Positions 1 through 64,000 of a stretch of 64,000 nt of DNA are shown in pieces. The position numbers and the translations under genes are program-made. The stretch's first letter is position 1. Every line of letters begins with the position of its first letter. Origin of the DNA: Cyanidioschyzon merolae (lineage: Eukaryota); the NCBI GenBank assembly GCA_000091205.1, contig AP006497.2; one strand, written 5' to 3'. The notes below the pieces were generated by a model. The model was not told the DNA's origin. It saw nothing but the letters and a program-made list of their open reading frames with translations, and did not search any database.

Positions 1-7
1 GGAAAGT

Positions 8-922
8 TTGGGAAATGTTGCTTCGCGTGAGCTGGCGCTCGAGTACCGCCTCGATGCGTTCAAGCGTGCGTGCCTGTCGCTACCGGACTCGGTGCTGGCG
101 CACTGGGCTGCAGCCTCGCTGCCGGATGCGAATTCGCTTTTCATGGTGCGTAAGCGATTTGCGCTGAGTCTGGGAACCTCGTCGTTGCTCCTGTATCTCT
201 TGGGGGTGGGTTCACGGACACCAATGCATATTGGGATTCATGGAAGCACTGGTGATGTGGTGCATCTGGAGACGCACCCCATTGTGGTGAGTCGCGGTCA
301 GCAGGTTTACATTGGATTTGATGAAGCGGTTCCGTTCCGATTGACGAGGAATATTCGGAGTCTCATTCGCCTGACGGGAGTTGAGGGCCCCTTTGCTGGC
401 TCGATTGCGGCGACGTTGAATGTTGTGTATCGTAACTGGGCGCTTCTGCGGGACCTCATGGGCATCGTTTACACAATGGAGCTCTTTGAGAGAACCAGTC
501 GAGAGACGCTCCGTGTTGAGGATCTGGCGCAGGCGGTGGAAGAGAGCCTTGTGCGGAGCTGGGCCCGAGTCGAGCCGCTGCCGTTCTCGGCAGCACCGCT
601 GGTTCAGTCACCAACAGCACCAGCGTACGCTGCGGCAACGGCAACGGCAACGGCAAACGGGAAACGCGTACCACACCCAGAGTCCAGCCACGGTGGTGAT
701 CATGATCATGATCATGATCATGATCACGAGGTGACGCAGACCCTACCACCGCCTGTGAATACAAAAGCGAATGGCCTCGAATTCGCGGAGCGTTGCGGGC
801 CGGCGACCTCGGTTCGCGACGAGCCCGAGGGTGTCGCTCGCCGCGTCGCTGAACTCATTGCGAACGCTGGTGACCCTGCGCACTTGTCGCAGATGGAGCC
901 GCTGTGGTATCCATGGTTCTAA
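8..922 (+). CDS. C-terminal part of a PIKK-family (TRRAP/Tra1-like pseudokinase) protein: degenerate PI3K-like catalytic region plus FATC-like tail; the gene starts upstream of the window
   Basis: ORF is open from the window edge. LLGVGSRTPMHIGIHGSTGDVVHLE resembles the PIKK catalytic-loop region with the catalytic Asp/His replaced. The C-terminus ...MEPLWYPWF matches the aromatic FATC ending. An internal His-Asp repeat is present. Confidence 0.45.
   Translation: MGNVASRELALEYRLDAFKRACLSLPDSVLAHWAAASLPDANSLFMVRKRFALSLGTSSLLLYLLGVGSRTPMHIGIHGSTGDVVHLETHPIVVSRGQQVYIGFDEAVPFRLTRNIRSLIRLTGVEGPFAGSIAATLNVVYRNWALLRDLMGIVYTMELFERTSRETLRVEDLAQAVEESLVRSWARVEPLPFSAAPLVQSPTAPAYAAATATATANGKRVPHPESSHGGDHDHDHDHDHEVTQTLPPPVNTKANGLEFAERCGPATSVRDEPEGVARRVAELIANAGDPAHLSQMEPLWYPWF
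698..727. repeat. (GATCAT)n microsatellite, in frame, encoding an (HD)6 tract
   Basis: gatcat repeated about 5 times, giving HDHDHDHDHDHE in ORF 8..922. Confidence 0.9.
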
Positions 923-1587
923 CGCATCGACAGCTGCAGTGGGGATGCAGGATACGCGCGACGGCGAGCTAGTTCGTTCACGAACGTTTCGTGATCGGAG
1001 CACGAGTAGCGCGCTCGCTGGAAACAAGGTTGAAGAGCGCACGAGTTGTTTCGGGGGATACACGAACAAGCGTTCCCGAGTCGATTCTGGATCGAGGCAC
1101 AGCTGCTTCGGGAAAGCAACGGATCAGTGAGCGCGATGTCAATGTCAATGACGACAACAAGAACAACAACGACGAGGTCCGGGCGTCTTGTTGTTCATAT
1201 GCGGCTGCAGGGTATCTTTAGTCGTATTGAATCATAGAACAGTATGATCGTGTATCCGTGTTCGGGGTAAATCTTACGCTGTGAATATAAACGGCGCGAA
1301 AGTGTTACTGGATCGTTGAACGACACTCTACAGGTGCGTTGCTCTAGGCGAGCCTCCGATGTCCTTTGCTGCTGACCACGAAGTTTTTTCCCATCGCACG
1401 TCATCAGCGTTCCAATACAATACCCACACACACACACAGACAGAGAACTCAATGGAACCTCGAAAGTTCGCTCAGTACAAGGCCGCTAGACGCTGCAGAA
1501 GCACGAGACATCTCCGGATGTTGATCGAGGCGTTCAACTGTGTGTCTACAGAGAAGGAAACGTCAGCGCATGTGGTTGTTCGCGGGA

Positions 1588-1636
1588 ACACACACACACA
1601 CACACACACACAGACAGACACAGACAGACACACACG
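1588..1636. repeat. (CA)n/(GACA)n compound microsatellite; a shorter (CA)n lies at about 1426-1441
   Basis: acacacacacacacacacacagacagacacagacagacacacac seen directly. Confidence 0.9.
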
Positions 1637-4600
1637 CCACTGCAAACCTGTCAGGTTCGATTGCCTCGTCATCTGTGGTCCGGTCTGCCTAAAGTACACC
1701 ATTTCGTGGATCGCTCTCCGTTTTATGCTGTGCTTTTGTACCGGTTTCAGGGTGTAACCGGGCTTTTGATGCGTATCTTTCGTCGTGGACGCCTCCATGG
1801 GAATGGTACAGGGTGCGCTTCCTGCACTCGTTGGATGCTCTCGTCTGCGACACGCGATTACAGCCTTTGAGCGCTGCAGGATGCCCAGTGGTGCAGAATG
1901 GAACAAAACCACGCGACTCGATGGTCATTTGCTTTTCCAATTCATTGAAAAAGTTGGTGCATACATGCTCTCTGCCTCTGTACAACAGAGACCGTTCGCA
2001 ATTCTAGATCGATCCCGTGGAAACCGTCCAAGTATCGCCACATGCCCTTTATGGACGCGCGTATCCTCTCTAAACCGTAAAATTTCCTATACCAGTCAGT
2101 AGGTTTTTTCTGGAAGAGTGAAGTGAACGTACAATGCGAACAGAAGAGGGCGTACATCGTGACGCGCTCGAGAGTGCTCCGCATAGGGTTCGCATTTCAA
2201 GGTTGGTTTTGAGTTTTTTTGGTACCGCAGCTGGCGATATTCCAGGTGTCGACTCGATGCGGCGACCTGTAAAGTTAAGTTGGGAATCAAGTGTTCCATT
2301 CCCTGGACTTTTGCTCAGGTCGCACGGCGCATCCTGCCCCGCGCGCCAGCTGGGTTGTCGTGCGTAGCTTTCATCGACAAGTTCTGGATGAATGTGGATT
2401 GTTGGTTGTCCTGCGTCCGGACTCCTACGTACCGTTGCTTATCGACGTGCATCGAGAGAGTAGAGGCGACCGCTACTCGAATAAGAAGCCATACAATTGC
2501 TAATGGAGTACGGTCTTTCACTTTTCAGAGGAATCTCCCCGGTAATCGGTTATAGGAAGGAGGGGTTTAGAAGGGTTTCCGGCTGATCTTTCCACCCTGG
2601 CACTCTTCTCATTACTGTTCTTGCTTGTACTCTGTTCGGAAGGATGCTTCTCTTCATTGTCGGGCGGTTTGCGCGTTATATCCTTGGCTCGTCGGGGCGT
2701 CATCCATGAGGTCGCTGTACCCTGTATGCATTTTTCCACGCGATTCACATGTGTGGAGTTATCTGTCGGCCAGAGGCTGGTCTCGTCCATCCATGAATCT
2801 ACGAATCCTCGAGTACCTTTTCGTAGTTTTCTCTGTCGAAAGCACGCTCCAGGACCGGAGCGCATATATGCGCTCCGTGCTGCACTCAAACTGAAGAGCG
2901 ATAGTGCAGAACGGGGGCTCGTGAAGGTAGAGACCGACTTGTCGGAGAACAGAGCCACGGATGCGAACGCCGCATCGAGTGATTGAAGGTCGTATAAAAG
3001 GTGTTTGAGAAGAGATAGTTCGCCTTCGACTTAGTGAAACAGGGACAGAAAGCGGGTACGAAGTGCAGCTCAACGCTAGTCGCAGGCGCGTACTCCCTGA
3101 CCGCTGTTGCGTAATGTAAATCGACGTTGTCAAGAATCGTTACGAAAGATTTCCGGAAGCACAAGTCAGAGGGTGTTTCGGCGAAGGATTCGTTACTGAA
3201 CGCTCCTGAAGGTTAGGCGATTTGTAGTGTTCAAAGAACTAGATCGCTGCTGGGGCTCACGTTGTCGTCAAGCCAGGTTGTCTCGTCTTGATGGGCAGCA
3301 GTCCAGCGCTTCTTGAGTGCGCTTACACAAGTCGACTAATACTGCCGAGTAAATTCTGCTCGAATGAGACGGATACTTTTGACCCTTGTACGAAGAGCTC
3401 GAATTTCTCCTTGAAATTGATAGAATCTTGATCAGCGTGCGACGTTGTACCACGGAAACATGCGTGTTTCTTAGTCCTTCCGATTGTCTTCCTTGCGTAT
3501 GGAATCTCAAGTACGGAAACGTCGTATCTCGTGGCAGCTGCGGTAGTATTTTTCCGAACACGTATGGATTGGAACGGGTTCCCCGGGAGATGATTGTATA
3601 GATGAATTCTTGAAAGTTCTGAGTTCGGTGCATGATTCACAGAATCGGGACTGGATCAAGTGTGCTTCACACGCCTGCAGACAGCAGACGCCTGGTTTGC
3701 TCGTATTTTTGCGACCACGCGCTAGTTCACAAGAGTCTCATCTTCGCTTGACTGCGTGTGAGAAAACGGATAAAAACAGAAAACGCGTGCCGATGACCAT
3801 ATTCTAGAATTCAATGCGCTGCGAATGACCTGGGCATGTCGTGTGCAAGTCAGCCGATAGCGTTCTAAGTGCAGCATCGGCTGAGTGGACCGTATCACTT
3901 GGGTCAGCACAGAATGGGACACCGAACTGCTCGCGCTGTGTGTGCCTTGCGATTTTCGTCGCAACTTGGGCTTAGATATCTAGCTTCGACGTTCGGCATT
4001 GTAGCGGTATGAGGTTACGGGTTGATGGGAAGTTTCATCGCGCTCAGCAGTTCTTCAGGGGTGAATTTTCCGACTGTTCGACGCCTCTAGATCTTGTATA
4101 CAAGCCTCGACTCTGCTGTTTTCCTTAAGCGTACCATGTTCAAATCACGCATTCCTCAAGTTTTCGATCGTTCTGTTCCAAGGGAACTCGTGGGTGCAGC
4201 TGCTCGTGCGGCTGGACTCGCGAAGAGAGAAACTCGATGCTGCACCTAGGAAACTCCTTCAGATGTTCATGCCAAACGCCCAGTAATTGCCCTAAAAATG
4301 ATCGGTACCGTTCGAAAGACAAACCCACCACGCTTTACGTTCATCGACGAAAGAGCGTTCCATAGATGCGTGACATATGTAATGGGATATGCCTCCAGAG
4401 ACTCTATTTTCATCTGTTTATATGTCGTATTGTCTTGGACTCGAAGCTCGGTCACCGCGACATCGCGTGCAATGGAGCATCCGTTACCTCTTTGCACCAG
4501 GAGATCGAAGGTTATAGTCGGATGAAAAGTTTTCTCGACATCATCTCCTGCCTGAATGATCTCGTCGATACTTGCTTCATCATGGATCACATCGCATTCC

Positions 4601-5286
4601 ACAATTCTTCTTCTGATTGAGACAGCGTGCACTTGCGTGTTCAACGGATAAAGTACTCGCCGAGTGCATTCCCCGCAAAAGCCCCTGACCGTTGGGCACG
4701 ACATCGGTTTCGAACGCGGGAGCGGGCATCCAGCCCAGCCCTCTGTACACGTCAAGGGCTTCTACCGAGCGATGATGAAAGTCTCCACGCGCTACAGGTC
4801 AGCTCTTGGAGGAAAACGTGCGGTGGACATCTGGGAACACCTGATCGCAGCCAAGCTTCAATTTTACGAATGGCGAACCAGCGCTGTATGCAGAGAAGAA
4901 GAGCTTGGCAATCGACACGTAGATTCAACCGCGTAGCTGTACATGACATAAAAAAGCAGAATAGCCAGAGGTCGCGAAATGAAAAGGCGAGCGCTGCCGT
5001 CAACATCCTCTGACTGTTGACAAAGGAGCCAGAGATGCAAGAGAGATCGGCGTATTGAAAGACGACGATAACAAGAGAAAAGGAAGCAATCGCAGAAGAA
5101 GCCCACAAAAATTAGAATTCACGATCGTTGAAAGATATGCAAGCTTGATCGTATGCTTTCGAGTTTGCGCACTGCACGCACTCCATTTCATGCTCGTACG
5201 AGTCTAGCGCACGGGGTTGCGATGGATCCATCGAGACCCTGCAGCGCGCATCTTTCTCCAATGTCAAATTAATTCCAATAAATACA

Positions 5287-5919
5287 TTGAAATACAGTGT
5301 TGTATCGAAATGTGCTGGACATCATGGAGACGCGGCATGCGCGCAGTCGTCAGCATTCCAGCGAGCGTCTTGCAGGGCATCCAGCATACATAACTGCTTC
5401 GAAACGCGGTTGCGGTCCGTTCGACCGGCACCATCGCGTGCGCTCGTGTGTGCAGCGGTGGTGCTGGCCCTGCAGCAAGTGAGCTGGCGCTTGATGCATA
5501 CCTTGCACCTCGCAACGAAACAGCCGTTCGGCGTGCACTGTGTTGCAGTGTCGCCTAGGGGGCGCCGACGGCAGCAGCAGCAGCAGCAGCAGCAATATCC
5601 CCAAAAACGCACTGCAGGCGTGCCTCTCGCGTTTGGCGGCGGCTGGGAAGTCACCCTGGGATCGTTGCTTTCTACACTACTCGCCCTGGGGCTGGTGCTC
5701 TGGGCAGAACGAAGATCTTGCTCGGCTTGTCAGGGCACAGGCATGGCCCCGTGTCCATCCTGCAGGGGAACGGGCTGGGCGCCCGGCGCTCGTGCACAAG
5801 TCTGCGGACGTTGCGACGGCGTCGCACGCGTGCCTTGTCCGCGGTGTGCCGGGCGCCGGCCTCGTCAGCGGCAATCAAGCCGGCGATCGACAACATTCAC
5901 AACTCGAGGCGACAAGTGA
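5287..5919 (+). CDS. Possible DnaJ-type cysteine-rich zinc-finger (CxxCxGxG) membrane protein, BSD2/LQY1-like; start codon uncertain
   Basis: polyQ, then a hydrophobic segment LGSLLSTLLALGLVLWA, then CSACQGTGMAPCPSCRGTGW...CGRCDGVARVPCPRC (CxxCxGxG repeats typical of DnaJ CR-type zinc fingers). Confidence 0.35.
   Translation: MKYSVVSKCAGHHGDAACAQSSAFQRASCRASSIHNCFETRLRSVRPAPSRALVCAAVVLALQQVSWRLMHTLHLATKQPFGVHCVAVSPRGRRRQQQQQQQQYPQKRTAGVPLAFGGGWEVTLGSLLSTLLALGLVLWAERRSCSACQGTGMAPCPSCRGTGWAPGARAQVCGRCDGVARVPCPRCAGRRPRQRQSSRRSTTFTTRGDK
5566..5592. repeat. (CAG)9 microsatellite (polyQ in ORF 5287..5919)
   Basis: cagcagcagcagcagcagcagcagcaa. Confidence 0.9.
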
Positions 5920-6237
5920 AGAGGCACGGGAAATCGTCAACCGCTGTCGCAGAAAACGCCTTGGGGTCTGCGTAGATCGTAGTCATGGCGTTACAGAGCG
6001 CGGACGCTTCACCAGCACCGGGAATAGAAACCGCACTCGAGGGAGGCATGACGCCAGCGCCGCGAGCGCGTTACTCCTTCACGCGTCTCGGTAGCAACGA
6101 TGCTGCTAGTGATCCTGGTAGTCATGGTTTACGGACTGCGCTCGGTCCGATGCGCTAGCGTACTTATGACGACAGTGCCTGCTTATCATGGATTTCAGGA
6201 ATTGGGCTGAAGTACGGTGGGAGTCTCTCGAGACCGC

Positions 6238-9042
6238 TCAGTGCACTGACCACAGATCAGACGCTCGTGCGGCGCACTTGCGCAGTGCTGGAGCCAGCTC
6301 CACTCGCCCGCGGTGCTTCAGCATCAATGAGGCAGCGGCACGGGCATCCAAAATCTCGCTGAGTGCATCGTACGCAACCTTCGCAACGGACGAGATGCCT
6401 AAACCGGGTCGTTTGAAGATTGCAGGCAGACTCTCCAGGGCTTGGGTGAGGAAGGGTTCGTCTGCCAGGGCCGACACCGTCGCAAACGCGAGGACGCACT
6501 CGCGGCGAACATCCAGCAATGTGCTGTTCAGGGCCGCCTCCCATAGGCCGCGCAGCAACTTGCTCATTGAAACGGAGAAGAGACGTCTCTGGTCCTGGTC
6601 GTCAGGTCGATCTCGAGCGGCAATGAACAGCAACTCGACACCAAAGCGGCGACTGAAGGCCGCCGCAGCCAGCGCCAACCACGCCTCGGGGCTGCGCAGA
6701 CACCGCAGCAGCGAAGCGTGGACATCGCGTGCTGCTGACGGGGTCTCCATGCACAGAAGCCAACCGTTTCGTAACCAGCTTACAATCAGGGGACTGGATG
6801 CATATTTGGAAGCGAGTTGCTCACAAAATTGGATATGCAAACGGGCCAGCTGCGGTGAAGTTTTTGCATAGCCAAACGCGCCCTCGCGGAGAAAGAAGAT
6901 GGCATCACGAGGCGCACACGATAACAGAAACGGCTGCAGGTGCTCCGCCAGTTCGGAATACCGGTACGGCCTCTCTTCCAACTGGCTCAACTGGCCAGTA
7001 TCTTCGATATGAAACATGTAAATAAACGCAATTGCAGCAGCAACGCGTACAGCTGCTGAACGATCGCCATTCATAGCGATTACGATGCGTTCTCGCAGCG
7101 CTCCGTACACGGGTCGTTCGCGAATCCATTCCATGGCTGCTGGGGTTGCGTTCGCCACCGAGCGGAGAACTTGGAGCCACAGCGTGAGCGCTGCGAGTCG
7201 TCGAACAGATTCAGCGCTCGCCAGAGCGTAGAGCGCCCGTCGCATGGCCGTGTCTGCGAGCGGGCGTCGAGCCTTGTGCGCATTGTCGCCGTTGGGCTGT
7301 GACCTGCGCTGCAGCTGCGCAGAGCCGCTGTCAGAGGGTGCTTCGGTTGTGTGTTCGGCATCCGAGCGCTCGTCCTGTCCGCCCGAGAGAAGATCGTCCA
7401 GCTCGAGTAGGACGTTCGATGATGCTGTATCGCGCGTAGGATCGGCGGAAGCCGCCTCGTCTACTTGGCGTTGCGTAGACAGTAGTGCTGCCTCGTTGGT
7501 AAACGGCCAAGAGGGATCGTTAGCCTCCAGGAACATCCATTTCTCCCAGGGTAACGATCGGGAAAGCATGGCGAGCATTTCCAAAATGCTACGATTACCG
7601 GTGGAGTAGTCACAGAGCTCCTGAACATACGTGAGAATCTCCTTGTCACTGAATTCTTCCGACTCGATATGATCGCCTGTATCGACACTCAGTGACTTGT
7701 TTCGTGCCATTTCAGCTTTGACTCGCGCTGCCAGGAGACGGCGATTCGTCATGGCCATTCGCTCTGACGACAGTTCCTGGGCGGTAGACAGCATGCTGAG
7801 GCGCATTTGCGCCAGCGAGATGTACTGTGCCCCCGAACGCTTCACGTCTGTCGTATTCAACTGATGAATATGAACCAAGCATTGTAGAATCTTCACTAAG
7901 TAGACCTGGGTGGCCGGATCCGCAGCCAGCCTCGCCAGCAACACTCGATTACAGAATGCTCGACGGATCAGACCGCGCATTCGAGTTGGCAGGTTGAACT
8001 CCCCGCTGGTCCGCCGACAAAGCTGGGTATATTGCAACACCAGAGCCACACCATGACGACGCACTGCCGCTGAGCGCGCATTCCAGGCTAGTTCAATAAA
8101 ATGTACGGGAATGGGGTAGGGTTTCTGGGCTAGTTTTTCCAGTCTAAGTGCCTGGAGCTCGCGCCAGCCTAGCAGCAGCGCTTCCAGGAACGCGTCGCTT
8201 TCCCGCGGCGACGAATGCAACTTCAGCGGTCCAGCGGTGGCGGCAGCATCGTCAGTTGCGGTACCACTGGTGTACAGCGCATTCGAGCGTGGACGGAAAT
8301 CAGCTGTCCAACCGCTGTCTGCGAGGGAGCAACGACCCAGTTGGACCTCTTCATCTGTTTCCCAGACGTTCACCAATGCGCTGCATGATGCTATATCCAA
8401 GTCAAGTGTGACAGAGGCTTGCTCAAGTTCTGAGTAGGGAGCCCCGACTACGCTACATGAACCGCGTAGCAAAAGAGTCGCCAGCTGATCAACGATACCC
8501 GATGAAGGCAACGCCACCGCCAGCGCAACGGCAGTCTGCAGTGCACCAACCTCTCTTGCGTGGTGCCGTTTCTCGAACTGCAGAGACCACTTGCGAAAAG
8601 CTTCGGCGATCTCAGAGGTGTGCTGAGAGAGCTGCGTGGCGAGTTCGTTCTCATCGTTGCTTCCAGTGGTCACGACGGCCACAGCTCGAGCGCAACGGCG
8701 TATAAGCAGACGCGCCGCCCCGGCGACCCGCGAGCCATAACCTCCAAAAGTGAGTTGGAGTAGCTGTGGGAAAAGATCGAGGGGTGACTCATCAGTTACA
8801 AGAAGTAAGCGTAGTGCTGCCAGGAGCCGACTTTCGCTGCGAAGCGCCTTGTCGTTCTGCAGCTCCTCTTGGAGGGCGATTCGGCCGATTGTTCGGTACG
8901 AGTCCTCCGAGCGTTTAACACTCTCAGAAACTGCTGTGGTTACCCTTGACTCGCAAACCCTACCGACTCCGTATTTTTCTATACACTGAACGAGGTACTG
9001 TCCTGGGAAAAACCACATGAAACTACACGTGTGCGAAGCCAC
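6238..9042 (-). CDS. Large (about 930 aa) predominantly alpha-helical protein of unknown function; single exon
   Basis: 2.8-kb uninterrupted ORF in a GC-rich context with Leu/Ala-rich amphipathic repeats; no family motif recognised by eye. Confidence 0.5.
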   Translation of the reverse strand: MASHTCSFMWFFPGQYLVQCIEKYGVGRVCESRVTTAVSESVKRSEDSYRTIGRIALQEELQNDKALRSESRLLAALRLLLVTDESPLDLFPQLLQLTFGGYGSRVAGAARLLIRRCARAVAVVTTGSNDENELATQLSQHTSEIAEAFRKWSLQFEKRHHAREVGALQTAVALAVALPSSGIVDQLATLLLRGSCSVVGAPYSELEQASVTLDLDIASCSALVNVWETDEEVQLGRCSLADSGWTADFRPRSNALYTSGTATDDAAATAGPLKLHSSPRESDAFLEALLLGWRELQALRLEKLAQKPYPIPVHFIELAWNARSAAVRRHGVALVLQYTQLCRRTSGEFNLPTRMRGLIRRAFCNRVLLARLAADPATQVYLVKILQCLVHIHQLNTTDVKRSGAQYISLAQMRLSMLSTAQELSSERMAMTNRRLLAARVKAEMARNKSLSVDTGDHIESEEFSDKEILTYVQELCDYSTGNRSILEMLAMLSRSLPWEKWMFLEANDPSWPFTNEAALLSTQRQVDEAASADPTRDTASSNVLLELDDLLSGGQDERSDAEHTTEAPSDSGSAQLQRRSQPNGDNAHKARRPLADTAMRRALYALASAESVRRLAALTLWLQVLRSVANATPAAMEWIRERPVYGALRERIVIAMNGDRSAAVRVAAAIAFIYMFHIEDTGQLSQLEERPYRYSELAEHLQPFLLSCAPRDAIFFLREGAFGYAKTSPQLARLHIQFCEQLASKYASSPLIVSWLRNGWLLCMETPSAARDVHASLLRCLRSPEAWLALAAAAFSRRFGVELLFIAARDRPDDQDQRRLFSVSMSKLLRGLWEAALNSTLLDVRRECVLAFATVSALADEPFLTQALESLPAIFKRPGLGISSVAKVAYDALSEILDARAAASLMLKHRGRVELAPALRKCAARASDLWSVH

Positions 9043-10989
9043 TCGGATGACGAGAAACGAAGCGCATTCGTTGAGTGAGTCAGTGCGGCCTGTCTGGACA
9101 GGTTATACCACGAGTCCAGAAATGGGAGGATTCGGACTACCACATAGGCACAACTTCATAACGTCGGATTCGCTTTCAACTCGGGGGTGACATTCTCCGC
9201 AGCAACGAAAAGGTCTTTTGAATCTTCGAGTTTATCTACCAGATTAGCTGTGGGAGGTGTGTTTTATCGGACTGAGAAAAAAATTGACTCTGGTGGGATC
9301 AGTTTAACATAACCTCTGGCGTGCTGGACCAGTGTGCTGCGGGACGCTTGCGGGGAGAGAAAGGACGACGAGCAGACACAAGTGACCGCAGGCAACGTTG
9401 GCTTTGTCAAGATGAGGCTGAACGCTCTTCTCCAAGAAAGCTGCCGCGAACGGATATAGTCCTCGGTCCCAATTATTAAGCCAGCCGTGGCAACTGGTTC
9501 GAAGGGGAAGCATATGCCCTCGAGAACTTACACATTCTGACGATTTTCTCCAGCGACACCTGACCCAGCTCAACATATTGCTCATTTCGCTTCTTACAGA
9601 TAACGAACAGATATAGGTGCAAGATGGTCAAAAAATGGACGGGCGGAGAGGCCACAAACGCGCTCCCGCTCCTCGATGGGAACTTTTTCGCTCTTGCATG
9701 ATTGCTTGTATCGAGAGAAGCATGTACAACTTCGAGAGAACCATCGGCTCGAGTGTCACTTCGATCGTCTCTGACCCAGACGCACGGGAGGACAACCCGA
9801 AAGGGAAGAACAGTGAGCGTGCGCGACAGTGGATTTCCTCGGAATGACTCAAACGCTTGCGGAGCTTAGCCATCAAGGTGGCGACAACAGAAACGAATCA
9901 CATGCAGATGAACGTCGAGTCAAACGTCGCCCATTACTGAAAGCCCAAGCACGGAAACAAAATCAAGGAAGACGCTAGAAAGAGAGGGAGGGAAACATTG
10001 TCTGTGTTGTCACCATTCGATCGTTCGTATGCCTCGACGCGTCACCCGCCTCCCGAATGATCGAGAAATGAAAACGAACGTGACACTGGCGGCTGCGATC
10101 ACGGAAGACGTGATGAGATGCATTCGCGAAGGCTTGTTTGTGAAGCACTCGTTCATGATGCGAGGGGTCCTTTTATCTGGCCAGCAAATAGTTGAAAGAG
10201 TGTGTGAACGTTTCGAATACCTGACGGGAGTAGGACGCAGCACGCAGAACAAGTGAACGTCACCCAAAGACGTTCGCTCTCCTGTCTACGGAGCGTGGCT
10301 TCACTATAGGTTACGTTGCTTTCAGTTACTTGAACATCGTGGGCGTGCTGCGATGTCGTGGCATCGAGAAAATGAGAGGAAACGAAAGGAAATCCTGTGA
10401 GGAAATAAAGAGGACGGTTTACCAGGAAAACCTCAATATCAAGAGTGCCGAAACGAAAAACAGTCCATTCGATTTCCGGATACTCGGACATGGGCACGGT
10501 GTCAGCCATGCACTGATAGCATCGCCGAATATTTCGGGGCGAAGGGGAAACGATGGAAGCCTGCCGCCTCAGCATGATAATCAGAGCCTCGTGGGCATCG
10601 ATCCGGGTTTTCCAGACCTGGTTTTTTGTGCACCCGAGTCCAGGGTCAGAATAGCGTCATTATAGCAACAGAACAAACGCCCACGAGGCGAGGTTCGTCT
10701 ACAGCGCAACCAAGAGACAAAAAATACAACTTACAGCCGGAGGGTGTGACTGCTCGTCTCATCTTTTGCGGAACGATGCATTCTACTGACAATACTTATC
10801 TGCGTAGGTAACTGAGCGTTCTCCTTGAATGACTGGAAAACAGAGCTGGTTCTCGATACCAGCGCTAGCGGTTCCTCCGTCACGTGTTTGAACACTAAAC
10901 AGTCCAGGGGATCTGCGACCCGCCTCTGGTGCGGTGTGGCAAAGAGGCAATCCTCGTGTTCCGGAACTGGGATGCCGAGGTCAAGCATC

Positions 10990-11160
10990 CGATCTCCCGT
11001 CGGGCGTGCGGCGCATTCGAAGCGACCAAACAGAAGTTTCGGGAAATACCGGATTTTTTTCATTGACAAAACGTTTACTTGGGCCAGCGTACTCCGATTA
11101 TGCGCTTTTTTCTTTTCTTTCTTTTTTTGTGCTTTTTTTTTTCTGTGCGCGTTGAGGGAA
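10990..11160 (+). repeat. Partial copy (T-rich core) of dispersed repeat D (see 43575-44200 and 53590-54340)
   Basis: about 85% identity over roughly 130 nt to 53915-54025 (ccgattcttttcatggacaaaacgtttccatcggccagcgttctccgattacgcgcatttttcttttctt...). Confidence 0.7.
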
Positions 11161-13384
11161 ATGCCGGATGTGCGCATGGTGGACATCGATGAATGCCGGA
11201 CGTCGATTAAGTATTCTTGTCACGCAAGTCGCCTCACGAATTTGAAAGGGATGATGACGAGAGCTATCAAAAACAAAGAAACGAAATCAAAAGAAAGGAG
11301 GTCGTATATTTCTCGGATCCGCAAAGTGCTGCCCTGCAAGCGTGTACGAGGCAGGGGCGAGAGGTAATTCTCCCAGCCGAGGCACCACATGGAACCGTGA
11401 CGACAACGGATGCCACAGCATTCCGCAGCTGCTACAGATCAGAGTGAGTAGCGTTTAACAACCTGCACCGTTGCAGCGCTCGACAGAAAATGAAAATCAT
11501 AGCCCAGAGGCCAAAAAGACTTGGCAATCTTACAGACCAAATGTCTCGAGGCGAGAGAAAGGTTACGGTACCCCGAGTCTCGTATGTGACGAGCATTTTA
11601 CACTGATACAGGCATGCAGGAGAGCGTGCGATGCAAAGACTGTCCTACAATGTTGGAGCATGCTCGTACACTATCATAGAAGCAAGCAAGCAAGAACGCG
11701 CGCGCACACGCACACCTTCGTATTCATACATGAATGTGCGCAAGCACTTGTATAGAGGCAAGTATTTTTTCATGGCTTCATATCGATGGATCTGTGTAGA
11801 TTCCGCTGGGTACTCGCCGAGTGCCGGTCATCAAACAAGAGACTGACGGGACCGTAGCGACCGCACGCAAGAATCCGAAGGGCAATGCAGTGAACATCCC
11901 CAGTTCAAGGCACCGAGTCCACATGGCGGCATCGATCCGGGGATACGCACCAGGTTGCGACTCGTCTCCAAATCGTTGATCTGGTCGGTTATTCGAGATC
12001 TCGGGTGCGCTTGTAATGCATTTTCGATATGGGCAAATGACCGACGCAGAGCTTTTCTGGTCGTCCAAGTCGAACGACAGCGAACATGTTATAGCCGGGC
12101 GTCCATGGAACGAGAAGGCGCCTACGACATCCGCATCCTATCGCGTTCGTTCAACCGAGTTTATGGTACGCAGGAGAAGACCGCCGCAGCAACGTACAAT
12201 GCGCTGTCGTTGGTTCTCAGTTTCAGTGCGCGCTTCACGGGTATTTGCAGGCGTTGTCGTGTCCGGCGCGTTGACCAGAACCTGCCTCTCTTCCAAAACT
12301 TGGACCTGTGGACTTGGTTACCTCCGGAGACACCGAACCTGCCAAGTTTTCCGGATTACCGTTGATCCGTCTGGAAAGCGCTCATTCGCTGAAAGCTGCT
12401 TGTGCCGAGAAAGCAGCACGCATCGCCAGCAGGTTCACGGACTAGCACTAGAACACGCGAGTGCAAGGCCTCATCTCCGGAGCAGTTCTATGTATCATGT
12501 TCGTACTCGATCTCCTTTCCTGATACATTGTAAACGAGCTGCTAAGAGCGCTCTTCAGAACTGCTCGGGTTCGCAGGCGCTGACCAGAAGTCGCATTCGA
12601 TAGAGGCATCTTCCAAGCCGTCGACATTCCAGGAGCCGCCATGTGGTCCATAGCGTAAACGCGTGGGATTCGGCAGACTCGATGGCCACAGGTATTCGCC
12701 CGAGTCGAGTCCAATGCATGCCAAGCTGGATTCAGAGCAGTTGGGACTTTGATATCTCGCCTAGTTGCTAGTCGTATATTGGCTCAAGAATGTTTTCCAG
12801 GAACTGATGGGCGTCTGCACACGTTGCCAAACTCATGATCTGAACGCCGTTATTGCTCAAGCCTGACGCACATTGCCGCGTCGAGCCCATTTCGCCGGAA
12901 TCTTCATATCCAGATGCTCTACGAGCCCGTGCCCGCACATGTTCTTGGGGCGCACAAGCCATGTCGGCATAGTGCACTCCCGTTTGCCCTGGGTTCAATA
13001 AAAATCCCACAACGCCAGCATGCAGCACTGAGCTTACCGAAATCACCCGCAGTAGCTGACTCGTACAAAGAAGACTGCTGGTCGGCCCCGTTGCCGAAGC
13101 GAATACGTGGTTCAAAGCTGCTTGCAGAGTCGGCACTGTCGAGGATGGCTCCGTCAGGGCTTCAAGTACCAAAGCATCCTTGCAGACATAAATCCGCTGG
13201 GCAAACACGACTTCGAATAAGGTTCATACAAACCCCGCCCGCTACGTCCACGCACAATCGTTCTCGAGAGATAACGCTCGATGCGAACGCACCCTTCTTC
13301 GTCAAGATCATGGAAATCACCTCGTGTGCAGTGTGTTGTTACACTTGCTCGCTGAGCCTCTTCCCATGTACTTGCTATCCAGTT

Positions 13385-14434
13385 TTACATGTGATGTCGC
13401 TCTTCAACTGGTGGCCGCGACCCTCCATGCGGAAAGCGGACCCCATGCAACTGCCGCCGATGATGACCATTGGGGTCAACTAGGTCAGCACAGAGTCGCT
13501 CGAGTAGCTGAGCGATCCCCGCCATGCTCGGTCGTGCGTCCGGCTGTTCTCGCCAGCACAGATGCATCAGTCGAGGGATACGCAGGTCCACGAAGCGGTG
13601 CGGTATCTGCGGACGCGCCCTCTGCAACGAAACCTTGAGCTGGATCTGTAGAGGGGTACACCCCGGGTACGGTTCGATCTGATGTGTCATCAATTGCCAC
13701 AGTACGATGCCGAAACCGTAAACATCGGCCTTTTCGCTGTAGGCCTCACATCGAATAACCTCAGGTGCACTGTACGCAATCGTTCCACATGGCGTCATCT
13801 TCTCACCGAGCGACGCCATCACCCGGCTGAGACCGAAATCAGAGAGCTTTAATACAAGACCATTATCCCGGTCGGCGAGAAGGAAATTGTCACTCTTCAC
13901 ATCGCGGTGGATGATTGGTGGTTTCTGGGCGTGTAGAAATGCAAGAGCACGTGCAGCGTCTCTCGCAAACGCCAGGTCTTGCTGCAGGTGCGGTTCCGCC
14001 TTCCGAATCCAGTTTGTGAGCGTTCCTCGGTTCAAGTACTCGCAGATGAAATATGGTGGAAGAACGGATACGTCAGAAACGCCCAGAAAACGGACAATAT
14101 TTGGATGGTGCAACGTCGAGAGCAGTCGCACTTCCTTCTGAAACTGCTTTAGCAGGTGCTCGCGTTCAGCCTTCGATTTACCAGAAACGTGGAGTACCTT
14201 AACCGCAACGATATGAACGTCTTGCCAGCGAGCTTTAAAGACCTCACCAAAGCTCCCCTTCCCGATCCTCGCCAAAACCTTGAGCTCGGCTGGCTTCACG
14301 ACGATGAGCGGAGGCGGGTGCCCAGCTGCGGGTTCAGTCGCAGTTTCCCGCCCTGTCTTCCAAAAGAACATATAATGGTGCGACAAAAACCAGAGACTAT
14401 CTGCAGTGTTTGCTAGGAAACAAAAAACAAGCAA
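13385..14434 (-). CDS. Ser/Thr protein kinase, TKL (Raf/MLK-like) family
   Basis: IGKGSFGEVF (Gly loop), VAVK, HRDVKSDNFLL, LSDFGLSR, TIAYSAPE, DVYGFGIVLWQL: full set of kinase subdomains. Confidence 0.85.
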   Translation of the reverse strand: MLVFCFLANTADSLWFLSHHYMFFWKTGRETATEPAAGHPPPLIVVKPAELKVLARIGKGSFGEVFKARWQDVHIVAVKVLHVSGKSKAEREHLLKQFQKEVRLLSTLHHPNIVRFLGVSDVSVLPPYFICEYLNRGTLTNWIRKAEPHLQQDLAFARDAARALAFLHAQKPPIIHRDVKSDNFLLADRDNGLVLKLSDFGLSRVMASLGEKMTPCGTIAYSAPEVIRCEAYSEKADVYGFGIVLWQLMTHQIEPYPGCTPLQIQLKVSLQRARPQIPHRFVDLRIPRLMHLCWREQPDARPSMAGIAQLLERLCADLVDPNGHHRRQLHGVRFPHGGSRPPVEERHHM

Positions 14435-15208
14435 AGAAGCACAGAGCCGAACCAGAGCCCAAAAAGTCCAGCGCGAAAACGCGTTTTCCCTTGTATTCGT
14501 ACTGGATGCAGTGCGACTGTGGCATCGGCGCGTGGGCGTTTGAAAGCGCTCCGCTGGCGGCTTTGACTAGGGGCGCTCATGCTGCTCTGGCGTTGCCGTT
14601 TCGCCTACGGATATCTGAGGGTGTCATCGATGCCTCGATATACAGAGGCTCTCGCGGGCACCAACGCTGGTGCTGTCCGGAGCAGCCCGAGGTCTAGAAC
14701 AAGCGTTCCCCGTACCTATTCGTTCCGCAGCATTGTTTCGTTGTAGCGTATAGGTGCCGGTAAGCGGCACCTTGGGATTTTGTATGCGCGTTTTTATAAC
14801 GTAGGATCGATGAATCAAACGTACGTTCCACAGAAGAGCAAGCTGTCTACTCATTTCCATGGAAGAGGCACCATCTCATCTACGAAAGCTTGTGTACTAA
14901 ACCAGCTTCTGCAAAAAGAAAGTCCCGTCGGCACTTGCGATTTTATAGAGAGAGCGTGTAGACGTAGTGTCCAAAGCAGGGACTCTATATACAAGTGGAC
15001 GGCGTTTTGGACGCCTTCAACGATGCCGACATCCCTATGCCATAGAGCACACACACTTTTCAGAATGATGCATCGATCTCGCACGTTCACGGCGTATCGT
15101 CTCGGGTGACGGCAGTAAACACCGGTTCGTGTCCAGGTCGAATCGATCGCAGCTGCAATCAACGCAAGCGCAAGACTGTCTGTGAACGGCGCTTTGCCAG
15201 AATAGCGA

Positions 15209-15718
15209 GTGTTCAGGCCTATAACGAATACGAGTTATGAACGAATGGCAGCAAAACAGCCACCAGACGGTAATGGGCAGCGACCATCAACGTCCTCCGG
15301 CCGTGTCTGTTATCGCTGGAGTATAGTCTCGAGACCCGCAGAGAGTCAACTGGCCAAGCACGACCTGTGGTCGTCGCGAACACCAGAGGTGAGCTTCATG
15401 CCCGACGTGCCCGGTGAGTACGTTTTGTGCTTTAAACAGTTTTATCAGGGCAAAGTCTTTACGGATCAAGTGCGCATCTGGGTAGAGAAATCGAATCGAG
15501 TGGATCAAAAGCAGAAAGCGTCTGCGGCTGACGCAAACAGCTCGCCCAGAGAGACAACGGCCGTCGGATCAGGGACTCCAGAGGCAGCGAATCCGGCCTC
15601 TGCTGGAACCGACGACACTGGCGCTCTGATATCAGAGGGGCAGCAACAGCAGCACCAGCTCCCTCGTCCACCGGTCGACGCGGAGCTCTGTGTTCACATC
15701 AAACTCCCAAGTTCGTAG
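15209..15718 (+). CDS. Hypothetical protein; possible Ig-like/PKD-like beta-sandwich segment followed by a Gln-rich tail
   Basis: 169-aa ORF; VCYRWSIVSRP...DVPGEYVLCF pattern; weak evidence. Confidence 0.25.
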   Translation: MFRPITNTSYERMAAKQPPDGNGQRPSTSSGRVCYRWSIVSRPAESQLAKHDLWSSRTPEVSFMPDVPGEYVLCFKQFYQGKVFTDQVRIWVEKSNRVDQKQKASAADANSSPRETTAVGSGTPEAANPASAGTDDTGALISEGQQQQHQLPRPPVDAELCVHIKLPSS

Positions 15719-16447
15719 AGGCGCCGGACACTGAGGTCTATGCTGGATACTCGTTACCGGTTGCGAGCAAGGAAAAACAAATCGACCTGCACGCCCCGGA
15801 AGACGCAGGCGAAGCAACAACGGTTGTTGGCATCGCCTTTCAGAAGCACTTTAAAGGCGACTGGGAAGCATGTCGCATACGCTGGCGGTCACGATTATCC
15901 ATGGGATAGGAAACAGCGCCCGGGGTTCGGTTGCGGACGGTGCCCATTAGGGCTCCGAGGGATCACGGAGCGGTTCGGGCTTCATATTCAGCGCAAATAC
16001 AACAAGCACATCGCTAACGATGAACCAGAAGCATACGCGATGCCTTGCCATCGCCACCCATTGATCCGAACGACGATGCGGTGCTGGAGGGGTCGGCTCG
16101 TCCGCTAGAGCGACGACTTTGCCGTCGTTCCCGATCATGCTACCGCATGCGTACTAGATGCATGGGTATATCAAGTCGGTTGCCAACCCGCGTCCTTTAC
16201 GATGAAAGAGGCGTCTGCTTGCGTTTCCACATGCACCCACGCACACCTTCCGGGACGTTCAAGCAGCGTACAGGTGCCACAGGATACTTGTCATGATCTG
16301 TGTGCACCCGGCGATCGGTGCAGGTGCCGGCTTTTCGCTCCCAGCAAGCTCGATGTGATTCCGAAACGATTCCCCTGTATCAGTCGCTTTCCTGGACGGC
16401 GATCAGATGTGTTCAAGATGATTGGCGCTCGCCTTCCGGGAACATGC

Positions 16448-19400
16448 TCAGTCGGCAGCAAGGATTTGGGTGCCACTGCCTGAACGCCTCCGTCGTTCGG
16501 TTTCGCGAGAGCGACTCTTACTTGAGGTCACTGTTAAGCCGACAATCTCGCGGAGGACATGTCTGGCGTGTCCAATGTCGGGTAGGAAGAACTCGGCGCT
16601 GGTGGGCGCGGAGCTCCCCGCAGTCACCACCCCGGATCCGACGCTACACGTCCACGCGATACGATCGCCAGTGTCGCGTCGATAACCGCGAAGCAGCGTG
16701 TACACTTCGTTATCATCCCGTGTATCAGCGGCCAAGCAGAAAACGAGATGCCACGAGGATCCGAGATCCTGCAGAACTCGGGCTACGGCAGCAGCCCGGC
16801 TACCGCCGCTGGCTCGAAAGTCAATGCGCTTGGCGCTGCCACCCTGGTGAATGACCTCCATCGGCATGGTGGTACAGTAGTCCACGAGATGGGCTTGCAA
16901 TTCACGGGCCTGCCAGACTCCGTAATCGGGATCAGCATCGCGATAGTGCCAGGATATAGAGCGCTCTTTGATCTCGAGAAAGCTTCCCGGTGTTCGTTCG
17001 GTGTAATAGTTCAAAATAGGCAAGATTTCGTGTTTCCATTTGAGCTCGGTCTCGCTCGCATTTGCTTCGGTTGCACTCGTGGTGACTTTCCATTCAGTTA
17101 GCCGCCCAGGGTGTCGATAAAACTGTCCATCCTCTGCGATCAGGCCCATGGATAGGAGCGTGGCGTTCGCAGAGCGCTCTCCACCGGCCCGGACTTCCTC
17201 AAACCAGCTCATGAGATGGCTGCGATCCCTAGAGCTCATCAAATAGACTCGATTATTTCCGTCCGAACAGAGACGCATCAGCAAGCGCCAGAGCATTTGC
17301 GATGGCGCCGCCAGCTCAGGGACACTTTGTTGTTCTTGGATGCTTCCCTCGTAACCGAGAATGAACAAGCGATGCTGAGCACGAGCCACTTGTTGCATGA
17401 ACTCCGGAACAGTCAGCAGCTGCTGGCTATCTGGCTGCTGTTGTTGCTGCTGCGTGCTGCGCAGCTGCTGCAACTCGGAGACAAACGACTGCGCCCAGTA
17501 CGACGCTGTGTGCGTGGTAACATACCGATAGAGCTTCCAGTGCTTCATTTCACGCTCGCGATCACTCATGGTGAGTGCCTCATGCATCGCGGCTGCAAGC
17601 TCCTCGATATTCCATGGATTCACCCGAATCGCACCGGAAAGCGACTGTGCCGAGCCGGCAAACTCGCTCAGAATCAGAACACCACATTTCTCTCTCTGGC
17701 ACATAACATACTCATAGGAAACTAAGTTCATGCCGTCGCGAATCGACGTGATAACGGCAACATCAGCGACGTGATACAGGGCGCACAGCTCCTCAAAAGG
17801 AATGCTCTGATTGATAAACATGATGGGTGCATACTCCACGGAGCCGAACCTGCCGTTAATCCGTCCCACAAGCTCGTTCGTGTACGCGATCAGCTTGCGG
17901 TACTCTTCGACCTCAATTCGAGACGGGACAGCGATCTGGGCCAGTACCACTTTCTCGTGCCATTCGGGGTACTTTTTGAGCAGGGTTTCAAAAGCGAGCA
18001 GCTTGTGCGGTACCCCCTTAATGTAGTCCAAGCGATCAACCCCGATGAGAATTTTTTGCCCTCGAAATCGATTGCGCAGTTCCTCGATCCGGGCTTTGAC
18101 CAGCGCCAGCTCCATCGTTCGCAAAAACAGGTTCGGATCAATGCCGATGGGGAAAATGCCGACCCGCGCAAAATGACCGTGGAAGGCGACGCCCTTGTGT
18201 GACGACTCCAGTCCGAGGATCCTCGTACATACTGAGAGGAAATGGCGCGCATAGTCGAAGGTGTGAAAGCCAATGAGATCCGCCGCAAGGACGCCCTCGA
18301 GAATCTCCCGCCGGACAGGTAGAATCCGGTAGACCTCGCTCGAGGGAAACGGCGTGTGCAAAAAGAAACCAATTCGAGTTGAGTGACGCAGTTTTCGTCG
18401 GAGCAGTGCTGGGAGCAGCATCAAGTGATAGTCCTGAACCCAGACTGAGTCGCCCCGTCGATACACCGACATGATTGCTTCGGCAAAGCGCTGGTTGGCT
18501 GTCGTGTACGCGGCCCAATACTTGTAATCGAACTTGCGCTCTCCGTCCTGGGAAACAACCTGCAATGGAACGTAGTGGAATAGAGGCCACAGCACATCGT
18601 TGCAGAATCCATTATAGTACAGTTCGTGAAGCTCTGCGCTCAAAAATACAGGCACCAGACCGTACCTATGAAGCAGCTCCGTGGATACCTGCGTCTCGTC
18701 TGCGGGATCGACTTCGCCTCCGGGCCAACCAACCCAAATGAATGGGAGCTCACGCGGGTCCAGCGCACCCTCCAGTGCCGATACGAGGCCCCCAGAGCTC
18801 ATGGTATAGTCGTACTGCCCATCATTGCGACGCTTCATCGTAATCGGTAAGCGATTCGACACGATGATCAACTTCGGCTTACTCTCATCCTCTGATTGCA
18901 TTTCAGAGTGCATATCGGTGCGTGTGTTTCGCGGTAACGAAGCCGCACGTCGACTAACGCGCCAGGAACCAGTGTGCTCCGTGGAGGCGCGAGCCTGGGT
19001 GCCGGCTGCGTCCAGTGCCGCTGCCGTGCCGTCGCTTCCTCCAAACGCCTGGATAGCACTCGATTCGGTATCTGCTGGACTACCAGAGGCTTGCGAAAAC
19101 TGACTGGGGCCCTCAGCGATCGTTTCCCTGACGGTCTGTGTTGCTGCCGATGCGGGAAGCGATATCGTTCTGCTCAACGCAGCGGAGGCGGCGTCATCGG
19201 AACCGGTGACACCAGTCTGTTGCAGCTCACCAGCGACGGGTGTACTCTCCGCTGGTGTCCCCAAATTCAGCGGCGTTCGGTTTGTGCCACTCGGTGGATT
19301 CCCCGACTCCCGAAGGTCCATGAGCTGGAACTGGAGCTCCTGAATGCGCGACAGAAGCTCATCTTCGGTTACATGATTCGGGGATACTGACGCTCCAGCT

Positions 19401-19906
19401 AAAGGCGAGCTCTGTTCAACAGCATGCGATCGTGCATGCGATCTTCTGTACGCAGCGCCAGTCGATCGGTAGGGGTTTTCACCCCCGATCTGCCGGCCGT
19501 ACAGCGCGGCCGTGACGTCTGTGTAACTGCCCGCTCCCGACTGACCTGCACTAGAGTCTTCAAGTTCAAAGTCTGTCGAAGAGAAATCAACCACTTCTTC
19601 AACATCTTCAACGGAATCGGAACTTTGATTGTTGGCATTCATCGGCCCAGGAAAGGTCACGAGGAAAAACTCCAACGAAATCCTCTGCACTTGTTCCGCA
19701 GAAGCGAAACTGCTGCAATTTGAACGAGAAGACGCCCCGTCACGCAGTCTGATTTTCGTACAGAAGCTCCAGTTTAGCACTTGAACCGCCAATACTATAC
19801 AGAGCTGGTAGAGAGCCCGCGCTTTTTTAACAGTACGCGCGCTCCAGGTTGCAACGACCAGGGCAAGCACCAATAGCCTCACGAGTACGAAGCGATACAA
19901 TCGCAT
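16448..19906 (-). CDS. Trehalose-6-phosphate synthase/phosphatase (GT20 synthase domain + HAD-type TPP domain) with a roughly 400-aa low-complexity N-terminal extension
   Basis: LIIVSNRLPITMKR...SGGLVSAL...FIWVGWPG...GFCNDVLWPLFHY...VWVQDYHLMLLP...DGMNLVSYEY (GT20 signature blocks). Downstream LFILGYEGSI...LMSSRDRSHL matches the TPP/HAD domain. Confidence 0.9.
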   Translation of the reverse strand: MRLYRFVLVRLLVLALVVATWSARTVKKARALYQLCIVLAVQVLNWSFCTKIRLRDGASSRSNCSSFASAEQVQRISLEFFLVTFPGPMNANNQSSDSVEDVEEVVDFSSTDFELEDSSAGQSGAGSYTDVTAALYGRQIGGENPYRSTGAAYRRSHARSHAVEQSSPLAGASVSPNHVTEDELLSRIQELQFQLMDLRESGNPPSGTNRTPLNLGTPAESTPVAGELQQTGVTGSDDAASAALSRTISLPASAATQTVRETIAEGPSQFSQASGSPADTESSAIQAFGGSDGTAAALDAAGTQARASTEHTGSWRVSRRAASLPRNTRTDMHSEMQSEDESKPKLIIVSNRLPITMKRRNDGQYDYTMSSGGLVSALEGALDPRELPFIWVGWPGGEVDPADETQVSTELLHRYGLVPVFLSAELHELYYNGFCNDVLWPLFHYVPLQVVSQDGERKFDYKYWAAYTTANQRFAEAIMSVYRRGDSVWVQDYHLMLLPALLRRKLRHSTRIGFFLHTPFPSSEVYRILPVRREILEGVLAADLIGFHTFDYARHFLSVCTRILGLESSHKGVAFHGHFARVGIFPIGIDPNLFLRTMELALVKARIEELRNRFRGQKILIGVDRLDYIKGVPHKLLAFETLLKKYPEWHEKVVLAQIAVPSRIEVEEYRKLIAYTNELVGRINGRFGSVEYAPIMFINQSIPFEELCALYHVADVAVITSIRDGMNLVSYEYVMCQREKCGVLILSEFAGSAQSLSGAIRVNPWNIEELAAAMHEALTMSDREREMKHWKLYRYVTTHTASYWAQSFVSELQQLRSTQQQQQQPDSQQLLTVPEFMQQVARAQHRLFILGYEGSIQEQQSVPELAAPSQMLWRLLMRLCSDGNNRVYLMSSRDRSHLMSWFEEVRAGGERSANATLLSMGLIAEDGQFYRHPGRLTEWKVTTSATEANASETELKWKHEILPILNYYTERTPGSFLEIKERSISWHYRDADPDYGVWQARELQAHLVDYCTTMPMEVIHQGGSAKRIDFRASGGSRAAAVARVLQDLGSSWHLVFCLAADTRDDNEVYTLLRGYRRDTGDRIAWTCSVGSGVVTAGSSAPTSAEFFLPDIGHARHVLREIVGLTVTSSKSRSRETERRRRSGSGTQILAAD

Positions 19907-21674
19907 CGATACGGTTCTGGGCGCGTAGGCTCAGCGCCGATCGTCTTCTCGCACCCGTACGTTGATTGTCGCCCTGTGTGTGTGTGTGTGTAGGATCGGC
20001 ATGCGAACATCGAAACGCTTTGATCTTTTACGGTTTCATCGTAGGTCGGTTTGTTCGGATACAATATTCGGATTATGAATGCTGTATTCAAGCAGAGGAC
20101 AAGACGAAGAAGGAGCCGGTGTTTAGGAGCAAGGATGAAGTACTCGAGCAACGTCGCGAGATGCGTTGCCGCAGCTCTATCAAGGTGTCTCGTACGCTGC
20201 AAGGAAATGGAAATCAATGCACAACGACGATGGAGACAGGCGGAATCCCATTTTGCATGCAATTTGCGAAACCGTTGCTTGATCCAGCCAACGAGGCTCA
20301 GGTTCGGCAGTTCAAGGTAGACGAAGAGAAAGATCTGGTGATGAGCGTGCATCTAGGATTGAAGAATATCGTGTTTGGTGGCTCAAAACCAAACCAAGAG
20401 GCCAGCGCCAAAGAGCGGAACGGAAAACGGATTAGGCTGGTTAAATTTTCCAGGGCGCGCTCGTCAACGAGAAACGCGCGCTATAAACGCCACGAGATAC
20501 ACCGACAAATGGAGTGGCAGCCTCAGTGCTCATCCAGACGCTCTGAGCACTCTTTCGAGCAGAGAACGATGCTTCACACACTTCATGACGTGGTTGTATA
20601 AGCGTTACAATGGCTCTCGAAGAGGATTTTTTCACTCGAGTACATGAGACCGTGCTGGGGCCGCAAACGCGGCTGCGGTTGTACCAAGACGGATCGGGCA
20701 CGTTACCCAATTTGTTCAATGCGATGGAAGAGGAATTGGAAATAAACGTCGTGTCGTTTGGTGGTCGCCTAAGCTGCTGAACGCGCTGTAGCGCACAAAG
20801 GGTACCATTCTGCTCCTTCGACGAGAGCGTACAGCTTGTGCAGGAATTGATTTATCCACATTCCCATCGATGAGTACAGAGTGACATGAACAGATGACGA
20901 GCACGGTTTTACGCTGTCACAAATAGAGAAGAAATGCGAAAAACAGACCCGAATCAACGAAATGGTGTACGGTACGCTGAACAGCCGTTCAAGATCTAGA
21001 CAATCGACGTTGAGACGCGTGCGATAATGTGATTCCACACGAGCAGCCAGGTGCGCAAACCCTTTCTGCACCCAGACTACAGCGCCTCGATTAACTTCAG
21101 GAGATCTTTGGTACCCTCGGAGCATCCGGATGATTTGTCTAGAGCATATATTCGAGACAATCGTTTGGTACTCAGGGTGGGTATTGTGATGGAAAAAAAG
21201 TCGTTGATCAGCAGAAAGAGAGAGCGTGTGTGCACTCTGTATTCCTGCCCGATCGCGAGCCCATGGTATGGTACGGTTCAGCGGAATCCAGGTACATCGG
21301 AGCGCCATATACGTACATATACCGAGAATAAATTTTCTGGGCAATTCTTCAACGATAACTGTTGTGCATGATACGATATTTCTGCGTATTCGTTATCCAG
21401 AGGCGGCGTACGGGAACTCCTAGGAAACGTGGAAATACATGGACAAACCTGTCTAAACTACAGCCGAAGCCGCATTCGTCACTCCAGATGGTGGACACGC
21501 GCGCTTCCCTTCCTTCCCTGACGTCGTTTCTTTTTCTGTGCTGCCGCCTGACGCAGACTACACAGATTGCGCACTGGAGGCTAGCTTTCTGAATAGTGTA
21601 CTAGGCTCTTCGCTAATGATCATACATACCTGAGGAGCAAGTCACTTTGAGCGTTTGCGGTCCGAATCTCACAC

Positions 21675-22649
21675 ATGAAGGCGGCAGCACAAAACTTCAC
21701 GCCGAACGGTGCGAACGGGGGCCGCACCTCGCTCTTCCGCGCTGTCCTTGCAATGGCCTACTACATCACAGCAGCTTCGGGCTTGACAATATTGAACAAA
21801 AGTATTTTTTCCAGTTTTGGCTTCCGGTACCCGCTGGTGCTTGTTGAAGCACAACTCTTGTGTACACTCGGGCTCTTCGAGTTGTTGACGCGGTGTCATG
21901 CGCTCCAGCGGCCGACCTGGAGCTTCGCCAGCGCATCGAAAATGCTGCCCCTTGTTGGCTCTTACCTCGTCATGCTATTGAGCGGCATGTTTGGACTCCA
22001 GAACACGACGCTGGTCATCTATAATACGTTACGGCGTACCACTGTGGCTTTTGTTCTCGTCCTCGAGTACTTTATTTTGAACGTGTTCCCGACCCTGCCA
22101 ACGCTCTGCTGCGTCCTCGCTATGACGTTAGGTGCCACGTGGGCTGGTCTCGTGGACAGCACCTTCGATCTATACGGATACGTGATGATTTTCGTTGCGA
22201 ATGTCTCTTCAGCGTTATATGTTGTGTATGCGCGACAAGTCAAACAAACATCAGCATGGAGCAACACCGACATCCTGTACTTGAATAGCTTATTCTCCGC
22301 ACCGCTGGTGTTAGGGTTTGTGCTCTGGCGTGGTGAGTTGACACAACTCTATCGTATGGGAATCGGAGCATATCCATGGAGTTTTTATTTGATTTTTGCA
22401 TTGGCCTGTTTGATGGGCTTTATTATCAACCATTCAATCTTCTACAACACGAACACAAATTCGCCACTGACGCAGACCATCTCTGCGCAGGTCAAAGATG
22501 TGATTTTGCTCGTTGCAAGTGCACCGTTCGATGGAACCAAGGCCATCAGCGAGAATTTGGTAGGTATCTTGATCAGCCTGCTTGGCAGTGTAGCGTACTC
22601 GATCATCAAATACAGGGAGCACAGGGCGCTAACAGAGGAGCGTCACTAG
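21675..22649 (+). CDS. Triose-phosphate/nucleotide-sugar transporter family (DMT superfamily) membrane protein
   Basis: about 10 hydrophobic helices; LTILNKSIFSS...YNTLRRTTVAFVLVLEY...VKDVILLV motifs typical of TPT/NST transporters. Confidence 0.65.
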   Translation: MKAAAQNFTPNGANGGRTSLFRAVLAMAYYITAASGLTILNKSIFSSFGFRYPLVLVEAQLLCTLGLFELLTRCHALQRPTWSFASASKMLPLVGSYLVMLLSGMFGLQNTTLVIYNTLRRTTVAFVLVLEYFILNVFPTLPTLCCVLAMTLGATWAGLVDSTFDLYGYVMIFVANVSSALYVVYARQVKQTSAWSNTDILYLNSLFSAPLVLGFVLWRGELTQLYRMGIGAYPWSFYLIFALACLMGFIINHSIFYNTNTNSPLTQTISAQVKDVILLVASAPFDGTKAISENLVGILISLLGSVAYSIIKYREHRALTEERH

Positions 22650-23427
22650 CGCTCCCACGTTCCATGCACCTCATTGAAGTAGCCTGCGGAGATGATTTTC
22701 CTCGAAGAACGTCTCCAACGAGAGCCATTGGCTACGCGCGAGAAACCGGATGCGCTTCCAGACGCCAGTGTCGCTGCCAGGCAACCTCGCTTTGTTTTGC
22801 TGATCGCGAATGGCTACTCCGTCTACGCTGTGGACCGCTGAGATACATGTTGTGGTATTCTCAGGGGGGCGTGTCGCGTGGAAGCGGACGCAAGTTTAGA
22901 CGAGTACGTAGAGGCATGGCAGTCGTGACTGATAAGAGACGCTGACGTCCCAGCTGCGTACCGGCAATATCGACAGGCCATGAACGCCAACTGCACGGAT
23001 GCAACAAAGCGAGTCGGCTTTCCGGTGCACGCGTTTATAGCTGCCGACGGATGATGGACACTGCTGTTGTATCGCTCCTGGAGCAGAGCGCCCGCTTCTT
23101 GCGACAGTCTCCAAAATGCTGGGGATCCGCGTGGTTGCATGCCCACAAGCTCGACTGATGGGCGTGCGTTGCTCCGACGTTTGCACGCTTGCCACGTGCA
23201 TGAAACTGGTGGAACCTGAAGCGCGCTGGTCCGTTCACCATCGAACTCGAAGCAGTGCAGCGTGTCGAGTCGAGTGCATTTCAGAGCGTGTATCAAGGCG
23301 CGTCGCATGAGGCATCTGTCACGTAATTTGGCAAGAGAACCGGGGTATTCACGATGAGCGCTGTCTCGCTTCATGGAAACCGATGTTCATCGATCATTCC
23401 GCGTACGAGCTAGGATTTCGCGGCCCA

Positions 23428-26106
23428 TCAGCTGAACAGGACCCCAAACGCCCAGGTGGCAGTCTCTCGAGTCGACTTTCGACGGCCACTGATACATAGT
23501 TTTTCTACAATGGGGCGCAGCCAACCGAGCTCACGGAGTGCGGACACCGCGGCCGGGCCAAAGGTCTGTCCGATATCACCCATGACACCCACAACTGCGC
23601 GCAGCATATCCTCATCGTCCACAACCTCTTGGCTGACCTGCTCGCAGAACCGGATGACCCACTCAACTTGCTGGCGATCGATAAGAAGCCCGGCTTTCTG
23701 AGCAGCATTCAATCCGTTGATAATCCCCGTGTAAGCGTCCAGAATACACTGCCGCATTTCCAGGATCCAATCATTGGTCTCATCGTCAAGCACGGGTGTT
23801 TGCAACGTCGACCAGGCTGCGTGTTGCAAAGCGGCAATGCAGGGGTCCAGGTAAGGCTCGAAAGCTCCCTCCAGGGCCAGCGCAATATCCCCAATACAAC
23901 AGAGGATTGGAGGCTTCACTGTCCGGTTCAGGAGAGTGTTCTCGAGCGCCGCAAGCAGCACTTGGACGGTTTCAGCTGCGAAGGGCTCGAAGCGCTTCTC
24001 CAGCGCCCTACAGATATCGCTTATTGTGCCAATTGCAACCGCGCAAACATGGTAGGCCTCCCAATTGCGCACACTTGCGAGGACAAATGGCATAGCGCGA
24101 GCTGCATACGACGCAAATGCGTGTTCCACTGCGGAGGCAATCGAACCAAGGGCCATCAAGGCATCCTCGTGCACTGCAACGGAACGATTTCGATTGAGCA
24201 CTTGCAGAATCATCTCCACTAGGCGAGAGGTAGTACCCTCCAGTAGCGGTGGATCAAGATGCTGGACGAATACCTGAATGAGTCCGCATAAGAGGCCTTG
24301 AATTTCTATCTGGAACGCTGGCTGATTTGCAGACGCTGCAAGCATCGCATCAGATTCCTGTAACGCCCTTTCCAGGCTGTGCATGGTGAGCGGTAAATAC
24401 TCTCGGGCTAGTGACCTGGCATTTTCAGGTGAGCTCTGCTGCACCAAAGCAATCAGCGTTTCGTACGACGATGCCAACAAGTTCCATTCATCCGCATCAT
24501 CGCGTTGCGCCGTCTGCCACAAGGCGTTCGCCAGCGTCAACGTAGCCGCCGAAATACTTGCCAGCGCTTCCGCCGACTCGTGTTGTGTTTCTATCAAGGA
24601 GGTGAGGGCGTAACAGGCACTTCGTGCAACCCGAGGAGTATCCGCAAGCGCTCTCATCAGTGCGGTCAGTGCCGCTTCTATGACATTCGCATTGAGGTGC
24701 GTTACCAGATGGGCAATCAAGCGACCGAGGCTCCATGCTGCTGTATCGCGGACTGCCTCGTTCTGCGCGGTTTCCAGCATCCGCAGGGGAAGCGCGAAAA
24801 CTTCCAGTGTGGTCTGCTCGTCGTTGGCGCTCGTAAACGTCACTGCGATGGAGCCGACAGCGACCAGTGCCGCCTCGTGGGATCGCCAATCCCGTTGAAC
24901 ATCCAGATGCTCTCGAATAAATGGCACAGCAGCCTCCAGTGTTGCTTTCGGAGCGACCTGCGCAAACAGAGAAACGCATGCACTTGCAGCTAGGACTCGA
25001 TTCCAGTTCTCGCCTTCGACGTCCTCGTCCTCGTCGCGCCGGATCAGACACTGAGTGAGGAGCGGAATTAGCGCTGGCGCTGCCTGCTCCACGATCCCCA
25101 AGTACGCTGTCTCTAGCGTGCCATTCTGTAAGAGTTGATGCTCTTCCAGACGCTTGATCTCGACATCGGCCACGGATGACCAGAACTCTATCGCTTGCAC
25201 CGCAACATCCTCCTGATCGTACTGAATCGCATGACATGTGAGCTGAAAAGCCATCTCGATAAAAGTGAGTGGTGGATTAGAGGGGCTCGGACAGGCAAGT
25301 TTCTCATAATACTGGCTCGCTATACCAACCAGGCACTCGTAGGCGCTGCGTCGGAGCTCGGCATCGGCAGGCTCAGCCGCCGCCATCATCACGGTGCGCA
25401 TGATCATATCGCGCTCGACTTCGTTCTCCATATTCTGTGCGACGAAAGCCAAGGCGTTGAAGAGCGCAGTCGTTGCAGCCCGTCGAACGAGCGTATTCTC
25501 CTTCGGAACGGGCGGCTCGGTGGGCGTGGTCTCATGATCGCCGCGCATGCCTTGAACCAGCGCCGTTAGGATCAGGTTCGACTGGTGGGCGATAACCCCC
25601 GCGACGGACGGTTCCTCGCAAATGTAGCCCAGTGCCTCGACACAGCCGTGTTTCAGAGCATCGCTAGAACCAGCCTGGGTCAGCGGTTGGACCAGCTGCT
25701 CGATCAGTTGGGGCCACTGGCCGTGCGGAAGCTCCACCACCGCAACCTGAGCGAGCGCTTGCGCAGCCTGTCGTCGGACTGAGGCTCCCCCCTGTACAGT
25801 ACCCAGCGCCTGAATAAGCACACAGTGTACTTGCTTTCGCTCTGCAGCACCAATCTGAGCAAGCCAGCGCTCTGTAGCGCCCTCTTTTGCGGAGCCAAAA
25901 CGCCCACTGAGCGAGTTTTTGAGCAGGATACCCGCCAACTGTCGCGCTTGAATCGGCGCCGTCCCATCGGCCAACAGCCCAACTAGATCAAGCACGAATC
26001 GTACGTATTCATCGTTTTCCAGACGAAATAACTCTGCTTCGGCGGCCTCTCGAGCTTGATGATCTGGTGATTGCGCCTGTAACAGCAGAGGCGCGAGCTG
26101 ACTCAT
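23428..26106 (-). CDS. Importin subunit beta-1 (karyopherin beta)
   Basis: The ORF has an importin-N start (MSQLAPLLLQAQSPDHQAREAAEAEL). Blocks collinear with KPNB1 HEAT repeats run through the ORF: GQWPQLIEQLV, LKHGCVEALGYICEE, VRRAATTALFNAL, AVQAIEFWSSV, FIREHLDVQRDWRSHEAALVAVGSI, VRDTAAWSLGRL, HVCAVAIGTISDICRAL, ILCCIGDIALAL, ILDAYTGIINGL, ATWAFGVL. Confidence 0.9.
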   Translation of the reverse strand: MSQLAPLLLQAQSPDHQAREAAEAELFRLENDEYVRFVLDLVGLLADGTAPIQARQLAGILLKNSLSGRFGSAKEGATERWLAQIGAAERKQVHCVLIQALGTVQGGASVRRQAAQALAQVAVVELPHGQWPQLIEQLVQPLTQAGSSDALKHGCVEALGYICEEPSVAGVIAHQSNLILTALVQGMRGDHETTPTEPPVPKENTLVRRAATTALFNALAFVAQNMENEVERDMIMRTVMMAAAEPADAELRRSAYECLVGIASQYYEKLACPSPSNPPLTFIEMAFQLTCHAIQYDQEDVAVQAIEFWSSVADVEIKRLEEHQLLQNGTLETAYLGIVEQAAPALIPLLTQCLIRRDEDEDVEGENWNRVLAASACVSLFAQVAPKATLEAAVPFIREHLDVQRDWRSHEAALVAVGSIAVTFTSANDEQTTLEVFALPLRMLETAQNEAVRDTAAWSLGRLIAHLVTHLNANVIEAALTALMRALADTPRVARSACYALTSLIETQHESAEALASISAATLTLANALWQTAQRDDADEWNLLASSYETLIALVQQSSPENARSLAREYLPLTMHSLERALQESDAMLAASANQPAFQIEIQGLLCGLIQVFVQHLDPPLLEGTTSRLVEMILQVLNRNRSVAVHEDALMALGSIASAVEHAFASYAARAMPFVLASVRNWEAYHVCAVAIGTISDICRALEKRFEPFAAETVQVLLAALENTLLNRTVKPPILCCIGDIALALEGAFEPYLDPCIAALQHAAWSTLQTPVLDDETNDWILEMRQCILDAYTGIINGLNAAQKAGLLIDRQQVEWVIRFCEQVSQEVVDDEDMLRAVVGVMGDIGQTFGPAAVSALRELGWLRPIVEKLCISGRRKSTRETATWAFGVLFS

Positions 26107-26504
26107 GAAAACGGCGCGTTACCTGGCGTTCGGGCTAAGAGGTTCACGCGATCTGTCCACGGATGAATCAGGTTCAGAGCCTCAGCTTTGCTACACCGCT
26201 GAGAACCTGCCAATGGATCTCACCCTTTCTGCAAGAAAGCGCCTCGCAGAGCGGCGTCTAACCTCTTCCAAACAACACCCCGGGCTAACTGCGACGCTGC
26301 CCAGAGCACGAGTGCACAGCAGCGCGGCTTCGACGTCTGCGTTGTGCCGCTGCCGCCGAACTGGCAGCCGCGCCGACGTCCATCCACAGGCGCGATCGCG
26401 TAGGCGGACACGAGCGCCGTGCAGCATGCGTCTATCGGCTGTCAACTCAAGTGTGTTTCATCCGCGGGTGCGTTGCAACGAATGCTTTTTCGCAGGGTAT
26501 AACA

Positions 26505-27893
26505 GGGGATGGAATTCACGATACAATGTACCGTATCGATCGTAGATCAGTTGGATGTCGGATATGGATTCTTTACTGAACAGGGCAAAGAGGACTGCAT
26601 TCCGCCTTCGGGTCTCTCATAGGGTCGTACTCAAATGGCTGAGGAATATTGAAAGAAACGTGCAGATGTACTCCGTACCAAAAACTGGTATTCTCTAATA
26701 CTGCTTGCGGTCTATGGTAGAAAACGACCAGTTGATCGCCTTTTGCGGAAGGTAAAAGCGATAATAATAGACACCAGCGGCGTCTCTGTTTCTCAACAGG
26801 TGGTTCATGTGGACGTGAAATCTCTGGGATCCAATCGCAGAAAAAGTACGAGTTCACGCACAGCCATCTTCCACGGAAATCGCAACTACGGAATTCCTGG
26901 AACGTCAAGATCGGTATGAAGTAGACGAACGTCAATTTGTTTCTGCAGAAGATGTGAGTTCCTTCTGAGGAAACGATCGGAACGTCTATCGGTACGCGCG
27001 GAGCAGGGCACCAGTTTTGTGTACGATTGAATTCGAAGAGAACGGCGACATCATCTGCTCTAGGCGCAGTGGATTCATTTGGCAGCCTCAGCGTCGCTCC
27101 TCGAGAAGGCGCTTACCAAAGCACCCACTTGGTTGAACCATTGAAGATCTTCCCGAATGTCTGGCGAAGGCCTTCCATTGGACAACATACCCTTTCACCA
27201 TTCCACATGCGTTCGAGCTTTTCTTCGATTCTATCGGGGCAGAGCTGCTTTTCATTCCTCCATACCCTCAGAGATTCATCCCCATGAAACAAGTGTTTGC
27301 CATCGTGAAGCGTAATGATCCCTCCACTGCACGAATCCATGAATCGTTCTGCTCACGGTGACTCACAGGGACATATTTCGCCGTCCTTCCGCAAATCTAT
27401 CTCGCTCCTGCAAGGTCCTCAGCTAGGGACATAAAGAAGTGCTTTCATTTTGAAGAAAAAATGTTCAAGGCATGAGCTGAGTTGTAACCTTCAGCAGGTC
27501 GAGCTCGAAACAAGGCAGCCGAGCGCTTCTGCGATAGAAAAGTACGGAAAGCTGATAGACCACCAAATGGTAATGAGGGCACGGCCTCGAGGACTCCTTG
27601 CGCTGGTAAGTTCCACTAGCGGTAGAGCATGCAAGGAGGTCGCGAACCGAGACTGCAACGTCGCCACCAAGATCAGATGATATGCGGTGCCAAAGACGAG
27701 ACTCCCGGAGCTGACGCGATCCAACTTTCTGGGGCAGCCTCTCAGGCTCGAAGGGTGTTCGGATAAAAAATGAAACCTTTAGCAGGAAGCCGGTCAAAAA
27801 ATGCTGAAAGGCCTCTGCCGATGGATATCCATTTCCCCTACAGGGCCGTCGGACATTTTGTTTCACTGACGACGTTTGTATACGCGCAGGTTT
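26505..27893 (+). mobile_element. Non-autonomous (internally deleted) derivative of the Fanzor/TnpB-family element: roughly 0.85-kb left-end region joined to a degenerate C-terminal/RE segment; no intact ORF
   Basis: 26505-27390 aligns (same orientation) with 47352-48240 of the full copy. 27450-27680 translates to RARPRGLLALVSSTSGRACKEVANRDCNVATKIR, a decayed version of KVRGLLAFVSTTNDGKKRMEFVNRDFNAAINIRR. The 3' 200 nt align with the right end of copies at 50400-50613, ending ...gtttgtatacgcgcaggtt. Confidence 0.75.
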
Positions 27894-29176
27894 TCAGACA
27901 TTCGAGGTATACTTGTTTGTGTACGTGTTCATGTATGTGTTTGGTTGTACGCGTGCTTATGTGCAGCGCATCCGAGACCTCCAGAAGAAACGTGATGATC
28001 TGGATGCGAATACTAGGGACGCGTGACGGCGTTGTCTGTAACGTGCTCCAGTTGTCCGGAAAGCAGTAGAGTGTTCGGGGCAGTAGTTTTCCAGTGCTCG
28101 AGTTAGTATTCGTGTCTGGTTGGCGACATCGCAATCTGGTTGTATCCATGATGGCAGCGCCGCTTCGAACTGGCACGGCCTGCAGCTACCCGAGCGTACG
28201 TGCATATCTCATGGTGCTGGTAATTTTGATTTCGCAGAAGTTTTCGGCGACAAGCGTATAAATGCGTGTAATCTACACGGAGACGTCAGACGTTCGCGGC
28301 TGGTGCGGCGAATGATGGCGCTAGTGTGCGACGCTGCTTTCAAACGATGCCCAGTAACGTTGGATGCACCCGTCTGTAAACATGACCAGGGAATCGATCG
28401 TGTCTTGCAATCGAGACACTACACAGTGCGGAAGGTCGACGGCGCCGCAGAGCGCACCTCACGTGTACGCCTCCAAGCGAGACTGCACTGGATGTATTGA
28501 TGAACGGAACAGGGGTGCGATTCCCTGGTCTAGTGCCCAGCACCGTTCCCTATGACCGCAATCTGCACATGTTCAGATTGGTGATACGGAAGAGTTGCTG
28601 CGCACGCTGCGGAAAAAGGAGACCGTTGCGGTATTGCAGCATATCAGCGACGGACATAGTGCAGCACGCGTTTTTCTCGCTGTACAGCTGGTGCCAGGCA
28701 CGCGCTTTGGTAGCAGAGATGCATATGCTTGGCTTCGTGTCTGGACCGTATTCGGCAAATACTGAATGATGATGTAGAATGGCAGATTGTGATCTTGCGC
28801 CCTTCAGAGGAAACGAGCCGCAAACTCGAGTTTTTTTCCAGCAGCGAAGTTTATAGTGCTGGCTCGTTGAATGCAAGTCCACGTGCACTCGTGTCACGCT
28901 CGCTCCAGCGCATGGCTTCATGGCGGAAATCACATGACGTCTCACAGATATGCAGCGTACGATACGTTTCGATGAGCGCTCGGATGCGCTGCAGCGACGA
29001 ATGGCGTCGAGTCTCTGCTCTAGTAGAGCTGTCGCTCAGGGCGTTCAGCACACGCAACCTAGAACAGAGGCGGCTACTTGGTCTGGAGCGGTGCCTTTGA
29101 GCTGCCCAAGAGTGGCTCACACGAAGCCGCGGGCGGCATTTCATTCGACTGCAACGCCGCTAATGGTGCATAGTGC

Positions 29177-31126
29177 GTGGCGTCGGGCGCCCAGCATAGA
29201 GGTGGAACGCAGCGGCACCAGTTGTCGACGAAAGCGGCACCTGCCGAGCTCACCCTGCCGCTGCCGCACGCAGGTTGGTGTCTGCAGAACCTCCGGGTAA
29301 AAAACTCGAGCTCGACACCCATGTCGATGCAGGCGGATTCTACTTCAGAACGTTTTGCGCGACAGTTGCCCATCTGGGGCGACTACGCCCAGCGCCTGCT
29401 ACAGCGAGCGCGTGTTGTTGTCATCGGTGGAACAAGCTCCGCAGCGGAGGCGATCAAGTGCTTGGTACTAGGCGGGGTCGGCTCGATTCTTCTGGCAGAT
29501 AGTGCTCGGATCACGCCCGCAGACACGGAGGGCAACTTTTTCTTACCACCTTGGACGGTGGGCGAGTGGCGTGCGACTGCTCTGTTGCGATCTTTGGTGA
29601 AGCTGAGCCCGACGACGCGGTTCACGGCACGACTGGGCACTGCTCAAACTCTAGTGAACGAGTGGACGACACTCCAGCCTCTTTCCATGGTTATTCTGAC
29701 GGAGGGTACCACCGCAGAGAAGCAACAGCTTGCAAAATTTTGTTGGTATTCAGCGATACCTCTATTCATTGTCAGCGTTCACGGTTTCGGTGGCTCCTTG
29801 ATACCCCAGTTCCCAGAGCGTGTCTTTTTCCGGTCGACAGGATTGCGCCCGGCGGTGCACACAATAGAATATTTGCAAGCCATTCGTGTGATGAATCCTT
29901 TCAATGCCCTAGCGGAGTGGTGTACGAAACGTTTCTGGCCTCTGCAGCAATGGAGTCCATCGCAGCTCGCAGCTATCCCCTGGCCGGTGCTCGTGGTTTT
30001 AGCGCTGCAACAGGCCAATCGTAGTATGCGGCCGGAAAACCGCGATCCCAGGCAATCCACAAACACCGACCGTGCAACTACAAGTGATGGATGTCGGTGC
30101 ACGGAAGCAGAGGAGCGCGAACACCGTCACGAGCCGACCGAAGCCGGTGGGGCGCTAACCCAGGCCGCACTGCCGCGTGAACGTCAGAGTCGGGGCGCGG
30201 GCGCGCTCCTGGTACCCGGCTGTTTTTCCGCAGTATCTGGAGGTTCCGCGTCCGAAGCCGTATCTAGTCGAATCGAACGGGCATTGATATTGCTGCGAAA
30301 ATGGGAACCAAGCGAGCTGACGTCAGCGAACTGGAATATGGCGGTCGCGGCTCTGCAGAAATTGCGTACTGCGAGCACAGATCCGGATCCGAGGATCATT
30401 CGAGAATCCTGCTCCTTGCGTAATCGTCAGCTTACGCGAATACTGGAGGCGACCAGAGCCTTTGCCACCCAGCACGGTTGGCCGGTATTTAGCGATCTTG
30501 GCGAACTCCACGGCGATCCAGAGAGCGTCCACGAATTACGACGCCTCTATTGGGAGCAGGCGGAACACGACATCGAGACTATCTGGCGGCTCGTGCGGGC
30601 AGACCCGATGGAGGCCGAAGCGCCGGACTCTATTTCGAAGGAGCTTGTTCGAGAGGTTTGCTCGAACTTGTTTTTCATGAAGACATGGCGCACGCAACCG
30701 TTTTACTGCCTATATGAAGACGCGGCGGTGGAGAAACCGCAGCTGGCTCCACCAACGACAGCAGCACAACGCAGAGCAGCATCGTTGTTTCTCGCCCTGA
30801 TTGCTCATGAGTGCTGCCAAGAGCTGGACCGGACCCAGCAGCTTGTGCGACGTCACGGTGCGGATGCTGTGCTGCTCGAGGAAGCCCAGCGAATTGCCAG
30901 GCTCTGGAGCTGGCCGCCCGACCTGATTGATTCCGTGCGTCTGCGTCATCTCGCGGAGCTGTTTGCCGAGGAGGAGCATCCCTCCGTGCCCATAATGCTC
31001 GGCTCATTTGCGGCACAGGAGGCCATCAAACTCGTCATTCAATTATTCGAACCCTTGACGACGATACTGGTGTATGACGGTCTCGCCGACAAAGCCGATC
31101 TCCTGCACCCCGCGGTTGCATCATAG
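29177..31126 (+). CDS. ThiF/E1-fold protein, NEDD8-activating enzyme E1 regulatory subunit (ULA1/APP-BP1)-like; N-terminal start codon uncertain
   Basis: RARVVVIGGTSSAAEAIKCLVLGGVGSILLADSARITPADTEGNFFL (E1 nucleotide-binding fold without a catalytic Cys module); C-terminal FAAQEAIKLVIQLFEPLTTILVYDG resembles the ULA1 tail. Confidence 0.55.
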   Translation: MASGAQHRGGTQRHQLSTKAAPAELTLPLPHAGWCLQNLRVKNSSSTPMSMQADSTSERFARQLPIWGDYAQRLLQRARVVVIGGTSSAAEAIKCLVLGGVGSILLADSARITPADTEGNFFLPPWTVGEWRATALLRSLVKLSPTTRFTARLGTAQTLVNEWTTLQPLSMVILTEGTTAEKQQLAKFCWYSAIPLFIVSVHGFGGSLIPQFPERVFFRSTGLRPAVHTIEYLQAIRVMNPFNALAEWCTKRFWPLQQWSPSQLAAIPWPVLVVLALQQANRSMRPENRDPRQSTNTDRATTSDGCRCTEAEEREHRHEPTEAGGALTQAALPRERQSRGAGALLVPGCFSAVSGGSASEAVSSRIERALILLRKWEPSELTSANWNMAVAALQKLRTASTDPDPRIIRESCSLRNRQLTRILEATRAFATQHGWPVFSDLGELHGDPESVHELRRLYWEQAEHDIETIWRLVRADPMEAEAPDSISKELVREVCSNLFFMKTWRTQPFYCLYEDAAVEKPQLAPPTTAAQRRAASLFLALIAHECCQELDRTQQLVRRHGADAVLLEEAQRIARLWSWPPDLIDSVRLRHLAELFAEEEHPSVPIMLGSFAAQEAIKLVIQLFEPLTTILVYDGLADKADLLHPAVAS

Positions 31127-31879
31127 CGCTAACAGGGAATTTTTGTTTCCTGGTGTCACATCGATGCTGCGAACCAGTACCCTGCCAGGTGGACGACTGC
31201 GGCCGACAAAACGGGAAAACGACCAACAGCGCACTCGCTCGTGTGACATCATCGCTGCACCGTCCTCGAGCGGACGCCCTTCGACACGCCACCGTACCGT
31301 CCTGTCCCTGCAAAGCGACCGCAGCAGCGCATCTCGCGTCACAGCAGGCACGCACGCGACGCCCTACCCAGCACGCAACAATCGTCGGATTCCTGTAACC
31401 AAAGGATCTCACCAGGTCTGACCTCGCGTCGGTTCAACCTAGCGACATGTTTGTGGGGTTGTAAAAGTGACCACACGTCTGTTGGTGGCAGCTGCTCTGC
31501 TTGTTGCCATCCATCAAAACACATCTGGCGGAGGATCCCAATGCGATGCACGCATCGATCCCAGGCGAAATTGCCGCTGCGCACGCACGCACGCACGCAC
31601 GCAGCAGCTCCTGACGTGTCCCGCGATGCGGTGCCTTGCTGGCCGGCCGCCAGCATCGATCACGAACGGCACACAGGTGCGCGCCTGCCTACCGCTCGGC
31701 GATCGCTACGCCACGAGAGAGCGTCCGGGTGCATGCACTGACCGCCTGCATGGATGGTGTCGCTTGACGCACGCTGTCCAAAACGCATAGGCTTAACGCT
31801 TGACGTATTCTGGCCCAAGCATCCCAAAGCATGCGTTCTCAAGACGCAGTGTAGGCAGATTCGAACATCCTGGGTGTTG

Positions 31880-33646
31880 TCATCGGTATTGGGCATGGTT
31901 CTGTTCGCGTATATGGCGGAAGAGCGCGTTCCTCGAAGTGAATAACTCGCTGCACGTCTGGCACTTGTACGCGGCAGGAGCACCAGCGGCAGCAGCGCCT
32001 GCATTTTGCGCTGCCGTTGCTGCTGCGAGATGACGACGACGACGACGATCCTTCGCTGTTTCCGCACGTCGACGGTGTGGTCGGCTGCGCTCGCGATCTC
32101 CCAGGGCCCGCAGCTCGTCCGTATGGGCTGCAGCGTGCGTGCCTGCTTCGATATCTCGGCCCGCGTTCGTTGATTTGCCGTTCATGTGGGCGTCTTGCAT
32201 GGAGCGAGTGCGTTCAGCCTCTTTAGTGGCGCTCTTGGGATCACTTTCAGAATGTGCATTCCTGGTGCCGACTGGAACGGCGAGGTCGTCTTCGATCTCA
32301 TCATCATCATCATCATCGGCATGGTGGCGCCTAGAAACGCTCTGTTCCGATTCAGAAGAAGCCTCGACGGAGCTTGCAGGACGCACACCGGCTTGTTCGT
32401 CTTCTGAACATTGACCCTCGCAGAGCGAGCCGTCCCCGTCAGGCAGCTTTTTTTGTCTCTCGCTGGATGCACGTTGTCGCATCGTCTCGTTGGGGTGCGC
32501 GTCTCCATTCACCACGTCGTAGACGTGATCCTCGTCTCCTGTTGCTTCCACCTGACCCATAATCCGGAATACCTGCACTTCTTCGCCTTTGGCAAGACAA
32601 AGATCCTTGCGAAAGCGTCGTACGCAATCCCGATGCTTCTTGCTATGCTCATGATTTTCCCACTGGGCAAACGTTTTGAAATACTTCTTACACGCAAGGC
32701 ATTGAACACCTTCGATCGTTGGTTGAACCGCATCACTTGCTCCGTGAGGCTGGTTCACATCAGGTGCCTCCTCGCTGATGCCAGCGTACTCCAAATGCTC
32801 CAGTAGCTCCTCAAGATTCGGTATATCCTCTTCAAGCTGCGCAGCAAGCCTCGCCGCATGCAGAGACCGAAGGCGTTCCCACTGTTCTCTTTCCTGGACT
32901 TGTCGTTCTAGCTTCTCAGCTTCTTTTCGTGCTTCTTCTTCCTTGTGTTTCAATACTCGACGATCCCGCTTTTTCACAAAGGCAACGAGCTCTCGCACGA
33001 GCGCTTGGAACTCTCTGCGAGCACGCTCCCGCTCGCGGCGGTTGTCGCGTTCTATGGCCCGTCGAATCTCCCGGTTCGGCGCCTCGCTCGGGTTCCAGGA
33101 GTCCGCAAACGCGAACGTCTTCGCTGATACAAAGTTCTCCCAGAAGTTATAGAAGCGACGTACACTGGGCCAGTCCGCTGTGGCACTGCCGAACGGGGGC
33201 GGCTGTGCGCCTCCGGCTGCCACCTCTTCTCTCGCAAGCTGCTCGAACGCTGCTCCGTATACGTGATAGAAACCTCGTTCTCCGTCTTCGTAGCCATTAT
33301 AAGCAGAAGATCGGAAATATTCATATATATTGAGTTCTGTCGCCCGGTTCACCGTACGCTCTGTACGAGAAGCGGCACCGGTGTCCGTCCCAGGCGCTTG
33401 AGTCGCCTCCAGCGGATCCCGGCCGCGCAGGATATCCTCTCGGTGGTCATCATACCATTTTCGTTCATGTGGGTCTGAAAGCACTTCGTAGGCTCTCCGA
33501 AGCTCCTTGAAAGCCTCCGCTGCCTCTTCTGGTCGGTCGGGATTCTTGTCAGGGTGCAGGCGAAGCGCTGCTCTGCGAAACGCTCGCGTGATCTCCTCCG
33601 CGGTGGCGTCCCGTGGAACACCAAGAACTTCGTAGTGACAGCGCAT
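31880..33646 (-). CDS. J-domain protein with two C2H2 zinc fingers (DNAJC21/Jjj1-like ribosome-biogenesis co-chaperone)
   Basis: MRCHYEVLGVPRDATAEEITRAFRRAALRLHPDKNP...AFKELRRAYEVLSDPHERKWYD (J domain with HPD), CLACKKYFKTFAQWENHEHSKKH and CQTCSELFTSRNALFRHIREQNH (C2H2). The ORF-track extension to 33853 is read-through of the adjacent transposon end, not part of the gene. Confidence 0.85.
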   Translation of the reverse strand: MRCHYEVLGVPRDATAEEITRAFRRAALRLHPDKNPDRPEEAAEAFKELRRAYEVLSDPHERKWYDDHREDILRGRDPLEATQAPGTDTGAASRTERTVNRATELNIYEYFRSSAYNGYEDGERGFYHVYGAAFEQLAREEVAAGGAQPPPFGSATADWPSVRRFYNFWENFVSAKTFAFADSWNPSEAPNREIRRAIERDNRRERERARREFQALVRELVAFVKKRDRRVLKHKEEEARKEAEKLERQVQEREQWERLRSLHAARLAAQLEEDIPNLEELLEHLEYAGISEEAPDVNQPHGASDAVQPTIEGVQCLACKKYFKTFAQWENHEHSKKHRDCVRRFRKDLCLAKGEEVQVFRIMGQVEATGDEDHVYDVVNGDAHPNETMRQRASSERQKKLPDGDGSLCEGQCSEDEQAGVRPASSVEASSESEQSVSRRHHADDDDDDEIEDDLAVPVGTRNAHSESDPKSATKEAERTRSMQDAHMNGKSTNAGRDIEAGTHAAAHTDELRALGDRERSRPHRRRAETAKDRRRRRHLAAATAAQNAGAAAAGAPAAYKCQTCSELFTSRNALFRHIREQNHAQYR

Positions 33647-33686
33647 GACAAATGTTTGTGCCGCTTTTGGGGTCTGCCCCTGATCG

Positions 33687-34480
33687 TTATTAGAACCCCA
33701 CCAGAAGAAACGCATTTTCCCACGGAAGCGGCAGCGAACGCCGTTCAACAGTCGAAAGTCGCCAGCAGTGTACAGTAGTTGCGAATGACCTGCCCTAGAC
33801 GAGACACGTCCGAATGACGTGCAGACGCCTCCCAGTATTTTTGGACCGGCCACCGACTACTGGTTCCATTTTTTTCTCATATAATCTAACCTTGAGATGT
33901 TGCCCTGCAAAAATTTCTCTTGTCATCTCTGGAGGCCTCTTGTCCATCACCGCACGTCTCCTGATATTGATAGTGGCATTAAAGTCTCGATTCACAAACT
34001 CCATGCGTTTCCTGCCATTGGTAGTTGTATTCATTAGTGCGAGTAGTCCGCGAATTTTCGCCTTAGTTTCCATTTGCACTTCCGCCAGCGCTTTGTACTT
34101 TTTTACACCCTCAAGGCTCGGCTGACACTGCTCCATCTTGACCTTCTGGAGCGTACACCACAGCTCGTGGCGTATGTTGGATGTTCGGAACTCATATATC
34201 GGTATTGTGACGAAACATCGTGCGCATTCCTTGTACGCTCATTGCGAGTTGCTGTAAACCGGAAACGAAATTCTCCTCGACAAGCCATAAAAGTGGTGTT
34301 GTGGCTTTCCGCCAGACACGGTGGCTGTTTTTGCCGTGTCCATGGTCCCGCAGGCGTGTCCCGGAGTGCGCTGACTCCATAAAAGCCGCGAGTTCGCGCT
34401 GCTGCCCTGGCATCGGGGTGCTGGCGGCTCCACAGCACAGATACCTCATGATGTGCGGGCGAAGCATGCTGCTTCAGCAC
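33687..34480 (-). mobile_element. 5'-truncated copy of the Fanzor/TnpB-family element (RuvC-II, Zn-finger region, RuvC-III and right end retained)
   Basis: Minus-strand translation IYEFRTSNIRHELWCTLQKV...KIRGLLALMNTTTNGRKRMEFVNRDFNATINIRRRAVMDKRPPEMTRE...YEKKMEPVVGGRSKNTGRRLHV; right end aligns with other copies and stops at about 33687, 40 nt upstream of the DnaJ ATG (33646). Confidence 0.8.
33795..34480 (-). pseudogene. C-terminal fragment of the TnpB/Fanzor-like nuclease gene (broken frames upstream of RuvC-II)
   Basis: ORFs 33795..34136 and 34192..34467 are in different frames but collinear with the C-terminal third of copies at 40.5-42.9 kb and 48.3-50.5 kb. Confidence 0.75.
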
Positions 34481-34779
34481 CGTAAGAACGATGCGCTCTC
34501 ATGCGCGTTCCCCTATGATCCGAGATGTAATCCACAGAGTGATGCTGGCGGCTATGACCGAGCGTCTTGCATATAGAATGCAAATCTGGGAACTGCGGCC
34601 TAAGGCTCGGAGTTCCAAGTCACGAATGGTCCATATGCTCACGATCGGTACTCGAAGCGAGCGCGCTGGACATTATACACTGCTTTGCTGCACGAGAACA
34701 GTGCTATGCTCGGGGCCGGCTAGAGTACCTTACGAAAAGTCAGCAGGAACGTCGCTTTCAGGTACGGTGCGTGACACGG

Positions 34780-35672
34780 GCTAGGCGAGAGCGATCCGTT
34801 TGCGAATCATTTCGGAATGCGAATTCGATGTTCATGAGTGTCTTCCCGTAGTAATGCCTCTTTACTTCAGGTTCGAGGCGCGCCTGTTCGAGTTGGTTTA
34901 GCGCTTGCGTTCGAGCTTTTTGTCGATTCCATCGGGAAGCAGACCTGCTTTTTATTCTTCCTTGCACTCCGTGATTCAAGCCCATCACAGACGTGTTTTC
35001 TATCGTGAAACGTAATGATCGCTGCACTGGGCGAATCGCTGAAGCGTTCTGCACAATCACGTCGGAGCATATATCGTCGTTTTTCAGCAAGTCTTTCTCC
35101 CTCCGGGCAGGTCGTCGACTACGGGCATTCAGAAGTACGTGCATTTGTCGAAATAGAAAATCCATGCGAAAAGTATGGACATGAAAGTTAGGGATCCCGG
35201 AGGGTCGTCATTGCCAGGCGCCGGAAAAATGGATATATTGCTCTCCTCGTCGACCAGTGAGCGAAGAAGAGCAAGCGAAGATGATGACGAAGAAGAAGAG
35301 AATAGATAGGCGAGAAAAGATGGATGCCCGACGAGACGCTGGCGATTCTTTATTAGCACTGACGGCGCGAGTTCTAGCAATCCTGGCAATCGTGCGTTCA
35401 ACCGTCGACGATGCTCGCATGTAGCTCGTGAACCGAGACTTCACTGTCACCATCAATATCAGACGATGCGCGGTGCAGGAAACGATACCCGAGGAGCTAT
35501 GACGATCCAACTTCGTAGGGCATGCGCTCAGGCTCGACGCGTGCCTGGATACACTGAAGCTGCCAGCAGGTGGCTGGTCAGAAAAAATGGGAGGCTTCTG
35601 CACGCGGGCACCAGTTTAACCTCCATGGGCGCGAAATGCCTATCGTTTTACTGACTACAGACGTTCATTCTC
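34780..35672 (+). mobile_element. 5'-truncated non-autonomous derivative of the same family (3' part of left-end region + degenerate RuvC-III/RE segment), head-to-head with the fragment at 33687-34480
   Basis: 34860-35400 aligns with 48040-48520 (gcgttcgagctttttgtcgattccatcggg..., gtgttttctatcgtgaaacgtaatgatcgc..., gacgagacgctggcga). 35420-35500 translates to LVNRDFTVTINIRRCAVQETIPEEL; right end aligns with other copies to about 35672. Confidence 0.7.
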
Positions 35673-36541
35673 GAGCTCGCTCGTACGGCCACCAGCAACT
35701 AGTATACTGTGTTAAGAAGCATGCACAGTGAAATTCCGCAAAAGCTGAGCAGTCACCTGCATGCTGTTCTGATCTGGTAGGCTCGTACGCCATTTGGAAC
35801 GTTGGAGTCGTTTGCTTGTGCCTCCTTCGCGAACGAGCGATGCGGCGTCCGGAACCTTGGCCAAAACGCGTTCCAATACATTATTTCGAAAAGCTGGGCG
35901 TGAGACGCGAGTCAGGACGAAACGGCAATGCGCGCTCAAAGTATGGAAGACTCGATAGAGTCGACCTATCGAAAACAGCTGAGAACCCGAGGATACCAGT
36001 CGAACTTCAACGGTCTTGGACGAAGTTCACAGCCTCAGCACTTGAAATGCCATCCAAATCGCATCAAAACTTGAATATTGTTATTCGGGAGCAAATCGCG
36101 TCTCCGCGCTGGCCTGCCAGGGTTACGCCTCCGATGCCGTTCAGGTAGCCTTCATTGGAACTGGTTGTCTCCCAATGAGCCGTCTCGCTCGGCGGACCGC
36201 TCCCGCAGGCAATGTGCGTTTCCATTCAAAGTCAATCACATGCATCAAGCGTTCCAGGCGCTGCTCATTCGCCTGCACGGGACACTCGCAGGGCAACACG
36301 CTCTGCAGGCACAAGACACTAGTACGATATGCGCGTCCTTCGCAGATCAGCTCCATAGATTGTGGAACCCAAACGACGCTCCACATTCACCCAAGGACGA
36401 GAGAGCGCCCGCCCCGCAGAGCGATGGGATCCGCACGCGGCTCCGGTGCGCAGCCGCTGCCACGCGTCGTTATCGGGAGGCCTCTTCCGACTGACGGCAT
36501 CAGGTCATCACACGCTCATACAATGCTCAATCTCCAACCGG

Positions 36542-38224
36542 CTACGGGGAAAAGCTCTGGAAGAAGGAAATCGAAAAACCCTCGTCAAACCGGTCGCCAT
36601 CGCCACGTCGCAGAATACGTGCCCAGTTGACTTCAAACCGACCGAGGCTCGTACAGCAGGCGAGTCCAAGACCCGCTGACATGCGCCAACTCTGGCGCCA
36701 CGCGACAGCGTCCGACCATTCCCGACAGTCACCTATTGCACAGAACGTGTGGAACTGTAAGCCGAGGGAGCGTGCCACTGCACTGGTAACGATCGGGACG
36801 CCTAGATGTAAACCTAGTTTGTAGTAGACATCTCCACCGATGCTGTCTCCATCGGCGCTGGGCCCTAGGCCCCGATTCCGGAAGCCTCGGAATGCATTCG
36901 CACTGCCGCCGACGAAAAATCGATCGCAGATCCTCGTCTGACGCAACGCATGCCGGGGGCCGGCACGGTGCTCGCTTTTCCGGTCTTTCATCGCAGCGAG
37001 CGCTTGGTGGAAGGGAATGATCATTCCCCCCTGGAAGCCAACTGAGAACACGATAGGAGGCATCAGACGCTCGGGTGGTGACGGGGCAGCGTCACCAGCT
37101 GCAAGTGAATCGTCCACATTGCGCACGAGTTCGCTGCCGTCGGCTCCCGTCAGTGGCACATTCCACTGCCACGAGAGCTCGCTTCGAATAAATCTCGTTG
37201 CGGGATCGCCACCGAGTCCCGCTAGTTCACAGTTCCACTGAGCATTCGTACCCTGACGAGGCGCCAGCGGATCGTCGCGACCATCCCGGGTCCAGGTGTA
37301 TTTGAATGAGCTCTTCACTGAGTGCCCAGCTTGTTCACGAACCCTGATGCTTGCGTGCGGTGCGACTTGCCCCAGCTCGCGCCAGCTGCACTCATAAGCG
37401 AAACGTCCGAACCGCGTCTGGAGGCCGGCTTCAAAGCTGCGCTGAAACTCACTATACGAACTTGTGTCCATGCGATTCAGCAGGGCGCTCTCGGCACTTG
37501 CCGTCGCCAATGCGTCCAGTAACCCCCAGGGATGTGGTTTTCGCCAACCGCAAACAAGATGATTCGTGGCTGTTTGTTTTGCAAATAGGTAGCGGTTCGG
37601 GTGCACCAGTGCAGCGAGGCTACTCAAACTCGAGAGCGCGAATCCGGACCCGCCGACGCCCGCACCAAGTTGGCAATGCAAAGCATCTCCCGTCCCAGTA
37701 AAGTTTATGAAGCCTCCATCAAGCTCGAGAGCGGTCTCGCCGGTGCGCGTATCGGTAGAGGTCCCAATACGGAGTGAAAAAGGTGGCGCCTCACGCACAG
37801 TAACGAGTGCATCGCAGGGCACAGACTCTGCAGTTGGCTCACCGTTCGCAGGGACCGCCGATTCATCGATGAGAATGTCCACTGCACGGAAACACTCGGT
37901 CAGACGGAGTCGCTCGGTTGCGAGTGACGCTCGTTCGAGGAGCTCCTCGAGTGTCAACGAGCGGCGGCTAGACTCAGGAGGCAACGAGTCTCGGTTCTGC
38001 TCCTCCGACAAAGATGCATCTAGGAGGCTCTGGACAAAGTCGATGCGAGTTCGTTCGACGCCGCGAATAATGACCCGCCGCAGACGAACTGTTTCACGCA
38101 AGATGTCGCGAACTGGTGCTTCAAGATTTTGCGCTGAGGCAGTAGCTTGCTCAGATCCGGAAACCATCCGCGGGTGCGTACCAGTGCAGCGCTCCTTGAA
38201 GAAAGCTGCCGATTTCTCCACCAC
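36542..38224 (-). CDS. Sam50/Omp85-family outer-membrane beta-barrel assembly protein (mitochondrial SAM50-like)
   Basis: ASIRVREQAGHSVKSSFKYTW...QWNCELAGLGGDPATRFIRSEL and DRFFVGGSANAFRGFRNRGLGP...GGDVYYKLGLHLGVPI are collinear with SAM50 (ASFAVRKESGHSLKSS..., DRFYLGGPTSIRGF...GGEAYWAGGLHL); N-terminal POTRA-like segment. Confidence 0.85.
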   Translation of the reverse strand: MVEKSAAFFKERCTGTHPRMVSGSEQATASAQNLEAPVRDILRETVRLRRVIIRGVERTRIDFVQSLLDASLSEEQNRDSLPPESSRRSLTLEELLERASLATERLRLTECFRAVDILIDESAVPANGEPTAESVPCDALVTVREAPPFSLRIGTSTDTRTGETALELDGGFINFTGTGDALHCQLGAGVGGSGFALSSLSSLAALVHPNRYLFAKQTATNHLVCGWRKPHPWGLLDALATASAESALLNRMDTSSYSEFQRSFEAGLQTRFGRFAYECSWRELGQVAPHASIRVREQAGHSVKSSFKYTWTRDGRDDPLAPRQGTNAQWNCELAGLGGDPATRFIRSELSWQWNVPLTGADGSELVRNVDDSLAAGDAAPSPPERLMPPIVFSVGFQGGMIIPFHQALAAMKDRKSEHRAGPRHALRQTRICDRFFVGGSANAFRGFRNRGLGPSADGDSIGGDVYYKLGLHLGVPIVTSAVARSLGLQFHTFCAIGDCREWSDAVAWRQSWRMSAGLGLACCTSLGRFEVNWARILRRGDGDRFDEGFSISFFQSFSP

Positions 38225-38439
38225 ACACTGGAGACGTAGACCTCAGACAGTCGAGGTCGATCGCAGCTGCCGAGCCTTTGCAAAACCTGTCCACGGTGTA
38301 AGCAGACACGTCGTCCCCAAAAGTCTGCACCAGCGCAACGCCACATTGGTTCGGGCGAGCGCTTCCGCTGCCGAGGGCGATCCTGCGGGCCTGCCTGCAC
38401 AGCCGCTCGATGAGTGCATTGTCGCCCGTTCGGCGTTCT

Positions 38440-38620
38440 GGATCGACTGCGTTGAATGGGACTGCATCTGGCAGTGACGTCGGAGGTGTTATGGTGTCAT
38501 CTGGGTGTGCAACGATGCTCAAATGCGTTGCATGGGACTGCATCTGGCAATAACGATCGACCGCGTTGACAGGGACTGCATTTCGCACTAAAGTCGGAGG
38601 TGTCATCGTATCATCTGGGC
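38440..38620. repeat. Minisatellite: about 57-bp unit x about 3 (core gggactgcatctggca)
   Basis: gcgttgaatgggactgcatctggcagtgacgtcggaggtgttatggtgtcatctggg recurs with substitutions three times; 200-400 bp upstream of the Sam50 start. Confidence 0.8.
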
Positions 38621-38918
38621 CTCAAGTCGTTCGTGCAGTGTTGATGCCGGGTCGAAGAAAGGGACCGATTGCCCGTGCGCTTTTGTCCATGCGCACAGTC
38701 CCTGGAAGGCGGAGTGCGTTGATGATGGAGGTCCTTTTTGGATGCGTCCCCCAGATATCCCGCTGTTCAGACTCAAAAGGGTGACAGTCCTATTGAAAAG
38801 GTTCTCGTGCATCATGCCGCTCGCTAGTTTCGTCCCGGACAGCAAGGATAACCCCTAAAAGAGCTACAGACCACGGCGACGAGCTCGATGAACAAGAGTC
38901 TGCTCGTTCGGCGGCTGA

Positions 38919-38919
<1 letters not shown>

Positions 38920-38957
<38 letters not shown>
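38920..38957. repeat. (GCA)13 microsatellite
   Basis: agcagcagcagcagcagcagcagcagcagcagcagcac. Confidence 0.9.
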
Positions 38958-39554
38958 CGTTGCGCTGTCACGATCGAATTCGTGACATCACCGCCGCGCT
39001 TCACGGACGGCACACATCGCGCACCATCTACGAGCACATCTGTTTTCGCGCTGTACGCTCTTGAAGAGCAAAAACCAGGTGGCATATGAGGGCCAAGTGG
39101 AAGAAGAAGCGTATGCGCCGCTTAAAGCGAAAGCGACGAAGGATGAGACAACGTAGTAAGTAAGGCTGCTCTTTTCGTCTCCATAAATGTTGGCAGCTTG
39201 GCTCGCAACGTGCACGACAGGCACTCGGGGCGCCAGTTCATGAACGAGCTCGCGGCTGTGTTGCCGGTTTACGTGTTGGGGCGACTCTTTTTAGCTGAGA
39301 GTCGTCGTTGTCGTTGTCATAAATTGCGACACAAAGTATTTGCCGCCTCTTCTTCTCTAGACGGGTGAGTTGAAGCTACGAACTCGGAGGGCACAACTTT
39401 GACCTCGGAAACGAACCAGTTGGAACGGTAACCACTTTTAGCGGTATTATAAACAGGACGGACAGCCTTTTCCCCCGATCACTTGCAAGATGAGACTCTC
39501 CAGAAAACGAGGCGTTCGCCGGTCTCTACGAACACTGGCCGCGTGCCCGCTGCG

Positions 39555-40546
39555 TTAGTGCGTTTGCTGGATCTCCCGTTGAATCTCAGCAAGCGCCAGG
39601 CGCACGTCCCGCTCTGTTACCACCCTGTTTTCTCGTGCACACTCTTGGAAGAGGCTGTACAACCGCCTTTTGGCGGCGCCCCAGGCATATGCGTACTCCA
39701 GCTCCAGCACCCGCTTGCCCTGAATCGAAGGCGGAAACGGAGACATTTCCACGTCGACGGCACCATCCGCAGCCTGTTCCTCATCAAAAAGCCATTCCAG
39801 ATGCGCAGCGTTTCGTTGTGAGCTGCAGGCGTCACATGGACAGACTACCGCCTCCAGTTCCTCCACAGTCACAAATATCGGAGCCATTTGCTCCGACTGC
39901 GTCGACGTGTCGCTGTCAAGTACCGCTTGCGCAATGCAAAGCGGTTTCGACACGCTGCCCGCTGCCTTGGCAGCGGGCACCCATAGCGCCAAGGGGCTGC
40001 AGCTCCGCCGGCACGCAGTGCACACAAGCAGCCCGTCCGTGGAGCCCGTCGTCGCGTCCAGGCCACCGAGGCACTTGACGTGGAACCAGTCCTCACAACC
40101 AATACACTGGTGCATGGTGTCGTCTTTCTCGCCTTGATACTCGGCGTCACATACACAGAACCTGTTTCGAGCGTTGTGATGCTCTCGCAGCCACCACACC
40201 TGAGAGGTCGGCAACGGCGCAGCGGCAACGTCGCTTAGCGCACAGTGCGGAGGCGCACACTGGCATACGAGTCCGTGCTTGTTTCCCAGCGCAAACGTGT
40301 CGTGGTCTGCGTGGCAGGCATCCGCACACGCCTGGCATACGATGGACGGTAAACTGGGGCCCTCGGGCAGCGCTGCCCGCGTCGTGCACGTCCGACAGAC
40401 ACACACTGCTATTGCACGTTCTGCTTGAGAGCGCTCGCGAGCACACTGCCAGTTGTGCTCTGGACACGCAGCACTGACTAGGTCCTCCAAGGTCACCACA
40501 TCCTCTGAGTCTTCGACTGAACCGAGAGCGTGCTCACTAGACCCCA
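39555..40546 (-). CDS. UBR7-like zinc-finger protein (N-terminal Cys/His-rich zf-UBR-like cluster + PHD finger)
   Basis: CVCDAEYQGEKDDTMHQCIGCEDWFHVKCLG...CTAC (C4HC3 PHD); upstream cluster CVCRTCT...CQACADACHADH...CQC; first ATG at about 40546 (the ORF-track start at 40574 is a TTG). Confidence 0.5.
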
Positions 40547-40574
40547 TGCTTCGGGCGCCGTGGCAAAAGTGCAA

Positions 40575-43090
40575 ACCCCTGGAAACAAACGTCTTTCAAA
40601 AGAAAAACGATGCAGCCTGCGGTATACAGAAATGGCGCGCAGCGCGCCCGAGTCAGAACGTCTCCAGCTGACGTGCAGTCGCCTCCCCGTCTTTTTGGAC
40701 CGGCAACCTACTACTGATTCCAACTTTTTTTCATATAATTCCACTTTGGGAGGTTTTCCAACAACGTTCTCTCTTGTCAACTCTGGAGGTCTTTTCTCGA
40801 GCACCGCACATCTCCTTATATTGATGGCGGCGTTAAAGTCTCGGTTCGCAAACTCCATACGTTTCTTGCCATCATTGGTTGTACTTACTGATGCAAGCAA
40901 TCCTCGAACTTTCGCTCTCCTTTCCATTTGCTCTTCCGTCAGCGCTCCGTACTTTTTCGTATCCTCAGGGCTCCGCTAGCACTTTTCCATCTCCACCCTC
41001 TGAAGTGTACACCCCAGTTCATGGTGTGTATACGATGTTCGAAACTCATCCATTGGTATCGTAACGAAACGCCTCGCGCACTCCTTGTACGTTCTTGTCG
41101 TTGGAGCTGGAGTAGTCCCTTTTTGGGTCTTCCAGCGCCCTGCTCCGTACCCTGCTACGAGCCTCTGACTTTTATCCTCCTTCAGGGCACTCAACTGATT
41201 GAAAAAACTCTCGAACGCACGCTGCTTACCACACTATAGATTCATTCGCAAACGAGCCCACCGGGGCTTGGTATACTCCTCCCACAATGCATTCCAATGA
41301 GCAACGCGAACTTCCATGAATTTCCGAAAAGCTTTAAAGTCCGCTCCTCGGCTCGTCACCTCGCTCACAGCTTCCAGGTGCTCGTTCATTCCTGCATTCC
41401 ATTTCTCGATTTTCTTCCTCGTATTCATGATTCCCGATTCTCGATGGTATCTCGCTCTCGAGAACCTCAAAAGACGCATATCTTTCTGATGCAAGGTACC
41501 GTCAGTACCATCTTCCCCACGCTTCGGTGCTGCGATGGTTATGATACTTGTGTTTCCAGCGTCCGCGCCAACGACAAAGTCGTTCTCGTGCATCTTCTGT
41601 GTCGCAGGACCCGCCTTCTTCTCATCTTCATGGTTCTCCGAGGGCGGAACGGGCCGATCCACACTCAACCGCCGATAGTGTATGCACCTGGCTACTCCAT
41701 CGGTTTCGATCATCCCAGTGAATACCTTTTGTCTGCTTACTTTCAGACGTTTGAAATCGAAGATACTCTTCCGGGGCATCTCCCGGTTTTCGTCGGTGAA
41801 CTCCTCCCTGCGAACATCGAACTCCGGACAGATCTCCTTCAAGATGCCATGAAGGATTCTCGAGTCCATAGTCACAAAATGTGACTTGATATTGCAAATT
41901 GGAACCATGTTGAAGCGCTTCCCCATTAGGGCCGACTTCCGCCTCTCCCACTCTTTATTTGTCTCCTCACTCAGCTTCCTCTCTGCCTGGCGTTCGAGTT
42001 CTCGGTCCAGAACCACAGAATAGCGCAGGACGAGGCGATAGTATCTTTCCTTAACTTTTTTTCAACTCTGATATCTTTTCTGTTGGATTCGCCAGCTCCA
42101 AGACTGCACGGTGCTCTTGTATTACGGCACGGATGACGGAGTCCTCATTCATGCTCTGGTTTGACGCCTTCTTGTCGACGAATTCGATCTCATCTTCATG
42201 CTTACGATCGTTCGTGGTGCCATTGAGGTCCGCCTATACTCCATTGCGAGAGATGCGCGGGTAGCGTGCAAACACGGCACGTATCATGAAACGTTCGAGG
42301 TTCATTGTCAAATGGTTCTTCAGATTCGTGAGGTATTTCATGGCCCCATAGTCCTAAATATCCCGGTCACCCCTATACCGAGTACCCTCGAAGCGGAATT
42401 CCGGGAAGGTTTCGTGGAGGACATGCACTGCTCATTTTCCCTCCGCGCTTTCGCTGTACCAAGCATCAGGTGACGAATAAACGTCGTGTCGAAGAATTCT
42501 TCCGGAATCTCGACTGTTTCCATGTGCGTCACGTCGCGATACATCTCCTTCACCAAATGCATCAGTCCTATAGAGTCCATACGAACCCTCGTGAAGTACG
42601 AATCAACATAATTTCTGATGGCCTCTCGCAGATTTTGCTTGTGCGGATCCTGAATATGGCCTAGATGGCATGATTTCTTTACAATCTTGAAGTAGGGTCG
42701 TCTTTCGAGTTGCATTTGGCGCCGGGCCCCCCCTTGTTTTGCGTCATCGTCGTGTCTTGTTTCTCTTCGGTCGGTATTCTTTTTCGCTTTTTCCGCTAGC
42801 CGGCGACGCTGCCCCTCCAGGATCCTCCACTTCCTTTTCCATAACTTTCCTCTTTTATTTTTTTGTAACGCACTTTGAACGCTTCTGCTATAAACCGCGA
42901 AAAAAACACGAGAATACACTTGTTTGAGGTTTGAGACACAAATGAACGGAAAAACTGTACTTTGCTACAACTTTAACGCAAGTACAACTTTTATATTAGA
43001 GCAGCACGCTATTGATCAGGATCGCGTTTCCCTTCAGCTGCGGGATGCGCGTCGTGACTCGAAAACTAACAGATCTCCCTGGTGCGCAAA
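40575..43090 (-). mobile_element. Near full-length copy of the Fanzor/TnpB-family element (copy D), with a truncated left end
   Basis: Collinear on the minus strand with copy 47352-50613 from the N-terminal basic region (42919) to the right end (acccctggaaac at 40575-40586); about 75-80% nucleotide identity. Confidence 0.85.
40660..42919 (-). pseudogene. TnpB/Fanzor-like RuvC nuclease gene, inactivated (at least 3 frameshifts, 2 in-frame TAG stops)
   Basis: ORFs 42338..42919, 41234..42016, 40976..41194 and 40493..40927 form one collinear protein: N-terminal KRKWRILEGQRRRLAEKAKKN (basic), [17 protein letters not shown] (RuvC-I), IPMDEFRTSYTHHELGC (RuvC-II), NRDFNAAINIRRC (RuvC-III). TAG replaces Tyr at 41234-36 and Gln at 40976-78 relative to the other copy. 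Confidence 0.85.
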
Positions 43091-43574
43091 TCGATAGCGC
43101 TATGTAGAACAAAGAACAGAGACTCACGACTAGCGAGCAACGATACAGCAATTTCTCTCCCGTTCTACGATAAACGTTGAAAACGGGGAAAAGGTTCCCA
43201 TATTCTGAAGAGTCCTCCCTCTAGGCGAAAAGTCCCGCGAGCCGGACGAGTCTCCCGGACTCGTGCTTCGTGCTCCACCCAGTAGCGGGCGCTGTGGCGA
43301 GACCTGAGCAGTTCGTCCGCAACGCGGTTCATTCTGGGACTAGATGCGGGATGCTGTGTTTGGTCGTCGCCCTGATCGCAGTAGACTCCTAATATATCGG
43401 TTCGCGCTTTCGCAGGCAGTAGTTCTGTCTGTTTAGCCTACAGGCTCCCAGAATTATTCTGGACTCCAACGCTGTATCAGGTAAAGCGTTCCTCAATCCG
43501 TCGCCCTCAGTGGTATGGCAACGCTGTTCTATCTCCATGATGCATCCGTCCCAGTGGTATAGGCGCTAAGGCGG

Positions 43575-44200
43575 GTGCCCAAAGCAGGCACTCGGTCGCA
43601 CTACAGAACGCACAAAACGATCTGTACATCCGAAAGGAAGTATAAGGAACGGAGCATGGAGGTAGAGTGCATCATGATGGACACTTTTTCGATCAGCTAT
43701 ACCCATCCATCTCGCTATCTGGAATCCAAGTACAATGTAAACGTTTTGTCATTGGAGAGAAATCAGCGGCAACAGCAAATGCAGCGGATTTTGTTCCATG
43801 TGAAAACTTCTCACACAGGCGAGCGTGCCGCGACTCTGTGTGCTTGCTACCTGCGCGCGGTGAAACTTTCGTCGTTCCACGCTTTACGTCCGAGTTTCAT
43901 AACCCATACTTCTTCTCGGATGTACTGGCGTTTCAGACGTACTATCGGGCGCCGAGTGCCTGCCCGTGAACATCCGCCTCAATAGCGCTTGTAGCGCCGG
44001 TGCTGTCGTAGCACAGAAACAGAACGGCGTTGCCGTACCGCAGACGGCGTCTGCTCGAGGCATGCTTCACCTGACGTAGAACTGGGTCTCGTTGTCAGGT
44101 TGTGCTCGGACAGCCTGCGGATGCAAAACTTGCTTTCGCTGCACAACACATTGGAGAAACTTGGCTGTTACGATGAATCCTGGGAGCCGCCTCTCTCCTG
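43575..44200 (+). repeat. Dispersed repeat D (about 0.6 kb) lying 0.5 kb upstream of petC
   Basis: 43860-44200 aligns at roughly 80% with 54000-54340 (for example aatagcgcttgtagcgccggtgctgtcgtagcacag...gagaaacttggctgttacgatgaatcctggga); weaker similarity extends to 43660 / 53690. Confidence 0.75.
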
Positions 44201-44701
44201 CGTGATCGTACATGGAAAGCGTCGCCCTCGGTTGGCGACTCGGGTCTGTGCTTGGCACCCACCAGTGAGTAGGTACGCGTAACACTGGTCCCGTGTGCGC
44301 ATCTGGTTTGCTGGACCTTCCACCTAGAAGGTAGAGTATGAGTTCGCTGACCACTGGTGAGTGCTGGAGCTCAGTTACGGGACCATCAGTTGCTAGCACT
44401 ACACTCAAAGTAAGTGGCTGGCCTTCATTTACCACAGTGATTCCCAGATGTTAATGTCTCTCAAAGAGATAGCTGCGTTCTTTTTTTCCAGCACAGGCAC
44501 AGAAAGCTTAAGTGTGCTGGCGTCTCTGGCATCCCGATTCCGCTGCACCGAACGCCGCGATCCTTCGAAGCCCTGCATCGCGAGCACGCTGCCGCCCATC
44601 GTCGATGATCACGAAACGATTTTTCCGTTCGTGTTGCATGAACGTTTGCGTTCTTACTTGATTGCAACTCGCAGTTTCATTGTTGTGTATAACGCTGGAT
44701 A

Positions 44702-45424
44702 ATGTTCGTGCTTACAACAAATAGCCTTACGTTTAGAACGGTGCCTCGGTGTTATCCTGGTACGGTCGAACGTCAGCATACAACGCTGGGCAGGAAGCGT
44801 GTGGCACTGCGCATGACGTATGCGCTGCCGAGTACAGTTGATAACGCGCGTGGAGGGAGCGGAAGCGGTGGCGACGGTGGCGGCTCCTCGGGCTCCGATG
44901 ACGACTACATACCAGATATGGGGAAGCGCACGCTGCTGAGCCTCATTCTCTTGGGTTCAGTTGGACTCCCAGCAAGCATCATGCTGAGCACATACGCAAG
45001 CTACTTCATGCCGCCGTCGAAGAACAAGAGTTCAGGCGGCGTGATTGCCAAGGACGCCCTCGGGACGCCTATCAAGAAGGAGGAGTATCTGAAGACGCAT
45101 CCCCCCGGCTCTCGTGATCTTGTGCAAGGCCTGAACGGGGAGCCCACGTATCTTGTTGTGAACGACGCCGGCGAGCTCGAAACCTACGCACTGAATGCTG
45201 TTTGCACGCACCTCGGCTGCGTGGTGCCTTGGTACGCAGCACAGAACAAGTTCATTTGCCCTTGCCATGGCTCGCAGTACGATCGTACAGGGAAGGTGGT
45301 GCGCGGTCCAGCTCCGCTTCCGCTCGCTCTGGCACATACCAAAGTGGATGATGACGGGTTCGTACAGATCAAACCCTGGAAGGAGACCGACTTTCGAACT
45401 GGTGAGAAGCCCTGGTGGAAGTGA
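44702..45424 (+). CDS. petC: Cytochrome b6-f complex Rieske iron-sulfur subunit, plastid-targeted precursor
   Basis: [10 protein letters not shown] and CPCHGSQYD Rieske [2Fe-2S] boxes; [18 protein letters not shown] membrane anchor; GEKPWW C-terminus; Ser/Thr/Arg-rich roughly 55-aa presequence followed by a Gly/Ser linker. Confidence 0.9.
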
Positions 45425-46410
45425 TGTTCTGTAAAATACCTAGTGTGTTGGAGGGCGCGGTCGAACAGACCTCGAGTGGTAAACGACATGCTTTTAGCTT
45501 GACTTGGTCGTAGTGCAATGCGCGATCATACGGCCTGTGGGCCAGCGGAGACGGCCTCGTAACGAGACGTTTTCGGGGTTCCCGTTTCTGCTGCGCACGT
45601 TCGACGTGTCTGTTCATGACCAGACTGTGATGGATGGACCCGAGGAGCAGCGCTAAAGACGCGCCCTTTCCGAATACATGTTGAAACGCGGTGCGAAACA
45701 GTCTCACGAAGGGCACGCACGAAGCGGAAACCCGGCAGTGTCTCCAGGTCACGCTCCACTGCATTGAACGTAGCGCCTTGGATGCACCGGTGGATATCGG
45801 ATTCGAGTACTACACGAGACGCAAAACGACGGAATGGAGAGGCGTCCTTGTTCCCACGACCAACTCTTGGCCAGGTACACCTACATGGCGCGCTTCCATA
45901 AACAGACAGCCCCACGACAGGTTCATCTCAATCACTGCCTGGAGAATATCATCAGACCAGTTGCTGGCCTGATGCAGACGAAGCGTGAACGGACGCATAT
46001 CGGTATCATGCACTGAATGCACAGAGACAAGTCCGTTGTCGACGGCAGCGCTGCAGGCATATTTGCACATGTGCACTTTATCGGGGGCGCGTCTTTGCTA
46101 GCTTGCTTGCTTGCTACTGGATGCTCGTTACCGCTTGTGGCGCCTTGCGCTCCAAAAGAGGTCTTGGAATAACAAAGTTCCGGATACCGCAGAACGCGCT
46201 GTTTGTAGCGAACGCAGCACGTCGCCTGCACCAGGCTGCCCCAGACTCGAGTGCCGACCAGCGAGCAGGCGGCCGCGGGTAACCTCGACGACAACAGCTC
46301 TGATTTGCGAAGACTCCCCAAAAAGCCAACAAAGTCCAAAGGTGCTTTCAACGTGGAAATCATCCCAGTCGGCCGCACAGGTTGCGGACGATTACCACCC
46401 AGAGCGAGGT

Positions 46411-46668
46411 TTAGCTGGTGTCCGGCGTTTGGCCCGTCACCGCCGGGTTCGGAAGTCGCTCTTCACGTCGTGCCTGGCGTATTTCGGCCAGCCAAAGGTC
46501 ACGACAGCGTCGATAGCACTCTTTCTTTTCGCGGCAGGTATCGTGTGCCCCAGGCTGGCGCTTGGCTTCCCCGACGCAGCGTAGCGCCTCCTCCCTGAGC
46601 CTAGCACAGGGGTCCGCCGGCGCTGCCGGACTCACCACGCTCGTCGAAGACGATCGCGCAGCGCTCAT
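46411..46668 (-). CDS. Small twin-Cx9C (CHCH-domain) protein, probably mitochondrial intermembrane space
   Basis: CARLREEALRC ... CREKKECYRRC = two Cx9C motifs; about 85 aa from the Met MSAARSSS. Confidence 0.4.
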   Translation of the reverse strand: MSAARSSSTSVVSPAAPADPCARLREEALRCVGEAKRQPGAHDTCREKKECYRRCRDLWLAEIRQARREERLPNPAVTGQTPDTS

Positions 46669-47351
46669 GGCAAAAACGCAACTCGTGAACGTCCCCCGGC
46701 TGCTGGGTTTTCCTCTCGCAACAAGCTCGACTCGAAAGGCAGCGAGATGTCTACCGAAACATTCCAAGCGTTTTACGGATCAGTGCGCCCTCAGCAGCGC
46801 CGTGCGGAAAAGCGCTCTGAACGATTGGATGGGATCCAGATGCCTATGCTGCAGGGTATTTCCTGTGAATGCAGAGCACTCGTTTCCGGTTTCTATGTTG
46901 CCGTCGCATGCACAGGTGTAAGCGGACAGTGAATTGACCTCTTGCGCTGCACTCGTGAAATGTCGAGCACGAATTCATCCATGTCAAACTGAAATGGTAT
47001 TTGCCGCAAGCTTCCCATGAAGAGGCATTTGCTGGTCGCATTTGGACTTTGGAAGCGATGCTGAAGACAAGTTCATCGCCGCGAACTCGCGTTGGAGCGG
47101 GATGCTTTGGCATTTCGCGACTGCAAAGCAACGTTCAGTGAGTGCTGGTGAGTGCCAGCACGCACATGCCAGCACCATGCCCTGAACAGACCCAGAAAAC
47201 GAATCGACGCGAATGTTTAGCTGCTTTTTCACCAGATGTGTCATATTGGCATCTATCGGATGCGTGAACGCTACCATCAAAGAGGCCCGAGGTTTCCGTT
47301 CTTGTAGTCTTTGTACTAAATTCTGTTTCACTTCCGCTGCGATGTCTAGAA

Positions 47352-50300
47352 GGAGATCGAAATCACAATGCAATGCATAGTGTAGATCGTAGATGATTTG
47401 CATGTAGCATATACATTCATTTCTGAACAGTGCAAGGAAGACTGTATTCCTCGTTTAGGACAGTCATACCACCGTACTCAGATGGTTGGCAAACACTGTA
47501 AGAAAAATGTAGATGCACTCCGTGCCAGAGATCGATATTCATTGAGGTCGCTTGCAGTCGATCTTAGAAAACGATCCGTTGATCACCATTTTCGGAAAGC
47601 AACAGCGACGATAATAGCCGCCACAGGCGTCACCGTTTCTCAACAGCTTATTCTTATGATCCCGAAAACATTGGGATACAATCTCAAAAAAAGTCATCGT
47701 TCAAGCAAAGGCATCTTCCATCCAAATCGCAACGACAGAGTCCCTGGAACGTCACGATCGATAGGAACCACTGGATCGTCAGTTTGTTTGTTCAGTTGAT
47801 GAAAATTGCTTCAGAAGGCACGCTCGGAGCGTCAATGGGTATTCGAGGTGAAGGGCGCCCGTTGTACGTTCGATCGAGCTCGAAGAGAACGACGAAATCA
47901 TCATCTATTATAGCTTTAGAAGATTTATTTGGCGGCCTCAGTTTCACTTGTAGAAAAGACACATGCAACAGCACCAACCAATTTGTCCAAGCATTGAAGA
48001 CTTTTACCCGACGTCTGGCGACGTCCTTCTATTGGGCAACGTGGCATATCACCATATCGCTTGCGTTCGAGCTTTTTGCCGATTCTATCGGGGTAGGGGT
48101 GATTTTTGTTCGTCTGTGCGCTCCGTGGTTCAAGCGCATTGTAGGAGTGTTTTCTATCGTGAAACGTGATGATCGCTCCCCCGGGCGAAACGCTGAGCGT
48201 TCATCACTCGGTAACACATCGGGGTACATGCCATTTATCTTGCGAAAGCCACGCTCCCTCCGAGAAAGCCCTCATCTAAGGGCAAAAAACGTGCGGTCGT
48301 TTTGACGAAATAAAACTCCAAAACAAAGCTATGCACGTGCAAGTCGGGGATCCTGAAGGGCCCTTGCCGCCGGCTGGCAGAAAAAAACGAAAAATTCTGC
48401 CAATGGAATAGGAACAAAACAGAACGAAGAAGCAAAAGGGCGAGGCCCGACGTCAAAAGCTGCGCGAAAGACGACTATGCGACGAGACGCTGGCGAAAGC
48501 CTGTCTTGGTAACCATATCAAGGATTCGGACAAGCAAACATGCAACAAGTCATCCGAGACCGTGTCGAGTCGCACTCCATGAGTATTGTAAAGGATTCTT
48601 CAGGACTAATGCCTTTGACGAAGGAGATGAATCGCGGCGTGACGGGCATCAAAACAGTCGAGGTTCCGGGAGAATTTTTCAACACCATCGTTATGCATCA
48701 CCTGATGCTTGGCACAGGGGAAACGTCGAGGAGAAAGGAGCGAATGCATGCCCTCCACAAAATTACCCCGAATACCCTTTTCATCGGTAATCGATACCGG
48801 CGTGACTCGGATATTTACACGTACGGGGCGAAAAAGTACCTCACGAACCTAAAGAACCATATGAACATGAACCTCACACGTTTCATGATACGTTCCGTCT
48901 TCGCGCTGGACCCGTGCCTCTTTCGCAAAGCGATAGACGGGTTACCATCAATGGCATCTCGAACGATAGTAAGAACGAACAGGAGATCGAACTCGTCGAC
49001 AAGAAGACCTCGCACAGGAGCATGAATGAGGCTTCTGTCATCCGCGCGGCTATTCAAGAGCACCGTGCACTCTTGGGGCTCGTTGACCCAGCAGAACAGG
49101 TATCAGAGATGAAAAAGATGGAAAAAGAAAGATGTTACCCACACTTCCTGCGCTATTTCGTGTATTTGGACCAAGAACTCGAACGCAAGGCTGGGATGGA
49201 GCAGGGTGTGCGGAAAAATGCAGAGTCGGTAGAACGGAAGGCTGCGCTTGCGGGTACGCGCTTCGAAGTCGTTCGGTTATGCGAGATCAAGTCGCACTTT
49301 GTGACAATCGACTCCAGAGTCCTTTACGGAATACTGAAGGAGATAAGTTCGGGGCTCGATGTACGCAACAAGGAGTTCACCGGTGAAAATCGGGACACGT
49401 ACTGGACGCATGTCTTCGACGTCAAGCGTCTCAATACGAGCCAGAAAAGGTATTCAGAGGTGTCATCGAAACTAAATGAGTAGCCATGTGTGCACACGAT
49501 CGGCGCTTGAAGGCAGATCGTCATATCGTGCCTTCGGCTTCGCCCGTGACGAAGCATGAAGATGTGAAGCAGGCGGATCCCGCGACGCAGGAGGTTCAGG
49601 ATACTGGCTTTGGCGGCGGCGCGGACCCTGGGATGACGAATATCATAACGATCGCAGCACCGAAGCGTGCGGGAGATGGTGCTGATGGTAACCTGCGTCA
49701 GATAGAAATGCGTCTCTTGAGGTTCTCGAGACCGAGATACTACCGAGAATCCGGTTCAATGAATGCGAGGAAGAAAATCGAGACATGGAATGCAGGAGTC
49801 AAGGATCAGCTGGAAGCTATGAGCGAGGTGACGATCCGACATGCGGACTTTCAAGATCTGCCAGAGTTCATGGACACTCAAGCTGCTCATGTCGAGGAGC
49901 TGCGGAAAGAGTATCGAAAACAAAGGTGCGCTCGTCAGCGTTTGAATCTGTACAGAGAGAACCAGCGTGCATACGCCAACGATTTCAATCCGTTGAGCGC
50001 CTTGAAGGAGGACGAGAGTCAGAGGCTGGTAGAAGCGTATGGGGCAGCGCGCTAGCTGGCCCGAAAAGGGACTACGCCAGCTCCAACGACAAGAACACTC
50101 AAAGAGCGTACACGGCGTTTTGTTACGATACCAATAGGTGAGTTCCGAACATCGTATACACACCATGAAGTGAGGTGCGTACTTCAGAGGGTCGAGATGG
50201 AAACGTGCCAGCGGAGCCAAGAGGATATAAAAAAGTACAGACCGCTGACGGAGGAGCAAATGGGAAGGAGGGCAAAAGTTCGCGGACTCCTTGCATTCGT

Positions 50301-50613
50301 GAGTACAACCAATGATGGCAAGAAACGCATGGAGTTTGTGAACCGAGACTTTAACGCCGCAATCAACATCAGAAGATGTGCGCAGCTGGAGAAAAGACCT
50401 CCAGAGTTGACACGAGAGAGAATTTTGTCAGACGACCTCTCAAGGTCGAAGTATACGAGAAAAAGTTGAAACCAGTAGCAGGTGGCCGGTCGAGAAAGTC
50501 GGGAAGGCGTCTGTACGTCGGCGTATAGGCATCCGATCTGCGGCGCGCCGCTCGCCACTCCTGTACCCCTAGCGACAGCGTTTTTCTTGTGAAAGGCGTT
50601 TGTTTCCAGGGGT
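47352..50613 (+). mobile_element. Full-length copy of the Fanzor/TnpB-family element (copy E): roughly 1-kb non-coding left-end region, nuclease gene, roughly 90-nt right end
   Basis: Left-end region shared with 26505-27390 and 34860-35400; ORF segments 48331-50525; right end gtttttcttgtgaaaggcgtttgtttccaggggt conserved in all five copies, ending at about 50613. Confidence 0.85.
48331..50525 (+). pseudogene. TnpB/Fanzor-like RuvC nuclease gene, inactivated (at least 3 frameshifts, 1 in-frame TAG)
   Basis: ORFs 48540..49025, 48914..49483, 49486..50055 and 50170..50469 lie in frames 0/2/1/1. Motifs: PAGRKKRKI (NLS-like), GGGADPGMTNIITIAAP (RuvC-I), IPIGEFRTSYTHHEVRC (RuvC-II), NRDFNAAINIRRC (RuvC-III). 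TAG at 50053-55 where copy D has Trp. Confidence 0.85.
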
Positions 50614-50652
50614 GCCCAGGGGGTCGCTTTAGCCTAGCTTTTGGTCTCGAAA

Positions 50653-52743
50653 ATGCCTCAATGGGACAAGCGCGCCAGACAGCGAAGAAGCAACCAGTCT
50701 CGTTGGCGTCGGGAACCATGGGAGACGCAGGAAGTCGCTTCACCGTTAAGTTGGCTCTGCTTGCCTGCGCGTGTGCTAGCGTGCTTTGGCTCACCTCCGA
50801 GCGAAGAGCTCGCTGAGTCGGCGCAGCCGCCCGACGACATTGTGCCTTGGGAGGACTCCGAAACCGCCGACTCGTCTTCTCAAAGCAGTTTTGGTGGCTC
50901 TGATGAAGGTGCGCGCCAAGAGCTTGCGTGCCGTACGCGAGCGGAGAAAGTGGACGGCAACGGCGCTGGCACCGAGAACGACCAGGATGAGCAACTATCC
51001 GTCGAGCTGGACGCGCTTCGTCGACGTCGCTCCTTCTCGGCCACGAGCTTCCACTTGCCAGCTGTATCCCGTCCAACAGCGGCAGGTAGCATTGTCGACA
51101 TACCGTCAGAGCGTCCACAGACCGCGCAACGCAGAGAACGTCAACGTATCGTGGGCAAGTTGGCGCTCGTTGGGCTCGGTACTCAGCTTCTGCTGCTCAG
51201 CTTGAAGTTGTACAGATTTGAATCGCTCTCACCAGCGTATCTCGTTTTTTCCGTCGCGTTTTTCGTGTTCAGCGGAGGACTTGCTTTCCTGAGTCTCCAC
51301 TACTTTAAAATGGGGCGCCTGCCACCTTTTCTGGATGTGGCTGCAAAACGGCGAGAAGCGTCGCACAACCGTTCGTGTGGGACAAGCCCGGCCCGCTCCA
51401 ACACCGACTCGACGATGCGTACGCTGAGCGGAGCGGGTTCGGCGTTCAGTACTCCAACGGCGGACAGATCGCCATGCACGCCCAAGTCTCGAATTGCCTC
51501 GCGCTCTCGAGAGTACGCTCAAAGCTTCCAAGAAAAAGGCGATGCGCAGGTCGTCAGAACGTCATTTGACTCGCGATCAAACCGACGAATCTTCTCAGTG
51601 CTGGGTGTCGAGAGCTCGCAGTCATTTTGCGAGCAACAGGGGTGCAGTACAAGAATGCCGAGCAAGAGTCGACCGGCAGCGATACGAATCGACGTTACCA
51701 GCGAGCGTACCGCGGCAACATCAGCGAGCGATGACGCAGTTAGTGCGGACAACATCGCCGTGTCCGTCAGAGAGCCGTCCACGCTCTCTGATGCCGATGC
51801 TGATCATACAGAGCATGGTATCGAGAAGCGTCGCGGCACCTTCCGCGAAAAGCCCGGCCAGCGAGGCACGCCCGGTGTTCGCGCTGCTGTTGCCGAAACC
51901 CAGCGACGACATGTGCAGCGGGCGACAGAAACTCGTAGCGCCGGCGCACCGGCCTTGCCGGTACCAGACGCTTCGGACCAGATGAGAGCTGGCGCATCCT
52001 TAGAGCAACGGCGTCGATCCCGCGAGGCATCCTCTCTGTCAGACGACGGAACGCCTCCCGAAGTGCAAATTGAGTCACTGCGTATTGTAGAGAGTTGGGA
52101 GAAGATGCGTATAACAGCAAAGAAGGAAATCTTAGCGGAAGATTTTTGCGAGGGAATGCTCAGTCTATTGAGCGTCATCGATGCATTGGGTCCCGCTTTT
52201 CGAATCATCAAAATCGACATTCGAAATCATGTGAATGGGATCCACCGCAGCTGCACGAAACACAACTGCCGCACCCTGCAGCGCCTCATTGATGCAGAGT
52301 CGAATCGGGTATCACGCTGGTTGAATCCATCGGGCATTGGCGATGGTACGGAACATGTGCTCTGGATGAAACGGGCCATGCAGTTTGTGTACATGCTGTT
52401 GTACATGTTTTTGGATGGCATCGATTTAGACCGGTGTGTATACCATGCATATCGCATGACGCTGCGAGCCTGTCACCCGTACATTGTCCGGAAAGTAGCG
52501 GAGAACCTGCACCGCTTCGTCCCTACCAGAGCTGGCTTTTTGCGCAGAATCCACGCAGATGAGGACTTTGTTTTAACGCAAATGCGGCGATTCTTGAAGG
52601 CAATCGAACCGCGTCTTGATATTATCGTTGAGGTATTCAACGCAAACCAGCTGGAACCGCACTGTCGATTCTCATGCGCAGAATTGCGCCGGCTGGCACA
52701 GCACTGTGCAAAATATGATATCGACGAGGATATGACGCAGTGA
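50653..52743 (+). CDS. Membrane-anchored protein with a C-terminal glycolipid-transfer-protein (GLTP) domain
   Basis: C-terminal 200 aa: LSVIDALGPAFRIIKIDIRNHV...HVLWMKRAMQFVYMLL...AYRMTLRACHPYIVRKV parallels the GLTP fold (LWLKRGLKF...AYxxTLxxxHxWxVR). A transmembrane stretch LALVGLGTQLLLLSL...FFVFSGGLAFLSLHYF precedes it. The ORF-track start 50641 is TTG; first ATG is at about 50653. Confidence 0.55.
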   Translation: MPQWDKRARQRRSNQSRWRREPWETQEVASPLSWLCLPARVLACFGSPPSEELAESAQPPDDIVPWEDSETADSSSQSSFGGSDEGARQELACRTRAEKVDGNGAGTENDQDEQLSVELDALRRRRSFSATSFHLPAVSRPTAAGSIVDIPSERPQTAQRRERQRIVGKLALVGLGTQLLLLSLKLYRFESLSPAYLVFSVAFFVFSGGLAFLSLHYFKMGRLPPFLDVAAKRREASHNRSCGTSPARSNTDSTMRTLSGAGSAFSTPTADRSPCTPKSRIASRSREYAQSFQEKGDAQVVRTSFDSRSNRRIFSVLGVESSQSFCEQQGCSTRMPSKSRPAAIRIDVTSERTAATSASDDAVSADNIAVSVREPSTLSDADADHTEHGIEKRRGTFREKPGQRGTPGVRAAVAETQRRHVQRATETRSAGAPALPVPDASDQMRAGASLEQRRRSREASSLSDDGTPPEVQIESLRIVESWEKMRITAKKEILAEDFCEGMLSLLSVIDALGPAFRIIKIDIRNHVNGIHRSCTKHNCRTLQRLIDAESNRVSRWLNPSGIGDGTEHVLWMKRAMQFVYMLLYMFLDGIDLDRCVYHAYRMTLRACHPYIVRKVAENLHRFVPTRAGFLRRIHADEDFVLTQMRRFLKAIEPRLDIIVEVFNANQLEPHCRFSCAELRRLAQHCAKYDIDEDMTQ

Positions 52744-53173
52744 ATGTAGATTTCAGTTGAGTCCAGCGAAACTCCTGTTTTGATCGGCGGTTTCCGCACG
52801 CGTCGCGTTCGCTGGCCTTTAGGTGCTCGCGGCATGACGAATGCGGATAAACGATCTCGTATCTTCAGAAAGCTCCTGAGCCATGGATGGATCGCGACCT
52901 ACCCTGGTTCGTCATGCGACCTTGTCCTGCGGTTGCGCGCACTCATTCATCGATATCGCCACAAAAATGCCGGTATCGGACACGGGGTGGTGTGTTCGCG
53001 AGGGTGATAGGGGGTTTTCTGTAATCATGCTGCTTGCATATCACGTAAGTGACATGCCGTAGAGTCGTGGTCAATCCAGGCTCTCGAAAAGCAACCTTCG
53101 TGGACTCGTTTCATAAACCCATCATAAGCTTCGTTTGGATGCTGTCGCGTGCAGACTGCCGCGTTTCTCCGAG

Positions 53174-53575
53174 TCAGCTTTGTTCATGGTCCTTGACCCA
53201 TTTCAAAAAGAGGATGCTAGCGTCCAGTGGGTCCACTTTTGGCGAAAAGCCCCAGTAGTAGACCGAGGCAGCGTGACCGCCCATCAGTGCTGCCGCTGCA
53301 AAGCCTGCAGTTGCAGCGAGTGTTGCCCCGAGCCCCGAGCGCCCATACTTGTACGCAAACGCACCCGACCCAACCGCACCAGCAAGTCCAGTGGCGATTG
53401 CGAAGTTACCTGCCCTTCGACTCTGCCTGAGACAGTTTGCCTCCGCGGGGTGCTCCCTGGCAAACTCGCGAAAAGCTCCGCGCTTCCAGGACTTTACCTC
53501 ACCAACAGCGGCATACTCTTTCAGTTGTCGAAACGTTCGGAACTGATCCCAAAAGGAATCTCCCTCTCTTGACAT
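53174..53575 (-). CDS. Small glycine-zipper membrane protein (Tim17/FUN14-like fold?), function unknown
   Basis: GNFAIATGLAGAVGSGAFAYKYGRSGLGATLAATAGFAAAALMGG (GxxxG/AxxxA zipper); about 130 aa. Confidence 0.35.
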   Translation of the reverse strand: MSREGDSFWDQFRTFRQLKEYAAVGEVKSWKRGAFREFAREHPAEANCLRQSRRAGNFAIATGLAGAVGSGAFAYKYGRSGLGATLAATAGFAAAALMGGHAASVYYWGFSPKVDPLDASILFLKWVKDHEQS

Positions 53576-53589
53576 AGAGTCTCGGTAGC

Positions 53590-54340
53590 CTAAACTGTGA
53601 AAGCGACAGCAAATGCGCCCACGCAGAGCCAGGTGTCGATCATCGGAGAATGTCCGAGCGACTGCGAGCGTGCCTGTTTGCATCGCTGCGCGCCTCCGCG
53701 CGTAACCGCTATGTTTTTCGTGGAATACGACGTCTGCGATGAACCTGAATATCTCGAGTACGTGATTGTTGTCGGCAACGAGAAAACAGGCGACAATTCC
53801 TTTTCAGATGGTTTGATGCTTCACGCCTGCCAGCACAGTCTCTCGATTCGAACATAGGATTCGACTCAACGACTTTTGGGCTACAGTGCTCACTCGACGG
53901 TAAGCTCGCCACGACATCCGATTCTTTTCATGGACAAAACGTTTCCATCGGCCAGCGTTCTCCGATTACGCGCATTTTTCTTTTCTTACTTTTTTTGTGT
54001 TTTTTTTTCAGTGCGCGGTGAGGTATCCACCAAATCCCCTACTTCCATGTTACATTACCTGCACTTCGTCTCGGATATTCTGGTCGTTTCATACGTCCTA
54101 TCGTGTGTGCCTAGTACCTGCCGAAAGCGACAGCAATAGCGCCTACAGCGCCAGTGCGGTCGCTGCACGGAGACAGAGCGGCGTTGCCGTAACACAAAGG
54201 GCGGCGGCTCGAGGCGTGGCTCACCCGACGTAGAATCGGGTCTCGTCGTCAGTTTGTGCTCGGAGAGTCTGCGGATGCAGGCTTGTCTTCGCAGCACGAC
54301 ACGCTGGAGAAACTTGGCTGTTAGGATATATCCTGGGAAC
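53590..54340 (+). repeat. Dispersed repeat D, second copy, about 0.4 kb upstream of the kinesin gene
   Basis: Aligns with 43575-44200 and (T-rich core) with 10990-11160. Confidence 0.75.
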
Positions 54341-54723
54341 ACGACATCCGATGCACCGCCGCAGTCGCTATACGCGCGCTCCGAGCGGCGTCGACATACC
54401 AAAGCAGGCGTCGGATCGACATAAAGATACAGGGGGCGACACCTAAATTTCCGGTGTAGTGGGATCGATGCATCCAACCAGAATCCCGGTAAGCACGAAT
54501 TGGAGCAGCAATTAGGGAAGCATTCCACGCTTCTCTCCGAAAACTACGCAACACTGGCATCCACAGAGGCCCTTCTGCACGAAGAGCAGATGCAACCTCA
54601 GGCATTTTCGATCCGGCACTGCAGCAGCAGCAGCAGCAGCCGATCGGCGGCAGCAGCGGCCGATCGCAGAATTTGAAATTGCCGTGCTTTTCCGGCTCGC
54701 TTGCCCCTTCACGGCTTGCCGCC

Positions 54724-57700
54724 ATGGCGGATGACAAGGAGAATCAACCGCGCCGGACACTTTATCCGAACGAGAGCACAAAGCTGTTCGGAGAGGGTCA
54801 TGATGTGAGAGAATGTCAATCCAACGGAGACGCCTCGTCAGAAACTTGGGTAGACGGCTGCAGTGACGCTATTCGGGTCGTGCTGCGTGTGCGCCCGCTG
54901 ACGCCGGCGGAGCATGAGCGCTCCCAGAGAACCTGCCTCGAACTGGACTCGGCAACAAACTCAGTTTTAATAGGAACGAATAACGACCTACGTCGATTCA
55001 CCTATGATCATGTGGCGTCGCCCGAAGTTGACCAGGCACAGATGTTCTATCTTGTCGGTCGGCCGATCGCCGACAGCGCTCTTGACGGCTATAACGGTAC
55101 AGTTTTCGCTTATGGTCAGACAGGGAGCGGCAAAACGTATACAATGCAAGGAGATGTCTACACGAACAAGGAATCCGAAGAAAAGGACAACCGGGGGCTC
55201 ATGCCACGGCTGTTCGAATACATTTTTGCGCAGATCGCCCGCCGGGAACGAGAGCACTCTGCAACGCGGTACCTCGTCAGGTGCTCCTACCTCGAAGTAT
55301 ATAACGAGGTTGTCACAGACTTGCTGGATCCTCTGTCTACAAATCTGGCCATTAGGGAGGACTTTCGCAACGGCGTCTCTGTGGAAGGCCTCTCCGAGGA
55401 ACTCGTGTCCAACGCGGACGACTGCTTGCACGTTCTCGAGCGAGGTCTCTCCAACCGCCATATTGGAAGCACGTCGATGAATAGGGAGTCCTCACGCTCG
55501 CATTCGGTGTTCATCATGGTTATCGAGAGCGAGACGACGAATGAAACACGTGTAACGACTCGGCGCCGATCCCGTCTGAATCTTGTTGACCTTGCAGGCA
55601 GTGAGCGTCAAAAGCTTGCCAGAACCTCTGGACAAACGCTCCGGGAAGCCGGCAATATCAACAAGTCTCTCTCTGCGCTGGGAAACGTTATTAATGCACT
55701 CGTCGATATCGCGAACGGCAAGGAGCGCCACATTCATTATCGCGACTCGAAGCTTACGTTTCTGCTCAAAGATTCTCTGGGCGGCAACACGAAAACGACC
55801 ATGATCGCAACGGTCTCTCCTAGTGAGCAGAATTTCGCGGAAACACTGAGCACGCTCAAGTTCGCGCAGCGCGCGAAATACATCAAGAACAAAGTTGTGG
55901 TGAATGAGCACCTCTCCAGCAACAACATTGCTGCCCTGCAGGCAGAGATCACTCGACTTCGGCAACTAGTTACTTCCGCTGGCATTCCAGTAGACGCAGA
56001 CGTCTCCAAAGTTGGCTGGATTGTTGCACGGCAAAGCGTGCCAGGCATAGACTGTGAGAAAATGCACCTACAGAGAATCGGCGATCTCGAGCGTCTCCTC
56101 CTTGAGGCCCTCGATCGTGCTCGCTATCACCAGGAGCAATACCAGGCACTAGAGCGACAGAACGAAGCTCTCAACACAGCGTGCCGCAAGCGAGACAAAG
56201 TTTTGCAGCAAAACAAGATGATCCTTCGATTGCGAGATGCCGCACTGGAACGTGTACGCAGTAGCGGCGAGGTCTATCCAACGTCAGAGGAGCTCCTGAA
56301 AGAAATTGAGATTCTCCGCGAACAGATTGAGCACCACCCTCAAGTAACGAGCTATGCTGTGGAAAATATGCGTCTGCAGGAGCGAATTCGCGTGCTAGAG
56401 AGCCTGGTGCCCGCAGATCAAGATCAAAGTGCTTTCGTCAAGCTGGAGCGCTTCGTGGAGCAGCTACGAATAGCATATCAGGCGTGCTGCGAAGAAAAGA
56501 ATTCACTGCACAAGAAATTGCACGAGCTCGTGTACGCTGAACTGGAGCCTCTTGATCAAGCGGAGAAAACACACAATCGCTTTATCGCCTTGGAACTGTA
56601 CAAATGGCGGGAGAAGGAACGTTTCGAACAGCAAGTCGAGGAAGCTCGTTCGGAATGCCGTCAGGCGATGCTCAAGTACGAGCACGCACAACGTGAGTTG
56701 GAGACGCTTCGAACGAAATTCAAACAGGTAGAACAAGCATACGAGGAGAAGAGAGCAGCATGCGTGGAGATGGAAACGGCGCTCTCCACGCTCCGTCTTC
56801 AACACGACAAACAAACGGACATCGAGCAGAAAATACTCATTTTAAGTGATGAGTTGCGGGAATCCCGTGAGCGGTGCCAGAGTCTAGAGACGGATGCCGC
56901 GGCGCTCGAGCAAGAGTGCGATCGCCTGCGTGCAGTGTTGAATGACACCAAGGACCGTCTGCAGCACACTGAGACGGAGAAAGAAGCTCTGGAGCAGCAG
57001 CGAAATCAGCTCGAGAAGCGCCTTGAGCAACTTGAAAAAGATGGCCAGCACATGCGTCAGGAAGCTGCGGAACGCGCGCAAGCCATGGAGGCTGCACATA
57101 ACGCCGCGCTCACCGATCTGGAGAGCCGTCTCGCGAACGTCCAGATGGAGCTCGAGTCGCAACTGGAACGGAACTGTGCGCTCCAAGATCAAATCGACCA
57201 ACTGCAGTCCGAGACAGATTATCACCGAGGTCGATATCAGGAAGCCCAGCGAGAGCTCGCCAACGCGCAAGAACAAGTCAAGGGTCTGGAGAGCAAATTG
57301 GCTCAAAGCAACGCCACCGTTGAGGAGTTGCGCGCCTCCCAATGCCAACAGGCGGCGAGCCACGACGAGCAATTGCGGAGCGCTTTGCGTCAACAGAGGA
57401 GTGCTGAAACCGCGCTGCAGCAAGAGCGCGAAACGCTTCACCGATTACAGAGCGATCATGAACAACTCCTTGCGCGACACGAAACCATTCAACAGGAACT
57501 TCGTGAGAGTAGAGACATGATCCAGCGACTGCGCGTGGGCATGCAAGCTGCACAGCACGAGGCGCACGCTCAGCAGGAAGCGCGGCTCGCACTCGAACGT
57601 CGCGTGACAGACTTGGAGCAGGAGCGAGCCCAGGGCTGCGAGCGCGTGGCGACGCTCGAGCAGGACCTCACCAGTGTGCGTCAACGTGCTGATGAAGCTT

Positions 57701-58596
57701 CCACAGAGGCTGCGGCTCGCATCAGCGAGCTCATTCAGGAACTCGAGCGCAAGCACTCGGCGCTGACCCGCGCCCAGCTCGCTCTAGCAGAAACCGTCGC
57801 CAAAGCCGACCTCGAGCGCAAGCAGCTAGCTGACGAGCATGCGGAACGCCTCAGGGCTCGCGATCGACTGCTAGCCCAGTCTGAGGTAGAGACTGCAAAG
57901 TTGCGCCAGGGAATTGAGAACTTACAGGCTTCTGTTGCCGAATATCGCAACGAACAACGTGAACTGCATCGCCTTGCAGCCCAGGAGCGGCAGCAGCGCA
58001 AAATGCTCGAAGATGACTGGGAGAAACAACGGCGTCAGTACGCGAGAGATATGGATGCACTCCGGAAGCGCCTCGAGGCGGCCGAAAGCGAAACGCGAAT
58101 GCGCTGCGATGCCCAAGCTGACGCTCAGCGAGAGATCGCTTGCATTCGTCAACAAGCGGAAGCCTACCAACAGAAATTGGCGCATGCCGAAAAGCATCGC
58201 GCTCAACTCGAAAATCGACTCGTCATGCTCGAGCGAGATAAGCAGCGACTTGTCGCCGAGAACCGCCACGCCAATGAGGCTTTGATTCGCGCACAAGCCC
58301 AGTTCGAAGCACTCGAGCGCGAGCACAGGCAGACCAGTGAAGCGCTCGAAAAGGAACGAGTAGCGCTCGCGAGCCTTCAGACCGAATTCGAACAGCTCCA
58401 GATCATGTGCGAACGCCTGGAGGAGGAGAATACCAAGCTTGGTGGACACCACAATTTGCGTCAGCGCATTCATCATCATATTCGAGTCAAGGAGGAGAAC
58501 GCGGTGCTTCGCAAAGAGCGCGACCGCATCGCTGCTGAGCTCGATGCCTGCAGAGCTCGTCTTGCCGAACTAGAGAACGCACCCGGCACCAGCTAG
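54724..58596 (+). CDS. Kinesin: N-terminal motor domain followed by a roughly 900-aa coiled-coil stalk
   Basis: GQTGSGKTYTM (P-loop), SSRSHSVF (switch I), LVDLAGSER (switch II), HIHYRDSKLTFLLKDSLGGN; remainder is heptad-rich (LE/QE/RL repeats). First ATG is at 54724 (the ORF-track start 54673 is TTG). Confidence 0.9.
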   Translation: MADDKENQPRRTLYPNESTKLFGEGHDVRECQSNGDASSETWVDGCSDAIRVVLRVRPLTPAEHERSQRTCLELDSATNSVLIGTNNDLRRFTYDHVASPEVDQAQMFYLVGRPIADSALDGYNGTVFAYGQTGSGKTYTMQGDVYTNKESEEKDNRGLMPRLFEYIFAQIARREREHSATRYLVRCSYLEVYNEVVTDLLDPLSTNLAIREDFRNGVSVEGLSEELVSNADDCLHVLERGLSNRHIGSTSMNRESSRSHSVFIMVIESETTNETRVTTRRRSRLNLVDLAGSERQKLARTSGQTLREAGNINKSLSALGNVINALVDIANGKERHIHYRDSKLTFLLKDSLGGNTKTTMIATVSPSEQNFAETLSTLKFAQRAKYIKNKVVVNEHLSSNNIAALQAEITRLRQLVTSAGIPVDADVSKVGWIVARQSVPGIDCEKMHLQRIGDLERLLLEALDRARYHQEQYQALERQNEALNTACRKRDKVLQQNKMILRLRDAALERVRSSGEVYPTSEELLKEIEILREQIEHHPQVTSYAVENMRLQERIRVLESLVPADQDQSAFVKLERFVEQLRIAYQACCEEKNSLHKKLHELVYAELEPLDQAEKTHNRFIALELYKWREKERFEQQVEEARSECRQAMLKYEHAQRELETLRTKFKQVEQAYEEKRAACVEMETALSTLRLQHDKQTDIEQKILILSDELRESRERCQSLETDAAALEQECDRLRAVLNDTKDRLQHTETEKEALEQQRNQLEKRLEQLEKDGQHMRQEAAERAQAMEAAHNAALTDLESRLANVQMELESQLERNCALQDQIDQLQSETDYHRGRYQEAQRELANAQEQVKGLESKLAQSNATVEELRASQCQQAASHDEQLRSALRQQRSAETALQQERETLHRLQSDHEQLLARHETIQQELRESRDMIQRLRVGMQAAQHEAHAQQEARLALERRVTDLEQERAQGCERVATLEQDLTSVRQRADEASTEAAARISELIQELERKHSALTRAQLALAETVAKADLERKQLADEHAERLRARDRLLAQSEVETAKLRQGIENLQASVAEYRNEQRELHRLAAQERQQRKMLEDDWEKQRRQYARDMDALRKRLEAAESETRMRCDAQADAQREIACIRQQAEAYQQKLAHAEKHRAQLENRLVMLERDKQRLVAENRHANEALIRAQAQFEALEREHRQTSEALEKERVALASLQTEFEQLQIMCERLEEENTKLGGHHNLRQRIHHHIRVKEENAVLRKERDRIAAELDACRARLAELENAPGTS

Positions 58597-58689
58597 CACC
58601 CCGTCACATCCGCACACTGTCGTCGACCGCCGACCGCGCCTAGAGCCGTCCTCCGAATGACGCGGGAGTTGCGACTCGGACACCACGTG

Positions 58690-59469
58690 CTACGTCGTTG
58701 GTGCGCTCGACGCTGCACCCGACACCGCTCCCGTGAGCTGGTCCTCTATCGCTCGAACGATGGTGTCGACGCTGGCCATTGCCCCCACTCCGGTGTCACC
58801 ACAGGCAAGCATTTTCACCGTCGGCTCAATGATGTGCGTCCCTCGCTTGACCAGTAATTGTAAATGTTCCGTTGTTACCGGATGATGCCACATGGCCGTG
58901 TTCATTGCGGGCGCAACCAGAACGGGTTTGGAGCCAAGTTCCCACGCTCGCGCAACGCACAACAGCAAGTTGTCACAGATGCCGTACGCCAGTTTCGCAA
59001 GCGCGTTTGCGGATGCTGGCGCAACAACCAAGATATCCGCCTGACGTCGAATCTCAATATGAAGCACGGGGTCCCCGATTTTCGCCCAGCTGCGCCACTC
59101 GTCCTCGTCCGTGAAAAGCGAAACGCCTCGCTCGCGAAAGAACGCTACTAGATCAGCAGGTGCTAGCGCTGACGCAGCACCAGAATACTCGGCTGCCGCC
59201 TGGCCGAGAAAGCGCAGTCCGTTGGCGGTTGCGACAACCAGCGCGTTTGCCCTGCGAGCCCGCAACGCTTCCACAAGCTCCAAAGAGCGTAGCGCGGCAA
59301 CGGAACCGGTTACGCCCACGACGACACAGCGTCCTTGCAGGGTGGTTGCAACCGCTGAACGTGGTGCACTCGGAGTGCTGTCACTGTTCTGGTTGGCTTC
59401 ACGAGCCTGTGCACGCATGAGGCCAGTCTTGTGTACGGTGCGCCGCGCTGTGCTCCGCGTGAGCTGCAC
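58690..59469 (-). CDS. Phosphopantothenoylcysteine decarboxylase / HAL3-like flavoprotein
   Basis: VVVGVTGSVAALRSLELVEAL...ADILVVAPASANALAKLAYGICDNLLLCVARAW...PVLVAPAMNTAMWHHPVT (flavoprotein fold with the PASANT-like motif). Confidence 0.85.
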   Translation of the reverse strand: MQLTRSTARRTVHKTGLMRAQAREANQNSDSTPSAPRSAVATTLQGRCVVVGVTGSVAALRSLELVEALRARRANALVVATANGLRFLGQAAAEYSGAASALAPADLVAFFRERGVSLFTDEDEWRSWAKIGDPVLHIEIRRQADILVVAPASANALAKLAYGICDNLLLCVARAWELGSKPVLVAPAMNTAMWHHPVTTEHLQLLVKRGTHIIEPTVKMLACGDTGVGAMASVDTIVRAIEDQLTGAVSGAASSAPTT

Positions 59470-61225
59470 CGTGCGCGCACTGCCGAGAAACAGCGGTGTT
59501 CGGGTTCTGGAGCTTCCGACGCTCTCGGGATCTTTTCAAGTTAATGTTTTAAGTGCGTAGCATGACGACCCTCGGAACGCGTCTCCCTGTAGCGAGGTAC
59601 GGACGGTTGCAGGCAGCTGTGCGCTCAGCTGACAACTGGCGTGCCTAAAGGCATATTTGACGCAAAAGTATCAATCCTGAGATACGTTCTCCATGATTCG
59701 CGTATGGACGTATCGAATTCATCTCTTATGAGTCATATTTATATTTATCTGGAAGAGTTGCACTTCGCAACGGGCAGTTTGCGGCGGCGTTGCGTTGCTG
59801 GTGGATGGGCGCTCGTCCAGGTGAGGGCTTGCCTGTTCATTCGTGCGCAACTTCGAGCCTGCGATATCGCTTGGCTCCAGATTCCGTACCAGAGATGGTA
59901 TGCGCTTCCAGGCGCATCGACATACAAAACAGATGCCCGATCTCCTGGTTATTCTCGACGAGGCGTTCGTACTGGATATGTGGATCGGAACGGGCCCTGC
60001 TTACCGCAGTCTGCGACTGTGCAGTGCAGAGGCACGACCGTGCATCGCTTGTCGTCTTTTCCAAACAAGGTTCGTCTCTGCGTATCGTGGTTATTGAGCG
60101 TCACATCGCCGTATGCTCATTCAGAAACATAACGTCCCAAAATGTTCAGGTTCCACGCATCGCCACATGTGCTTCCGCATTGCAGTCCAGGGAATCCGAG
60201 CCGAGTGCCCGGAGAGATTCCCATCACGACGTTTTCCTTCGTGCTGAATAATAGCTGGCGTTGCCGCAGCCATCAGCGTCATTGACGCGTCCGCCGGAAA
60301 GCCGAACTCCCGATTCGAAGCCCGCCTCCCCGGCCGCTTCCACAAGTATCATCATCCGGTCTGCTACGAGAGCCGAGATACCAGCATCAAGGGCGAGCTA
60401 CGCGTCGGGTGCCACCAAACGTACATATGCGGGCCAGGTTTTCATCCAGAATGACATTTCAGGGCGCTTGCCCGAGCTTTCTTACTGCCGCATCCAGGAG
60501 CGTCCGAGGAACAGTCGCACCGTTCACGCGTTCAAGGTTTGCATGGCATCACATCAGTGTATCTGACAGGTTTCCGCGAAGAGGTACGTGCTGCCGGAGG
60601 CAACGCAGCGGCCTTACCAGACGCTTCAACGTGTCCGACGCTGGAGCGCGCTCCCCGGGCCAAGTAACGCACCCACATCCAGTGCGTGACACGCCCGGCG
60701 GGTGCTGCGAGCCCGCCACCACCATCGAGCAATATCGCGCCGCCACGTGTCGGCACCAGATGCGACACCGGCGAGGCACCCCGGGATACGCTGCTGCACG
60801 CAGCACGCGGGAACGCCTCCGGGGTGACCCCGCGCGCTGCCTACAGAGCGGCGCCTGTTCCGTAGGCGCGCATCTGGATACGGAGCATCCGACGGCGCGG
60901 TTGGAGTCTCGGCGTCAAGCGTGGCACCAGAGCTCGCGAAAGCCGCTGGCGAGCTTGCGCCCGTCGATTGCGGTCCAATGAGGCATGCGGGCGCACGCTT
61001 TGGATTGCTGCCCGCGCCCGGCCGCACACGGCAGCGATCGACGGGCGCTAGCACCGAATTCGAATGCGCGCAGCAGTGCCGCGCTGTGGTGTCTGCTGGT
61101 GTTGGTGGTACCGGGTGTGCCTCGGATCGCGGCAGCCGATCAGGGCCGTGCGCGGCGGCTGGGCGTTTATTTCCTATCCCGTAAGTGTTCTGACGTTTTT
61201 GTTTTGCGCGCAGCCTTGACTTTCC

Positions 61226-62413
61226 TTGCTAACAAGACCTTCAGGTATGAGCGAAGCAGCAATCCTCGCGGAGGCGATTGAGAAGGGCTCGACCTTCGAT
61301 GAAAAGCTTGTCACACAGCACGCGAATTGGGTCCAGAGCATGTCGTTCTCGCCCACAGCGCGGTCGCTGCTCACAGGCTCGAACGACGGCTCCGTTCGAG
61401 TGAGTGACCCTCGAACGGGTGAGAATCGGCTTGAGCTTCGGGGCGACTTTGGTGGTCAGGTGTACGCGTCGCTCGTAACGCCGACTTCAGACGCAGTGGT
61501 CGTGGCCTGTGGTGACGGCAAGATTTACGTCTACGACACCGAGACGGTCAAGGGCCCCCAGAAAGAGGTGCGTCTGGCGGCGCGCCTGCGTCGGACGATG
61601 GAGGCGCACGGATCGAATGCGGTGCTCTCGCTGGCGATAACGAAAGACGGAAGCACCCTCGTATCGGGGTCGGTCGGTCGCGATATCGTGAAACATGACA
61701 TGAAGAGCGGCGAGGAGCTCGGACGGTTTGTAGGACACGAGGGCTACGTGTATTCTCTCGCGATTTCAAGGGATAATACGCTGCTTGCTTCTGGATCTGG
61801 TGATGAAACCGTGCGGGTATGGAATATGAAGGAATGCACCTGTATCCACACGCTTACGGAGCATATTGGTTGGGTATGGGGCGTTGATTTCCACCCCAAG
61901 CGAGATATTTTGGCCTCTGGTTCGAATGACCGGACGATTTGTCTGTGGAATCCTCAGACTGGAGAGCTGCTCCAAAAGATCGAAACGTTCGAACACGTTT
62001 ACTGCTTGCAGTTCGCACCAATCACGGGCCGGTTTCTGCTCTGCGGAACCAGCGGAGAGAAACCACTACGTATTTATGATATGGAGAAAAACTATGCCGA
62101 GTATTTGATCAACAACACGAAGCAAGGGGGTCGAGTGTTCGCTGTCGCATTCGCCGCCTCTGAATCTGCATTCGCAGCCGGCTCCGAGGACGGCAACGTC
62201 GTGCTCTACCAACCCAAAATGCCGAGCGACAGCGCCAGTACGACGCGTCGCAGCGCGGCCGCTGCACGCCCGGCGGCCGAGCCCAGCCCAGTGGAAGATG
62301 CCGGTGCTGCTCGTGCGCCAAGCACGAAACGCACTGGCGGACGTCGCTCAAACTTTTGTAGCTGTTTTGGTGGTGGTGGTGGTGGTGGTGATGGTGGTTC
62401 CAGCCGCCGCTAA
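61226..62413 (+). CDS. WD40-repeat protein with a Gly/Cys-rich C-terminal tail
   Basis: Repeated GS.DG.V.VWD-type blades (LLTGSNDGSVRVSD, LVSGSVGRDIVKHD, LASGSGDETVRVWN, LASGSNDRTICLWN, FAAGSEDGNVVLY); tail CSCFGGGGGGGDGGSSRR. Confidence 0.8.
   Translation: MLTRPSGMSEAAILAEAIEKGSTFDEKLVTQHANWVQSMSFSPTARSLLTGSNDGSVRVSDPRTGENRLELRGDFGGQVYASLVTPTSDAVVVACGDGKIYVYDTETVKGPQKEVRLAARLRRTMEAHGSNAVLSLAITKDGSTLVSGSVGRDIVKHDMKSGEELGRFVGHEGYVYSLAISRDNTLLASGSGDETVRVWNMKECTCIHTLTEHIGWVWGVDFHPKRDILASGSNDRTICLWNPQTGELLQKIETFEHVYCLQFAPITGRFLLCGTSGEKPLRIYDMEKNYAEYLINNTKQGGRVFAVAFAASESAFAAGSEDGNVVLYQPKMPSDSASTTRRSAAAARPAAEPSPVEDAGAARAPSTKRTGGRRSNFCSCFGGGGGGGDGGSSRR
62374..62398. repeat. (GGT)n microsatellite
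   Basis: ggtggtggtggtggtggtgatggtgg. Confidence 0.85.
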
Positions 62414-64000
62414 GGCGAGCGCGCTACCGAGCAGGCCGCAGCACGCAGTACTTTTCGGTGGCAGCGAGCGCACACGCTATACTGCAATTTGGCGGCTAGA
62501 GAAGCGCCCCCGTAACCCATTGATATGCTCGCTTTGAGAGAGCCCGTCGTATCGAGGGCGGCTGTGGGTCGTTGTCGGTAGAGTATTAAGCAATAAAAGA
62601 TCTTGGTCGATATCGTGAACGTGTATCGGATTGATCCTCAGTCATCGTCGAGTTTGGTGTCGTTGCGGCAGTGCGAGTCTTCATCGAACGGCACCGTCTA
62701 TGCTGCCGACACGCGAGAATACCCGTCGAGCACACTCCTGATCCCGGGCTTGGTGCCGGCACCAAACCCGTATGCCAGACATCCAATGAGCATCCTAGCT
62801 GGAAACGGGATGCTGCCAGGGACCCGCTCAGGGCCATGCGGCAGCGACACTCCTAGATGTCATGGTGGCGGTACCCGCTGGGCTACGTGACTCGCCCGGC
62901 TACACGACAGATCCGCGCCATCGCGGTGGCATCGATAACGACTGTTTGTTCACATATTATGCATATAATTTCATATTTTTCTATTTCTGGACAATGTGCG
63001 CGGTGAGACACGCAGGACACCGCTCGTGTCACACGGACCGAAGGTCACGTTCCCAGCGACTGGCGTGCGCGCCGCGGAGCGAGACGCATTTGAATGCCCG
63101 TACGCGCTCGGTGCTGTTCTGCGAGAACTACCAGGCTTGGTATGACAGGAGCAACCTGGAACCAGGGCCCGTATGCAACAAGATACACACCAAGGACTAG
63201 AGATAGGCTCTCAGCACTCGGTCGCCAGCTTTTGGATGCCAGATATGGCCGCTCACGAGAGTCACACGCCACAGTTCCGACAGCTTCATCTGTAGCCGGT
63301 GGTAACTTTGAGCACAGCGCGGCGTATACTGGGCGCTTTTATGACAGAACCGGAGTGGCTGTAGAGGGTAGCGTATTGAAATCCTCAACGACGGCGAATG
63401 ACCTGGATGCGGAAGGCTTCTTGCGAGCGCACACTTCTCGAATGTCGCTCTGTAACGATGGTGCGCAGCGCTCGCTTCTCGCTGACCAGAGCTCGATGGA
63501 CACGAGCTCCCCGGTGTACCATGGTATAGCGGCCGCCAACGTAGGTGAACGAGACACAGAGCCGTTTATAAAAGAGCCGAATTTCTGGATCACAACCGGC
63601 TCCAAGCCAGCGGTCACGCGGGCGGGGCGCGGCTCCCGAGCCGCTTTGGAGCCGAGGCCGCAGCCAGTGCTGCATCGACTGCACACCACGGATAGGGTCC
63701 TGGACAGTGCTACGATCACATCGCCAGCAACCGGTAGTGACCTGTCTCCACAACGCTTCCAGAGTTCGCTCCAAGCCTGTGTTGCAGGCAGCGCACCTGC
63801 AGATACGTCGCCTCGTGCATCCGCCACGATGCCGCAGGCGATCGATGCGAACCGTCGGATGCTCTACGCAAACGCTTCCCCCGCATGGAATCGTGCGGTA
63901 CCCGAAGATAACAGCGAGAACAACGACCTCGATTCCATAGACGCAGCATCCAGTTTGGATCCTGCTTCAGAGCGAGATTTCTATGACGAGATTGCGACGG

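What the first reader, a model, noticed from the sequence alone, without database searches (positions are those of the whole stretch)
50525..50660. All three ORF-bearing copies end 28-40 bp upstream of the start codon of a co-oriented host gene
Three right ends sit just upstream of a co-oriented host start codon. Copy E's right end at about 50613 precedes the GLTP-protein ATG at 50653. Copy D's right end at about 40575 precedes the UBR7-like ATG at 40546, both on the minus strand. Copy C's right end at about 33687 precedes the DnaJ ATG at 33646, both on the minus strand. In each case the nuclease gene and the host gene are co-directional, so the omega-RNA/guide region would run straight into the host 5' leader. 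Three explanations are possible. It could be target preference for promoter-proximal DNA. It could be exaptation of the right end as promoter or 5'-UTR. Or it could be survivorship in a compact genome. The three flanks share no obvious motif, which argues against strict sequence-specific homing.
Basis: inference. Interest (0 to 1): 0.6.

Follow-up and report, generated by a model that had tools for sequence, protein, structure and literature searches.

The report
Fanzor right ends abut gene starts
Decayed copies of a Fanzor (RNA-guided nuclease) transposon in a hot-spring red alga sit with their guide-RNA end only tens of bases upstream of same-direction host genes far more often than chance allows, so the element either targets gene starts or supplies their leaders.

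Summary
Copy D ends at 40575, 27 nt before a PHD-finger ORF (ATG 40547). Copy C is only a 525-nt 3' fragment. It ends near 33721-33724, not 33687, which is 74-77 nt before the DnaJ ATG (33646). All three are pseudogenes. They are the only copies in the window with a recognisable right-end core.

I surveyed 35 further dereplicated sites from metagenomic contigs of the same or a sister red alga. The right end faces a co-oriented ORF in 23 sites and lies within 100 nt of its first ATG in 12. Random intergenic placement predicts about 5% (P=4e-8). The neighbours are unrelated housekeeping genes. The left end is never that close to a start codon.

The pattern is therefore family-wide and specific to one end. 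My favoured explanation is oriented insertion into the zone just upstream of start codons, with the right end transcribed as the new leader. Exaptation as a promoter remains a serious rival. Pure survivorship is unlikely. I found no description of this bias in the searchable literature.

The parts
47343..50613 (+). Copy E: a decayed Fanzor1 element. It has a ~1-kb left module (47343-48324), a Fanzor pseudogene (48412-50427, frames 1/3/2/1) and a right end.
   Evidence: Self-blastn and all-vs-all blocks. tblastn with P0001. ORF list.
50502..50600 (+). Conserved right-end core of E (putative omega-RNA scaffold 3' part), ending ...GAAAGGCGTT.
   Evidence: nhmmer with a 98-position RE profile, 51 bits. 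Alignments A2 and A3.
50580..50597 (+). Terminal stem-loop of the right end (GTTTTTC-TTGT-GAAAGGC).
   Evidence: RNAfold of the last 34 nt in 36 copies. About 30 form this hairpin, in two versions that differ by a compensatory G:C to T:A change.
50601..50613 (+). 13-nt tail TGTTTCCAGGGGT. It is shared with D, L094 and (one mismatch) the L035/L064/L077/L090 site. It is probably the true end of the element in this subfamily.
50614..50652 (+). 39-nt spacer between the element end and the host start codon. This is all that remains of any native leader.
   Evidence: Sequence.
50653..52743 (+). Host ORF of 696 aa with a C-terminal GLTP domain (aa 495-634).
   Evidence: Pfam PF08718, E=2.4e-23.
40575..43766 (-). 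Copy D: a decayed Fanzor1 element. The left end starts ATGACAAAACGTTTACATTG at about 43752. The Fanzor pseudogene spans 42763-40757. The RE core is 40687-40588.
40548..40574 (-). 27-nt spacer between the right end of D and the host ATG.
39555..40547 (-). Host ORF of 330 aa with a PHD finger. It is syntenic with a 330-aa gene in relatives.
   Evidence: Pfam PF00628. Synteny.
33721..34245 (-). Copy C: a 525-nt 3' fragment only (Fanzor residues 641-752 plus the right end). The RE core is 33833-33737.
31880..33646 (-). Host DNAJC21-like ORF of 588 aa. The J domain spans aa 4-66. An upstream in-frame ATG lies at 33715.
   Evidence: Pfam. Homologues and synteny. ORF scan.
26433..27837 (+). Copy A: an internally deleted derivative (E-type left module plus Fanzor residues 662-752). 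It has no recognisable RE core and is not next to a co-oriented start codon.
34904..35608 (+). Copy B: an internally deleted derivative with no recognisable RE core. It faces the 3' end of the Omp85 gene.

Best explanation
Copies C, D and E are dead copies of a ~3.2-kb non-autonomous Fanzor1 transposon. It resembles CMe-1A of Cyanidioschyzon merolae in size and layout: a ~0.9-kb non-coding left module, one Fanzor1 gene, and a ~200-nt conserved structured right end that overlaps the C-terminus of the ORF. That right end would encode the omega-RNA scaffold.

Shown: in this family the right end, and only the right end, lies within 0-100 nt of the first ATG of a co-oriented and otherwise unrelated host gene in about one third of sites.

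Inferred mechanism: the element integrates in a strand-specific way into the short zone between the core promoter or transcription start and the start codon. Transcription-dependent single-stranded or open DNA is the most plausible cue. Such insertions survive because the right end can be transcribed as the new 5' leader of the host mRNA.

Geometry forces part of this inference. With only 0-40 nt of native sequence left before the ATG of essential genes, those mRNAs must begin inside the element or upstream of it. Any omega-RNA guide would be the host's own leader sequence.
For: Identity: a profile of 10 family members matches PDB 9cf0 (Parasitella Fanzor1) at E=5.5e-7, across the ETDGV block, DPG (RuvC-I), DEFRTS (RuvC-II) and NRD..A.N (RuvC-III). 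Bao & Jurka 2013 (PMC3627910) describe CMe-1A as ~3 kb, ~150 copies, without TIRs or TSDs, and with a 5' part that is also a separate repeat. The window shows the same layout.

Placement: among 35 dereplicated sites outside the window, 23 have a co-oriented neighbour and 12 a convergent one. In 12 sites the first ATG lies within 100 nt of the RE core, and in 7 within 40 nt. The nulls are 0.048 and 0.020, giving P=4e-8 and 5e-6. P is still 9e-5 if the null is doubled. Five loci fetched afterwards, chosen blind to context, all have a co-oriented neighbour. In the four with a recognisable RE core it lies 6-130 nt away.

End specificity: the left end faces a start codon in 10 sites and is never closer than 118 nt (Fisher P=0.005). 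The element sits at the downstream end of its intergenic region in 14 of 17 cases.

Neighbours: they are unrelated to one another. They are ordinary genes with canonical N-termini. These include a UBC E2 (domain from aa 12, ATG 17 nt after the core), RNase P Rpr2 (64 nt), ATP synthase beta (93 nt), alpha-tubulin (157 nt) and DnaJ (90 nt).

Little erosion: most surveyed copies are still 2.8-4 kb and ~10% from the consensus. Wholesale loss of 300-500-nt spacers after insertion is therefore unlikely.

Ancestry: syntenic PHD-Omp85-DnaJ regions of related species carry no Fanzor sequence. The insertions are lineage-specific, not ancestral promoter parts.
Against: No empty site or presence/absence polymorphism was found, so the insertion point is not directly observed.

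The pyrimidine-rich TTTTCG-like motif that precedes the left end is not enriched upstream of start codons, so no sequence cue explains the position.

The most intact copies (779, 759 and 619 open codons) and the youngest copies (92-95% identical to a paralogue) are all far from a co-oriented ATG. They lie 104-843 nt from a convergent gene, or 437 nt from a co-oriented ATG. That fits retention better than insertion bias, although n is only 5.

Orientation alone is not significantly different from 50:50 (23:12, P=0.09).

Genes were called as ORFs of at least 150 aa from the first ATG. Only the best 80 of 211 candidate loci were retrieved, which favours the more complete copies. No transcript data exist.
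Confidence: 0.45

Rival explanations
1. Exaptation with retention. Insertions landed anywhere in intergenic DNA. Where the right end happened to face a gene, it supplied an outward promoter or leader. The native promoter then became dispensable and was deleted, and the right-end-proximal part of the element has since been protected from deletion.
For: This explains why only the right end abuts start codons. Copy C survives only as its 3' 525 nt. In another sample the same DnaJ locus keeps only the last 27 nt of the right end plus the leader. The youngest and most intact copies are not adjacent to co-oriented starts.
Against: The right-end core is no better conserved in gene-adjacent copies than in others: 0.81 versus 0.82 identity to consensus, Mann-Whitney P=0.44. 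Between samples, the right end diverges more than the rest of the element, not less. The elements themselves are barely eroded, so removal of several hundred nt of spacer in a third of sites is hard to reconcile.
Confidence: 0.27
2. Pure survivorship in a compact genome. Insertion is random, and copies persist only where they do no harm. By chance this leaves many just upstream of genes.
For: Intergenic regions are short, with medians of ~400-700 nt. All copies lie in intergenic DNA.
Against: The zone within 100 nt upstream of an ATG should be among the most harmful places to insert, yet it is enriched ~7-fold. The effect is absent for the left end (0 of 10) and weaker for convergent neighbours, whose median distance is 410 nt.
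Confidence: 0.08
3. Guide-directed site choice. The Fanzor-omega-RNA complex of a parent copy cuts sites whose sequence matches the seed of its guide. The element is then copied into the break, so daughter flanks resemble the parent's flank.
For: The first ~14 nt after the conserved core are A-poor with consensus TGTTGTNGG and similarity that decays with distance. Four sites with unrelated flanks share TGTTTCCAGG(G/A)GT. A pyrimidine-rich motif precedes the left end, where a TAM would lie.
Against: The shared 13 nt follow element subfamily (L094 is D-type), as expected if they are simply the end of the element. The idea does not explain proximity to start codons. Composition upstream of ATGs is not G/T-rich. 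No precedent is known to me (my own knowledge).
Confidence: 0.07
4. Artefact of gene calling or sampling. First-ATG ORF calls and dereplication errors create apparent adjacency.
For: Some starts are uncertain. ATP synthase beta has a 126-aa extension, and the DnaJ ORF has an upstream in-frame ATG.
Against: The null used the same ORF caller on the same contigs. Starts anchored by domains (UBC, DnaJ, Rpr2, tubulin) give 17, 90, 64 and 157 nt. Neighbours are unrelated to one another. Doubling the null still gives P=9e-5.
Confidence: 0.03

Closest known systems
CMe-1A Fanzor1 family of Cyanidioschyzon merolae (Bao & Jurka 2013, PMC3627910)
   Same: The host is a red alga of the same class. The element is ~3 kb with a single Fanzor1 ORF, and no TIRs or TSDs could be found. 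Copies are old, at ~80% pairwise identity. The 5' part also exists as a separate short repeat (TE-N2_CMe there; left modules F and G here).
   Different: The CMe-1A consensus was not available, so sequence-level membership is untested. The paper says nothing about position relative to genes. Two alternative left modules occur here (D-type and E-type).
TnpB/IS200-IS605 and Fanzor omega-RNA (fRNA) architecture (Karvelis 2021; Saito 2023; Jiang 2023)
   Same: A conserved structured non-coding region overlaps the 3' end of the nuclease ORF and runs to the right end. The guide would be the adjoining flank. A short motif sits next to the left end.
   Different: No transposase is present in the element. 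The RNA is not demonstrated and has no Rfam match. The window copies are pseudogenes. The published descriptions I searched report no bias toward host start codons.
Promoter-proximal or 5'-end insertion preference of other eukaryotic transposons (P element, Mutator, mPing, Tf1, Hermes; from my own knowledge)
   Same: Enrichment just upstream of genes, in open promoter DNA.
   Different: As far as I know, those biases are not tied to one end of the element. They are also typically spread over hundreds of nt rather than 0-100 nt from the ATG.
Bacterial insertion sequences with outward-facing promoters, and domesticated TnpB relatives (TldR) whose guides target host promoters (PMC10705468)
   Same: A mobile-element end adjoins a host gene start. 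A guide RNA is complementary to a host promoter or leader.
   Different: Those systems are prokaryotic. TldR proteins are nuclease-dead, conserved host genes, whereas the copies here are decaying transposons.

Membership tests
Fanzor1 (eukaryotic TnpB homologue) | Sequence or profile similarity to characterised Fanzor1 proteins | tested here: met
   A profile of A1 matches PDB 9cf0 (Parasitella parasitica Fanzor 1) at E=5.5e-7, over profile positions 53-383 plus a second, C-terminal stretch (456-530; 6.1 bits, not significant on its own). Single-sequence searches of Pfam, NCBIfam and PDB were negative.
Fanzor1 (eukaryotic TnpB homologue) | RuvC catalytic motifs (D...E...D) | tested here: met
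   GADPGNTNI, VDEFRTSYT and NRDFNAAINI are conserved in the family. In copy E they read GADPGMTNI, GEFRTSYT and NRDFNAAINI.
Fanzor1 (eukaryotic TnpB homologue) | Intact nuclease ORF | tested here: not met
   E, D and C are interrupted by frameshifts and stops or are truncated. Intact relatives exist elsewhere: L004 has 779 open codons and P0001 is 752 aa.
Fanzor1 (eukaryotic TnpB homologue) | Associated omega-RNA encoded at the right end | tested here: inconclusive
   A conserved ~200-nt 3' region has a terminal hairpin in two covarying versions and a conserved AGTAGT/ACTACT complementarity. RNAalifold found no covariation. Folding z-scores are weak (-1.6 and -0.1). There is no Rfam hit.
Fanzor1 (eukaryotic TnpB homologue) | RNA-guided DNA cleavage | not testable with these tools
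   Requires biochemistry.
CMe-1A family | ~3-kb element, single Fanzor1 ORF, no TIRs, no detectable TSDs | tested here: met
   Element lengths are 2.8-4.1 kb. No TSD appears in 10 left/right flank pairs.
CMe-1A family | 5' part shared with an independent short repeat | tested here: met
   Left modules occur alone in the window (F, G) and in the loci.
CMe-1A family | Nucleotide identity to the CMe-1A consensus | not testable with these tools
   Neither the consensus nor the C. merolae genome is in the accessible collections.
IS200/IS605-like (HUH, single-strand) transposition | Y1/HUH transposase | tested here: not met
   No second ORF with any family hit lies in the element. Gene tables of L001 and L002 show none.
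IS200/IS605-like (HUH, single-strand) transposition | Subterminal hairpins, no TIR or TSD, short target motif 5' of the left end | tested here: inconclusive
   A right-end hairpin is present. A pyrimidine-rich or TTTTCG-like motif precedes the left end in 8 of 10 flank sequences shown (8 distinct sites). The left-end structure was not examined.

The most novel reading that the evidence does not exclude
The right end of this Fanzor1 family is functionally coupled to host transcription initiation. One possibility is that the element integrates strand-specifically into DNA opened at transcription starts, as a transcription-coupled, single-strand-dependent OMEGA transposon in a eukaryote. The other is that its omega-RNA end acts as a portable leader or promoter that now drives a sizeable fraction of housekeeping genes. 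Either way, each copy's guide would be the 5' leader of the neighbouring gene.
Probability: 0.25. Interest if true: 0.8.

Novelty: new variant of a known kind. Interest (0 to 1): 0.6.

Why it matters
What Fanzors do for their transposons in eukaryotic cells is still open, as is how their guide RNAs get transcribed and terminated. This family shows a strong bias that is specific to one end. The omega-RNA end is placed 0-100 nt upstream of co-oriented housekeeping genes.

The bias gives a concrete handle on those questions. It predicts host mRNAs that start in or read through the right end. It predicts Fanzor and omega-RNA transcripts that run into host genes. It also predicts guides that match host leaders.

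All of this can be tested directly in Cyanidioschyzon, which is transformable and intron-poor, using TSS mapping, small-RNA sequencing and reporter assays. If the right end proves to be a promoter or leader donor, it would be a case of an RNA-guided-nuclease transposon rewiring gene starts in a minimal eukaryotic genome.

Tried and rejected
- **Direct family searches.** Pfam, NCBIfam and single-sequence PDB searches of the element proteins gave nothing. Only a profile search worked.
- **Rfam.** A search of 49800-50800 gave only chance-level hits.
- **Consensus RNA structure.** RNAalifold on 32 right ends gave a weak structure with no covariation.
- **Target-site duplications.** Comparison of left and right flanks found none.
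- **Host promoter motif.** I tested whether GGCGTTTGTTTCCAGG is a host promoter motif. It occurs only in D and E in the window.
- **Left-flank motif.** I tested whether the TTTTCG motif is enriched in sense orientation upstream of start codons, which would explain the placement. It is not enriched in 88 repeat-free upstream regions.
- **Age and intactness.** Copy intactness and nearest-paralogue identity against adjacency gave too few young copies to decide.
- **Extra constraint on the right end.** Gene-adjacent copies show no difference from others. Between-sample orthologues show a divergence hotspot in the right end rather than conservation.
- **Presence/absence polymorphism.** None was found among orthologous contigs.
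- **Exact-protein look-up.** A look-up of a window ORF to identify the source found nothing on record.
- **Passenger genes.** The downstream ORFs are not carried by the element, because they are unrelated to each other.
Full report
**What is at the coordinates**

Window 50525-50660 holds three things: the last ~90 nt of a repeat copy, a 39-nt spacer, and the first codons of a long ORF. Self-comparison defines one repeat family with several copies:
- A, 26433-27837 (+)
- B, 34904-35608 (+)
- C, 33721-34245 (-)
- D, 40575-43766 (-)
- E, 47343-50613 (+)
- two fragments that consist of the left module only: F, 43855-44536, and G, 53918-54338

A conceptual translation stitched from E and D finds 70 relatives. 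Almost all come from JGI metagenome contigs, and one is a full-length 752-aa protein, P0001. Single-sequence searches of Pfam, NCBIfam and PDB were negative. A profile of ten relatives matches the solved Parasitella parasitica Fanzor1 (9cf0, E=5.5e-7). The match covers the ETDGV block and the DPG, DEFRTS and NRD..A.N RuvC motifs. The family is therefore Fanzor1.

The window copies are dead. E runs through frames 1, 3, 2, 1. D runs through frames -1, -3, -1 with internal stops. C keeps only residues 641-752. A and B keep only C-terminal scraps.

The host is a cyanidiophycean red alga. Its DNAJC21-like protein is 53% identical to that of Cyanidiococcus yangmingshanensis. The gene order PHD-Omp85-DnaJ-ThiF-importin is shared with that genome and with JGI relatives. 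Bao & Jurka (2013, PMC3627910) described a similar family, CMe-1A, in Cyanidioschyzon merolae. It has about 150 copies of about 3 kb, no TIRs and undetermined TSDs, and its 5' 635 bp also exists as a separate repeat.

**Anatomy of the right end**

I aligned the 3' regions of the window copies and of 80 metagenomic loci. The alignment shows a conserved block that overlaps the C-terminus of the ORF. A representative copy reads ...GGGAGGCGTCTGCACGTCAGTTGGAGACGTTTCGTCTAGGGCGCG..CGCCACTACTGTACAC..., then a terminal hairpin, then GGCGTT.

About 30 of 36 copies fold into this hairpin. It comes in two versions, CGTTCGA-CTT-TCGAACGGCG and CGTTTTTC-TTTT-GAAAGRCG, which differ by a compensatory G:C to T:A change.

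After GGCGTT come about 13-16 less conserved, A-poor nucleotides with consensus TGTTGTNGG. Beyond them the flanks are unrelated. D, E, L094 and (with one mismatch) the L035/L064/L077/L090 site share TGTTTCCAGGGGT there. L094 belongs to the D-type subfamily, so I treat this tail as the true element end.

Evidence that the region is an omega-RNA is only circumstantial. An intact copy folds with a long-range AGTAGT/ACTACT helix, but the z-score is only -1.6. RNAalifold finds no covariation. Rfam has no match.

A 98-position profile of the core finds only C (33833-33737), D (40687-40588) and E (50502-50600) in the window.

**Checking the observation**

| Copy | Element end | Host ORF and ATG | Gap from element end | Gap from core |
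|---|---|---|---|---|
| E | 50613 | GLTP-domain ORF, 50653 | 39 nt | 52 nt |
| D | 40575 | PHD-finger ORF, 40547 | 27 nt | 40 nt |
| C | about 33721-33724 (not 33687) | DnaJ, 33646 | 74-77 nt | 90 nt |

- The host ORFs were identified by Pfam.
- For C, the DnaJ ATG is secured by the J domain at residues 4-66. An in-frame upstream ATG at 33715 lies 5-8 nt from the element end.
- All three pairs are co-oriented.
- A and B lack a right-end core and are not adjacent to co-oriented starts.

**Is it more than chance? A survey**

The retrieved loci carry copies 75-88% identical to D and E. That is the same range as among the loci themselves. All copies are about 10% from a common consensus.

Method:
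- I located each right-end core with the profile.
- I dereplicated sites by their flanks.
- I called the nearest ORF of at least 150 aa from its first ATG.
- Six more loci covering five further sites, chosen only for contig length, were added later. One of the five has no recognisable core and is not counted.

Results, excluding the window:
- 35 sites have a called neighbour.
- The right end faces a co-oriented ORF in 23. Distances from the core are 1, 6, 17, 18, 38, 38, 39, 50, 64, 90, 93, 99, 107, ... 437 nt, with a median of 99.
- It faces the 3' end of a convergent ORF in 12, with a median of 410 nt.

A null of random position and orientation in repeat-free intergenic DNA of the same contigs, with the same ORF caller, gives P(co-oriented and within 100 nt) = 0.048 and P(within 40 nt) = 0.020. 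The observed counts are 12 of 35 and 7 of 35. These give P=4e-8 and 5e-6, and still 9e-5 if the null is doubled. Orientation alone is not significant against 0.5 (P=0.09).

**The neighbours are ordinary host genes with credible starts**

The 23 downstream proteins share no similarity with one another. They include:
- a UBC E2 enzyme, with the domain from residue 12 and the ATG 17 nt after the core
- RNase P Rpr2 (64 nt)
- mitochondrial ATP synthase beta (93 nt)
- glycerol-3-phosphate dehydrogenase (1 nt)
- alpha-tubulin, starting MREVISLHIGQAG (157 nt)
- a DEAD_2 helicase (437 nt)

Only a few to a few tens of native nucleotides remain before such ATGs. The host mRNAs must therefore begin within the element or upstream of it. 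This is an inference from geometry, not an observation.

**End specificity**

Where the left end faces a start codon (10 sites), the distance is 118-870 nt and never below 100 nt (Fisher P=0.005). In 14 of 17 elements with both neighbours known, the element sits in the downstream half of its intergenic region, often at the extreme end.

**Attempts to separate the explanations**

- The left end starts ATGACAAAACGTTT. It is usually preceded by a pyrimidine-rich TTTTCG-like motif, and no TSD is present. That motif is not enriched in sense orientation upstream of start codons, so it does not explain the placement.
- The most intact copies (779, 759 and 619 open codons) and the youngest (92-95% to a paralogue) are all far from a co-oriented ATG. 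This favours retention, but n is about 5.
- The right-end core is no better conserved in gene-adjacent copies.
- Between samples, orthologous copies differ by about 1%, against 0.3% for host genes. A 4-5% hotspot lies 50-150 nt before the core end. This argues against strong constraint, but it may be assembly noise.
- The elements are still near full length. That makes large post-insertion loss of spacers unlikely, although the retrieval favoured complete copies.
- The syntenic regions of related species hold no Fanzor sequence, so the insertions are lineage-specific.
- A 2.2-kb contig from another sample is identical to the window from the last 27 nt of C's right end through DnaJ, but unrelated upstream. 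It could be a structural variant that keeps only the hairpin and leader, or a contig-end chimera.
- No presence/absence polymorphism was found.

**Most likely mechanism**

I favour oriented integration into the zone just upstream of start codons, with the right end tolerated as the new leader (0.45). The cue may be transcription-opened or single-stranded DNA. That would fit an element without TIRs or TSDs and with a subterminal hairpin, but this step is inferred only.

The rivals are:
- Exaptation of the right end as promoter or leader, with retention (0.27). It explains the end specificity and the C fragment, but it lacks any conservation signal.
- Pure survivorship (0.08). It predicts depletion next to ATGs, not enrichment.
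- Guide-seed-directed site choice (0.07). The G/T-rich tail suggests it, but the tail is more simply the element end.
- A calling artefact (0.03).

**Comparison and novelty**

The elements resemble the known Fanzor1/CMe-1A kind in layout, though sequence identity to the CMe-1A consensus could not be tested. What is not described is the family-wide adjacency, specific to the right end, to co-oriented host start codons. It is absent from Bao & Jurka 2013, Saito 2023 and Jiang 2023, and from the full-text searches I ran.

Caveats:
- Gene models are ORF-based.
- The survey is partial, covering the best 80 of 211 candidate loci.
- The data are metagenomic assemblies.
- There are no transcript data.
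- The omega-RNA is unproven.

Noticed in passing
window 1457-1985 (-) and 20290-21015 (+): tblastn with P0001 finds two further, much more divergent Fanzor-like remnants (27-37% identity over residues 465-752). The second is co-oriented with the ORF that starts at ATG 21675.
   Followed up: no
window 43855-44536 (+) and 53918-54338 (+): Fragments F and G consist of the left module only and resemble solo TE-N2_CMe. Both also lie upstream of co-oriented ORFs: ATG 44702 is 165 nt away and ATG 54724 is 385 nt away. F is head-to-head with copy D.
   Followed up: partly
L083:1-94 versus window 33764-33900: A 2173-nt contig from another sample is 100% identical to the window from the last 27 nt of copy C's right end through DnaJ. 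Its first 94 nt match nothing in the window or the loci. It is either a structural variant that retains only the terminal hairpin and leader, or a contig-end chimera.
   Followed up: partly
orthologous locus pairs, e.g. L045/L049, L053/L054, L016/L017; 50-150 nt before the right-end core end: Between-sample divergence is 4-5% in this 100-nt stretch, against ~1% in the rest of the element and ~0.3% in host genes. This could be a real hotspot, gene conversion among copies, or mixing of paralogous reads in assembly.
   Followed up: partly
window 50601-50613 and 40587-40575; L094:9006-9018; L077:10294-10306: The 13-mer TGTTTCCAGG(G/A)GT follows the right-end core at four sites with unrelated flanks. 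One of them has the other hairpin type. Family-wide, the first ~14 nt after the core are A-poor with consensus TGTTGTNGG.
   Followed up: partly
window 47343-48324 versus 42849-43766: E and D carry two unrelated ~0.9-1-kb left modules ahead of the same Fanzor gene. Both module types also occur on their own elsewhere in the loci.
   Followed up: partly
L084-L088 and window 31880-40547: The gene order PHD(330 aa)-Omp85-DnaJ-ThiF-importin is conserved between the window, JGI relatives and Cyanidiococcus yangmingshanensis GCA_013995675.1. The Omp85-DnaJ spacer is 1.2-1.3 kb there and 2.9 kb here, where it holds copies B and C.
   Followed up: yes
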